A stretch of DNA of 32,000 nt from Halorhodospira halophila SL1 (GTDB lineage: Bacteria > Pseudomonadota > Gammaproteobacteria > Nitrococcales > Halorhodospiraceae). Under the pieces are notes generated by a model that was given only the letters and a program-made list of their open reading frames with translations, did not search any database and was not told where the DNA came from. Numbering within the stretch: the stretch's first letter is position 1; the number at the start of each line of letters is the position of its first letter. The DNA lies in contig NC_008789.1 in assembly GCF_000015585.1 (NCBI RefSeq), forward strand, positions 1 to 32,000, read 5' to 3'. Below are positions 1 to 32,000 of the stretch, piece after piece. The position numbers were made by a program, and so were the translations under genes.

Positions 1-34
1 ACTCTCCTGCGTTTCGGCCCCCGGCCACGCGGGG

Positions 35-664
35 TTAGAGATGGACGGCTGCGCGGCAGGCGACGAGGCAGGCCCGCCCCTGACCCGCGATGGCCGGCAG
101 TTCGTGAACGTCCAGCGCCTCGACGAGCGCCTCCGGGAGCTCCGCCAGCTCCTCTTGGATCCGCTCGCCCTTCAACGCCAGCAGGGCCCCGTCGGGGGCG
201 AGGAGCCCGCGGGTCCCCGGGATCAGTGTGGCCAACGGGGCCACGGCGCGCGCGGTGACCACAGCGAAGTCACCGTCATCCAGGGCCTCCATACGCGCCT
301 GGCGCACCTGAACGCGGTGCAGGCCCAGCTCCGTGGCGCACTGGCGAAGGAAGCGCGTTTTCTTGCCGTTGCTGTCGATCAGGGTCACCGATCGATCGGG
401 CTCAATCAGGGCCAGCACGAGCCCAGGGAAGCCGGCCCCGCTGCCCACATCGGCCAGCGCGCCGGCCGGGAGGTAACGTCGGACGACCAGACTGTCGAGC
501 AGGTGCCGGTCGATGAGCGTCTCGACGTCCCGCGCAGCAGTGAGATTGTACGCGCGATTCCAGCGCATGAGCAGGGACAGAAAGCCCTCGAGGCGCTCCA
601 GGGCCGGGGCGTCGAGTTCAATCTGGAGGTCTTCGAGCCGCGATTCCAGGTACTTACGCGGCAT
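35..664 (-). CDS. rsmG: 16S rRNA (guanine527-N7)-methyltransferase RsmG (GidB)
   Basis: The translation [17 protein letters not shown]...[12 protein letters not shown]...[14 protein letters not shown] shows the typical RsmG SAM-MTase motifs. It lies immediately downstream of mnmG and overlaps it. I prefer the ATG at 664 over the GTG at 670 used by the ORF track. The stop is TAA at 35-37. Confidence 0.9.
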
Positions 665-2555
665 CTTCACCTCCGGTCGGCGTGCGCAGCCAGCCGCGGC
701 GGCGTAGATGAATCAGCAGCAGCGAGATCGCGGCCGGGGTGACTCCGGGCAGGCGGGCCGCCTGCCCCACCGTTGCCGGGCGCATCCGGGTCAGCCGCTC
801 ACGGACCTCGGTGGACAGGCCGTCGATGGCGGCATAGTCAAGCGCTTCGGGGAGGCGGACCTGCGCGTACCGCTGGTGGCGCTGGTTCTCCAACTCCTGG
901 CGTTCCACATACCCGTCGTAGCGGGCCTCGATCTCCAGTTGCTGGACCGCGCGAACCGGGAGGTCGGCCTCCTCCAGGCCACCGATGAAGCGCACGTCAT
1001 CGTAGGAAAGTTCAGGACGGCGCAGCAGGTCGAACAGCGTCTGGTCTCGGCGCAGCGCGCCACCGAGACGGGCCTGCTGGGAGGCCGTCAGCCGGCCCGG
1101 GTGTACCCGCGTGCCGTTAAGACGCGCCCGCTCGGCGTTGAGGGCGTCGCGGTAACGGGCAAAACGCGTCCATTGATCGTCCCCGACCGAGCCCAGGCGG
1201 CGGCCGACCTCGGTCAGGCGGTCCTCGGCGTTGTCGTCGCGTAGGCGCAGCCGATGCTCAGCGCGGCTGGTGAACATGCGGTAGGGCTCGGTGACGCCTG
1301 TGGTGACCAGATCGTCAATCAAGACACCGATGTAGGCCTCCTCGCGGGTGGGGAACCAGGGATCCTCCCCCGCCGACACACGCGCCGCGTTGAGCCCGGC
1401 GATCAGACCCTGGGCGGCGGCCTCCTCATAGCCCGTGGTGCCGTTGATCTGGCCAGCCAGGTAGAGGCCAGCGATGGTGGCGCTCTCGAGCCACGGGGTG
1501 AGTCCCCGGGGATCGAGGTAGTCGTACTCGATCGCGTAGCCGGGACGCGTGATCCGGGCCGCCTCCAGGCCCGGCATACTGCGAATCAGGGCTTCCTGCA
1601 CGGTGAACGGCAAGCCGGTGGAGACTCCGTTGGGATAGAGCTCAGTGGCGTCGAGCCCCTCGGGCTCGAGGAAGACCTGGTGGTGGTCGCGGTCGGCGAA
1701 CCGGACGACCTTGTCCTCGATCGACGGGCAGTACCGGGGGCCCGACGACTGGATCGCGCCGCTGTACATCGGGGAGTGGTCCAGGGCATCGCGGATGATG
1801 CGGTGGGTCTCCGGCGTCGTCCAGCTGATCAGGCAGGCGGCCTCCGGCAGCGGCGCCTCCGGCGGGCGGAAGGGCGAGAAGAGCGGACGCGGGGTGTCGC
1901 CGTGCTGGGCATCGAGCTGCTCGACGGCCACTGTTCGCCGGTCGATGCGCGGCGGGGTGCCCGTCTTGAGACGGTGAACCGCAAGCCCAAGGTCGCGCAG
2001 CGATGCCGACAGGCGATCCGCCGCCGGGTCCCCGGCGCGGCCAGCGCTGTGCTGGACATGCCCGATGTGGATCTGGCCGGCGAGGAAGGTGCCAGCGGTC
2101 ACCACCACCGCATCGGCGTGAAGGGTCGCGCCGCTTTCTGTCCGTACGCCATAACAGCGCTGATCAGCGACCAGCAGCTCCTCGGCGGCGTCCTGGAGCA
2201 GGGCAAGGCCGGGCAAGGCGTCGAGTGCCCGGCGCGCGGCCCGGGCGTAGGTAGGGCGGTCGGCCTGGATGCGGGTGGCACGCACCGCCGGCCCCTTGCG
2301 CTGATTGAGGACCCGGGCGTGGATGGCGGATGCGTCCGCGAGCCGCCCCATCACCCCGCCTAGCGCGTCGATCTCGCGGACCAGGTGCCCCTTGCCAATG
2401 CCGCCGATCGCCGGATTGCAGGAGAGCGCGCCAATGGTCTCGAGGTTGTGCGTGATCAGGAGGGTCGAACGGCCCAGTCGGGCGGCGGCAGCCGCGGCCT
2501 CCGTGCCGGCATGCCCGCCGCCAATGACGATGACATCGAAGCGGTTGGTGTTCAT
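654..2555 (-). CDS. mnmG: tRNA uridine-5-carboxymethylaminomethyl synthesis enzyme MnmG (GidA)
   Basis: An internal ATG at 2555 gives [28 protein letters not shown]...[23 protein letters not shown], the canonical FAD-binding N-terminus of MnmG, and a 633-aa product. The 263 codons upstream of it in the 896-aa track ORF have no MnmG homology and run antisense to fabF. Confidence 0.93.
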
Positions 2556-2596
2556 GCGGGGATTTTGGGCCGCCGGGACGGAAGCCTCAAGGGGGA

Positions 2597-2612
2597 TGTT
2601 CCACGTGGAACC
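2597..2612. other. parS: parS-like ParB-binding centromere site, copy 1 (TGTTCCACGTGGAACC)
   Basis: It contains the perfect 14-bp palindrome GTTCCACGTGGAAC and matches the chromosomal parS consensus tGTTNCACGTGNAACa at 15/16. It lies 42 bp upstream of the mnmG start, in the mnmG-rsmG neighbourhood where chromosomal parS sites typically cluster. Confidence 0.7.
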
Positions 2613-2645
2613 AACTTGCGGGGCGAGGCGGCCGTCGACCGCCAC

Positions 2646-3773
2646 GTGGATGTTCCACGTGGAACTACGGTCCAGTTCGGCGGGACCATCGAAGGGTTCG
2701 ATGTGTCCCAGTACCTGCCGCGCAAAGAGGCGCGGCGGATGGATCCGTTCATCCACTACGCCTTTGGTGCCTGCGCCGAGGCCCTGGATGGGAGCGGCCT
2801 GGAGATCCGCGAGGACAACGCAGACCGGATCGGAGTGGCTATCGGTTCCGGCATCGGCGGGATCCAGGGGATCGAGACCGGGCACCAGGCGCTGATGGAA
2901 GGGGGGGCGCGCAAGGTATCCCCGTTCCTGGTGCCGAGCAGTGTGATCAACATGGCGCCCGGCAATCTGTCCATCCACTACGGGTTGCGGGGGCCCAACC
3001 TGTCGACGGTGACGGCCTGCGCAGCAGGGACCCACAACCTTGGGGTATCCGCCCGGATGATCGCCGCCGGTGACGCCGATGTCATGATCGCGGGTGGGGC
3101 GGAGAAGTGCATCACCCCGCTGGGCCTGGCGGCGTTCTCCTCCGCCCGGGCGCTGTCGACACGCAACGATGACCCGCAGGGCGCGAGTCGGCCCTGGGAC
3201 GTCGATCGCGACGGCTTTGTCCTCAGTGAAGGGGCCGCGGTCGTGGTGCTCGAATCCTACGCTCATGCGCGGAAGCGCGGGGCGACGATCCTCGCCGAGT
3301 TGGTCGGGTTCGGCACCAGTTCGGACGCTTACCACATCACTCAACCGGCGGAGAGCGGGGAGGGGGCGCAGCGCTGTATGGCGCGGGCCCTTGAAGACGC
3401 CGGCATGAATCCTTCAGACATCGACTATATCAACGCCCACGGGACGTCGACCCAGGTCGGCGATGTGGCCGAGGCGGCTGCGGTCAAGCGGCTGTTCGGT
3501 GCGGGCGCCGGCGACGTCGCCATGAGTTCCACCAAGTCGGCAACCGGACATCTGCTGGGTGCCGCGGGGGGTCTCGAGGCCGTATTCAGTGTTTTGGCCC
3601 TGCGTGACGGGATCATCCCGCCGACGTGCAACCTGGCCGAACCCGAAGCGGATTGTGCCGGGCTGGACCTGGTGCCGGGCGAGGCCCGGAAGCAGCCGCT
3701 GCGAGCGGTCCTCAGCAACTCTTTCGGATTCGGCGGGACGAACGCTTCCCTGATCTTCCGCAAGCCGAGCTGA
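2646..3773 (+). pseudogene. fabF: 5'-truncated beta-ketoacyl-ACP synthase II (FabF/KAS II) remnant, or an N-terminally shortened CDS
   Basis: Homology to FabF begins at [13 protein letters not shown]...[14 protein letters not shown] (about nt 2668), which corresponds to E. coli FabF residue ~49 (KFAGLVKDF...RKEQRKMDAFIQYG). The catalytic Cys (VTACAAG) and both His motifs (NAHGTST, TGHLLGAAG) are intact, as is the C-terminus GFGGTNASLIFRK. Roughly 47 N-terminal residues have no room to exist, because the mnmG start is at 2555. The only in-frame starts are TTG 2613, GTG 2646, GTG ~2700 and ATG 2739. Confidence 0.75.
2651..2666. other. parS: parS-like ParB-binding centromere site, copy 2 (TGTTCCACGTGGAACT)
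   Basis: This is the second exact copy of the 18-bp unit GGATGTTCCACGTGGAAC (2648-2665). The first copy is at 2594-2611, 54 bp away start to start. An overlapping partial third core CCACGTGGA sits at 2642-2650. Confidence 0.7.
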
Positions 3774-3786
3774 GAAGTGGGGGGCT

Positions 3787-4653
3787 TTGAGCCGTAAGCA
3801 ACTGGTCAACGGCCGCGCGGATACGGCCCTCGACGCCGAGGATCGCGGCCTCGCCTATGGCGATGGACTGTTCGAGACCGTAGCGGTCAGCCGCGGTCGG
3901 CTATGCCTCTGGGACTACCACATGGATCGGCTCCTAGACGGCGCGCGCCGACTCGGGCTGCCCGAGCCGCCCTTGGCCACCCTGCGGGAAGAGGCCCGTT
4001 TCCTCACCGAGAAGGTGGAGCGGGGCGTACTGAAGGTGGTCTACACCCGCGGCAGCAGTGAGGGTCGTGGCTACCTGCCGCCTGCCAGGCCAATCCCCAC
4101 GCGAATCCTGACACTGCACAATACTCCGGCGATTCCGCCGGAGCGCTGGCAGGGGGTTGATGTCCGGCTCTGTCGGACCCGCATCAGCACGCAACCCCGG
4201 CTGGCCGGCATCAAGCATCTCAATCGCCTGGAGCAGGTGATGGCCCGATCCGAATGGCGGGATGCCGCCATCGCCGAGGGCTTGATGCTCGACGCCGACG
4301 GGCTCATCGTGGAAGGCACAGCGACCAACCTCTTCGGAATCCGCAATCGGGTGCTCATGACGCCCCCTCTCACACATTCAGGCGTGGCCGGTGTGATGCG
4401 GCGCTGGGTCCTGGAGTACGCCGAGACGCTCGGGCTGCGGGTCGAGCAGCGTGGCTTCTACCCGGGCGAGGTGTCCGAGATGGACGAGCTTTTTCTGACC
4501 AACAGCCTGATCGGCCTCTGGCCCGTCCGTTCCGTGGCGGGTACGCAGATACCGGTCGGACCGGTGAGTCAGCGCTATCTCCAGGCAATCGCCGATCATG
4601 GGCTCACCCCGTTGGTTGAGGAGCCGGCGATGCGCGGCGGGGCAGGGCGTTGA
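3787..4653 (+). CDS. pabC: aminodeoxychorismate lyase (class IV PLP aminotransferase fold)
   Basis: The translation shows RGLAYGDGLFETV...YHMDRL... and class IV aminotransferase features. It holds the conserved position between fabF and mltG. The start is TTG. Confidence 0.8.
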   Translation: MSRKQLVNGRADTALDAEDRGLAYGDGLFETVAVSRGRLCLWDYHMDRLLDGARRLGLPEPPLATLREEARFLTEKVERGVLKVVYTRGSSEGRGYLPPARPIPTRILTLHNTPAIPPERWQGVDVRLCRTRISTQPRLAGIKHLNRLEQVMARSEWRDAAIAEGLMLDADGLIVEGTATNLFGIRNRVLMTPPLTHSGVAGVMRRWVLEYAETLGLRVEQRGFYPGEVSEMDELFLTNSLIGLWPVRSVAGTQIPVGPVSQRYLQAIADHGLTPLVEEPAMRGGAGR

Positions 4654-5675
4654 TCGGGCGCGTACCGCGACGACGCTGGTGGGTCGTCGCCGTGGCTCTG
4701 GTGTTTGTTGTGTCGTCGGGAGTCGGCGGATGGCTGTTCTACGAGCTCGATCACCGTCCACTGGAGGTCAGCGCCCCCCCCGAGATCCTCGAGGTCCCCC
4801 GCGGAGGGTCCTTGCACGCCATCTCCCGGGGTCTCGAGTCCCGTGGCTGGATCCCCGGATCGACGCGCCTCGCGTTGCGAATCTACGGTCGCCTCAGCGA
4901 CATCTCGGGTGAGCTCAAGGCCGGCGAGTATGTCGTCGAGCAGGGTATGAGCGTGCGTCAGCTGCTGGCGCGGATCCGTGCCGGGCGGGTCAAGCTGCAC
5001 CGCCTGACCGTCGTCGAGGGTTGGACGTTCGCGCGGCTGCGCCAGGAGCTGGGCCAACACGAGGCCGTGGAGCAGACCCTGGACGGGGTGGAAGACGAGC
5101 AGATCATGGAGGAGCTGGGGCTCGAGGCGTCTCACCCCGAGGGGATGTTTTTCCCGACCACCTACCGCTTTCCGCGTGGCGCGACCGACCGTGATCTGCT
5201 CCGGGTCGCTGCTCGGCAGATGCGCCAGGAGCTGGCGCGGGTGTGGAGCGAGCGCCACCCGGAGGTGCCCCTGGACGAGCCCTACCAGGCGCTGATCCTC
5301 GCCTCGATTATTGAGCGCGAGACCGGGCGCGATGATGAGCGCCGCAAGGTGGCGGGGGTGTTCACCCGGCGCCTGGAGCAGGGTATGCGCCTGCAGACGG
5401 ATCCCACCGTGATCTACGGTCTGGGCGATGACTACGACGGCCGCCTGCGCCGGGCTGACCTGCGACGCGATACGCCCTACAACACGTATACGCGCCACGG
5501 TTTGCCGCCGACCCCGATCGCCCTTCCCGGGCGGGCGTCGTTGGAGGCCGCCGTGGACCCGAAACCGGGTAGTGCGCTGTACTTTGTGTCACGCGGGGAT
5601 GGCAGCCACCACTTCTCGGATACGCTGGACGAGCATAATCAGGCGGTGCGACGCTACATCCTGGAGGAGAAGTGA
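4650..5675 (+). CDS. mltG: endolytic murein transglycosylase MltG (YceG family)
   Basis: It has an N-terminal TM helix (WWVVAVALVFVVSSGVGGW) and the YceG motifs LKAGEY, LASIIERET and YNTYTRHGLPPTPIALPG. The TTG start overlaps the pabC stop (TTGA). Confidence 0.88.
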   Translation: MIGRVPRRRWWVVAVALVFVVSSGVGGWLFYELDHRPLEVSAPPEILEVPRGGSLHAISRGLESRGWIPGSTRLALRIYGRLSDISGELKAGEYVVEQGMSVRQLLARIRAGRVKLHRLTVVEGWTFARLRQELGQHEAVEQTLDGVEDEQIMEELGLEASHPEGMFFPTTYRFPRGATDRDLLRVAARQMRQELARVWSERHPEVPLDEPYQALILASIIERETGRDDERRKVAGVFTRRLEQGMRLQTDPTVIYGLGDDYDGRLRRADLRRDTPYNTYTRHGLPPTPIALPGRASLEAAVDPKPGSALYFVSRGDGSHHFSDTLDEHNQAVRRYILEEK

Positions 5676-6319
5676 CCGAGCGAGGGTGTTTCATCACGGT
5701 GGAGGGGCTGGAAGGGGCTGGTAAGACCACCTGTCTACAGGCTATCGAGCAGATGCTGCTTGAGGCCGGCATCGACCGCCCCCTGTTTACCCGGGAGCCT
5801 GGCGGAACCCCGTTCGGGGAAGCGCTGCGCGGCGCGCTCTTGGATCCGCAGTACCGCGGCCTGACGGCAGAGGCCGAGGCGTTGACCGTGTTCGCGGCCC
5901 GTGCCGAACATCTGGCGCAAGTCATCCGGCCCACGCTGGATGCCGGACGCTGGGTGATCAGTGATCGCTTCACGGATGCTACCTATGCTTATCAGGGGGG
6001 TGGCCGTGGCCTTGGCGATGAACGGATTGCTGTGCTGGAGCGCTGGGTTCACGGTGGGTTCACGCCGGACCGCACGCTCCTGCTGGACGTGGACCCCACG
6101 GTGGGGCGGTCACGGGTCGCCCACCGAGGCGACGGAGAAGACCGCTTTGAGCAGGAGCGGGATCCCTTCTTCCAAGCCGCGCGCGCCGCTTACGCCCGAC
6201 GCGCCGCAGCAGATCCCGAGCGCTTCCGCTGCATCGACGCCAACCGGCCCGAGGGCGAGGTGGCGGAACAGGTACGTGCCGGAGTGGCCGATCTCTTGCC
6301 GGTGGGTGGACGACCGTGA
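5672..6319 (+). CDS. tmk: thymidylate kinase
   Basis: The translation starts FITVEGLEGAGKTT (P-loop) and contains DRFTDATYAYQG. The GTG start overlaps the mltG stop (GTGA), with a GGAGGAG RBS at 5663-5669. Confidence 0.92.
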   Translation: MTERGCFITVEGLEGAGKTTCLQAIEQMLLEAGIDRPLFTREPGGTPFGEALRGALLDPQYRGLTAEAEALTVFAARAEHLAQVIRPTLDAGRWVISDRFTDATYAYQGGGRGLGDERIAVLERWVHGGFTPDRTLLLDVDPTVGRSRVAHRGDGEDRFEQERDPFFQAARAAYARRAAADPERFRCIDANRPEGEVAEQVRAGVADLLPVGGRP

Positions 6320-7371
6320 GCGAGGCCGCCCATCTCTCGGACTGGATCACGCCCCGGGACGGGCGGGAGCAACTCCCGCCGTGGCTGCTGCCGGAGCTGG
6401 ACCGGTTGCTCACCCTCCACGATCAGGGCCGGCTCCATCACGCGCTGTTGCTGACGGGTCGCACCGGCCTTGGCAAACGGCTCCTGGCGGGCGTCCTGGC
6501 CCGGGCGCTGCTCTGTCAGGCGGACGAGGGGGGCGGGGCGCGGCCCTGCGGTCAGTGCCGGGGTTGCCATCTGACCGGCGGGGGTTCCCACCCCGATTTG
6601 CGCACGCTGAGTCCGAGTAGCCGCGGCGAGCGCGGTGAGATCGTGGTCGACAGCGTGCGTGGGCTGGTCGATTTCCTGCATCTGAGCGCGCAACGGGGGG
6701 GGAGTCGGGTGGCGGTGATCGTTCCTTGTGATCGCCTCAACCGCGCCGCCGCCAACAGCCTGCTCAAAACCCTGGAGGAGCCACCTCCGGGCGTCTTCCT
6801 GATCTTGGCCACCGGTCGGCCCGGACGGCTGCCGCCGACCGTACGAAGCCGATGCACCGTACGTGGCCTGACGCCGCCGGCCTGGGACGCAGCGCGGCGG
6901 TGGCTGGCCGAGCGCGCGGGCGGGGCCGAGGGCCGGGTCGACAAGGCGCTCGCGCTGGCCGGCGGCATGCCGCTGACTGCCGAGCAGATCCTCCATGAGC
7001 AGGGGCTGGAGGGATACGAGTCGCTGCTCCAGCAGCTGCACCGCCTCAGCGCCGGAGGAGACCCGGTCAAGGAGGCCGAGGCCTGGGAGGGGGCGCCGGA
7101 GGCACTGGCCGACGCCGTTACAGCGATCCTGGCGGATCTACTGCGTCAACGCCACGGGGCGCCGGATCGCGGACTACTGCCGTCGCCGCTGGCACAGCAG
7201 CTGGTCCGCGAAGCCTCGGTGGAGGCGCTCCACCAGGCGTTCTTGCGTATCGGCGAGCATCGGCGCGGCCTCGAGCAGCCTCTGAATGGCCGTCTGGCCG
7301 CCGAGGCGATCTTCCTCGACCTGGCCGCCGCCTTGCGGCCCGCTCGTCAATCCGCCGCCAGACAGGCGTGA
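6316..7371 (+). CDS. holB: DNA polymerase III subunit delta-prime
   Basis: Motifs are HALLLTGRTGLGKRLLA, the zinc-module-like CGQCRGCH and the SRC motif (VRSRC). The GTG start overlaps the tmk stop. It holds the conserved position after tmk. Confidence 0.88.
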   Translation: MSEAAHLSDWITPRDGREQLPPWLLPELDRLLTLHDQGRLHHALLLTGRTGLGKRLLAGVLARALLCQADEGGGARPCGQCRGCHLTGGGSHPDLRTLSPSSRGERGEIVVDSVRGLVDFLHLSAQRGGSRVAVIVPCDRLNRAAANSLLKTLEEPPPGVFLILATGRPGRLPPTVRSRCTVRGLTPPAWDAARRWLAERAGGAEGRVDKALALAGGMPLTAEQILHEQGLEGYESLLQQLHRLSAGGDPVKEAEAWEGAPEALADAVTAILADLLRQRHGAPDRGLLPSPLAQQLVREASVEALHQAFLRIGEHRRGLEQPLNGRLAAEAIFLDLAAALRPARQSAARQA

Positions 7372-8477
7372 AGCCGCCGCCAGGCTTCCTCCAGGTCCTC
7401 GGCTGTGTTGTAAAAATGTGGCGAGAAGCGGATCCCGCCGCAGCGCGAGGCACACGCCACGTCACGGGCACGCAGCGCCGCCAGGAGACGCTCCGGATCC
7501 GCTCCCGGTACGCGGAAGGTCACGATGCCGGCGTGCCGTTGCGGCTCCGACGGTGTAACCAGCTCAAAGCCGTGGCGCTGGACTCCCTCCATGGCGTGCC
7601 GGGCGTTTTCCAGGACGCGCCGCTCGACCTCGTCCAGGCCGACCTCTTCTAGGACGGCCAAGCTGGCCTCGAGGGCGTGGGAACCGAGCAGATTGGGGCT
7701 ACCCGGCTCCAGGCAGCGACCGTTGCCGGCCGGATCCCAGCCAGGGCGGTCGAATGCGCCGAGCTCGTCGGCCATGTGCCAACCGATCTGCCAGAGCCTT
7801 AACTTGTCGCGCACCCGCGGGTGGACGTACAGACCGCCAATGCCTTCCGGACCAAGCATCCACTTGTGGCCATCGGCGACGATAAAGTCGGCATCCACCG
7901 ACAGCCTCAGCGCCCCCAGGGTCTGGATGGCATCGACGCACAGCAGGATGCCGCGTTCGCGGCAGGCGGTGCTCAGGCGCTCCAGATCCATGCGCAGCCC
8001 GGTGCCGTACTGGACGCTGCTCACCGGCAACAGTCGGGTTCGCGGTGTCAGGGCGTCGATCAGGGCGTCTTCGGGCGTGGCGCCGTCACTCAGTCGGACC
8101 TGGCGAACGTGGACACCGTAGTGCTCGGCGAGCGACTGCCAGACCCAGCGATTGGAGGGAAATTCCTGGTCGTTGATGACCACCTCATCCCCGGGGTGCC
8201 ACGTGACCCCATGCGCAACCATCGACAGGCCCGCTGAGGTGTTGGGAACCAGGGCGATGTCCTCCGCTGCGGCGTCACCGACCCCCATCAGTCGGGCGAG
8301 CCGGGCACGCAGCCGGTCTTCGGCCTCAAGCCATTGGGGGTAGTCCGCGGCGCCCCGGTGCAGGCACTCATCCGCGAACCGATGGACGGCATCCCGCGTT
8401 CGCTGCGGCCAGGTGCCGACGCCAGCGTGGTTGAGGTAGACCAGGTTTGGGTCCAACGGGAACTCTGGGTGGGCCAT
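7347..8477 (-). CDS. class V PLP-dependent aminotransferase / cysteine desulfurase-like enzyme
   Basis: The translation shows VYLNHAGVGTWP, VPNTSAGL and a PLP-lysine context ADGHKWMLGPEGIGGLYV. The specific substrate cannot be assigned from sequence alone. Confidence 0.8.
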   Translation of the reverse strand: MAHPEFPLDPNLVYLNHAGVGTWPQRTRDAVHRFADECLHRGAADYPQWLEAEDRLRARLARLMGVGDAAAEDIALVPNTSAGLSMVAHGVTWHPGDEVVINDQEFPSNRWVWQSLAEHYGVHVRQVRLSDGATPEDALIDALTPRTRLLPVSSVQYGTGLRMDLERLSTACRERGILLCVDAIQTLGALRLSVDADFIVADGHKWMLGPEGIGGLYVHPRVRDKLRLWQIGWHMADELGAFDRPGWDPAGNGRCLEPGSPNLLGSHALEASLAVLEEVGLDEVERRVLENARHAMEGVQRHGFELVTPSEPQRHAGIVTFRVPGADPERLLAALRARDVACASRCGGIRFSPHFYNTAEDLEEAWRRLHACLAAD

Positions 8478-8583
8478 CGCCGTTGCCTTTGTGGTTGCAG
8501 CGGTGAACGACCGAGTATACCGAGCCGTTGGCGGGTTGTCGGCAAGCCCGCCGGCCGCAGCCGCCGTGTCGCCGGCACGCCTG

Positions 8584-8611
8584 GGGCCGTGGAAGGTATA
8601 TTATGTTAAAT
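8584..8611 (+). other. dif: dif-like XerC/XerD recombination site (GGGCCGTGGAA GGTATA TTATGTTAAAT)
   Basis: The XerD arm TTATGTTAAAT (8601-8611) matches E. coli dif 11/11. The central hexamer GGTATA matches TGTATA 5/6. The XerC arm GGGCCGTGGAA matches GGTGCGCATAA only 6/11. It is the only strongly AT-rich island in a 234-bp intergenic region of a GC-rich window. Confidence 0.6.
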
Positions 8612-8711
8612 AGCCCGCGACCCCAAGAGAAGGAAGGCCGGCCGTGGTCCCTGACTCAGTGGTCGGATGCGCCCTGTCCGGCGCCCTACCCACCCCGAGA
8701 GCTTTTACGCC

Positions 8712-9485
8712 TCAGACTTGCCGTGTCTCCCGCCATCGCTGGGCGTGCTCCTCGTCAGCGATATTCCACTCGTGCTCGATGAACTGTTTATCTCCGGTCT
8801 CCAGCAACGCCCACAGGATGAAGTCGGCAGCGTCCTCGGGGCTGTGAAGCTGACCGTTCTGCTTAAGCTTGATGAAGCGATCCACGGCCGGGAAGCGCTC
8901 CGGGGTCTGGGTCCGGATGTGATCCTGCATGGGGGTATCCACCACGCCCGGGCGAACCGAGCCGACCAGGATCCCCTCGCGCCATAACTCTTCGCGGTAG
9001 ATCTGGTAGACCATGAACAGCGCAGCCTTGCTGGTGCAGTACGCACCCCAGCCCATGGACGGCTTGTGCGCCGCTCCCGACGAGATATGCAGGATTCGGC
9101 TTCCCGGCTCCATGAGTGGCAGCAGCCCCTGGCTGAGGAAGACCGGCGCTTCCACGTTAACCGCCATGGCTTTCCGCCAGGCGTCGAGGTCCACGTCCTT
9201 GAGCGGTCCCACCGGATCGAGAAGACCGGCATTGTGGATGACCGCGCGCACCGTGTAGCCCTGCGCGGCCTCGATGATGTGTCCGCGCTCGTCAGCATGG
9301 GCGATATCCGCGCTGAGTGTGCGAATCCGGTCTGAATCGGCGGTGGCGGTTTCGGCGAGCGCCTCAGGGCGTCGCCCGACCGTGAGCACCTGGGCTCCGT
9401 CCCGGGCAAGCCCGCGCACCAGTGCCCTGCCCAGGCCGCTACCACCACCGGTCACGACCACCAGTTCGTTCTCATGCCACCTCAT
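8712..9485 (-). CDS. short-chain dehydrogenase/reductase (SDR) family oxidoreductase
   Basis: It has the cofactor motif VVVTGGGSGLGRA and the catalytic YCTSKAAL (YxxxK). I prefer the ATG at 9485 because AAGGAG lies 5 nt upstream; the track GTG at 9500 sits inside that RBS context. Confidence 0.85.
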   Translation of the reverse strand: MRWHENELVVVTGGGSGLGRALVRGLARDGAQVLTVGRRPEALAETATADSDRIRTLSADIAHADERGHIIEAAQGYTVRAVIHNAGLLDPVGPLKDVDLDAWRKAMAVNVEAPVFLSQGLLPLMEPGSRILHISSGAAHKPSMGWGAYCTSKAALFMVYQIYREELWREGILVGSVRPGVVDTPMQDHIRTQTPERFPAVDRFIKLKQNGQLHSPEDAADFILWALLETGDKQFIEHEWNIADEEHAQRWRETRQV

Positions 9486-9577
9486 GTTGCGCTCCTTCAC
9501 TCAACGATCGGCCTGCTCACCGCGATGGCACGCCTGACTTCAATTCGATTCAGTGAACAGTGTAACGAGTCAGACAA

Positions 9578-10555
9578 TCACAGGTCGCTGTCCGGACCAA
9601 TGATCCGATTCGGCGGCACTCCCCCCGTTGCAAACGCCACCAGATTATCGCGCAGCTGCTCGACAATGCGGCGTCGCGCCTCCAGCGCCGACCAAGCGCT
9701 GTGCGGTGTGACGGTAACGTTCGGTAGATCCGCGGCCAGTAGCGGGTGGTCCGGCGGGGGGGGTTCCTGTGTCAGGACGTCGAGCGCGGCCGCCCCGATC
9801 TCTTCGTTCCGCAGTGCCGTGGCGAGCGCCGACTCATCCACCAATCCCCCCCGGGCGGTGTTGACCAGCAGTGCATCGCTGCGCATTCGCCGCAGCGCCC
9901 CGGCGTCGATCATCCCGGCTGTCTCCTCCGTCAGCGGGCAATGCAGGCTCAGCACGTCCACTTCCGGCAGCAACTCGTCAAACGGGACCCGGCCCACCCG
10001 GCAGCGATGGGCCGAGGGCCGCTCGGCCAGCCATACCTCCATGCCGAGGGCTTGCGCAAACGCCGCAACCCGCTGCCCCAGAGTGCCGTAACCGACAACC
10101 CCCAGGCGCCGACCGGCAATCTCGCGCTGGGCGGGATCGATCAGGCTAAAGTGCGGCGCCCGGCTCCACTCCCCGTCCCGAACCCGGGCGGTGAACGCCG
10201 GGATGCGTGTGAAATGGTTCAGGACCAGAGTGAGCGTATGCTGAGCGACGGCCGTGGTGCCGTAATCCTGGCAGTTGGTGACCGTGATGCCCCGCCGCCG
10301 GGCGGCTTCCAGGTCCACGTTGTTGGTGCCCGTAGCCGCAACGGCGATCAGCCGCAGCTTCGGCAAGCAGCTGAGGATCCCGGCGTCGAGGACGACCTTG
10401 TTGACGATGGCCGCCTCTGCCGGCTCGAGTCTAGGGAGCAACGCCTCGGGACGGGTTCGGGGGTAGCACTCAAGGGGGTCAGCCGCCTGTTGCAGCGGCG
10501 TCAGATCCAGGTCACCGGGGTCCAGGGACCCCGCGTCGAGGAAGACGGTATGCAT
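9578..10555 (-). CDS. D-isomer-specific 2-hydroxyacid dehydrogenase (glycerate dehydrogenase / hydroxypyruvate reductase-like)
   Basis: The translation shows LRLIAVAATGTNNVDLEAARRRGITV, the NAD motif GVVGYGTLGQRVA and TPHSAW near the C-terminus. Confidence 0.85.
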   Translation of the reverse strand: MHTVFLDAGSLDPGDLDLTPLQQAADPLECYPRTRPEALLPRLEPAEAAIVNKVVLDAGILSCLPKLRLIAVAATGTNNVDLEAARRRGITVTNCQDYGTTAVAQHTLTLVLNHFTRIPAFTARVRDGEWSRAPHFSLIDPAQREIAGRRLGVVGYGTLGQRVAAFAQALGMEVWLAERPSAHRCRVGRVPFDELLPEVDVLSLHCPLTEETAGMIDAGALRRMRSDALLVNTARGGLVDESALATALRNEEIGAAALDVLTQEPPPPDHPLLAADLPNVTVTPHSAWSALEARRRIVEQLRDNLVAFATGGVPPNRIIGPDSDL

Positions 10556-10657
10556 AGCGTGGAATCGGTCCCGGTCAGAACACCACCTGACGAGCGGTTG
10601 CGCGCCAGCCTGTTCGCTATTCTATGACCTTTCAGCCCGTGAAACAGGAGGCAACTG

Positions 10658-11284
10658 ATGATGCCGCAAGGCAGTGGCACCGGCCCGTCCCCTTCCTCGG
10701 ACGCCCTGAATCAGGCGGCACGGCTGCCTGCCCCCCTACCGGTCATTGCGGTCACTGGCTACTCGGGGGCCGGCAAAACAACCCTGCTGACCGGTCTGGT
10801 TACCCAGATGCGCAGCGCCGGCTGGTCCCCTGCGGTGGTCAAACATGCTCACCACGGATTTGATATGGACCGCCCCGGTAAGGACAGCTACCGGGTGCGG
10901 GAAGCCGGTGCCGAGCAGGTTCTGGTGGTTTCCGCTCAGCGCTGGGCCCTGCTGACGGAGACTCCGACTGAGGAGCATGATGACGACCTGCTGGTGACCA
11001 GGCTGCGCGCCATCGACCCGACTCGAGCCGACGTCATACTCGCCGAAGGCTTCCGCCACAGTGGCGCGGGGCAATTGCTGGTCCATAGCCAACGCACCGG
11101 AGTCGAGCGTCCCGACTTCCAGGCGCCGGGCGTACTTGGCGTGGCCACCGACGACCCCGAAGCTGTGCCGCCTGGCCTCCCCTGCCTCGATCTCGATGAT
11201 CACGCTGGCCTGGCCGCCTTCGTTGAGCGTTGCATCCACGGCATTATAAGCCGTGCTCGCGGGAACCAGGCGGGCGAGTATTAA
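10658..11284 (+). CDS. mobB: molybdopterin-guanine dinucleotide biosynthesis adapter protein MobB
   Basis: Motifs are VIAVTGYSGAGKTTLL (P-loop) and VVKHAHHGFDMDRPGKDSYR. An AGGAGG RBS lies at 10646-10651. The protein carries an N-terminal extension of about 28 aa relative to typical MobB. Confidence 0.85.
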   Translation: MMPQGSGTGPSPSSDALNQAARLPAPLPVIAVTGYSGAGKTTLLTGLVTQMRSAGWSPAVVKHAHHGFDMDRPGKDSYRVREAGAEQVLVVSAQRWALLTETPTEEHDDDLLVTRLRAIDPTRADVILAEGFRHSGAGQLLVHSQRTGVERPDFQAPGVLGVATDDPEAVPPGLPCLDLDDHAGLAAFVERCIHGIISRARGNQAGEY

Positions 11285-11434
11285 CAAGAAAAATCAGGAG
11301 GTTAAAAGACCTTTCGCCCTTCCCTGCGGGCGGCCCCGGGGTTACATTGATCGACGCGGCACCCCGTTGTGGGTGAGCCGATAACAATCACAACACCCCG
11401 GGGACGGTGACAACCTCAAGCAGGGAGGGGACCC

Positions 11435-13339
11435 ATGAGCTACCAGGAGACTTATTGGGAGTCGATCAACGATCCGGAGGCGTTCTGGCTACGTGAGGCG
11501 CAGCTGCTGCAGTGGATCGCTGAGCCTCCTGCCGCCCTGAGCCTGGATGAGCAGGGTCGGCAGCGGTGGTTCCGTGGGGGGCGCCTGAACGTCTCCCAGC
11601 TGGCCCTGGATGCCCATGTCGAGGCCGGTCGGGGCGAACAGCCTGCCCTCCTCTACGACTCCCCGGTGAGTGGTTCCCGCGAGCAATACACCTACCGGCA
11701 GCTGCTGGACGAGGTGTCCCGAGCCGCGGGGATGCTGCGCGATCTCGGTGTCGGGCATGGCGACCGGGTCGTTATCTATATGCCCATGATCCCCGAGGCG
11801 GTCATCGCCATGCTCGCCTGCGCGCGGCTGGGTGCCATCCACTCGGTGGTCTTCGGTGGTTTCGCCGCCAACGAACTGGCGGTACGGATCGATGACGCCA
11901 ACCCCCGGGTTGTCCTGACGGCGAGCTGTGGGATCGAAGTCGATCGGGTCATCCCCTATCAACCACTGGTCGATGAGGCCCTACGCCGCGCGGAACACAA
12001 GCCAGCGCGGGTCGTTTACGTCAGCCGGCCTCAGGCCCAGGTGGCGTGGGACGAAAATCGGGATCTGGACTGGCACACGCAGCTGGCGCAGTCGGCCCCG
12101 GCAGAGCCGGTGGCCGTGGATGCCACGGATCCCCTCTACATCCTCTACACCTCCGGGACGACCGGAAAACCCAAGGGGGTGGTCCGGGATAGCGGCGGAT
12201 ACGCCGTGGCACTGAATTGGAGCCTCGGGGCGATCTACGACCTCCACCCCGGCGACGTTTTCTGGACCGCCTCGGATGTCGGCTGGGTCGTCGGCCACTC
12301 CTACATTGTCTACGGCCCCCTGATTCGCGGCTGCACGACCGTCGTCTACGAAGGCAAGCCGGTGCGGACCCCGGATGCCGGCGCGTTTTGGCGCGTGATC
12401 TCGGAGTATCGCGCAAAGGCGTTCTTCACCGCCCCCACCGCCTTTCGGGCAATCAAGAAGGAAGACCCCGAGGCACGCCACCTGCAGGACTACGATCTCT
12501 CCTGCCTGGAGAATGTCTTTGTCGCCGGTGAGCGGCTGGATCCCCCCACCTACGAGTGGCTTTCGCAAACCCTGCAACGGCCCGTGATCGATCACTGGTG
12601 GCAGACGGAGACGGGTTGGCCCATCGTTGCGAACCCGATGGGCATCGAGCCCCTGCCCATCAAGAGTGGCTCGGCCACCGTGCCCATGGCCGGCTACGAC
12701 ATCCGCGTGCTCGACGATTCCGGCCGCGAGCTCCCCGCCGGCGAGCAGGGCAACCTGGCCATCCGGCTCCCGCTGCCGCCCGGCTGTCTGCCAACCCTCT
12801 GGAATGATGAGGCCCGCTTCCGGAAGTCCTACCTGGAGCGTTTCCCTGGGTTCTACGACACCTCGGACGGCGGATTGATCGATGAGGATGGTTACGTCTA
12901 CGTGATGGGCCGGGTGGACGATGTGATCAACGTCGCCGGCCATCGCCTCTCCACCGGGGAGATGGAGGAGGTCATCGGTGATCACTCGGCGGTGGCGGAA
13001 TGCGCCGTGGTTGGCATCCACGACGACACCAAGGGTGAGCTGCCAGTGGCCTTCGTGGTGCTCAAAGACGGGACCGACATCGATCAGGAACGAATCGAGG
13101 AGGATCTGGTAGCCATGATCCGTAACGAGATCGGGGCCATCGCCTCCCTTCGCCGCGTCGCCGTGGTTCAGAAGTTGCCCAAGACCCGTTCCGGGAAGAT
13201 CCTGCGCAAAAGCATCCGGACACTGGCGAAGGAGGCGCGGGAACAGGTCCCCACCCCGTCGACCATCGACGACGCCTCCAGCCTTGACGAGATCGCTGAT
13301 GCGATTCAGACCTACAACCTGGGGCGCTACGCCTCCTGA
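11435..13339 (+). CDS. prpE: propionate--CoA ligase (acyl-CoA synthetase, PrpE-like)
   Basis: The match is collinear with PrpE throughout: YMPMIPEAVIAMLACARLGAIHSVVFGGFA, IDDANP, YTSGTTGKPKGV, GGYAVAL, DVGWVVGHSYIVYGPL, LPKTRSGKILR and the C-terminal TIDDASSLDEI. Confidence 0.85.
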   Translation: MSYQETYWESINDPEAFWLREAQLLQWIAEPPAALSLDEQGRQRWFRGGRLNVSQLALDAHVEAGRGEQPALLYDSPVSGSREQYTYRQLLDEVSRAAGMLRDLGVGHGDRVVIYMPMIPEAVIAMLACARLGAIHSVVFGGFAANELAVRIDDANPRVVLTASCGIEVDRVIPYQPLVDEALRRAEHKPARVVYVSRPQAQVAWDENRDLDWHTQLAQSAPAEPVAVDATDPLYILYTSGTTGKPKGVVRDSGGYAVALNWSLGAIYDLHPGDVFWTASDVGWVVGHSYIVYGPLIRGCTTVVYEGKPVRTPDAGAFWRVISEYRAKAFFTAPTAFRAIKKEDPEARHLQDYDLSCLENVFVAGERLDPPTYEWLSQTLQRPVIDHWWQTETGWPIVANPMGIEPLPIKSGSATVPMAGYDIRVLDDSGRELPAGEQGNLAIRLPLPPGCLPTLWNDEARFRKSYLERFPGFYDTSDGGLIDEDGYVYVMGRVDDVINVAGHRLSTGEMEEVIGDHSAVAECAVVGIHDDTKGELPVAFVVLKDGTDIDQERIEEDLVAMIRNEIGAIASLRRVAVVQKLPKTRSGKILRKSIRTLAKEAREQVPTPSTIDDASSLDEIADAIQTYNLGRYAS

Positions 13340-13348
13340 CCCGGCCAC

Positions 13349-13376
13349 CCGGGCGCAGCGCGAGTGCTGCGTCCGG
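13349..13376. terminator. GC-rich hairpin between convergent prpE and mtfA (possible bidirectional terminator)
   Basis: It forms an 11-bp stem (CCGGGCGCAGC / GCTGCGTCCGG, with one G-U pair) and a 6-nt loop. There is no clear U-tract. Confidence 0.35.
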
Positions 13377-13399
13377 TTACCATGCGCCCCCCCCTCCCG

Positions 13400-14158
13400 C
13401 TAGCCCAGAGACCAGCCGTAGAACCGCGCTAGCTGCCGGTAGACCTCCGGAAAGGCCCGTCGAAGCCGGTGCGGATCGGCGAAGAACGTCTCCGTGGCCA
13501 CCGCGAAGAACTCACCAGGGTCTTGCCCGGCGTAGGGGTCGAGCGGAGTTACGGCGCACGCTCCCTCGGCCGCGTAGGCCTCCATGGTGTGAAAAGCGGG
13601 CAGGAACGCCGCCGACCAGTCATCAACGGTCATCCCGCGTGGCAGGGGGGGCAGACCGTTGACTGCTCCTTGCCCCATATCGAGCTTATGGGCGCACTCA
13701 TGGATGACGACGCTGCTCCCCGGCTCCGGTGCCAGGGCATCTTCCAGGGAGAGTACCAGCGGCCCGCCCTCCCACGCCTCGCCAATCAGGGGGCCCTGCT
13801 CGACGTGAACGACCCCGTCCTCGTCCTCATACTCGTGGGTGGCCACGAAACCGGCTGGATAAAGGAGAATGGTCGTCCAGGGCGCATACCAATCCACGCC
13901 CAATTCAAGCACCGGCACCGCCGCCTGAAGCGCCACGGTATCGACCGCCAAGGCATCGAGGGTAACCCCGGCCACGCCCTCGAAGCGCTTTTCGTGGATC
14001 AGCGCAGTCGCCGCAGCAGCCAACCGTTGCCGTGTACCGGGGGGCAGTCGGCGCAAGCCTGGCAGCGCTGCCTCGGCACGGCTCCAGGCGGCGGGCGAAA
14101 GCCGGTAGCGCTGCGCTATACGCTGACGCCGCCAGTTACGCAGCCATCCCACGTGCAC
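13400..14158 (-). CDS. mtfA: MtfA-like zinc-dependent peptidase (M90 family, Mlc titration factor A homologue)
   Basis: The match is collinear with E. coli MtfA: VPVLELGVDWY, the HExxH motif IHECAHKLD and DPYAGQDPGEFFAVATETFFADP. Confidence 0.82.
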   Translation of the reverse strand: MHVGWLRNWRRQRIAQRYRLSPAAWSRAEAALPGLRRLPPGTRQRLAAAATALIHEKRFEGVAGVTLDALAVDTVALQAAVPVLELGVDWYAPWTTILLYPAGFVATHEYEDEDGVVHVEQGPLIGEAWEGGPLVLSLEDALAPEPGSSVVIHECAHKLDMGQGAVNGLPPLPRGMTVDDWSAAFLPAFHTMEAYAAEGACAVTPLDPYAGQDPGEFFAVATETFFADPHRLRRAFPEVYRQLARFYGWSLG

Positions 14159-14224
14159 GCCTCCCTTGGGGTCCGGGTCTCGCCTGAGTCATAATCCACG
14201 GCCGTTGCCACTGGAAGACCGATC

Positions 14225-15424
14225 ATGCCAGAAACCACCCCCAGCGGTCCGCGCAAGCACATCACCGTCAACGGCACCGAGTTCGTGCTCCTGGGTACGG
14301 CGCACATCTCCCAGGCCAGTACCGAAGAGGTCCAGCGTGAGGTGGCCAGTGGCGCCTACGATGCGGTCGCCATCGAACTGTGCGAGAGCCGTCTGCGCGC
14401 CTTCCGCGAGCCCGATCATCTGGAGCGGATGGACCTGTTCCAGACCCTGCGTGACGGACGCGGGGGACTGGTCATGGCCAGTCTCGCGCTGGGCGCCTAT
14501 CAGCAGCGCCTAGCGGAGCAACTCGGGGTCGATCCCGGGGCGGAGATGAAGGCGGCCGCGGCCGGGGCGGAGCAGTATGGGGCCGATCTGGTGCTGGTTG
14601 ACCGTGAGGTCGGGGTCACCATGCGCCGCCTCTACCGCAATGTGCCCTGGTGGCAACGCTTCGGGCTCATCGGCGGACTGATCGGCAGCCTCGCCTCTTC
14701 CCAGCGGATCAGCAGCGAGGAAGTGGAGCGGCTTAAGCAAGGCGACCTGTTGGAGTCGACCTTTCGCGAGCTGGCCCAGAGCAGTCGAGCCCTGTACCAG
14801 CCGCTGATCGATGAGCGCGATCGGTACATGGCTGCCAGGCTCCTGGAGTCCGCCGCCGGGCGCTACAAGCGTGTCCTCGTCGTCCTCGGGGCCGGGCACC
14901 TGGAGGGGGTGACGCGCTATCTGGGGCAGGCCTCGGCGGATCCCGGCGCCGAGCGCGAGGCGCTGGACCGTATGCCGCCCCCGGCACGCTGGCCACGTTA
15001 CCTGGCCTATCTGGTCGCCATCGTGATCATCTCCGGCTTCGTCATCGGGTTCAGCCGCAGTCCGGAACTGGGCTGGACCCTGGTCGCCACTTGGGTGCTG
15101 ATCAACGGTGGCTTCTCGGCCCTGGGCGCCGCCCTCGCCTACGGCCACCCGGTCACCGTTGCCGGGGCCTTCCTGGCCGCCCCCCTGACATCGCTCAACC
15201 CGACCATCGGCGCCGGGTTTGTCGCAGCAGCGATCGAGCTGACCGTCCGGAGACCGCGGGTCGGCGACTTCCGCGCCCTGCGCCAGCACGTGGCGCACTG
15301 GCGCGGCTGGTGGACCAACCGAGTGGCCCGAACCCTGCTAGTGTTCTTCTTCGCCTCGCTCGGTTCGGCCGTTGGCACCTATCTCGCCGGCGCACGCATC
15401 ATTGAGCGCCTGATTGCCGCCTAG
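14225..15424 (+). CDS. TraB/GumN family protein
   Basis: The N-terminal motif is ITVNGTEFVLLGTAHISQASTEEV...YDAVAIELCESR, followed by LVVLGAGHLEG. The C-terminal part is hydrophobic and multi-TM. Confidence 0.8.
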   Translation: MPETTPSGPRKHITVNGTEFVLLGTAHISQASTEEVQREVASGAYDAVAIELCESRLRAFREPDHLERMDLFQTLRDGRGGLVMASLALGAYQQRLAEQLGVDPGAEMKAAAAGAEQYGADLVLVDREVGVTMRRLYRNVPWWQRFGLIGGLIGSLASSQRISSEEVERLKQGDLLESTFRELAQSSRALYQPLIDERDRYMAARLLESAAGRYKRVLVVLGAGHLEGVTRYLGQASADPGAEREALDRMPPPARWPRYLAYLVAIVIISGFVIGFSRSPELGWTLVATWVLINGGFSALGAALAYGHPVTVAGAFLAAPLTSLNPTIGAGFVAAAIELTVRRPRVGDFRALRQHVAHWRGWWTNRVARTLLVFFFASLGSAVGTYLAGARIIERLIAA

Positions 15425-15438
15425 ACGGTCGGCGACGG

Positions 15439-16992
15439 TTACCGGTCTCGGGTAGCCAGGAAGCGGATGTCTGGCCAGCGCTCCTGGGTGAGTTCGAGGT
15501 TGGCGCGGGTGGGGGCCAGATAGGCGAGCGCCCCGGTCCCATCCCAGGCCAGTGCCGACTCGTTGCGGTCACGGAAACGCTGCAGCGCCTTCTCGTCTTC
15601 GGCACTGACCCAACGGGCCGTATAGACCTGGACCCCTTCAAAGGTGCACTCGACCCCGTACTCCTTCTGTAGCCGGTAGGCGGCCACGTCGAACTGAAGA
15701 GTCCCGACGGCACCGACAATCCAGTCGGAGCCGAGCAGCGGCCGGAAGAGCTGGGTGGCTCCCTCTTCACACAGTTGCTCAAGTCCCTTCTGTAACGCCT
15801 TCATCCGCATCGGATCACGAAGCACAACCCGGCGGAATAGCTCCGGGGCAAAGTCGGGGATGCCGGTGAAGTGTAACGACTCGCCCTCGGTGAAGGCATC
15901 GCCGATGATGATGGTGCCATGGTTGTGGATGCCAATGATGTCGCCAGGGGCTGCCGTCTCGGCATGGGAGCGGTCGCTGGCCATGAAGGTGGTGGCACGC
16001 GGGATCTTCATGTTCTTGCCGGTGCGCACCTGATAGAGCTTCATGCCGGGTTCAAAACGCCCTGAACAGACTCGCAGGAACGCAATGCGATCGCGGTGTT
16101 GAGGATCCATGTTGGCCTGGATCTTGAAGACGAACCCGGTGAAGTTCTCCTCGTCGGCGCGGACCTCACGGCCGGCATCCCGGCTGCGCGGCGCCGGCGC
16201 GTGCTCGACGAAGTCATCGAGCAGCTCGCGGATGCCGAAGTCATTGACGGCCGAACCGAAGTAGACTGGGGTCAGCTGACCAGCCAGATAGGCCTCTGGA
16301 TCGAACGAATCACTGGCTTCCCGGACCAGCTCGATCTGCTCGCGCCATTCGTCCACCTCCCCCGGGAAAAGCTCATCGAGCCGCGGGTTGTCCAGCCCCT
16401 GGATGATCTCGCGGTCCATAAACAGGCGCACCTGGTCGAGGTGGAGGTGGTAGACCCCGCGGAAACCGCGCCCCATGCCTAAGGGCCAGGTGACGGGGGC
16501 GCAGCGGATGCGCAGCACCGACTCGACCTCATCGAGGACCTCCACGGGGTCGCGGCCGTCCCGATCAAGCTTGTTGATGAACGTGGTGATCGGGGTATCT
16601 CGCATCCGGCAGACATCCATCAACTGCACGGTGCGCTCCTCCACGCCCTTGGCGATATCGATGACCATCAGGGCGGAGTCGACAGCCGTCAGCGTACGAT
16701 AGGTATCCTCCGAGAAGTCGCCGTGGCCGGGCGTATCGAGCAGATTCAGGATGCGTTCACGGTAGGGGAACTGCATCACCGAGGAGGTCACCGAGATCCC
16801 CCGCTCTTGTTCCATGGCCATCCAGTCTGAAGTGGCGTGGGCTTTGGATTTCCTTCCCTTGACCGACCCCGCCATCTGGATCGCACCTCCGTAATAGAGG
16901 AGCTTCTCGGTGAGGGTGGTCTTGCCGGCGTCGGGGTGCGAGATGATCGCGAAGGTCCGTCTCTTCGCTGCTTCGGTGGCCACGTCTTGCAT
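15439..16992 (-). CDS. prfC: peptide chain release factor 3
   Basis: It has [21 protein letters not shown] (G1), [16 protein letters not shown] (G3) and INKLDR (G4), and is collinear with PrfC over 517 aa. Confidence 0.93.
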
Positions 16993-17213
16993 CGGTTCTC
17001 CTAGCCGGGGTGAATGATGACGGCGTCAAACCGTATGATTTTACCCGATGCCGCTCGGGTACGTCCTCTTCCCCAGGAGGATCTGTGCCCGCAGACGGGA
17101 ACCTGAGCGGCGCTGCCGATGTCGCATCAGGCAGCGCGTCGGGATCGGGCGGCCGGGTCGGCTGCCCTGCGTCGGCGAATGAATCCTGCGAAGTTGCAAG
17201 AGGAGTCCTCAGC

Positions 17214-17708
17214 ATGAAGAACCAACAGTGGATCAAGCTCCCGGCCACCGCTGCAGCGCTGGCGCTGGTATTCAGTGTCAGTGCCCAGGCTCAGCAGGAT
17301 CCGGGGATGGGTCAGCAGGATCCGGGGATGGGTCAGCAGGACCCCGGCATGGAGCAACAGGATCCAGGGATGGGGCAGCAGGACCCCGGCATGGAGCAAC
17401 AGGATCCTGGCATGGCCCAGCCCGAGCCTGATCAAGCCACGTTCAGCAGCGATCAGATCGAGCGTTTCGTGGACGCGTACCTGGACATCATCGATATCCA
17501 GGAGGAGTACACCTCGGAGATCGAGGGGACTGACGGCGCCGAAGATGCCCGTGAGCTGCAGGAGCAGGCCAACGACGAGATGGTCGCGGCTATCGAGGAC
17601 AATGGGTTGAGCGTTCCCGAGTACTCCGAGATCGCCAACGCCATGGACATGGATCCGGAGCTGCGGGACCAGGTCTCTTCGAAGATCCACGAGCGTGAAG
17701 AGGGCTGA
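17214..17708 (+). CDS. secreted DUF4168-family protein with a Met/Gln/Asp-rich heptad repeat
   Basis: The start is ATG at 17214 with an AGGAG RBS at 17201-17205. The signal peptide is MKNQQWIKLPATAAALALVFSVSAQA|QQ. Six QQDPGM(G/E/A) repeats follow. The C-terminal domain (FSSDQIERFVDAYLDI...GLSVPEYSEIANAMDMDPELR) resembles DUF4168. Confidence 0.75.
   Translation: MKNQQWIKLPATAAALALVFSVSAQAQQDPGMGQQDPGMGQQDPGMEQQDPGMGQQDPGMEQQDPGMAQPEPDQATFSSDQIERFVDAYLDIIDIQEEYTSEIEGTDGAEDARELQEQANDEMVAAIEDNGLSVPEYSEIANAMDMDPELRDQVSSKIHEREEG
17292..17417 (+). repeat. 6 x 21-bp in-frame tandem repeat (CAGCAGGATCCGGGGATGGGT-like)
   Basis: Copies 1 and 2 are identical, and copies 3 and 5 are identical. Copies 3+4 and 5+6 together form a 42-bp higher-order unit. 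All copies encode QQDPGMx. Confidence 0.95.
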
Positions 17709-17737
17709 CGCCCCCCCCTGTGCACGGGAGCGCTCCC

Positions 17738-17764
17738 CCCGGCCCTGCGGGCCGGGTTTTTTTT
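17738..17764 (+). terminator. rho-independent terminator
   Basis: The 8-bp GC stem CCCGGCCC / GGGCCGGG has a 3-nt loop and is followed by T8. It lies 30 nt after the stop of the DUF4168 gene. Confidence 0.8.
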
Positions 17765-17876
17765 GCCCGGGTGCGGCAGCCGGTGCGTGGCTAGTTCAAA
17801 CGGGAGTGTGTAGGATATCGGCCGCACCGGCGCATGCCGCCCTCTCTATCGATGCTGAACTCTTGAAGAAGGTCGC

Positions 17877-18401
17877 ATGGTTAAGCAACACAGTTACAAC
17901 CGAGACGAACTCCTGCTGAGCGGTCACGGTCGGCTCTTCGGGCCGGGCAACCCCCAGCTACCCAGCCCGAACATGCTCATGTTCGACCGGATCACGCGCA
18001 TCAATGAAGATGGAGGTCAGTACGGCAAGGGTGAGGTCGTCGCGGAGCTCGATGTCCATCCGGAGCTCTGGTTCTTCCGTTGTCACTTTGCGGGGGATCC
18101 GGTCATGCCCGGATGCCTGGGACTGGACGCGCTCTGGCAGATGGTCGGTTTCTACCTCGGTTGGATCGGGGGCCACGGGGCCGGTCGTGCGCTGGGCTGT
18201 GGCGAGGTCAAATTCACCGGTCAGATACTCCCGGACAATCGGCTGGTTACGTACAATGTGGCGCTCAAGAGGGTGATCAACCGCCGATTGGTCATGGGGA
18301 TCGCCGATGGCAGCGTGGCCGTCGACGGTGAGACGATTTACGAAGCTACTGATCTGAAAGTCGGGCTCTTCCAGAACACCGGCGAGCTGAACGGGGCATA
18401 G
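17877..18401 (+). CDS. fabA: 3-hydroxydecanoyl-ACP dehydratase / trans-2-decenoyl-ACP isomerase
   Basis: Motifs are [15 protein letters not shown] and the active-site region [23 protein letters not shown]. The length is 174 aa. Confidence 0.93.
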
Positions 18402-18439
18402 GATCAGGCGCGGACGCCAGGAGTGACAGGAGGACTATC

Positions 18440-19657
18440 GTGCGTCGAGTGGTGATTACCGGTCTGGGCATCGTGTCGTGCATCGGCAACAGCCGCGACG
18501 AAGTCACGGCATCTTTGCGGGCCGGCAAATCCGGGATCCGATACCAGCCCGAATACGAGGAGGTCGGCCTGCGCAGCTTGGTGGCCGGGAGTTGCGATGT
18601 CGATGTGCAGGCCCTTATCCCGCGTAAGTCCCTACGCTTCATGGGCGATGCTGCGGCCTACAGCTACATTGCGATGGACCAGGCGATTGCCGATGCGGGT
18701 CTCGACTATGCGGCGATCTCCAGCCCGCGCGTGGGTCTGATTGCCGGCTCCGGCGGTGCTTCGACGGCGAACATCGTCAGCGCCACCGAGACCCTGCGCA
18801 CCCGGGGCGTTCGCAAGATCGGCCCCTACGGCGTCACGCGGACCATGGGCAGCACGGTCTCGGCCTGCCTGGCAACGCCGTTCCAGATCAAGGGCCTCAA
18901 CTACTCCATCACCTCCGCCTGCGCGACCAGCGCCCACTGTGTCGGCGCTGCCATGGAGCAGATCCAGCTGGGCAAGCAGGATGTGATCTTCGCCGGAGGC
19001 GGCGAGGAAGAGCACTGGTCTCTCACCCAGCTGTTCGATGGGATGGGCGCGTTGTCCACCAAGTACAACGATACGCCGGAGCAGGCGTCGCGCCCTTACG
19101 ATGCCAGCCGCGACGGTTTCGTGATTGCCGGCGGCGGTGGAATGGTCGTGGTCGAAGCCCTTGAGCACGCCCAGGCGCGCGGTGCCCCGATCCTCGCTGA
19201 GCTGGTCGGTTTCGGTGCGACGTCGGATGGGTACGACATGGTTGCCCCGTCCGGCGAGGGGGCCGCACGTTGCATGAGGCAAGCCCTGGAGGGAGTCGAG
19301 GGGCCCGTGGACTACATCAATACCCACGGTACCAGTACGCCGGCCGGGGATATCGCCGAACTGGAGGCGACGCGAGAGGTCTTTGGCGAGTGCATGCCGC
19401 CGATGTCCTCGACCAAGTCCCTCACCGGCCACTCGCTGGGTGCCACCGGAGTCCAGGAGGCAATCTACTCGTTGCTGATGATGGAGCACGGGTTCATCTC
19501 ACCATCGATCAATATCGAGCAACTCGACCCTGAGGCGGGAGATGTGCCCATGGTCACCGAGACGCGCGAGGGCGTCACCCTCAACACCGTGCTCACCAAC
19601 AGTTTCGGCTTCGGCGGGACGAACGCGACGCTGGCACTGCGCCGTTTCGACGGCTGA
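18440..19657 (+). CDS. fabB: beta-ketoacyl-ACP synthase I
   Basis: The translation shows [16 protein letters not shown], the catalytic Cys in [22 protein letters not shown] and GHSLGATG, and ends [11 protein letters not shown]. It lies immediately downstream of fabA. The start is GTG. Confidence 0.9.
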
Positions 19658-19662
19658 ACGGG

Positions 19663-19687
19663 ACGGCGCCGGAATCACCGGCGCCGT
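19663..19687 (+). terminator. perfect 10-bp hairpin after fabB (possible terminator or attenuator)
   Basis: The structure is ACGGCGCCGG-aatca-CCGGCGCCGT, beginning 6 nt after the fabB stop. The U-tract is weak (a single T only). Confidence 0.4.
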
Positions 19688-19721
19688 TGGCCTCCAAGCG
19701 ACAAAGGCGTAAAGGTCTCTT

Positions 19722-21116
19722 ATGGAACAACGTCTTCAATTCGATCGCGACCTGCTCCGCCGGTACGATGTAAGCGGGCCCCGTTACACCTCGTACCCGA
19801 CGGCGCCGCAATTCCATGAAGGGTTTGATGCCCAGGCCTACGCCGCGGCAGCCCGGGCGACCAACGAGGCGGACCAGCCCAATCCCCTGTCGGTCTACGT
19901 CCACGTACCGTTCTGCCGTAACGTGTGCTTCTACTGCGCGTGCAACAAGATCGTGACGGCGAACTACAGCCGCGCCCAGGAGTATCTTGAGCACGTCTTC
20001 AAGGAGATCGAGCTGCAGGCGCAGCTCTTCGGCGAACACCGTCGCGTTGAGCAGCTCCACCTCGGGGGCGGCACGCCGAATTACCTCAAGATCGACGATC
20101 TGGGGCGCCTGGTCAGCAAGCTGCGCGAGCAGTTCACCCTCGACGATACGGACAACCGCGAGTTCTCTATCGAGATTGACCCGCGAGACGTCGAGCTTGA
20201 GGACATCGGTCGCCTGGCGGAACTCGGTTTCAATCGTATGAGCGTCGGCGTGCAGGACTTCAACGAGGAGGTCCAGCACGCGGTCAACCGTGTCCAGAGC
20301 GCGGAACTGTGCCGCTCGATCATTGAGGAGGGGCGCCGCCACGGCTTCCGCTCGACCAACGTCGACCTCATCTACGGTCTGCCGAAGCAGACGGTGGAAT
20401 CCTTCGAGCAGACCCTCGACGAGGTCATCGAGCTGCGCCCCGAGCGCCTGGCCATCTATAACTACGCTCACCTCCCGCATCTATTCAAGATCCAGCGGCA
20501 GATCAACGAGGATGAGCTCCCAGGCCCTGAGGACAAGCTCACCATCTTCGGGCGTACCATCGAGAAGCTCACCGATGCCGGCTACGTCTTCATCGGTATG
20601 GACCACTTCGCCCTGCCCGATGACGAGCTGGCCGTTGCGCAGAAGAAGGGAACCCTGCACCGGAACTTCCAGGGCTACTCCACGCGCGCGGAGTGCGACC
20701 TCATCGCACTGGGATCCACCTCCATCGGCAAGATCGGCAACACCTACAGTCAGAACCTGCGGGATCCCGAGGAATACCAGCAGCGCATTGCCAACGGCGA
20801 TCTGGCGGTGTTCCGTGGTTACGAGCTCAACCAGGACGATCTGCTGCGCCGGGAAGTGATCATCGAGGTCATGTGCCACTCCCGCCTGAACTTCGCCGAC
20901 ATCGAGGCGCGGCACGGCATCGACTTCAATGAGTACTTCGCTGACGCCCTGGAGCGCCTCCAGCCCCTGGTGGAGGACGGTCTGATGGAGATGGACGACC
21001 GCCACCTGCAGATCCTGCCGCGGGGGCGCCTGATGCTCCGCCACGTCGCCATGGCCTTCGATGCCTACCTGGAGCGCGAAGCCAATGAAGGCAAGCGCTA
21101 TAGCCGGGTGTTGTAA
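19722..21116 (+). CDS. hemN: oxygen-independent coproporphyrinogen III oxidase (radical SAM)
   Basis: It has the radical-SAM motif YVHVPFCRNVCFYCACNK, then GGGTPNYL, and a C-terminus (AFDAYLE...YSRVL) collinear with E. coli HemN. Confidence 0.92.
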   Translation: MEQRLQFDRDLLRRYDVSGPRYTSYPTAPQFHEGFDAQAYAAAARATNEADQPNPLSVYVHVPFCRNVCFYCACNKIVTANYSRAQEYLEHVFKEIELQAQLFGEHRRVEQLHLGGGTPNYLKIDDLGRLVSKLREQFTLDDTDNREFSIEIDPRDVELEDIGRLAELGFNRMSVGVQDFNEEVQHAVNRVQSAELCRSIIEEGRRHGFRSTNVDLIYGLPKQTVESFEQTLDEVIELRPERLAIYNYAHLPHLFKIQRQINEDELPGPEDKLTIFGRTIEKLTDAGYVFIGMDHFALPDDELAVAQKKGTLHRNFQGYSTRAECDLIALGSTSIGKIGNTYSQNLRDPEEYQQRIANGDLAVFRGYELNQDDLLRREVIIEVMCHSRLNFADIEARHGIDFNEYFADALERLQPLVEDGLMEMDDRHLQILPRGRLMLRHVAMAFDAYLEREANEGKRYSRVL

Positions 21117-22296
21117 CAAGCTCAGGCACAGGATTGTGGCCGGGGCGGCCCTGGTCACAGCGGGGAACGCTGTGGCCGGGTCGACCCTGCCCGAATCCGG
21201 TATCCTCGACCCTGGACAGATCGATGTCAGGGGCACAGTGGGCTTGAGCTACTTCGGGGCCGGTCAGGGCACCACTATGGATGTTCTGCCCTCCCTGCGT
21301 ACGGGGCTCCCCGGTCCGTTCGATGTGGCGGTTACGGTGCCTTATCGAAACGATCTTGAGCAGGAGCAGTACGCCCTGCGTAGCTCATTCCGCACCGATT
21401 TCTCCTACCGGTTCCTCGATGATGGCCCTCGCCAGGCGGTTCTGGGCGGCTACATGACCTTCGATCCCTCGGATGCTGGGGAAGGTGTAGGGAGCGGGTC
21501 GCACAACTATGGGGTCAGCGCCGACTACCGCGCAGAGGACATCGTGGGCACCGGGACCTTCTATCTGCGCGGGGCCGTGGAACGGCTGGACCATCGCGAC
21601 GATCCCGGCGCCGATGAGGTCTCCTACCGGCTCGCCAATCGCCTCACCGCCGAGATCGGTCTAGGGCTGGATGTGGATGTCGACGCCGAGCCCTACTTCG
21701 GTCTTCGAGGTACCCAAGGGCTAGGCTCGACGACACGTGACCAGCAGAGCTTGTCCTTTCGTCCGGGCATTCGGTTTCGGTACACCCCTAACAGCGAGGT
21801 CCAGTTCCTGGCGCAATTCGATACGGTACAGCGTAACGCCGAACCGGAGCGGGCGATCTTCGTGACCTGGACCTACCAGCACCGCCCTCCGGAGCGTGAT
21901 CTGGACAGCCTGCGGGAGCGTATCTCCGCCAATGAGATGGCCATCGAGCGCCTGGATCGACGGGTGAGCGACATCGAACGCCGGCTGTTAACACGTACCG
22001 AGGTACCGGAACCGGAGACGAGGGAGGGGGTGGTCGTGCTCAATCACTCCGGGATCCCGGAGTTGACCACCTTGGTGGTGGACACCCTGGAGAACCTCGA
22101 TCTCTCTGTCGGGGACACGCGTGACGAAGACGACGTCGCCCGTCGGGATCGCACCAAGATCCTCTACCGGCCGGGGCATGCGGAGCGGGCTCGGGAGATT
22201 GCCCGCGCGCTGCCGGGGAATCAGCTGATCGAGCAGCGTGATGACATGCCGAATCAGGCCGAGATCGCCGTCCTGATCGGCTTCGATCTGGAGTGA
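21085..22296 (+). CDS. hypothetical secreted protein: beta-rich (outer-membrane-barrel-like) N-domain, coiled coil and C-terminal LytR_C-like domain
   Basis: A signal-like N-terminus (KLRHRIVAGAALVTAGNAVA|GS) is followed by about 230 aa with alternating aromatic/polar beta-strand patterns (FSYRFL, VSADYR, TFYLRG, IRFRYT, IFVTWTY). A heptad-like segment follows (LDSLRERISANEMAIERLDRRVSDIERRL). The C-terminus VVVLNHSGIPELT...TKILYRPGHAERAREIARAL...IAVLIGFDL resembles LytR_C. The start is uncertain: ATG 21085 overlaps hemN by 32 nt, and GTG 21136 is an alternative. Confidence 0.6.
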   Translation: MKASAIAGCCNKLRHRIVAGAALVTAGNAVAGSTLPESGILDPGQIDVRGTVGLSYFGAGQGTTMDVLPSLRTGLPGPFDVAVTVPYRNDLEQEQYALRSSFRTDFSYRFLDDGPRQAVLGGYMTFDPSDAGEGVGSGSHNYGVSADYRAEDIVGTGTFYLRGAVERLDHRDDPGADEVSYRLANRLTAEIGLGLDVDVDAEPYFGLRGTQGLGSTTRDQQSLSFRPGIRFRYTPNSEVQFLAQFDTVQRNAEPERAIFVTWTYQHRPPERDLDSLRERISANEMAIERLDRRVSDIERRLLTRTEVPEPETREGVVVLNHSGIPELTTLVVDTLENLDLSVGDTRDEDDVARRDRTKILYRPGHAERAREIARALPGNQLIEQRDDMPNQAEIAVLIGFDLE

Positions 22297-22317
22297 GGCG
22301 CCCCCCCTGCTCCCCCC

Positions 22318-22346
22318 TTGCTCTCGAGGCGCAGTGTCGCTATCAT
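22318..22346 (+). promoter_or_regulatory. putative sigma70 promoter of the tRNA-Cys/tRNA-Leu unit
   Basis: The pattern is TTGCTC-N17-TATCAT, and the -10 hexamer ends 11 nt before the mature 5' end of tRNA-Cys. Confidence 0.45.
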
Positions 22347-22357
22347 GCGCACGCACT

Positions 22358-22431
22358 GGCTAGGTGGCAGAGTGGTGATGCAGCGGCCTGCAAAGCCGTG
22401 TACGTGGGTTCGATTCCCGCCCTAGCCTCCA
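22358..22431 (+). tRNA. tRNA-Cys (anticodon GCA)
   Basis: The cloverleaf was folded by hand. The acceptor stem is GGCTAGG/CCTAGCC, the anticodon stem GCGGC/GCCGT has loop CTGCAAA, and the T-arm is GTGGG-TTCGATT-CCCGC. The discriminator is T and CCA is encoded. Confidence 0.93.
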
Positions 22432-22493
22432 TACTCCCCCGCCCGTATCGGCCTTCGTGCCCCATCTCCGGTGACGAAGCCGACTCCCCACCG

Positions 22494-22578
22494 GCCCAGG
22501 TGGCGGAACTGGTAGACGCAGACGACTTAAAATCGTCAGGCTTCGGCCGTGCCGGTTCGAGTCCGGCCCTGGGCACCA
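22494..22578 (+). tRNA. tRNA-Leu (anticodon TAA)
   Basis: The acceptor stem is GCCCAGG/CCTGGGC and the anticodon stem GACGA/TCGTC has loop CTTAAAA. It has a long variable arm (AGGCTTCGGCCGT) and the T-arm GCCGG-TTCGAGT-CCGGC. CCA is encoded. Confidence 0.93.
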
Positions 22579-22729
22579 TAACGGGTCGCCCACACCTGCC
22601 TGTTGCAGACCCCGGCGCTGGCACCACACTCAGCCGTGGAAGCGCCCTCCCTGTGCCCGCCTCCACTCCAAAGCGGATGGGAGAGCGGGCCGCGCGGCGC
22701 GCCCCGGCCCTCCCGGAGGCTTCGGCGGG

Positions 22730-23281
22730 TCAGTCCAAGACCTCAAGGGCGGCCCGCATGTAGACGTACGCCGAGTACAGCGTCAGCAGCGCCGCGATCC
22801 AGACCAGCACGAAGCCGATCTCGGGGATCGGGATGCCGAGGATGGGCTCGCGGTAGAGCAGCATGAGGATGGCCGCCATCTGGGCGACGGTCTTCAGCTT
22901 GCCCATCTGGTTGACCGCTACGCTGGCGCGCTTGCCGATCTCAGCCATCCACTCGCGTAGTGCCGAGACGGCGATCTCGCGGCCGATGATGACCGCCGCC
23001 GGGATCGCCATCCAAAGACCGGGATAGACCGCGACCAGGGCGACCAGTGCCACCGCGACCATCAGCTTGTCCGCCACCGGATCGAGGAAGGCGCCGAAGT
23101 CCGAAGACTGATTGAGCCGGCGGGCCAGGTAACCGTCGAGCCAATCGGTGATGGCCGCCAGGGCGAACACGGCGACGGTCAGCAGATTGGTCCACGGCGG
23201 AGGCAGGAGGAAGCAGAGCCCGAAGACCGGGATCAGCACGATGCGAAATAGTGTGAGCGCGGTGGGCAGCGTCAGCGTCAT
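22730..23281 (-). CDS. pgsA: CDP-diacylglycerol--glycerol-3-phosphate 3-phosphatidyltransferase
   Basis: The translation shows LPTALTLFRIVLIPVF and the CDP-alcohol phosphatidyltransferase motif DWLDGYLARRLNQSSDFGAFLDPVADK. It lies downstream of uvrC, as in E. coli. Confidence 0.93.
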   Translation of the reverse strand: MTLTLPTALTLFRIVLIPVFGLCFLLPPPWTNLLTVAVFALAAITDWLDGYLARRLNQSSDFGAFLDPVADKLMVAVALVALVAVYPGLWMAIPAAVIIGREIAVSALREWMAEIGKRASVAVNQMGKLKTVAQMAAILMLLYREPILGIPIPEIGFVLVWIAALLTLYSAYVYMRAALEVLD

Positions 23282-23290
23282 GATGGTGTC

Positions 23291-25132
23291 CTAACCGTGG
23301 AACGTGTCGTAGATCCGTTGAGCGAGCGATCGATGGATGCCCGGTACGCGAGCCAGATCCTCGATGCCGGCCTGGCGAATGCCTTGGATCCCGCCGAAGT
23401 GTTTCAAAAGGCTCTGGCGGCGCTTTGGCCCCAGGCCGGGGATCTCCTCGAGGATCGACTCCCGCCGCGCCTTGCCGCGGCGCTGGCGGTGGCCACTGAC
23501 CGCAAAGCGGTGGGCCTCGTCGCGAACCTGCTGCAACAGGTGGAGTGCGGGAGAGTCGGCCGGTAACTCGATCTCCCGCTCCCCGTCGTCGAGCAATAGG
23601 GTCTCCTCTCCGGGGCGGCGCTCCGGCCCCTTGGCGATGCCCATTAGTGCCACGCCGTCGATGCCCAGTTCGTCGAGGACATCCCGTGCCTGTGCAACTT
23701 GCCCCTTTCCTCCATCGATTAGCAAGAGGTCGGGCAGCGGCGCCTCGCCGCTCTTAACGCGCCGGTAGCGGCGGGTCAGTGCCTGATGCATGGCTGCGTA
23801 GTCATCACCGGCGGTCACATTACGGATATTAAAGCGGCGGTAGTCGCTCTTGACCGGTCCCTCCCGATTGAAGACGACGCAGGAGGCTACGGTGGCCTCA
23901 CCAGCGGTGTGCGAGATGTCGAAACACTCGATCCGCTCTGGCGGGGCATCGCTATCGATGACCTCGGCAAGGGCGCTGTACCGCCGCTGCTGACTGGCCG
24001 TCGAGGCGCTGCGCGCGGAGAGCGCGTAACGAGCATTTTCTTCCGCCATCTCCACCCAGCGCCGGCGATCGCCGCGCACACGGTGACGGATCGCCACCGT
24101 TCCACCGGACGCGGTGCGCAGGGCCTGCTCAAGGAGCCGCTGCTCCCGGACCGGGCGATTGATCACCACTTCGGGCGGCGCTACACGACCGAGATAGTGT
24201 TGGGCCAGGAAGCTGGCCAGGATATCCGACTCGCGGCTACCTGACGGGGTGTTGGGGAAGTAGGACTGGTTGCCCAGACTGCTCCCTCCCCGGATGAAGA
24301 AGACCTGGACACACGCCGTATCGCCTTCCGCCACGCAGGCGACGATATCCATGTTGTCGTCCCGATCCTGGGCAACGTACTGACGCTGCTGGATATGCCG
24401 GAGATTGGCGATGCGGTCGCGCAGGCGCGCCGCCTGCTCGAACTCGAGGTTCTCCGCAGCCTCTTCCATGCGCCGGACGAGCTCGGCGATGACCTCGCCG
24501 GAGCGCCCCTCCAGGAAGAACTCAACGTCGCGCACGTCGCGGCGGTAGTCCTCCTCGCTGATGTAGCCGACACAGGGCGCCGTGCAGCGGCGAATCTGAT
24601 ACTGCAGGCAGGGACGCGAGCGATTGCGGAAGAAGGTATCGCGGCACTGTCGGATGGGGAAGACCTTCTGCAGGTAGCCGAGCGTCTCGCGCACCGCATT
24701 GGAGTTCGGGTAAGGGCCAAAGAATCGTCCCGCTCCCTGTCGTGCCCCGCGATGGTATCCCAGACGCGGAAACTGCTGATGACTCGAGAGGTAGATATAC
24801 GGGTACGACTTGTCGTCCCTTAGCAGGACGTTGTATCGAGGCCGATGTTCCTTGATCAGGTTGTTCTCCAGGATCAACGCCTCGGCCTCGGTGTGGGTCA
24901 CCGTGATCTGGACATCGGCGATGAGCTGGACGAGCCGCTCGGTCTTGGGAGTCTTTCGTGACGGGGTGAAATAACTGGAGACTCGGCGGCGGAGGTTGCG
25001 CGCCTTGCCCACGTAGATGATGGTGCCTTCGGCACTGAGCATGCGGTAGACACCCGGTCGCTCCGGGAGGCCGCGCACCCGCTCGCGCAGCGCCTCAACT
25101 CCAGGGGTTGGCTCTGCCGAAACCTTGTTCAT
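23291..25132 (-). CDS. uvrC: excinuclease ABC subunit C
   Basis: It has the GIY-YIG motif PGVYRMLSAEGTIIYVGKARNLRRRVSSYF, a UVR domain (FEQAARLRDRI) and a C-terminal HhH pair. I prefer the ATG at 25132 (AGGA 5 nt upstream) over the track start at 25186. Confidence 0.92.
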   Translation of the reverse strand: MNKVSAEPTPGVEALRERVRGLPERPGVYRMLSAEGTIIYVGKARNLRRRVSSYFTPSRKTPKTERLVQLIADVQITVTHTEAEALILENNLIKEHRPRYNVLLRDDKSYPYIYLSSHQQFPRLGYHRGARQGAGRFFGPYPNSNAVRETLGYLQKVFPIRQCRDTFFRNRSRPCLQYQIRRCTAPCVGYISEEDYRRDVRDVEFFLEGRSGEVIAELVRRMEEAAENLEFEQAARLRDRIANLRHIQQRQYVAQDRDDNMDIVACVAEGDTACVQVFFIRGGSSLGNQSYFPNTPSGSRESDILASFLAQHYLGRVAPPEVVINRPVREQRLLEQALRTASGGTVAIRHRVRGDRRRWVEMAEENARYALSARSASTASQQRRYSALAEVIDSDAPPERIECFDISHTAGEATVASCVVFNREGPVKSDYRRFNIRNVTAGDDYAAMHQALTRRYRRVKSGEAPLPDLLLIDGGKGQVAQARDVLDELGIDGVALMGIAKGPERRPGEETLLLDDGEREIELPADSPALHLLQQVRDEAHRFAVSGHRQRRGKARRESILEEIPGLGPKRRQSLLKHFGGIQGIRQAGIEDLARVPGIHRSLAQRIYDTFHG

Positions 25133-25339
25133 GCCGTCCTGTTTCCTACCCTGCCCGTGCGCTGGCTGGATCGGTCTCTGATCCACGCCCTGCAGGGACC
25201 CTGTATCGGGAAGTCCGCGTGTTGTACCCGCTCCAGTAGCCCCTGTCCACCGCGCGGCACTCCTCCAAAAGGGGCAGTGAACCGGTACGGAGCAGTAGCC
25301 AAGGCTCGTTCTCCAGCAGGACCGGCGGCGAGGCAGCGA

Positions 25340-25990
25340 TCAGTGCTCGTCGGATTTGGCCTCGAGCAGACCGTAGTCGATAGCGATCCGCGTCAGCTGG
25401 GCGTCGTTGCGAACGCCCAGCCGCTCGAAGATCCGGCTGCGGTAGGTGCTCACGGTCTTCGGGCTAAGGCACAGGTCCTTGGCGATGCTGGTTCCCCGCT
25501 GACCGTTGAGGATCCGCATCAGCACCTCGAATTCGCGCGGCGTGAGATGGTCGAACGGGCTCTCCCCCGTGCCATCGAGACTGTTCAGGGCGACGTGGCG
25601 AGCCACCTCGTGGCAGATGTAGCGGCGCCCGAGGTACACCGAGCGGATGGCCTCGATCAGCTCATCCCGATCGGCCCCCTTATGCACGTACCCCTTGGCG
25701 CCCGCTCGCAAGGCGTGGGCCGGATACGGTCCCGACTGGTAGACAGTCAACGCGATGACCCCGACCTTCGGGTGACTGCGGTATAGTCGACGGATCGCCT
25801 CGACGCCGCCCATACCCGGCATCTGGAGATCCATCAAGACAACGTCCGGCTCCTGCTCGCGCACCGCGGCCACTGCATGCTCGGCGTTCTCAGCGTGGGC
25901 AACGATCTGGATGTCCGGAATATCCCGGAGCATCCCGTCAATGGCCTGTCGGATCAGGCGATGATCGTCTGCCAGAACAACCCGAATCAT
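25340..25990 (-). CDS. uvrY: two-component response regulator, UvrY/GacA family (REC + LuxR-type HTH)
   Basis: From the ATG at 25990 the protein starts MIRVVLADDHRLIRQAI...DVVLMDLQMPGMGG, and the HTH region is LTPREFEVLMRILNGQRGTSIAKDLCLSPKTVSTYRSRIF. It is collinear with E. coli UvrY and sits upstream of uvrC. Confidence 0.88.
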   Translation of the reverse strand: MIRVVLADDHRLIRQAIDGMLRDIPDIQIVAHAENAEHAVAAVREQEPDVVLMDLQMPGMGGVEAIRRLYRSHPKVGVIALTVYQSGPYPAHALRAGAKGYVHKGADRDELIEAIRSVYLGRRYICHEVARHVALNSLDGTGESPFDHLTPREFEVLMRILNGQRGTSIAKDLCLSPKTVSTYRSRIFERLGVRNDAQLTRIAIDYGLLEAKSDEH

Positions 25991-26079
25991 CCACCTACCT
26001 CGAAACCGCTCGGGACAGTTCGCTATTCTGTAGAGTGAGTAACATTCGAGCAACCCAAACTGACTGGGGCGTCACGCGC

Positions 26080-26922
26080 ATGGACCACACGCCAAGCTCT
26101 CGGCTTTACCCCTTGTTCCCTTCAGAATCAGGGAGTTCCGTTGCTATCGAGGGCCTTTACCTCAATGCGCCTCTCCCAACCGGGAGCGGCAAAATACCAT
26201 GGGTGTACGCCAACTTCGTTACGAGCCTCGATGGACGGATCAGCCTGGATGCCGGTGTCGGATGCCGTGTCCCCGGCACTGTGGCCAACCCCCGCGACTG
26301 GCGTCTGTTTCAGGAGCTGGCAGCACGCGCTGACTGCCTGATCACCAGCGGACGCTACCTGCGGGAGCTGGCGGCTGGCTGTGCCCAGGATGCCTTGCCG
26401 GTGGGGTCGGAGTTCACCGATTTGCAGCAATGGCGAGAGGATCAGGGGCTGAACCCACATCCGGATGTCGCCATCGTCTCCGGGTCGGCGGATTTTCGGA
26501 TCCCGGCGACCCTTCGCGAACAGGGGCGTCGGATTTGGCTGTTCGTCCCCGAAGATGCGGCGACGGACGCGCTGCGGCGTCATCAGGATGCTGGCGCCGA
26601 GGTTGCCGCGCAATTCCCCGGGCGGCGTGTCACCGGCAGGCAGCTGCGCGAAACGCTCGGGGCGCTCGGCTATGCACGAGTCTACTCGGTGGCCGGACCT
26701 CAAATCGCACACACCCTCGTCGCGGATGGGAGCCTCGATACGCTGTTCAAAACCGTTCGCCACCGCATCATCGGCGGTGAACCTGGGGCCTTCGAGACGA
26801 TCATCGAGGGCCCGGGGCTTGAGAACCCCGCCGACTTCCGTCTGCGCTGGCTTTACTTCGATCCCGGTGAGGGCCCGGGCGACGAGCAGCAGCTGCTGCG
26901 CCTGGATCGAGTCACCGGCTAA
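26080..26922 (+). CDS. RibD C-terminal (pyrimidine reductase / DHFR-like) domain protein
   Basis: The translation shows WVYANFVTSLDGRISL and YSVAGPQIAHTLVADGSLDTLF. The start is uncertain: ATG 26080, or GTG 26035 as in the track. Confidence 0.65.
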   Translation: MDHTPSSRLYPLFPSESGSSVAIEGLYLNAPLPTGSGKIPWVYANFVTSLDGRISLDAGVGCRVPGTVANPRDWRLFQELAARADCLITSGRYLRELAAGCAQDALPVGSEFTDLQQWREDQGLNPHPDVAIVSGSADFRIPATLREQGRRIWLFVPEDAATDALRRHQDAGAEVAAQFPGRRVTGRQLRETLGALGYARVYSVAGPQIAHTLVADGSLDTLFKTVRHRIIGGEPGAFETIIEGPGLENPADFRLRWLYFDPGEGPGDEQQLLRLDRVTG

Positions 26923-26957
26923 CCCGAGCCAGGCGTGAACAGCCGCTGACCGGGCTG

Positions 26958-28355
26958 CTACTCCCCCTGCCCTGGGATGCCGCCGCGCGCCAGTTCCCGC
27001 GGATCCAGCAAGCGCTGCAGCTCGCTCTCGGACAAATCGGTCATCTCGCGGGCCACTTCGATCACCGGGCGCCCGTCCCGGTAGGCCTGCTTGGCCACCT
27101 CCGCCCCCTTCTCGTAACCGATGACCGCATTCAGAGCGGTGACCAGGATCGGGTTCCGATCCAGGGCAGCGCGCAGGTTCTCCTCGTTGACGGTGAATCC
27201 GGCGATGGCGTCCTGCCCGAGGATGGTCGAGGCATTGGTCAGAAGATCGATACTCTGGAGCACGTTGTAGCCGATGACCGGCAGCATGACGTTGAGCTGG
27301 AAATTCCCGGACTGGCCGGCCACCGAGATCGTGGTGTCGTTGCCCATGACCTGGGCCGCGACCATGGCCACGGACTCGGGGATCACCGGGTTGACCTTAC
27401 CCGGCATGATGCTTGAGCCCGGCTGCAGGGCGGGTAGGCTGATCTCGCCAAGGCCGGCCAGGGGGCCGCTGTTCATCCAGCGCAGGTCGTTAGCGACCTT
27501 CATCAGCGAGACAGCGACGGTGCGCAGCTGACCGGATAGCTCCACCGCGGCGTCCTGACTGGACAGCGCCTCGAAGCGATTGGGCGCCGGGGTAAACGGC
27601 ACACCACTGGCCTCGGCCAGCCGCTTGCTCACTTGCTCGCCGAACGCTGCCGGGGCGTTGATCCCGGTGCCGACGGCGGTCCCCCCCTGGGCCAGGGCGT
27701 GCAGCCGCGGCAGGCTGGCCTCGATCCGGCTGACCCCATTGCGCACCTGCGCGGCCCAACCGGAGAGTTCCTGGCCAAGCGTCACCGGCATGGCGTCCAT
27801 GAGGTGGGTCCGCCCGGTGGTGGTGACGTCCGCGAGTTCCGTGGCGCGTTGCTCGATGGTGTCCGCCAGTCGGCGCAGCGCCGGCAGGAGCCGGTCGTGG
27901 ACCTCCAGTGCGGCGCTGACGTGGATCGCCGTCGGGATCACGTCATTGGAGCTCTGCCCCATGTTGACATGGTCGTTGGGGTGCACCGTCACACCGGCCC
28001 GTTCGCTGGCCAGTCGGGCGATTACCTCGTTGGCGTTCATGTTGCTCGAGGTCCCCGACCCGGTCTGGAACACGTCGATGGGGAAGTGATCGTCGTGCTC
28101 GCCGCGGGCGACGGCCTCGGCTGCCTCCACGATGGCCTCGGCGACGGTCGGATCGAGTCCGGAGACTTCTCGGTTGGCCCGCGCGCAAGCCGCCTTGATC
28201 AGCCCCAGGGCCTGGATGAAGGGCCGAGGCATCGGCTGTCCGCTAACCGGGAAGTTCTGCACCGCGCGCTGGGTCTGGGCGCCGTACAGGGCGTCCGCAG
28301 GGACCTGGAGTTCCCCCATGCTGTCGCGCTCGATCCGGTAACCGTCTTGACTCAT
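26958..28355 (-). CDS. fumC: class II fumarate hydratase
   Basis: Motifs are ERDSMGELQVPADALYGAQTQRA, HDDHFPIDVFQTGSGTSSNMNANEV and the signature GSSIMPGKVNP. It is collinear with E. coli FumC rather than AspA. Confidence 0.9.
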   Translation of the reverse strand: MSQDGYRIERDSMGELQVPADALYGAQTQRAVQNFPVSGQPMPRPFIQALGLIKAACARANREVSGLDPTVAEAIVEAAEAVARGEHDDHFPIDVFQTGSGTSSNMNANEVIARLASERAGVTVHPNDHVNMGQSSNDVIPTAIHVSAALEVHDRLLPALRRLADTIEQRATELADVTTTGRTHLMDAMPVTLGQELSGWAAQVRNGVSRIEASLPRLHALAQGGTAVGTGINAPAAFGEQVSKRLAEASGVPFTPAPNRFEALSSQDAAVELSGQLRTVAVSLMKVANDLRWMNSGPLAGLGEISLPALQPGSSIMPGKVNPVIPESVAMVAAQVMGNDTTISVAGQSGNFQLNVMLPVIGYNVLQSIDLLTNASTILGQDAIAGFTVNEENLRAALDRNPILVTALNAVIGYEKGAEVAKQAYRDGRPVIEVAREMTDLSESELQRLLDPRELARGGIPGQGE

Positions 28356-28423
28356 AGATTGGCTCTCTCCTGCTCAGTGGCGAGGGCAATCGAGGCCCCC
28401 AAAAACGCGAACAGGCATTGTAG

Positions 28424-29827
<1,404 letters not shown>

Positions 29828-29898
29828 GCATCGGATCGGCGCGCCGGCGGCGGCCACCGCGCGGCTCCCGGGCGCGGCACGGGCGGTTGCAACCCGCC

Positions 29899-30540
29899 CT
29901 AGTCGGGGTCGTCGCCGGACCAGAGGTGTTCCGACCAGGCCCCCTCGGTCCACTCCTCGCGCAGGCGTCTGCGGTTGAGCGCCAGCCATTGCAGCGCGAT
30001 GACCGGCATCGCGGCTCGATAATGGCCGTCCGCCACCTGACCGATGGCCTCATCGGCCGGGATCACGTGCGACCAGATATCCTCGTGCTCCTCGTCCAGC
30101 CCATGGACCCCTCCCGCCTGGCTGGTGTCACAGCGGGCGCAGTAAAGTACGACCCGCTCGGTGCTCCCGCCTGGGCTGGGCAGGTAGTCGGCAATCGGGC
30201 GCAGATCCTCGATGTGCACATTGGCCTCTTCCAGCGCCTCGCGGATCGCCACCGAGCGAGGATCCTCACCCGGCTCCGCGATACCGGCGATGGTCTCGGT
30301 GATCCAGGCACCGCGGTTGTCATCGATCGCACCGACCCGGAACTGCTCGACCAGGACCACCTCATCCCGCTCGGGGTCGTAGGGCAGGACACCGACGGCC
30401 AGGCCGCGGACCAGGCACTCACGCGTCAGCTCCGGGGTCATCCCGCCTTCGAACTTGGCGTGGCGCAGACGGACCCGGTCCAGGCGCAGGAATCCTTCGT
30501 GACAGGGATCGCGGCCGAGGATCTCGAAACGGTGCGCCAT
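29899..30540 (-). CDS. nudF: ADP-ribose pyrophosphatase (Nudix hydrolase, NudF-like)
   Basis: The Nudix box is GIAEPGEDPRSVAIREALEEANV. The N-terminal region is typical of ADPRase (FLRLDRVRLRH..F.GG). Confidence 0.8.
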   Translation of the reverse strand: MAHRFEILGRDPCHEGFLRLDRVRLRHAKFEGGMTPELTRECLVRGLAVGVLPYDPERDEVVLVEQFRVGAIDDNRGAWITETIAGIAEPGEDPRSVAIREALEEANVHIEDLRPIADYLPSPGGSTERVVLYCARCDTSQAGGVHGLDEEHEDIWSHVIPADEAIGQVADGHYRAAMPVIALQWLALNRRRLREEWTEGAWSEHLWSGDDPD

Positions 30541-30557
30541 TGCTCTACTCCCTCGAT

Positions 30558-31880
30558 TCAGTCGCGGTCAAAGACCGCGAAGCTCTCCACATGGGCGGTA
30601 TGCGGGAACATGTCCATGATACCCGCAGCATTCAGGCGGAAGCCGTGCTCGGCGACGAGAATCCCCGCATCGCGGGCCAGCGTTGCCGGGCCACAGGAGC
30701 AGTAGACCACCCGCCGGGCCCCGGTGCCGGCAACCGCGGAGAGTACCTCCTGGGCACCGGAGCGTGGCGGGTCGAGGAGCACGGCATCGAACCCCCCCGC
30801 CACGCGCCGGGTTCCCTCCTCGGTGGCCAGATCCGCCACAGCGAAATCGGCGTGCAGACCGTTGGCCGCGGCATTCTCCTCCGCTCGCTCGACGAGTCGT
30901 GGGTCGCCCTCAATGCCGGTGACCGTCGCGCCCTCCCGTGCCAGTGGCAGGGTGAAATTACCCACGCCACAGAACAGGTCGAGTATGCGACGACCCGACT
31001 GCGGCTGCAGCCATTCCAGGGCGCGCTCGACCATGGCCATGTTGATGGAGGCGTTCACCTGGGTGAAATCCGTGGGCAGGAACGCCACCTCGACCCCGTA
31101 GGGCGACAGTGCATAGCTTAGCTGCGGGGCCGGTTGCGGTGCCACGGGGGTCACCGTCGATTCATCCCCCGGTTGCCGGAGGATCGTCAGGCCGGTGGCC
31201 TCGGCGAAATCGCTCAGCCGATCCAGATCATCCTCGGTCAACGGCGCCAGGTGGCGGAACACCAGCGCCGCGTGCTTGTCGCCGCAGGCTACCTCGATCT
31301 GCGGGATGCGGTCGGGGATGGAGAGCGAACCGACCAGCTCGGCCAGCCCCTGCATCCGCTCGCCCACACGCGGGTCGAGGACCGGACAGTACTCCACCGG
31401 GGCGACCAGCGGGCTGTGCTTCTCGCGGAAGCCGACCAGCACCCCGCCCTTTTTGGGCACATGCTTGACGGCGAGCCGTGCCTTGCGCCGATACCCCCAC
31501 GCGGGACCAGTCAACGGTGCCAGCCACTGCTCCGGCTCGACGCCGCCGATACGCTGCAGCTGTTCGGCCAGGACGCGCTCCTTGTGGGCGATCTGCGCCT
31601 CAGCGGGCAGGTGTTGGAGCGCACACCCCCCGCAGTTGCCGAAATGTTCGCAACCCGGCGCGATCCGCTCGGCTGCTGGCTCCAGAATCTCGATGGCCGT
31701 CGCCTCGGCCCGCTGACGGCGCAGCTTGGTATACCGGTAGCGGATCCGCTCGCCGGGCAAGGCGAAATCGACAAAGACCGGGCGACCCTGATCGTCGTGG
31801 GTGATCCCCCGCCCCTCGTGGGCCATGCCCTCGATACGGGCCTCCACCGGCTCGCGAGACATGCGCCGCTTACGCCCCAC
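30558..31880 (-). CDS. rlmD: 23S rRNA (uracil1939-C5)-methyltransferase RlmD (RumA)
   Basis: It has a TRAM-like N-terminus, the Fe-S Cys cluster CEHFGNCGGCALQH, the SAM motif LDLFCGVGNFTLPLA and the C-terminal VYCSCGPATLARD. The start is either GTG 31880 or ATG 31862. Confidence 0.88.
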   Translation of the reverse strand: MGRKRRMSREPVEARIEGMAHEGRGITHDDQGRPVFVDFALPGERIRYRYTKLRRQRAEATAIEILEPAAERIAPGCEHFGNCGGCALQHLPAEAQIAHKERVLAEQLQRIGGVEPEQWLAPLTGPAWGYRRKARLAVKHVPKKGGVLVGFREKHSPLVAPVEYCPVLDPRVGERMQGLAELVGSLSIPDRIPQIEVACGDKHAALVFRHLAPLTEDDLDRLSDFAEATGLTILRQPGDESTVTPVAPQPAPQLSYALSPYGVEVAFLPTDFTQVNASINMAMVERALEWLQPQSGRRILDLFCGVGNFTLPLAREGATVTGIEGDPRLVERAEENAAANGLHADFAVADLATEEGTRRVAGGFDAVLLDPPRSGAQEVLSAVAGTGARRVVYCSCGPATLARDAGILVAEHGFRLNAAGIMDMFPHTAHVESFAVFDRD

Positions 31881-32000
31881 GCCAGGCCTCCAGGAAGTTG
31901 CGCAGATGGGTCCGATCGGTGGCCTCGAGGGCCGCCGCGACGCGGTCGGTCTCGTTCTGGTAGTCGGTCTGGTCGAGGGCGCCGCGGAAATGCTGGAAGC
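31870..32000 (-). CDS. 3' end of an unidentified upstream gene (partial, runs off the window)
   Basis: An open frame read by hand on the minus strand gives ...FQHFRGALDQTDYQNETDRVAAALEATDRTHLRNFLEAWRGA*. The stop TAA at 31870-31872 overlaps the rlmD start region. It is absent from the ORF track because it has no in-window start. I recognise no family. Confidence 0.35.
   Translation of the reverse strand, partial: FQHFRGALDQTDYQNETDRVAAALEATDRTHLRNFLEAWRGA

Follow-up and report, generated by a model that had tools for sequence, protein, structure and literature searches.

We propose that the two palindromes found between mnmE and mnmG of Halorhodospira halophila are very probably chromosomal parS sites, that is, the centromere-like sites at which the ParB protein of this bacterium would be loaded. 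Four observations support this reading: the match in sequence, the presence of cognate parAB genes 2.6 kb away, the proximity of the origin, and the conservation of the sites but not of the spacer in which they lie. The identification would add two unannotated centromere sites, predictable from the consensus, to the origin region of H. halophila. This is an ordinary and well-known type of element, and knowing its position helps to annotate genomes, to map the origin, and to plan ParB ChIP experiments; the understanding of ParABS systems is unchanged.

A direct reading of the sequence shows that the 18-mer GGATGTTCCACGTGGAAC occurs twice in the window (the whole stretch of 32,000 nucleotides that was analysed), at positions 2594-2611 and 2648-2665, with 54 nt from start to start. 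Each copy of the 18-mer holds one perfect 14-bp palindrome, GTTCCACGTGGAAC, at 2598-2611 and 2652-2665; the 32 kb contain no further match even when up to 2 mismatches are allowed. In shuffled versions of the window the mean number of occurrences of GTTCCACGTGGAAC is 0.08, and none of the 100 shuffles reached two. Arithmetic from the base composition (~68% G+C) gives an expectation of ~0.008 perfect copies per 2.7-Mb genome, so two copies located 54 nt apart are not the result of chance. When extended to 16 bp, the copy proximal to mnmG (copy 1, 2597..2612) reads TGTTCCACGTGGAACC, its core palindrome at 2598-2611 corresponding to positions -56 to -43 relative to the mnmG ATG, and the distal copy (copy 2, 2651..2666, core at 2652-2665) reads TGTTCCACGTGGAACT. 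Each of the two 16-mers matches the parS consensus TGTTNCACGTGNAACA at 15 of 16 positions. The same score (15/16) is obtained for both against the 16-bp inverted repeat tGTTNCACGTGNAACa, the 14-bp core being perfect and the deviation from a perfect 16-mer falling at position 16 in copy 1 and copy 2 alike. The distance from the mnmG ATG to the start of the proximal 18-mer is 38 nt. At the other end of the pair, in the native context described below, mnmE ends with a TAG stop codon that the outer base pairs of copy 2 overlap. The sequence of the inter-parS spacer (2613..2650) is not conserved.

An earlier, sequence-only reading of this DNA had reported the twin 18-mers at these positions, 54 bp apart, and all its statements on the sequence check out. 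It had also claimed that no other copy of the palindrome exists in the 32 kb, which is true even with 2 mismatches, and that the 16-mers match the ParB-binding consensus at 15/16, which we reproduced for both TGTTCCACGTGGAACC and TGTTCCACGTGGAACT. Its description of the palindrome as the symmetric C/G variant agrees with a documented form of parS in Pseudomonas and Myxococcus (PMC4368675, PMC5450999, PMC7022226). The outcome was mixed for a third, partial core that it had noted on the flank of copy 2. This core, CCACGTGGA, is present at 2642..2650, where it overlaps the flank of copy 2, but it is missing from the equivalent spacer of H. halophila 9624, of a metagenome-assembled genome of Halorhodospira sp., and of a metagenomic relative with 71% identity in MnmG. 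Nothing supports a role for it.

The immediate surroundings of copy 2 in the window have to be read with care, as the copy abuts a junction of two unrelated genomic pieces (2667..2668). Positions 1-2667 are 100% identical to contig NRRO01000008.1 (12555-9889 of the retrieved locus, L001) and positions 2668-18477 are 100% identical to an internal part of another contig of the same strain, NRRO01000003.1 (15810-1 of the retrieved locus, L002). At 2667|2668 the DNA on the mnmG side meets codon 47 of fabF, which encodes beta-ketoacyl-ACP synthase II; the join is blunt, with no sequence common to both sides at the breakpoint. Family profiles match the fabF frame of the window only from profile position ~41-45, its first ~46 codons being absent, and pabC, mltG, tmk, and holB follow to its right. 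In NRRO01000003.1, fabF is intact (414 aa) and lies in the usual plsX-fabHDG-acpP-fabF-pabC cluster. Sequencing data from other sources give the same picture. SRR5961519 (a contig of 28.9 kb) and SRR9436782 both show, at 100% identity, mnmE upstream of the parS pair, and both match the window up to position 2667 and no further; a contig of SRR9436781 continues beyond the junction for 35 nt of native fabF. The Logan contigs end no more than 8 and 35 nt away from the termini of the two pieces, and the stretches 2668-18477 and 21019-30499 of the window are contiguous in other assemblies. Neither of the two likeliest products of the truncated fabF (2508-3773 and 2646-3773) is on record, although for 2646 this is weak evidence, as its GTG start may be stored as M. 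Since three other assemblies show mnmE at this place instead, the junction is most likely a concatenation or assembly artefact, and a real rearrangement is very improbable. Judging from these contigs, the native right-hand neighbour of the parS pair is mnmE and not a truncated fabF. The occurrence of a centromere beside a truncated fabF in the window is therefore a warning about data quality that should not be read as biology. Both 16-mers lie fully within native sequence, and the parS finding is thus unaffected by the junction. Elsewhere in the window, an Rfam search returned only two tRNAs, distant from the parS pair.

The native locus provides the genes expected of a partition system. The first gene of the mnmG-rsmG-parA-parB string is mnmG (gidA; 654..2555, minus strand; TIGR00136, 800 bits), next to rsmG (gidB; 35..670, minus strand; TIGR00138). 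The MnmG protein, with H. halophila GenBank accession ABM60797.1, is encoded in identical form on contig NRRO01000008.1 of assembly GCA_016583685.1, which corresponds to H. halophila strain 9630 (PMC8877833). In the locus retrieved from this contig, where window position 1 is L001 12555, the native gene order is gyrB-recF-dnaN-dnaA / rpmH-rnpA-yidD-yidC-mnmE-[parS, parS]-mnmG-rsmG-parA-parB-atpIBEFHAGDC-glmU, the slash marking the divergent rpmH-dnaA spacer. The parA gene (L001 12559-13353) starts 4 nt past the left edge of the window, 2.6 kb from the parS pair, and parB (L001 13388-14281) encodes a product of 297 aa. This ParB has the ParB_N, HTH_ParB, and ParB_C domains, scores 196 bits with TIGR00180, carries the N-terminal motif LGRGLDALL and the GERRWRA box (the GERRWRAAQRAG box), and matches over residues 1-239 the Caulobacter ParB whose structure was solved together with parS (6T1F; E = 6e-56). 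By its domains and motifs it is a canonical chromosomal ParB, and the same genome thus encodes a cognate chromosomal ParB and ParA together with both sites.

The location of the pair relative to the origin is also that of a parS cluster. The rpmH-dnaA spacer contains two perfect DnaA boxes, at L001 5978 and 5998, and a further three, near-perfect, lie between dnaA and dnaN. The parS sites, at L001 9891 and 9945, are ~3.9 kb from the perfect boxes and from dnaA. Taking the position of oriC from the DnaA boxes, the pair would be ~3.9 kb from the likely origin. A degenerate third site, GGTTCCAGGTGGAACG, with 1 mismatch, is found inside recF, also beside the origin, so that the ~56.6 kb examined in this strain, out of roughly 2.68 Mb, contain two perfect sites and one with a single mismatch, all next to the origin. 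The sequence-only reading had predicted that parA and parB lie just off the left edge, downstream of rsmG, and had made its interpretation dependent on a ParB homologue. The genes are in NRRO01000008.1 exactly where they were predicted, 4 nt past the edge in the case of parA, and the ParB is the canonical one described above. Together with the DnaA boxes ~3.9 kb away and the conservation in relatives, these results support its parS interpretation.

To assess conservation, we gathered close relatives through their MnmG homologues and the contigs encoding them. H. halophila 9624 (87% identity in MnmG) has two parS in its mnmE-mnmG spacer, one on the mnmE stop codon and one at -56. Both palindromes are kept, and the overlap of the distal site with the stop codon as well, while the ~40 nt between the two sites are unrelated to those of the window. 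The metagenome-assembled genome of Halorhodospira sp. (78%) has three parS in this spacer, the metagenomic relative mentioned above (71%) has two, and H. abdelmalekii (64%) has four perfect ATGTTCCACGTGGAACAT palindromes in an mnmE-mnmG spacer of 316 nt. The site at -56 recurs in the metagenome-assembled genome, and its counterpart is at -51 in the relative with 71% identity. Among these close relatives the spacing of the sites ranges from 35 to 94 nt and their number from two to four. In all four, the sites are conserved and the flanking non-coding DNA has diverged. On this comparison, palindromes that persist despite changes in copy number, in spacing, and in the intervening sequence are a clear phylogenetic footprint. 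All five genomes of the Halorhodospira lineage that were examined thus share an array of parS, variable in number (two to four), in the mnmE-mnmG spacer, and such arrangements are common in beta- and gammaproteobacteria. Arhodomonas (60%) has the same gene order and no parS in the spacer, which shows that the position is common and not obligatory.

We then considered a broader sample, made of the 78 beta- and gammaproteobacterial mnmG loci with enough upstream sequence among the matches listed (MnmG relatives with 52-60% identity). Among these matches, one or more copies of GTTNCACGTGNAAC occur in the 300 nt upstream of mnmG in 34 of the 78 loci, with several copies (two or more) in 18; parB is found downstream in 32 of the 34 parS-bearing loci. 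The density of GTTNCACGTGNAAC, again among the matches listed, is 2.3 per kb in the 300 nt upstream of mnmG versus 0.04 per kb elsewhere in the loci, a difference of ~57-fold. The mnmG-rsmG neighbourhood had been described as a usual place for parS, and the 34 of 78 surveyed loci, among the matches listed, with parS upstream of mnmG are in line with this. The Pseudomonas, Xanthomonadales, Vibrio, Pasteurellaceae, and enterobacterial loci among the matches listed have no parS in the 300 nt upstream of mnmG. Twin sites are separated by 26-80 nt across the survey (among the matches listed). As the spacing is 54 nt here, versus 35-94 nt in the close relatives and 26-80 nt in the survey, a helical phasing of the twin sites was ruled out.

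A known counterpart is the system of Pseudomonas aeruginosa. There, parS2 and parS3 read TGTTCCACGTGGAACA, and parS1 and parS4 read TGTTCCACGTGGAACC, which is precisely the 16-mer of copy 1; ParB binds the four sites specifically, with slightly lower affinity for the sites with one mismatch, and any single one of them is enough for segregation (PMC4368675). The core palindrome is identical in the two species. The symmetric T5C/A12G variant is the Pseudomonas form of parS (PMC5450999), and the parS of Myxococcus xanthus and Pseudomonas putida are the same palindrome (PMC7022226). P. aeruginosa also resembles H. halophila in having a small origin-proximal cluster of parS, the mnmG(gidA)-rsmG(gidB)-parA-parB string, and a gammaproteobacterial ParB. 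The two differ in the location of the sites: in P. aeruginosa they are found near oriCI, at ~10 and 20 kb from parAB, whereas the H. halophila pair occupies the mnmE-mnmG spacer itself and is separated from parA by 2.6 kb. The published distance in P. aeruginosa is ~10-20 kb, and the region upstream of its gidA bears DnaA boxes (oriCII) instead, which regulate gidAB-parAB (PMC13438810). None of the three Pseudomonas loci in our survey, among the matches listed, has a parS within 5 kb of mnmG.

In terms of gene organization, parallels are found in betaproteobacterial loci, e.g., those of chromosome 1 in the Burkholderia group, which have one to three parS ~50-220 nt upstream of mnmG and rsmG-parA-parB downstream, many of them with twin sites 26-80 nt apart. 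Unlike the H. halophila sites, theirs are mostly of the T/A variant GTTTCACGTGAAAC or have mixed half-sites, and the loci of the Burkholderia group carry an extra conserved site within mnmG, at about +1416. Chromosome I of B. cenocepacia has two parS sites, tGTTNCACGTGAAACa (PMC7022226). M. xanthus shares the GTTCCACGTGGAAC palindrome (consensus TGTTCCACGTGGAACG) and its location near parAB and the origin (PMC7022226, PMC3899335), but it has 22 sites and an essential system, whereas in H. halophila there are two perfect sites and a degenerate one in 22 kb around the origin. The closest solved ParB is that of Caulobacter crescentus (6T1F, 7BM8), which shares the GERRWRAAQRAG CTP-binding box with the H. 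halophila protein and resembles it in the helix-turn-helix segment. Its ParB-parS complex is the mechanistic model for the CTP-dependent loading of a clamp at parS, even if the Caulobacter sites are mainly GTTTCACGTGAAAC and lie beside parB.

By analogy with the established ParABS model and with the identical site of P. aeruginosa, we infer that the pair may be bound by ParB, allow its CTP-dependent spreading, and serve in segregation. Recognition of each 16-bp inverted repeat would rely on the helix-turn-helix domains of a ParB dimer. Once bound to parS, ParB would take up CTP, close into a clamp, slide off the site, and spread over the adjoining DNA. The resulting partition complex would be assembled a few kb from oriC, and the action of ParA on this complex, probably with the loading of SMC as well, would lead to the segregation of the origin region.

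The spacer also contains a putative promoter of mnmG, which matters for the interpretation of the palindromes. This promoter-like element (2562..2590, minus strand) consists of TTGAGG (2585-2590), a 17-nt spacer, and CAAAAT (2562-2567), the two hexamers being at -35 to -30 and -12 to -7 when counted from the A of the mnmG start codon (ATG). The pattern TTGAG(G/C)-N17-CA(A/G)AAT is kept in H. halophila 9624, in the metagenome-assembled genome of Halorhodospira sp., and in the metagenomic relative with 71% identity. We infer the element from this conservation and from its geometry only: a scan of the spacer for the sigma-70 consensus returned no promoter, as the element scores 8/12 for a threshold of 9/12. 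If it is a promoter, the -35/-10 geometry would place the start of transcription on the A of the mnmG ATG, implying a leaderless mRNA, and there is no Shine-Dalgarno sequence between the CAAAAT element and this ATG. The end of the proximal 14-bp palindrome lies 7 nt upstream of this conserved -35-like hexamer.

This proximity would suit a reading in which a dedicated transcription factor distinct from ParB controls mnmG-rsmG-parAB, with the palindromes as its operators. Palindromes centred on CACGTG are targets of various regulators, and the equivalent region upstream of gidA in P. aeruginosa is a regulatory region bound by DnaA (PMC13438810). Yet the whole 14-16 bp fit the parS consensus, well beyond the CACGTG core, and the variable number of copies (2-4) and their variable spacing (35-94 nt) are a better fit for loading sites than for an operator of fixed architecture; both points disfavour this explanation. 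The motif also occurs together with parB in 32 of 34 proteobacterial loci among the matches listed, and overall we regard such operators as very improbable. The binding of DnaA in Pseudomonas raises the question of whether the spacer could instead hold a cluster of DnaA boxes similar to oriCII, and TGTTCCACG does resemble TTATCCACA at 6 of 9 positions. However, the 109-nt mnmE-mnmG spacer has no box with at most 1 mismatch, let alone multiple boxes of the TTATCCACA type, and the perfect and near-perfect boxes of this locus are those of the rpmH-dnaA and dnaA-dnaN spacers. A DnaA-box cluster upstream of mnmG is accordingly extremely unlikely.

A role at the level of RNA is another explanation, in which the palindromes would pair in a read-through transcript, the resulting long hairpin serving to terminate or to stabilise the mnmE mRNA. 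The spacer can indeed fold so that one copy pairs with the other over a 14-bp stem (-52.7 kcal/mol, z = -2.8), and a terminator scan flags hairpins in it, including a 9-bp one between the partial core CCACGTGGA and copy 2. Such pairing nevertheless arises automatically wherever a palindrome is present in two identical copies. On the sense strand of mnmE and mnmG the stem is not followed by a U-run, and the flagged hits, that of the partial core included, are on the strand without a gene end. In other words, the spacer lacks the G+C-rich hairpin with a sense-strand U-run of an intrinsic mnmE terminator, and its terminator-like hits are antisense only. The relatives, moreover, hold the exact parS sequence and show no compensatory changes. 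We thus consider an RNA-level role most unlikely. The palindromes could finally belong to a dispersed family of REP-like or BIME-like repeats with no role in segregation. No result speaks for such a family: the other 29 kb of the window contain no GTTCCACGTGGAAC-like site at 2 mismatches or fewer, and the NRRO01000003.1 locus contains no parS-like site at 3 or fewer. The sole other similar site in 56.6 kb is the recF site with 1 mismatch, beside the origin, and the motif is ~57-fold concentrated just upstream of mnmG in related genomes among the matches listed. Given the extreme improbability of chance copies and the DNA sampled (~56.6 kb of roughly 2.68 Mb), there is hardly any chance that the palindromes are repeats of this kind.

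Returning to the reading of the palindromes as parS, the distance of 7 nt between the end of the proximal one and the -35-like hexamer suggests that ParB could modulate the expression of mnmG-rsmG-parA-parB. The pair would then double as a centromere and as an operator of an operon that encodes its own binding protein. We see this as a tentative and rather unlikely extension of the parS reading. If true, it would constitute an autoregulatory loop of a chromosomal ParB, unlike what is known in V. cholerae, where the gidAB and parAB1 promoters are regulated by neither ParA1 nor ParB1 and there is no autorepression (PMC4010829), and in P. aeruginosa, where control is exerted by DnaA (PMC13438810).

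At 2667|2668, immediately to the right of the twin parS sites (2597-2612 and 2651-2666), the window brings together internal pieces of two separate contigs from a single strain: the left-hand piece belongs to NRRO01000008.1 and the right-hand piece to NRRO01000003.1. This junction displaces mnmE, the native neighbour, and cuts fabF at about codon 47, leaving a fragment at 2668-3773. The native arrangement was seen in three other assemblies. Logan contigs terminate close to where the two pieces end, within 8 and 35 nt, a pattern that suggests concatenated contigs at this position.

In the native locus on NRRO01000008.1 (L001), which matches window 1-2667, two perfect DnaA boxes were identified in the rpmH-dnaA spacer (L001 5978-6006) and three boxes with one mismatch between dnaA and dnaN (4406-4530). 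The probable oriC that these boxes mark is separated from the parS pair by about 3.9 kb. Outside the window, at L001 2805-2818 in recF, there is a third parS-like site, GGTTCCAGGTGGAACG, whose central CG contains one mismatch; this site is approximately 7 kb away from the twin sites, across dnaA from them. The biggest array observed in the lineage is that of H. abdelmalekii (L090), where the 316-nt mnmE-mnmG spacer harbors four perfect 18-bp palindromes, ATGTTCCACGTGGAACAT (L090 4737-4982), whose flanking AT extension agrees with the GGAT flank common to both window copies.

Beyond this lineage, GTTTCACGTGAAAC is conserved within the mnmG coding sequence of Burkholderiales loci, about +1413 to +1446 from the gene start (L027, L028, L042, L043, L049, L052, L053, L059, L060, L063, L067, L069, L071, L080, and L082). 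Among the Burkholderiales loci surveyed, those of Comamonadaceae type lack a site upstream of mnmG and have an extra one near the rsmG-parA boundary, about +2500 to +2617 from the mnmG start.

Next to the twin sites, the minus strand carries a promoter-like element, TTGAGG-N17-CAAAAT (window 2562-2590), placed exactly at -35 and -10 from the A of the mnmG ATG, and no Shine-Dalgarno sequence separates it from the start. Considering this placement and this absence, mnmG may be transcribed as a leaderless mRNA. Conservation of the element extends to three relatives of the Halorhodospira lineage, namely H. halophila 9624 (L085), a Halorhodospira sp. MAG (L087), and a metagenomic relative (L091).

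Elsewhere in the window, a DUF4168 gene contains a tandem repeat (17291-17421) with a 42-nt period and 86.5% identity by BLAST self-offset. Finally, tRNA-Cys(GCA) adjoins tRNA-Leu(TAA) at 22358-22578, an observation with no relation to the parS finding.

Follow-up and report, generated by a model that had tools for sequence, protein, structure and literature searches.

An origin-to-dif inversion in the Halorhodospira halophila SL1 reference record, mapped to the base and most likely a finishing error

The fabF fragment and the parS sites beside it

The window, by which we mean the whole 32,000-nt stretch of Halorhodospira halophila SL1 DNA analysed here, begins with rsmG and mnmG and continues past two parS sites into the 3' part of fabF, the pabC-mltG-tmk-holB genes, a dif-like site and the fabA-fabB pair (Table 1). 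The original prediction had placed the start of FabF homology at nt 2668, with the first 47 codons missing and only 112 nt left before the divergent mnmG start, and had counted 367 uninterrupted codons that keep a Cys-His-His triad; all of this holds. DNA homology to intact Halorhodospira fabF starts exactly at nt 2668, which falls on the middle base of codon 47 and leaves V48 as the first complete residue. The spacer between the break and mnmG does run for 112 nt (2556-2667), codons 48-414 are open throughout, and the motifs TACAAG (Cys), NAHGTST (His) and TGHLLGAAG (His) are kept, aligning with C163, H303 and H340 of E. coli KAS II.

Table 1. Features of the window that bear on the junction
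Feature	Coordinates	Strand	Remarks
rsmG (gidB)	35..670	-	Pfam GidB, TIGR00138; 100 % to BN9630 locus L007; origin-proximal left-arm gene
mnmG (gidA)	654..2555	-	TIGR00136, 800 bits; intact; SL1 protein ABM60797.1
parS copy 1	2597..2612	.	TGTTCCACGTGGAAC[C/T]; native to mnmE-mnmG spacer
parS copy 2	2651..2666	.	TGTTCCACGTGGAAC[C/T]; native to mnmE-mnmG spacer
orphaned mnmE stop (TAG)	2665..2667	-	CTA; last origin-side sequence before the junction
fabF 3' fragment	2668..3773	+	codon 47 position 2 to stop; residues 48-414
pabC, mltG, tmk, holB	3787..7371	+	Pfam; order the same in all relatives; transcribed towards dif
dif-like XerC/D site (GGGCCGTGGAAGGTATATTATGTTAAAT)	8584..8611	+	22/28 to E. 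coli dif, 16/16 centre plus XerD arm
fabA	17877..18401	+	NCBIfam FabA, 296 bits; intact
fabB	18440..19657	+	KAS I NF005935, 694.9 bits (cut-off 630), full length; intact

At the protein level, the match begins at position 43 of 407 in TIGR03150 and at position 79 of 252 in Pfam PF00109, of which positions 1-78 are missing, and the N-terminal thiolase-fold domain expected of this ~410-aa protein is incomplete; nothing in the fragment corresponds to residues 1 to ~46 of the E. coli KAS II structure, which form part of the core sheet. The parS-derived peptide HVDVPRGTT resembles E. coli HFDTSAYAT and was considered as upstream homology, a reading rejected by the DNA alignment to intact fabF. In GenBank, ABM60798.1 (385 aa) is the window's open reading frame from TTG 2616, letter for letter, across the junction (…/VQFGG…, the slash marking the break here and below), and RefSeq WP_244857307.1 (356 aa) is the fragment annotated from GTG 2703; both lie on the SL1 contig of 2,678,452 bp. 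Since ABM60798.1 spans the break, the finished record CP000544 contains exactly the junction 2667/2668. Seventeen residues of the GenBank version derive from translation of the parS spacer.

Could this short reading frame nevertheless encode a functional, naturally N-terminally shortened KAS II, starting from TTG 2616, GTG 2646, GTG 2703 or ATG 2739? The frame is open and the triad kept, the fragment scores 554.5 bits against TIGR03150 (cut-off 493.75) and 565 against NF005589 (cut-off 387), and GenBank and RefSeq both call it an ordinary beta-ketoacyl-ACP synthase II, not a pseudogene. However, FabF measures ~406-420 aa in nearly all of the 120 closest homologues, with a handful of shorter entries at 345-403 aa that stem mostly from short contigs, and the only truncated members of the 90 % cluster of the closest FabF are the two SL1-record annotations. 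Every Halorhodospira relative has a FabF of 414-415 aa, so that none shares the shortened length, and the N-terminus MDD(R/Q)AVVVTG is present in 7/7 sequences read. A promoter/terminator scan of 2300-3000, a weak one, found no site, and hence nothing promoter-like in the 112-nt spacer. With no such site, no native start, the first 47 residues gone and 100 % identity to the fabF of H. halophila BN9630 downstream of the break, which leaves no time for adaptation, a naturally short isoform is highly improbable. Any truncated product is unlikely to function, as beta1-alpha1-beta2 at the core of the thiolase fold would be gone; should the junction exist in cells, the fragment is a newly made pseudogene.

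The two putative 16-bp parS sites are close to TGTTNCACGTGAAACA and share a perfect 14-bp palindromic core; 0.05 matches are expected per window by chance, and the four strand-matches found here occurred in 0/100 shuffles. In the intact locus they sit near parAB and the origin, with parA-parB just past rsmG and dnaA 4 kb away. The break lies 1 nt from parS copy 2, rather than the 2-3 nt first proposed, and that single retained nucleotide, together with the last 2 bases of the parS copy, forms the complement of the TAG that ends mnmE. The same overlap is seen in the unrearranged locus, where the stop of mnmE reaches into parS copy 2 (L007 9886-9905, equivalent to window 2651-2667; …GGAAAATAGTTCCACGTGGAACA), and the mnmE-mnmG spacer, 109 bp long, consists essentially of the two parS sites 54 bp apart.

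The parental loci and the reciprocal junction

Both sides of the break have exact counterparts in H. halophila BN9630 (GCA_016583685.1, NRRO01), a genome with an ANI of 99.99 % to SL1 (Imhoff et al. 2022, PMC8877833). By blastn, window 1-2667 is the BN9630 mnmE-parS-parS-mnmG locus (L007) at 100 %, with 0 mismatches over 2,667 nt and 0 gaps, and window 2668-13773 is its intact acpP-fabF-pabC locus (L088), also at 100 %, with 0 mismatches over 11,106 nt and 0 gaps, the latter match ending at 13773 where the fetched BN9630 DNA ends. Exact reconstruction against these two loci sets junction 1 at 2667/2668, where it reads …GGAACTA/CGGTCCAG…. In window orientation the parental sequences are …GATGTTCCACGTGGAACTA/TTTTCCGATACAG… and …GACACGTCCAGCTATT/CGGTCCAGTTC…, and the BN9630 mnmE-mnmG locus reads ...TTCTGTATCGGAAAATAG/TTCCACG at the break.

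BN9630 encodes the exact MnmG protein adjoining mnmE. Upstream of mnmG it has mnmE, yidC, yidD, rnpA and rpmH, with dnaA-dnaN-recF-gyrB divergent past rpmH, and downstream of mnmG come rsmG, parA, parB and the atp operon. Its fabF is intact (414 aa), sits in a canonical fab cluster and lies on a different contig from mnmG. The synteny breakpoint that had been proposed between mnmG and the fab block is genuine in the sequence; the relatives have plsX-fabH-fabD-fabG-acpP upstream of fabF (6 assemblies of the nearest species group, plus H. halochloris). BN9630 and two Logan assemblies, those of SRR5961519 and SRR9436782, all carry the canonical mnmE-mnmG junction at 100 % identity. A 44-mer across the SL1 junction had no exact match in the GTDB representative genomes, and a protein-guided scan of the same genomes returned no H. 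halophila locus among the matches listed. The uninverted arrangement is the wild type in the species, and the flip is private to one reference record, CP000544.

The stated source of BN9630 is Wadi el-Natrun (Egypt), and SL1 comes from Summer Lake, Oregon; the two are nevertheless 100 % identical over 13.7 kb here, and from this identity they may be the same strain or the product of a culture mix-up. They also differ in their DnaA call (470 aa in BN9630, L007 4543-5955, versus 449 aa in SL1 and most relatives), a start-codon discrepancy only.

If the origin-side half of one locus has been joined to the fab-side half of another, where are the two remaining halves? A search for the missing fabF 5' end elsewhere in the genome, which the original prediction had called for, finds it with acpP-fabG-fabD, adjoining mnmE and, by protein-ID order, ~1,200 genes away. 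The SL1 protein IDs run from MnmG (ABM60797), FabF' (60798) and PabC (60799) to DnaA (62002), YidC (62005), MnmE (62006), AcpP (62007), FabG (62008) and FabD (62009), and from this order mnmE followed by acpP-fabG-fabD is exactly what a reciprocal inversion predicts. The end of MnmE agrees: the SL1 protein is the BN9630 protein plus one residue (…FCIGKE), and a fusion of mnmE, minus its stop codon, with fabF nt 1-140 in reverse complement gives …AAA GAA TAG and a protein of 469 aa. Had the fabF piece ended one base earlier or later, the product would be 476 or 551 aa, so that only nt 1-140 reproduces SL1 MnmE; no sequence was therefore lost, and C140 of fabF is found at both junctions, a 1-bp duplication. 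Junction 1 is read directly, and junction 2, deduced from the protein-ID order and the extra glutamate of MnmE, is predicted to read …CCAGCTATTC/TTTTCCGATACAG… in window orientation.

CP000544 thus carries a reciprocal inversion with breakpoints known to the base: the two novel junctions, the second as deduced above, hold all of the parental sequence, and the block between them is reversed. This block comprises 1,209 of the 2,407 protein IDs, one end lying 3,934 bp from the dnaA start and the other 5,916 bp from the dif-like site. The inverted arc, ~1.3 Mb from the last sense codon of mnmE to fabF codon 47, turns one whole replichore relative to the other, so that fabF codons 48-414 now adjoin mnmG with its two native parS sites, and mnmE ends where it meets the fabF 5' portion and acpP-fabG-fabD. 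Two other readings were tried and rejected. A window wrapping round the ends of the circular record is incompatible with the translation of ABM60798.1 across the junction and with the consecutive protein IDs of MnmG and FabF', and a deletion instead of an inversion is incompatible with the retention of both dnaA…mnmE and acpP-fabG-fabD in the SL1 record, where they are adjacent. The reciprocal origin-to-dif inversion of half the chromosome was not visible to the original prediction, which placed the anomaly precisely and had its mechanism wrong.

That mechanism was recombination at or between the parS repeats, with the palindrome itself duplicated in the process, and its one attraction is the single nucleotide that separates the break from parS copy 2. 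The rearrangement did not, however, create the duplication: the two parS copies, at an identical 54-bp spacing and with identical flanks, pre-exist in the unrearranged mnmE-mnmG spacer of BN9630 and of the SRR5961519 and SRR9436782 assemblies. Nor does the partner locus offer a site to recombine with, as no parS-like sequence occurs at ≤4 mismatches in the 21 kb surrounding the intact fabF. The two parental breakpoints have CTATT as their only shared sequence, which the junction does not use cleanly, and their best local similarity is at noise level, with no shared homology. Taken together, the pre-existing copies, the fabF locus devoid of parS and the mere CTATT in common exclude parS-mediated recombination for practical purposes, and we consider it highly improbable. 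On the reading that a finishing error made the junction, the parS sites are, we infer, bystanders.

The far end of the inverted block brings us to the putative terminus. The dif-like site is intergenic, the sole such site in the window and, by its sequence, a putative dif, with ~1,200 of the 2,407 protein IDs between it and dnaA. It lies at the same syntenic position in five related loci, from BN9630, BN9621-type assemblies, an uncultured Ectothiorhodospiraceae MAG and H. halochloris (25/28), and this conservation across Halorhodospira would place the fab-holB cluster right at the terminus in the genus. The site sits between a class-V aminotransferase gene and an SDR gene, with convergent transcription on its flanks. 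BN9621/9622-type strains have an extra cytochrome-b (Ni_hydr_CYTB) gene beside dif (locus L001 16164-16730, versus window 8478-8711) and, since this gene is absent from SL1 and BN9630, the position next to dif is an indel hotspot.

After a replichore flip of this kind, GC skew should keep one sign all the way round the chromosome. Within the window, skew profiled in 2-kb bins is so noisy locally that no switch shows up, either at the junction or at dif. Across the whole chromosome, SL1 was singled out as 'continuously biased', with a skew that 'does not shift its polarity', a behaviour left unexplained (Arakawa et al. 2009, PMC2804667). The inversion explains this published non-shifting skew and, as no compositional adjustment has followed, the event was instantaneous on an evolutionary scale.

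Finishing error or real inversion

The original prediction offered a recent truncation or an artificial join, and this was the right pair of alternatives. We regard the inversion as most likely a finishing or in-silico mis-orientation, i.e. one half of the chromosome would have been cut-and-pasted or force-joined in the wrong orientation during finishing or sequence handling, and the living organism would have no inversion and an intact fabF; the feature is then most probably not biological. On the other hand, a real, very recent and illegitimate (non-homologous) reciprocal inversion in the SL1 subculture sequenced by JGI is unlikely, though well short of negligible. Its breaks would fall at the edge of a ParB-bound parS copy 2 and in fabF near the terminus, fabF would be a true pseudogene, and FabB would carry elongation.

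Several observations speak for the unlikely event. The two junctions are mutually consistent to the base, and a 1-bp duplication fits the repair of two staggered double-strand breaks; a break that abuts parS could reflect a nucleoprotein roadblock, and the other, <6 kb from dif, falls in a region possibly prone to breakage. E. coli fabF nulls are viable and, with fabB and fabA both intact in the window, the loss of fabF need not be lethal here; fabA-fabB, 15 kb from the truncated fabF, supply the second elongating condensing enzyme of the cell. The finished record was built from 12x Sanger coverage with stated checks for mis-assembly, and the genome paper documents no manual tear/join step (PMC3746430). 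This bears directly on the artefact, as repeat-free novel junctions need spanning reads at 12x in Phrap and an assembler cannot invent them, so that an error would require manual or in-silico manipulation, a tear or a join. Moreover, both junctions are internal to the protein-ID numbering, and the simple scenario of two contigs concatenated with one flipped needs a later rotation of the record. Finally, BN9630 is nominally another isolate (Wadi Natrun), and its gene order is no strict proof for that of SL1 cells.

Yet the junction recurs in no independent data set, neither in BN9630 nor in the two Logan read-set assemblies, and near-identical BN9630 is canonical; within the 90 % FabF cluster, too, truncation is confined to the two SL1-record annotations. 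The intact 414-aa FabF carries the UniParc number UPI00006B51EC, which is 187 away from that of SL1 PabC (UPI00006B52A7), whilst proteins of the BN strains of Halorhodospira from 2021 carry numbers of the form UPI0019…; from the age of the first number we infer that FabF was intact in the 2006 draft of SL1 itself. The cut is clean, with no homology, no loss and a 1-bp duplication, and looks like an off-by-one cut-and-paste. A real flip would also reverse an entire replichore relative to replication, to KOPS/dif polarity and to the position of parS, leaving half of the genome head-on to replication and parS/parAB beside dif. An arrangement that reverses a replichore should be strongly counter-selected and, with no obvious selective advantage to set against this, fixation would need an improbable bottleneck. 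These points together lead us to favour the finishing error.

What each outcome would mean is quite different. CP000544 is the type-strain reference for the genus, and a model genome for work on photoactive yellow protein and on extreme halophiles. If one half of it has the wrong orientation, the short FabF annotation is an error, the extra MnmE residue is spurious, and origin/terminus predictions, skew statistics and synteny comparisons drawn from CP000544 are misleading; the exact junction coordinates let curators correct the record. Were the inversion real, which we think doubtful, the type-strain culture would be living with one entire replichore inverted and fabF destroyed. Half of its genes, its KOPS polarity and its GC skew would oppose replication, and parS/parAB would sit next to dif and not the origin. 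The event would have joined, with no repeat involved, the ends of a break bordering a ParB-bound parS and of a break in the terminus region, and would offer a rare natural test of how far a bacterium can tolerate replichore disorganisation.

Comparison with known rearrangements and mis-oriented genomes

Large inversions that run head-on to replication are familiar from inversion strains of B. subtilis and E. coli, and from the IS-mediated inversion of half the chromosome in Lactococcus lactis. Like these, the SL1 inversion is reciprocal, spans about half of the chromosome and leaves gene content unchanged except for the breakpoint genes. Almost all natural survivors, however, either show symmetry around the origin or terminus or were mediated by repeats, whereas the SL1 flip reverses a whole replichore, is repeat-free and is known from a sequence record only. 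The fate of fabF also has a laboratory parallel: loss-of-function alleles of E. coli fabF are viable with fabA-fabB and show reduced cis-vaccenate. Here too the gene for condensing enzyme II is inactivated and fabA-fabB kept, but SL1 loses codons 1-47 together with the promoter/acpP context, and does so through a junction that may not exist in vivo.

Also comparable are the mis-oriented segments in 'complete' bacterial genomes that GC-skew tests detect, among them the GC skew index (Arakawa et al. 2009, PMC2804667) and SkewIT, an approach reported by Lu and Salzberg in 2020. As in those cases, the skew of SL1 is inconsistent with the order of its record, and re-inverting a defined block would restore the normal two-replichore pattern. 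Mis-oriented segments usually flip between rRNA operons or IS elements; in SL1, by contrast, the ends are repeat-free, interrupt two genes and map to the origin and to dif. When the GC skew index was introduced, chromosome II of Pseudoalteromonas haloplanktis TAC125 was named alongside SL1 for its non-shifting skew (Arakawa et al. 2009, PMC2804667). The two share a skew of one sign round the replicon, but in TAC125 chromosome II it stems from genuine unidirectional replication over evolutionary time, whereas in a genome 99.99 % identical to SL1 both breakpoints show the normal gene order, and the flip therefore explains the SL1 pattern.

Follow-up and report, generated by a model that had tools for sequence, protein, structure and literature searches.

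Chromosomal parS/ParABS systems of the B. subtilis and P. aeruginosa type are marked by the palindrome TGTTNCACGTGNAACA, and the E. coli-type dif/XerCD-FtsK site has an 11-6-11 architecture, with the E. coli sequence reading GGTGCGCATAA TGTATA TTATGTTAAAT. Here, we analyzed both kinds of site in a single stretch of DNA, the first 32 kb (32,000 nucleotides; hereafter the window) of the finished, 2,678,452-bp chromosome sequence of Halorhodospira halophila SL1. Like known chromosomal parS sites, the two SL1 16-mers are identical to the perfect palindrome at 15 of 16 positions and lie directly upstream of mnmG in an mnmG-rsmG-parA-parB string, with the placement and pairing seen in many unrelated bacteria. 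The SL1 dif likewise has the 11-6-11 architecture, with an XerD arm identical to that of E. coli (11/11) and a centre matching at 5/6 positions. It is single in the window and antipodal to dnaA, and KOPS motifs are aimed at it. Unlike in E. coli, its XerC arm has drifted (6/11; CGCATAA to CGTGGAA), a drift that is graded within the clade. Also unlike known chromosomal systems, the parS pair in the SL1 record has dif only 6 kb away, whereas dnaA is ~1.34 Mb distant.

The SL1 record very probably carries one whole replichore inverted, about 1.34 Mb, with a record-specific junction that does not reflect the native architecture. The parS pair and dif are both genuine and individually ordinary, and they are 6 kb apart only through the flip in the SL1 record. 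The flip stems either from an error in finishing or from a rearrangement of very recent date, and does not amount to an unusual chromosome design. H. halophila SL1 is the type-strain reference of an extreme halophile used in photoactive yellow protein work, and its sequence feeds comparisons of GC skew, dif, parS, and origins. Should the record have half of the chromosome flipped, every analysis based on coordinate, strand, or distance from the origin would be wrong for one replichore. See Table 1 for the coordinates of all features.

Table 1. Features of the SL1 window, in window coordinates
Feature	Position	Strand	Description
rsmG (gidB)	35..670	-	First gene in the SL1 record; the identical locus of BN9630 has Pfam GidB
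mnmG (gidA)	654..2555	-	Exact 633-aa product on BN9630 NRRO01000008.1; Pfam GIDA domains
parS-1	2597..2612	.	TGTTCCACGTGGAACC; 1 mismatch to TGTTCCACGTGGAACA; also in BN9630; 42 bp upstream of mnmG start codon
parS-2	2651..2666	.	TGTTCCACGTGGAACT; 1 mismatch to TGTTCCACGTGGAACA; outer end overlaps 2665-2667
Inversion junction J2	2667..2668		...GTTCCACGTGGAACTA joined to CGGTCCAGTTCGG...; switch between two BN9630 contigs
fabF'	2668..3773	+	3' 89% of fabF, from inside codon 47 to stop
pabC, mltG, tmk, holB	3787..7371	+	Pfam Aminotran_4, YceG, Thymidylate_kin, DNA_pol3_delta2
Class-V aminotransferase (ABM60803.1)	7347..8477	-	Flanks dif in all relatives
dif	8584..8611	+	XerC arm GGGCCGTGGAA, centre GGTATA, XerD arm TTATGTTAAAT
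fabA-fabB (KAS I)	17877..19657	+	Pfam FabA, ketoacyl-synt on the identical BN9630 locus

The parS pair and the dif site

We searched the window for TGTTCCACGTGGAACA, allowing up to 3 mismatches, and obtained exactly two matches, where 0.05 per window are expected and none of 100 shuffles reached two. The mismatch is the outermost base in each site, and both sites hold the perfect 14-bp palindrome GTTCCACGTGGAAC. The positions of parS-2 that overlap mnmE (CTA) are the complement of its stop codon; in the closely related strain BN9630, the sequence beyond parS-2 goes on as ...ATCGGAAAATAG into mnmE. Among 80 diverse mnmG loci, 31 had parS sites with at most one mismatch; most of these sites lay 50-200 bp upstream of mnmG, and pairs spaced ~40 bp apart were common. 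The cognate parA and parB genes lie behind rsmG in the identical BN9630 locus, and their SL1 products (ABM63202 and ABM63201) adjoin the start of the record. From sequence and placement, we take the two sites to be the standard pair upstream of mnmG. The parS pair that a first-pass annotation had marked at 2597-2666 is confirmed.

A search with the full E. coli dif 28-mer, at up to 3 mismatches, found no match in the window because the XerC arm agrees at so few positions. A pattern derived from the clade, CGNNNAANNTATATTATGTTAAAT, gave one match in the window and none in 100 shuffles. This is the same 28-mer at 8584-8611 that had been flagged as dif-like on first reading; it is the sole XerD-arm match in the window and lies 5.9 kb from the parS pair. 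The centre and XerD arm are kept at the syntenic position, between the aminotransferase and an SDR gene, in four genomes of the Halorhodospira clade, of which three are Halorhodospira and the fourth is an Ectothiorhodospiraceae MAG; their flanking sequences are unalignable. Across these four, TATA+TTATGTTAAAT does not vary, and neither do the CG/AA positions in the XerC arm. One relative keeps the canonical XerC arm AGTGCGCATAA, and in a distant MAG a site of this kind lies past the same gene cluster, at a distance of 1.6 kb.

The 23 kb to the right of dif contain no forward and nine reverse KOPS motifs (GGGNAGGG), all of which point toward dif; to the left, the signal is weak, with two forward and one reverse. 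Total GC skew in 2-kb windows changes sign at about 7-9 kb. By gene index, dif (after protein 8) and dnaA (protein 1207) are antipodal among the 2407 proteins. Taken together, the sequence and its context argue that 8584-8611 is a real dif and a putative XerCD substrate. No xerC, xerD, or ftsK gene lies in the window. A published HMM-based survey placed the SL1 dif at 2,598,940 instead, and the XerD arm of that candidate is poor (Kono 2011). The true site and its lineage-specific XerC arm, missed by this automated prediction, are correctable in databases.

Gene order at the two junctions

Strain BN9630 (NRRO00000000) has an ANI of 99.99% to SL1. Window positions 1-2667 are the reverse complement of BN9630 contig NRRO01000008.1, and positions 2668-32000 match contig NRRO01000003.1, in both cases at 100% identity with 0 mismatches; the rsmG region is included in the first match. 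Both contigs run through the breakpoints in canonical gene order, which is dnaA-rpmH-yidC-mnmE-parS-mnmG-rsmG-parAB-atp in the former and rpmF-plsX-fabHDG-acpP-intact fabF-pabC-...-dif in the latter. The first-pass annotation had listed fabF', pabC, mltG, tmk, holB, and an aminotransferase between the two landmarks, as the Pfam assignments now show, and had deduced a junction from the truncated fabF, which we place between 2667 and 2668, one base outside parS-2. The comparison of synteny that it proposed returned the canonical order in BN9630, and the fabF/dif side is canonical in Halorhodospira relatives as well (fabD-fabG-acpP-full fabF-pabC-mltG-tmk-holB-aminotransferase-dif), where pabC-mltG-tmk-holB is the normal continuation of the fab cluster.

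The 385-aa ORF that spans this junction, called J2 here, has its TTG at 2616, and its product is identical to the H. halophila SL1 protein ABM60798.1 in GenBank. Its fabF' portion has neither the native start codon nor the promoter, and the frame aligns to residues 48-411 of the 412 of E. coli FabF, so that ~47 N-terminal codons are gone. BN9630 and a Logan assembly both contain an intact fabF of 414 aa, and the junction 36-mer was not found in three public collections. Furthermore, independent SRA assemblies, of strains that may or may not be SL1, read through both the canonical fabF and the canonical mnmE/mnmG region. In two SRA assemblies of low coverage, contigs end at distances of 27 and 35 nt from the fabF breakpoint.

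We infer a reciprocal junction, J1, about 1.34 Mb from J2, where MnmE would be followed by acpP; the basis is the MnmE protein sequence together with the order of accessions. By GenBank protein number, the SL1 order is dnaN 62001, dnaA 62002, yidC 62005, and mnmE 62006, followed directly by acpP 62007, fabG 62008, and plsX 62011. Near the end of the record are atpD 63193, parB 63201, and parA 63202, and at its start are fabF' (ABM60798) and the aminotransferase (60803), with rsmG and mnmG assigned to 60796 and 60797 by position. The range 60796-63202 comprises 2407 numbers, equal to the published protein count. As the record is circular, parA, the last protein, and parB lie directly before window base 1. 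SL1 MnmE has 469 aa and ends in ...CIGKE, versus 468 aa and ...CIGK in BN9630. Joining ...GGAAAA with the reverse-complemented 5' piece that fabF' lacks (GAATAGCTGG...) predicts exactly "E, stop". The predicted J1 sequence is ...TTCTGTATCGGAAAAGAATAGCTGGACGTGTCAAACTC..., expected near 1.345 Mb. Each junction joins one side of one breakpoint to the inverted other side of the other, J2 as read directly and J1 as predicted, and a 1-bp overlap is common to both.

The first-pass annotation spoke of origin-type landmarks next to dif. This is correct for parS, mnmG, and rsmG, which are displaced (together with parAB and atp across the record start), but oriC itself has not moved. In BN9630, five DnaA boxes flank dnaA in an AT-rich spacer, two of them perfect and three nearly so. 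The 32-kb window has no DnaA-box cluster, with one near-match, below the chance expectation. The distance from parS to dnaA is ~4 kb in the native order and ~1200 genes in the SL1 record.

We propose the following course of events. In the native order, as seen in BN9630 and, for the fabF/dif side, in other Halorhodospira, the parS pair lies between mnmE and mnmG, ~4 kb from dnaA and its DnaA boxes, and an intact fabF follows acpP, with dif 6 kb downstream of fabF and half a chromosome from dnaA. One cut would fall one base outside parS-2, just past the mnmE stop codon, and the other inside codon 47 of fabF. Everything between the cuts, one entire replichore of ~1.34 Mb, would then be flipped; oriC and dif would stay antipodal, and parS, mnmG-rsmG-parAB, and the atp operon would land beside dif. 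Since the fabF pieces and all flanks are unmutated and the genome-wide GC skew has not re-equilibrated, the event should be evolutionarily instantaneous or non-biological. SL1 has been singled out as having a GC skew that "does not shift its polarity," listed together with Pseudoalteromonas haloplanktis TAC125 as one-strand and non-shifting (Arakawa 2009), and its skew and dif angles were found to be aberrant, at 173% (Kono 2011). We attribute both anomalies to the flipped replichore in the record.

Finishing artefact or clonal rearrangement

Between an artefact (of finishing or assembly, or a minority of molecules) and a clonal state of SL1, we lean toward the artefact. Taken as one full statement, a record-specific inversion that is also such an artefact has, in our judgment, slightly better than an even chance of being correct. 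The breakpoints appear to be free of repeats or homology, the 1-bp overlap at both junctions would fit an off-by-one cut-and-paste, and a whole-replichore flip should meet strong counter-selection. In addition, UPI00006B51EC, an intact 414-aa FabF, seems to fall in the UniParc id range of 2005-06 and probably comes from JGI's SL1 draft; if so, SL1 reads would have spanned an intact fabF. The SL1 junction is contradicted by BN9630 and by three SRA runs, all of which may stem from strains other than SL1. BN9630 is formally another strain, and a real SL1-specific inversion is compatible with its gene order. The artefact also has to contend with junctions that are repeat-free and reciprocal to one base, not the usual look of assembler mis-joins, and with a finished Sanger genome whose 3-, 8-, and 40-kb libraries should give clone support everywhere. 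The fabF gene is dispensable in E. coli. Its loss may also be tolerable in SL1 because fabA-fabB is present in the window, so a fabF knockout could be viable.

The main competing reading is that the SL1 culture sequenced by JGI truly carried a clonal, non-homologous whole-replichore inversion, made by breakage and rejoining with a 1-nt stagger. We consider this a serious candidate, though it falls clearly short of even odds. Every nucleotide is kept at the junctions, which are reciprocal to one base; a physical cut-and-rejoin typically leaves such ends, whereas chimeric clones would hardly produce them. The genome was finished to the JGI standard with three insert sizes. Liquid cultures supplied the DNA, and in a slow-growing phototroph such as this, head-on conflicts may be less costly. 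The SRA contig ends near the fabF breakpoint could represent a graph branch from a mixed population; however, their offsets differ from k-1 = 30. Against a genuine inversion stand its prior improbability, with no repeat at the breakpoints and with ends that are no more than 0.2% of the chromosome away from oriC and dif, and its membership in the most deleterious inversion class, whose engineered E. coli analogues are reported to disturb division (PMC2585057, PMC2134941). The canonical junctions are intact in BN9630, whose DNA is identical, and in all SRA-derived contigs examined. Databases also seem to have contained an intact FabF identical to that of SL1/BN9630 since 2005-06.

If the inversion were genuine, ~1200 genes would be head-on to replication, the KOPS polarity that orients FtsK would run backwards along a whole arm to within 6 kb of dif, and fabF would be inactivated. 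The stronger statement, that SL1 as sequenced truly lives with one replichore inverted through a repeat-free break-and-rejoin 1 bp from parS and 6 kb from dif, seems to us a little more doubtful still. In that event, the terminus would harbour the ParB/parS centromere (and presumably the site of SMC loading) along with parAB and the atp operon, 3-15 kb from dif. SL1 would then show, as a natural experiment, how much of its replichore organization a slow-growing bacterium can lose, with a hint that ParB-bound parS or the terminus zone is fragile or spatially coupled. Such a flip would be among the most drastic viable breaches of replichore organization known, in a strain held in a culture collection and with an isogenic uninverted sister, BN9630. 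Two of the four explanations first offered for the locus thus stay in play. A recent large rearrangement is right in that the record shows a replichore inversion, while its biological reality is as guarded as stated above. A chimeric contig or assembly problem keeps its place because an identical-DNA strain and the SRA assemblies show the uninverted order.

The other two explanations fared poorly. A native unusual replicon, with unidirectional replication or an origin beside the terminus as in plasmid-like secondary chromosomes, would suit the non-shifting one-strand skew listed for SL1 (Arakawa 2009) and the proximity of parS and dif in the record, but it is highly improbable: dnaA and its DnaA boxes are ~1200 genes away and antipodal to dif, the arrangement is missing from the identical-DNA strain, all relatives examined have a canonical order on the fabF/dif side, and the truncated fabF, with its lost piece unmutated at the other junction, marks a derived state too young to shape the skew. 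Equally far-fetched is an orphan, decayed, or chance look-alike (a 28-mer that is not an XerCD substrate, or palindromes that are not ParB sites), for although the XerC arm is divergent, the HMM-based survey chose another dif, and each parS is off the perfect 16-mer at one outer base, the dif site is conserved at the same intergenic spot across Halorhodospira between unalignable flanks, with a canonical arm in one relative, KOPS at 9:0 on the right arm, and a poor XerD arm in the rival candidate, and the parS pair has its standard place upstream of mnmG, as in the 31 loci above, with parA and parB in the same gene string.

Comparison with known misassemblies and inversions

As with misassemblies exposed by anomalous GC skew, the SL1 record combines a one-strand, non-switching skew with a gene order at odds with that of an independently assembled, DNA-identical genome. 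In classical misassemblies, the flipped segment lies between long inverted repeats (rRNA operons or IS elements, for example), whereas the SL1 joins are repeat-free and reciprocal to one base. Large replichore inversions have been engineered in E. coli (PMC2134941, PMC2585057) and have arisen spontaneously in S. pyogenes NZ131 (bioRxiv 10.1101/534933); they are reported to be of megabase scale and to reverse the compositional and KOPS polarity of an arm relative to dif or oriC, as in SL1. Unlike those inversions, the SL1 flip, whose occurrence in vivo is putative, is intra-replichore and covers nearly the whole arm, has no repeats at its ends, and leaves oriC and dif unmoved.

The junction in the window and its inferred reciprocal

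The first-pass annotation had noted origin-type parS sites close to a terminus-type dif-like site, and had taken a truncated fabF between them as the sign of a junction. The interval does hold the genes it listed, namely fabF' (the 5'-truncated fabF), pabC, mltG, tmk, holB and a class-V aminotransferase gene, and the junction can be placed to the base. Window bases 1-2667 match the reverse complement of contig NRRO01000008.1 from the sister strain BN9630 (NRRO00000000; average nucleotide identity with SL1 99.99%), and bases 2668-32000 match its contig NRRO01000003.1, both at 100% with no mismatch or gap in BLAST. The join, J2, therefore lies exactly between 2667 and 2668. The left piece stops one base past parS-2, with CTA (the mnmE stop codon in complement) as its last three bases, and the right piece opens with base two of fabF codon 47. 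Alignment of the fabF' frame covers residues 48-411 of the 412 in E. coli FabF, which leaves the frame 47 N-terminal codons short.

In BN9630 (GCA_016583685.1), NRRO01000008.1, identified by an exact MnmG match, carries gyrB, recF, dnaN and dnaA, then rpmH, rnpA, yidD, yidC and mnmE before mnmG, and rsmG, parA, parB and the atp operon after it. On the 272-kb NRRO01000003.1, identified by an exact PabC match, the genes rpmF, plsX, fabH, fabD, fabG and acpP lead into an intact fabF of 414 aa. The chimeric open reading frame starting at TTG 2616 (385 aa) is identical to GenBank ABM60798.1 of H. halophila SL1, encoded on a contig of 2,678,452 bp, in an exact-sequence look-up, so J2 is present in the finished chromosome record CP000544; RefSeq calls this frame at 356 aa (WP_244857307.1). 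The 36-nt J2 junction had no match in genome, metagenome and viral contigs, collections that evidently offer no readable SL1 genome, and the DNA matches to the exact 385-aa and 356-aa FabF', 469-aa MnmE, YidC and FabG were confined to BN9630 and Logan contigs. The start of holB differs between annotations: Prodigal-type calls give 351 aa from GTG 6316, and the BN9630 GenBank annotation gives 380 aa with a ~90 nt overlap with tmk.

The SL1 map was rebuilt from exact protein look-ups, with GenBank accessions running in gene order: fabF' (ABM60798), the aminotransferase (ABM60803), dnaN (62001), dnaA (62002), yidC (62005), mnmE (62006), acpP (62007), fabG (62008), plsX (62011), atpD (63193), parB (63201) and parA (63202), and, by position, rsmG (ABM60796) and mnmG (60797). 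The span 60796-63202 comprises 2407 numbers, exactly the published protein count; thus, the record runs from rsmG to parA, and the window starts at, or a few bases from, position 1. In this order, mnmE is followed directly by acpP, fabG and onward to plsX, reversed. From protein sequence and accession order rather than from DNA, we infer that the mnmE-acpP adjacency is the second join, J1, ~1211 genes or 1.34 Mb away. MnmE has 469 aa in SL1, ending in CIGKE, and 468 aa in BN9630, ending in CIGK. If mnmE minus its stop (...ATCGGAAAA) is fused with the 5' part of fabF that J2 lacks, taken in reverse complement (GAATAGCTGG...), the join reads AAA GAA TAG, and this predicted tail, K, E and stop, is the one observed in SL1, the mnmE stop codon having stayed at J2. 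J1 and J2 are therefore reciprocal. All bases of both parental sites are kept, and one C:G pair (fabF nucleotide 140) occurs at both joins. Microhomology-mediated recombination was considered and rejected: site A and the reverse complement of site B share AATAG and ACGTG, but the joins lie outside those patches. The inverted segment would cover one whole replichore, from a point ~4 kb to one side of dnaA to a point 6 kb before dif.

Features of the window, the two joins and the comparison loci (positions are in the window unless a locus is named)
Feature	Location	Sequence or remark
rsmG	35-670	next after mnmG
mnmG	654-2555	minus strand
parS-1	2597-2612	42 bp upstream of mnmG; one mismatch, outermost base
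parS-2	2651-2666	96 bp upstream of mnmG; one mismatch, outermost base
J2	2667/2668	...GTTCCACGTGGAACTACGGTCCAGTTCGG...
Canonical (uninverted) site A		...TCTGTATCGGAAAATAGTTCCACGTGGAACATCC...
Canonical (uninverted) site B		...GACACGTCCAGCTATTCGGTCCAGTTCGG...
J1 (predicted)	expected near 1.345 Mb	GGCTTCTGTATCGGAAAAGAATAGCTGGACGTGTCAAACTCGGTAATGG
holB	6226-7371	
dif	8584-8611	GGGCCGTGGAA GGTATA TTATGTTAAAT
Imperfect 21/42-nt tandem repeat	17291-17415	CAGCAGGATCCCGGCATGGGG, ~6 copies
fabA-fabB (KAS I)	17877-19657	9 kb beyond dif
tRNA-Cys(GCA), tRNA-Leu(TAA)	22358-22578	tandem
mnmE	L001 8485-9891	
Candidate oriC element	L001 4322-4543	AT-rich spacer
Candidate oriC element	L001 5955-6122	perfect-box pair
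SRA contig ends at fabF	L003:1-36; L126:7358-7385	equivalent to window 2633-2694
dif sites of relatives	L005:6217-6244; L006:39-66; L007:3693-3720; L008:9812-9839; L010:8351-8378	minus strand of the loci
Sequences of those sites		ATGTCGCGGAA GATATA TTATGTTAAAT; ACTTCGTGGAA GATATA TTATGTTAAAT; GGTTCGTAGAA TATATA TTATGTTAAAT; AGTGCGCATAA TGTATA TTATGTTAAAT (shares 27/28 positions with E. coli dif); ACTTCGCATAA TATATA TTATGTTAAAT
dif-linked gene cluster	L010 8351-17751	2.49-Mb gammaproteobacterial contig

A physical inversion or an artefact

A large rearrangement and a chimeric contig had both been proposed initially. The SL1 record does carry the inversion junction, and two readings divide most of the probability: we lean slightly toward an artefact or a minority molecule, and hold a genuine clonal inversion to be a strong second possibility. 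The joins are reciprocal, base-conserving and repeat-free, unlike the usual errors of assemblers, and the finished SL1 genome drew on Sanger libraries of 3, 8 and 40 kb, which argues for an event in the cell. Loss of fabF could also be tolerable with fabA-fabB in the window. E. coli tolerates loss of fabF, and, if fabF is truly split, fabA-fabB would provide this cell with a second elongating condensing enzyme. However, several points favor an artefact or a non-representative molecule. The ends share no homology, flipping a whole replichore is the costliest class of inversion, and an off-by-one cut-and-paste would leave just such a 1-bp overlap. BN9630, identical across all 32 kb, is uninverted. 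Furthermore, the assemblies derived from three SRA runs of identical DNA (SRR5961519, SRR9436781 and SRR9436782) all span canonical fabF, one of the three also spans canonical mnmE, parS and mnmG, and neither J1 nor J2 was seen in them. The intact 414-aa FabF carries UniParc id UPI00006B51EC, which probably dates from 2005-06, a lead and not a test; if the dating holds, the sequence most likely came from JGI's own SL1 draft, so that SL1 reads spanned an intact fabF.

One further observation favors the genuine inversion, in that the low-coverage SRR9436781 and SRR9436782 contigs end 35 nt to the left and 27 nt to the right of the fabF breakpoint. Chance is an improbable cause of such ends, which could stem from branching of the assembly graph, although neither offset equals k-1, or may be a coverage problem. 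Both contigs nevertheless cross the breakpoint in canonical sequence, one of them with a G>A mismatch at a distance of 15 nt from it. Elsewhere, at window 17363, two of three SRA-derived contigs break off in the tandem repeat of a DUF4168 gene that encodes a Q-Q-D-P-G-M-G-like repeat.

All remaining readings together are very improbable. In the searchable literature, no account of this inversion came up, nor one of Halorhodospira parS or of SRR9436781. The practical value lies in a corrected type-strain reference with its anomalous skew explained; a high scientific value would depend on the inversion being physically real.

Origin, terminus and skew

The option of an unusual replicon architecture, with the origin beside the terminus or unidirectional replication, did not survive. 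With dnaA as protein 1207 of 2407 and dif after protein 8, the two lie 1199 genes apart in one direction and 1208 in the other, antipodal as in an ordinary chromosome. Near dnaA, six DnaA-box matches stand against 0.9 expected, among them a pair of perfect TTATCCACA boxes (20 bp apart) upstream of dnaA and, in the AT-rich dnaA-dnaN spacer, three boxes with one mismatch; in the window, a single near-match compares with 1.8 expected. Therefore, oriC is not near the window. Two further reasons exclude that architecture: identical DNA is uninverted in BN9630, with relatives canonical on the fabF/dif side too, and the fabF scar is fresh. What has moved to the terminus is limited to the parS pair, mnmG-rsmG and, beyond the record start, parAB with the atp operon. 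Two candidate oriC elements flank dnaA (see the table), and the tRNA tandem gave the sole Rfam/ARAGORN hits in the window.

Arakawa (2009) singles SL1 out for a GC skew without a change of polarity, and Kono et al. (PMC3025954) give SL1 "angles" of 173% for both skew shift and dif, with a GCSI of 0.091. A flipped replichore puts both leading strands on one strand of the SL1 record and thereby accounts for these two published SL1 anomalies. Around the breakpoints, total GC skew at a 2-kb scale seemed suggestive. However, most genes in either orientation have a per-gene GC3 skew near -0.1 on their coding strand, and local GC or GC3 skew was discarded as replication evidence since gene orientation makes no difference. 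Coding-strand GC3 skew is +0.32 for mnmE, -0.18 for mnmG and -0.30 for dnaA and dnaN; the sharp step at the mnmE/mnmG breakpoint is a gene-composition effect unrelated to replication.

The parS pair and the dif site

Searching with the perfect palindrome TGTTCCACGTGGAACA recovered both proposed parS sites, two matches in the window against 0.05 expected by chance, each enclosing a perfect 14-bp palindrome and each present in BN9630. Among 80 diverse metagenomic mnmG loci, whose MnmG is at most 59% identical and which serve for parS placement statistics rather than close synteny, 31 have parS with at most one mismatch, mostly 50-200 bp upstream of mnmG and often paired ~40 bp apart.

The 28-bp dif-like site is likewise sound. 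Compared with E. coli dif, its XerD arm is identical, its centre matches at 5/6 positions and its XerC arm at 6/11. The window has no other match to the XerD arm, and a pattern of clade-conserved positions also matches once there (0/100 shuffles). At loci fetched through relatives of the adjacent aminotransferase, this 28-bp site occupies the syntenic gap between the aminotransferase and SDR genes in four Halorhodospira-clade genomes (65-76% protein identity), although the surrounding intergenic DNA is unalignable among them. The relatives keep an unbroken order of fabD-fabG-acpP-fabF(1-414)-pabC-mltG-tmk-holB-aminotransferase-dif. A distant "Ca. Porisulfidus" MAG (L010) has a dif-type site 1.6 kb past the same gene cluster, fabD through the aminotransferase (here 44% identical), an unusually stable terminus neighbourhood. 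The XerC arm drifts stepwise in the clade, from AGTGCGCATAA to GGTTCGTAGAA, to ACTTCGTGGAA or ATGTCGCGGAA, and to GGGCCGTGGAA, while the TATA of the centre and the XerD arm are invariant; this may be co-evolution with XerC. The graded series indicates that the weak XerC arm in the window is lineage-specific drift and not decay. In the 23 kb right of dif, the FtsK-orienting KOPS motif GGGNAGGG has 9 reverse and 0 forward copies, and those of this arm point toward dif; the 15 kb to the left have 2 forward and 1 reverse, too few for judging.

An integrated element (IMEX) was rejected as the cause of the weak arm: the window has no second dif-like site, mobile-element genes are absent nearby and the site is kept in relatives. 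In their HMM survey, Kono et al. (2011; PMC3025954) place the NC_008789 dif at 2,598,940, with the sequence GCTGCGCATAACCTCGGTTCTATAAACT; we find that site unconvincing, and the survey missed the conserved one at 8584-8611. Conservation and context also rule out the suggestion that parS or dif is an orphan or non-functional copy. By sequence, the parS pair appears to be the standard arrangement upstream of mnmG, with two ordinary family members. The dif site is an ordinary family member as well, with a drifted XerC arm that escapes current automated predictions, and the junction itself, a megabase-inversion breakpoint, belongs to a type of event (or error) already known.

Follow-up and report, generated by a model that had tools for sequence, protein, structure and literature searches.

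The 28-bp sequence GGGCCGTGGAAGGTATATTATGTTAAAT, read on the forward strand at positions 8584–8611 of the window (the 32-kb stretch of Halorhodospira halophila SL1 DNA analysed here), is in our reading the chromosomal dif site of H. halophila, with an XerC half that has drifted in the lineage. We give this reading a probability of about 85%. It is supported mainly by positional orthology. The 11-6-11 architecture of the site, its non-random presence, its orthology with sites in relatives, purifying selection on the 28 bp and the converging polarity of the surrounding motifs are established. Finding a dif site is as such an expected and ordinary result for a circular bacterial chromosome. An earlier note on this DNA had proposed a candidate chromosomal dif at exactly these coordinates on the forward strand, and the proposal is strengthened by a canonical dif in the orthologous slot of H. 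halochloris and by the invariance of the XerD arm among relatives.

The site divides into a predicted XerC-binding arm GGGCCGTGGAA (8584–8594), a central hexamer GGTATA (8595–8600), which is the predicted strand-exchange region of 6 bp, and a predicted XerD-binding arm TTATGTTAAAT (8601–8611), all on the forward strand. The right-hand 19 nucleotides are identical to E. coli dif at 18 of 19 positions. Within this stretch the XerD arm matches both E. coli and Alkalilimnicola dif completely (11/11) and the centre differs by one base from the E. coli hexamer TGTATA. The XerC arm agrees with that of E. coli (GGTGCGCATAA) at 6 of 11 positions, with C5, G6, A10 and A11 retained. Our recount of these matches returned the same three values (18/19, 11/11 and 6/11) that the earlier note had given.

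The complete 28-bp site is unique in the window. Its AT-rich core, the 15-mer TATATTATGTTAAAT, is present there as a single copy even when up to three mismatches are tolerated, versus 0.02 matches expected from dinucleotide-preserving shuffles. Neither a second dif-like site nor a canonical XerC arm was detected in the 32-kb window. The G+C content of the site is 39%, compared with ~66% for the window as a whole (range 62–72%). In a simple match count against Alkalilimnicola dif, the site scored 20 of 26 scored positions, including a contiguous AT-rich 17-mer; by the same count, the best background score among 0.3 million positions of Halorhodospira-lineage DNA was 16/26. According to Carnoy & Roten (2009), dif sites are non-coding, low in G+C and provided with a highly conserved XerD site, and this also describes the sequence at 8584–8611, which has the 28-bp two-arm layout, a conserved XerD arm, a non-coding location and a G+C content well below average. 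The XerC arm GGGCCGTGGAA departs from the proteobacterial consensus NNTNCGCATAA and lacks the inner palindrome.

The site is located inside a 234-bp intergenic gap (8478–8711), 106 bp upstream of the start codon of a class-V aminotransferase gene (7347–8477, reverse strand; Pfam PF00266) and 100 bp downstream of the stop codon of an SDR gene (8712–9485, alternatively to 9500, reverse strand; Pfam PF00106), the product of which has 257 amino acids in H. halophila strain 9630. The two Pfam assignments confirm the SDR/aminotransferase intergenic location described previously. To the left lie holB, tmk, mltG, pabC and a truncated fabF, a housekeeping set that is syntenic in all relatives. To the right follow genes for a 2-hydroxyacid dehydrogenase, mobB, an acyl-CoA synthetase, mtfA, a TraB/GumN-family protein and prfC, and then fabA, fabB, hemN, pgsA, uvrC, fumC, purB and others, all of them housekeeping genes. 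The aminotransferase protein is identical in SL1 (ABM60803.1) and strain 9630 (NRRO01000003.1, GCA_016583685.1), and positions 2668–18477 of the window are 100% identical to the contig of strain 9630.

The left end of the window is arranged differently. Positions 1–2667, with rsmG, mnmG and the sequence upstream of mnmG, are 100% identical to another contig of strain 9630 (NRRO01000008.1), which runs on into mnmE-yidC-rnpA-rpmH and dnaA-dnaN-recF-gyrB, i.e. the replication origin region. At 2667/2668 this origin-region DNA is joined to about codon 47 of fabF, which is thereby truncated, and the junction is not colinear with strain 9630; that strain and all relatives examined have an intact fabF that follows acpP. 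Because the geometry of the breakpoint fits a whole-replichore inversion and, equally, a chimera produced in the source assembly, our left-flank analyses used the arrangement of strain 9630. The join would distort skew plots of this record.

We retrieved orthologous loci through homologues of the aminotransferase, so that the dif motif played no role in their selection. In Halorhodospira sp. 9622 (91% amino acid identity of the aminotransferase), the same slot contains GAGCCGCGGAA GGTATA TTATGTTAAAT. In a Halorhodospira metagenome-assembled genome (MAG; 76% identity) it contains GTGTCGCGGAA GATATA TTATGTTAAAT, and in a further lineage (L056/L057; 72% identity) ACTTCGTGGAA GATATA TTATGTTAAAT. 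In H. halochloris strain 9851 (64% identity), a canonical gammaproteobacterial dif, AGTTCGCATAA GGTATA TTATGTTAAAT, is flanked by the SDR and aminotransferase orthologues. Additional lineages with a site in this slot came from motif scans of genomes and metagenomes, with the XerC arms GAGCCGTGGAA (L034/L059), GGTTCGCGGAA (L010/L062) and GATTCGCGGAA (L065, with the centre GATATA). Among the matches in high-GC genomes and metagenomes, the GGAA-arm pattern was confined to the SDR/aminotransferase slot (L034/L059, L010/L062, L065 and L066). The 28-bp pattern of the H. halophila clade can be written as NNKYCGYGGAAGRTATATTATGTTAAAT.

The XerD arm TTATGTTAAAT was invariant at every orthologous locus, including those found independently of the motif (L046, L047, L055, L056 and L057). 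The centre GGTATA occurs together with canonical arms in ~30 species of the genome scan, and GATATA is found in some relatives. Pairwise identity among six sequences, three of which had been ascertained by the 19-mer, was complete (100%) in the XerD arm and amounted to 93% for the centre and 78% for the XerC arm, compared with ~33% in the 60-bp flank on each side; the same pattern was obtained with the unbiased set (the window, L046, L047, L055 and L056/L057). The conserved block in relatives spans exactly 28 bp, and divergence begins right outside it. Occupation of the same slot, together with conservation that is limited to the 28 bp, indicates that the window site is orthologous to a canonical dif and that selection acts on these 28 bp alone.

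The association with the aminotransferase gene extends beyond the genus. A SAR169 gammaproteobacterial MAG has a canonical dif at a distance of 50 bp from an aminotransferase homologue with 46% identity, and in Table S1 of Carnoy & Roten the dif of Nitrosococcus oceani has a class-V aminotransferase 50 bp away. The linkage appears to be old. It is not universal, since no dif was detected near the aminotransferase gene in the orthologous loci of Spiribacter halobius, Nitrococcus mobilis and H. abdelmalekii. A scan of GTDB species representatives with the 19-mer gave no Halorhodospira match, which masking or the choice of representative may explain. As strains 9630 and 9622, the MAGs and H. halochloris were found to carry the site by other routes, we gave this blank no weight as counter-evidence.

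The XerC arm is the part of the site that has changed. Ordered by relatedness, the arms run from AGTTCGCATAA in H. halochloris through ACTTCGTGGAA, GATTCGCGGAA, GGTTCGCGGAA and GTGTCGCGGAA to GAGCCGCGGAA and GAGCCGTGGAA and finally to GGGCCGTGGAA in the window. Across the seven lineages of the H. halophila clade, they grade from TTCGCGGAA to GCCGTGGAA. C5, G6, A10 and A11 are unchanged along the whole series, and positions 8–9, which are AT in the canonical arm, are GG in 7/7 lineages of the clade. Palindromicity is one of the usual criteria by which dif sites are recognized. At the window site, dyad symmetry is cut to 2 bp, as only A10 and A11 pair with T18 and T19. The inner parts of both arms are usually the most conserved (Carnoy & Roten), and here it is the inner XerC part that is altered. 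As a dif arm the variant is somewhat out of the ordinary.

The earlier note had left open whether this half-site is lineage-specific or degenerate. The graded and conserved arms speak for the first, and the clade-wide conservation of the GGAA inner arm speaks against the second. As this derived inner arm is itself kept across the clade, the XerC arm is best described, on the comparative evidence, as a conserved clade-specific variant (NNKYCGYGGAA) and not as the product of decay. From the fixation of the derived GG state across the clade we infer that the variant arm remains in use: XerC would either be co-adapted to it or be loaded cooperatively beside XerD. More tentatively, and with somewhat less than even odds, we suggest that the XerC half was re-coded in the H. 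halophila clade, GG replacing the inner AT and GC the outer TT, which abolished the symmetry, and that this state was then fixed.

If such re-coding took place, the DNA-recognition residues of XerC would have co-evolved with it within one family, or the assembly of recombinases on dif would be strongly asymmetric; in the latter case, XerC would be loaded chiefly through its cooperativity with XerD. H. halochloris and H. halophila would then constitute a natural matched pair for the study of XerC arm recognition.

The strongest competitor of the dif reading, although we consider it improbable, is a relic or pseudo-dif, in which the XerC arm has decayed, the site no longer works and the functional dif lies elsewhere. 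Only 6 of 11 XerC-arm positions agree with E. coli and the inner palindrome is lost, as would be expected of such a relic. Moreover, a different SL1 site has been published: Kono et al. (2011) predicted the dif of this strain as GCTGCGCATAACCTCGGTTCTATAAACT at position 2,598,940, with a canonical XerC arm and only 0.6 degrees from their GC-skew shift point. This sequence is absent from the 32-kb window. Decay is hard to reconcile with seven lineages that keep 17/17 nucleotides of the centre and XerD arm as well as the GGAA inner arm, despite ~33% identity of the flanks, and with a canonical dif in the slot of H. halochloris.

The published alternative also fares poorly as a dif. It matches Alkalilimnicola dif at 17/26 positions; the XerC arm is good, but agreement falls to 1/6 for the centre and 7/11 for the XerD arm. 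About ten matches at this level are expected per genome, and since background DNA already reaches 16/26 within 0.3 million positions, we regard the Kono site as a chance-level match. Its proximity to the shift point means little, because the ori and ter skew shift points of SL1 in the table of Kono et al. are only ~6–7 degrees apart, an anomalous profile that makes the positional support for the Kono site weaker. In the same study, candidates below threshold were screened manually for a palindrome at positions 7–12 and 17–22. Such screening would penalize a site like that at 8584–8611 and may explain why the real, non-palindromic site was overlooked. In our judgement, on the sequence comparisons given above, the present site supersedes the Kono prediction.

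If the site is dif, it should lie between converging FtsK-orienting motifs, and this was the case locally. We scanned ~35 kb for the KOPS-like octamer GGGNAGGG, which we assume to be an FtsK motif in Halorhodospira although it may not be the KOPS of this host. On the left, two octamers on the forward strand point to the site (3357–3364 and 4640–4647) and one on the reverse strand opposes it (5521–5528). On the right, nine octamers span 8684–26972 (starting at 8684, 9425, 11317, 12651, 20611, 21185, 24284, 25149 and 26965), and all are on the reverse strand and thus face the site. In total, 11 of 12 octamers are directed toward it (2/3 on the left, 9/9 on the right). The right-hand 0:9 split is significant against an even distribution (p=0.004 vs 0.5) and, more narrowly, against scrambled G-rich octamers (99:198; p=0.034), so that the surplus over general G-richness is modest. 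Canonical dif loci of other Gammaproteobacteria, oriented from XerC to XerD, follow the same convention of forward-strand motifs on the left and reverse-strand motifs on the right.

GC skew amounted to +0.06 on the left of the site (11 kb) and to −0.008 on its right (23 kb). Cumulative G−C rises steadily, stops rising at ~7.3–8.6 kb and then forms a plateau up to ~25 kb without peaking sharply. When generic G-rich octamers were analysed for change points, two near-equal optima emerged, at ~7.3–8.2 kb and ~22.2 kb. Over 35 kb, the skew and octamer signals are dominated by gene strand, and they do not place the switch uniquely. As to the skew inflection that the earlier note had looked for near this position, the local data show the end of the rise, followed by the plateau. 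The skew of the window is compatible with the dif reading but not decisive.

Two further explanations are both very improbable. In the first, the site is a hybrid IMEX junction (attL or attR), in which an integrated element supplied the XerC arm and the chromosome the XerD arm. The combination of one good and one odd arm recalls such junctions, and in strain 9622 the XerD-arm side shows a half-site echo (TTATGTTAAAT followed by TATGTTAGAC) and an extra cytochrome b gene. However, the left side, where the element would be expected, is occupied by the syntenic housekeeping series aminotransferase-holB-tmk-mltG-pabC-fabF. Integrase, phage and plasmid genes are absent from the 32-kb window, and the searches for the 15-mer (up to three mismatches) and for a canonical XerC arm returned no partner site. 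A scan of viral contigs for GTGGAAGGTATATTATGTTAAAT yielded 0 matches, and a plasmid search with positions 8000–9200 gave none either. The XerC arm, moreover, shifts gradually along the host phylogeny and not in one step.

In the second, the site serves the aminotransferase gene as a promoter or regulatory sequence and resembles dif by coincidence; its intergenic position 106 bp upstream of the start codon, where promoters are AT-rich, agrees with this, but the 17/17 match of centre and XerD arm is expected far below once per genome by chance, the conserved block has the exact 28-bp extent and 11-6-11 layout of dif, the slot of H. halochloris holds a full canonical dif, and the aminotransferase gene persists without the element in Spiribacter, Nitrococcus and H. 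abdelmalekii, so the gene does not need it.

We therefore return to the reading as a chromosomal dif, for which the E. coli system offers a model. By this analogy, the left arm GGGCCGTGGAA would be occupied by XerC and the right arm TTATGTTAAAT by XerD. At the septum, FtsK, steered by the converging polar KOPS-like motifs, would synapse the two sister dif sites of a chromosome dimer and activate XerD, which would carry out the first strand exchange across the 6-bp GGTATA. XerC would then resolve the Holliday junction to yield monomers. Binding of the two recombinases, the order of catalysis and the dependence on FtsK are what we infer from the analogy only. Evidence for the recombinases in SL1 is indirect: the study of Kono et al. 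covered only genomes with KEGG XerCD orthologues and SL1 appears in its table. In tblastn searches with approximate E. coli queries, xerC and xerD were found neither in the window nor in the retrieved loci, and ftsK was likewise absent from the window and these loci.

Our results provide H. halophila with a well-supported dif in place of the chance-level published prediction for SL1. They also provide a graded series of XerC arms from one family and one orthologous locus, which may be useful for the study of XerC-DNA specificity, and the GGAA-arm series could improve dif-finding models that over-weight palindromicity. Finally, the site would mark the terminus in a genome record whose nearby arrangement looks anomalous.

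Among known XerCD substrates, the IMEX sites (CTXphi, TLCphi, the Xanthomonas Cf/Lf phages and the gonococcal GGI) resemble the Halorhodospira site in being 28-bp sequences with one deviant arm. In IMEX sites, however, the XerC arm is typically kept while the XerD arm and the centre are degraded, and element genes and a second site are adjacent. The Halorhodospira site has the reverse arm pattern, with neither an element nor a partner site in the window; the earlier note had pointed out this reversal, and we agree.

E. coli XerC accepts an arm altered at positions 7–9, as seen in two plasmid XerCD sites: cer (GGTGCGTACAA...) has T7, and psi (GGTGCGCGCAA...) has G8 and C9. The Halorhodospira XerC arm likewise varies at these positions. 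cer and psi are plasmid-borne, act with ~180 bp of accessory sequence and ArgR/PepA or ArcA and are FtsK-independent. In contrast, the Halorhodospira site is chromosomal and lies in a housekeeping context, and positions 8000–9200 have no plasmid match.

The SL1 site of Kono et al. was put forward for this very species and in the same role as the present one, at a different locus and with a different sequence.

The closest likeness is to the gammaproteobacterial dif, as represented by E. coli (GGTGCGCATAA-TGTATA-TTATGTTAAAT), Alkalilimnicola ehrlichii (ACTGCGCATAATGTATATTATGTTAAAT) and H. halochloris (AGTTCGCATAAGGTATATTATGTTAAAT). The site differs from these in its XerC arm, which is NNKYCGYGGAA instead of NNTNCGCATAA, with GG and not AT at positions 8–9. 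It shares with them the 11-6-11 layout, an identical XerD arm, an intergenic location, a low G+C content and converging KOPS-like motifs.

The first 2667 nt of the window are identical to the separate origin-region contig of H. halophila strain 9630, and between positions 2667 and 2668 the sequence changes partner. The identical stretch covers rsmG (35-670, minus strand), mnmG (654-2555, minus strand) and the region upstream of mnmG; on the strain 9630 contig the gene order is dnaA-rpmH...mnmE-mnmG-rsmG-parAB-atp. On the other side of the breakpoint, fabF lacks its first ~46 codons and is fused to origin-region DNA, while fabF was intact in strain 9630 and in every relative compared. We conclude that either an inversion on the scale of a replichore or a chimeric join in the assembly produced the junction. 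Whichever its cause, the junction puts genes from near the origin at a distance of 6 kb from the candidate XerCD site dif (8584-8611, plus strand), and GC-skew plots of this record would be distorted in both cases.

An independent short-read contig (Logan SRR9436781) carried the same sequence, with a 1-nt difference from strain 9630. It ends at the equivalent of window position 2633, 35 nt left of the breakpoint and within intact fabF sequence; this end may represent an assembly-graph branch near the breakpoint. Just upstream of mnmG, we also found two exact copies of GATGTTCCACGTGGAAC (2595-2611 and 2649-2665), spaced 54 bp apart, both of which are present in strain 9630 as well. The right-hand copy stops 2 bp short of the breakpoint. 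Each copy contains the perfect 14-bp palindrome GTTCCACGTGGAAC, and the pair looks like a putative paired operator for a regulator.

A different dif, GCTGCGCATAACCTCGGTTCTATAAACT at position 2,598,940, was predicted for SL1 by Kono et al. (2011, Additional file 2), and its match to the consensus was at chance level only. In the same file, the skew shift points of origin and terminus are only ~6-7 degrees apart, which suggests that the SL1 record has an anomalous skew profile.

In a SAR169 MAG (L008), ~50 bp separate a canonical dif (1311-1338) from a class-V aminotransferase gene (1388-2473), and the dif of Nitrosococcus oceani likewise lies ~50 bp from such a gene (Carnoy & Roten, Table S1). 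The linkage, being found also in these distant Gammaproteobacteria, therefore appears to be old. In H. abdelmalekii (L050), synteny at the aminotransferase locus is disrupted: the aminotransferase gene and holB are on the same strand, and a TonB-dependent receptor gene is inserted. An IS605-family TnpB/TnpA pair (13762-15441) is located at a distance of 2.6 kb from the aminotransferase, and no dif was detected within 21 kb.

An extra cytochrome b gene (PF01292) lies between dif and the SDR gene in Halorhodospira sp. 9622 (L046 9241-9807) and also occurs in the L056/L057 lineage (L057 3039-3605). The window lacks it, a pattern that suggests that a gene was gained or lost on the side of dif that carries the XerD arm. 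Strain 9622 also has a half-site echo immediately after the XerD arm, TTATGTTAAAT|TATGTTAGAC (L046 9876-9913). In Psychrobacter lutiphocae (L028 2873-2920), an inverted second XerD arm, ATTTAACATAA, lies 9 nt left of a 28-mer with a poor XerC arm, GGAGGACAGAA; such a layout is reminiscent of paired Xer sites or of a scar left by an IMEX.
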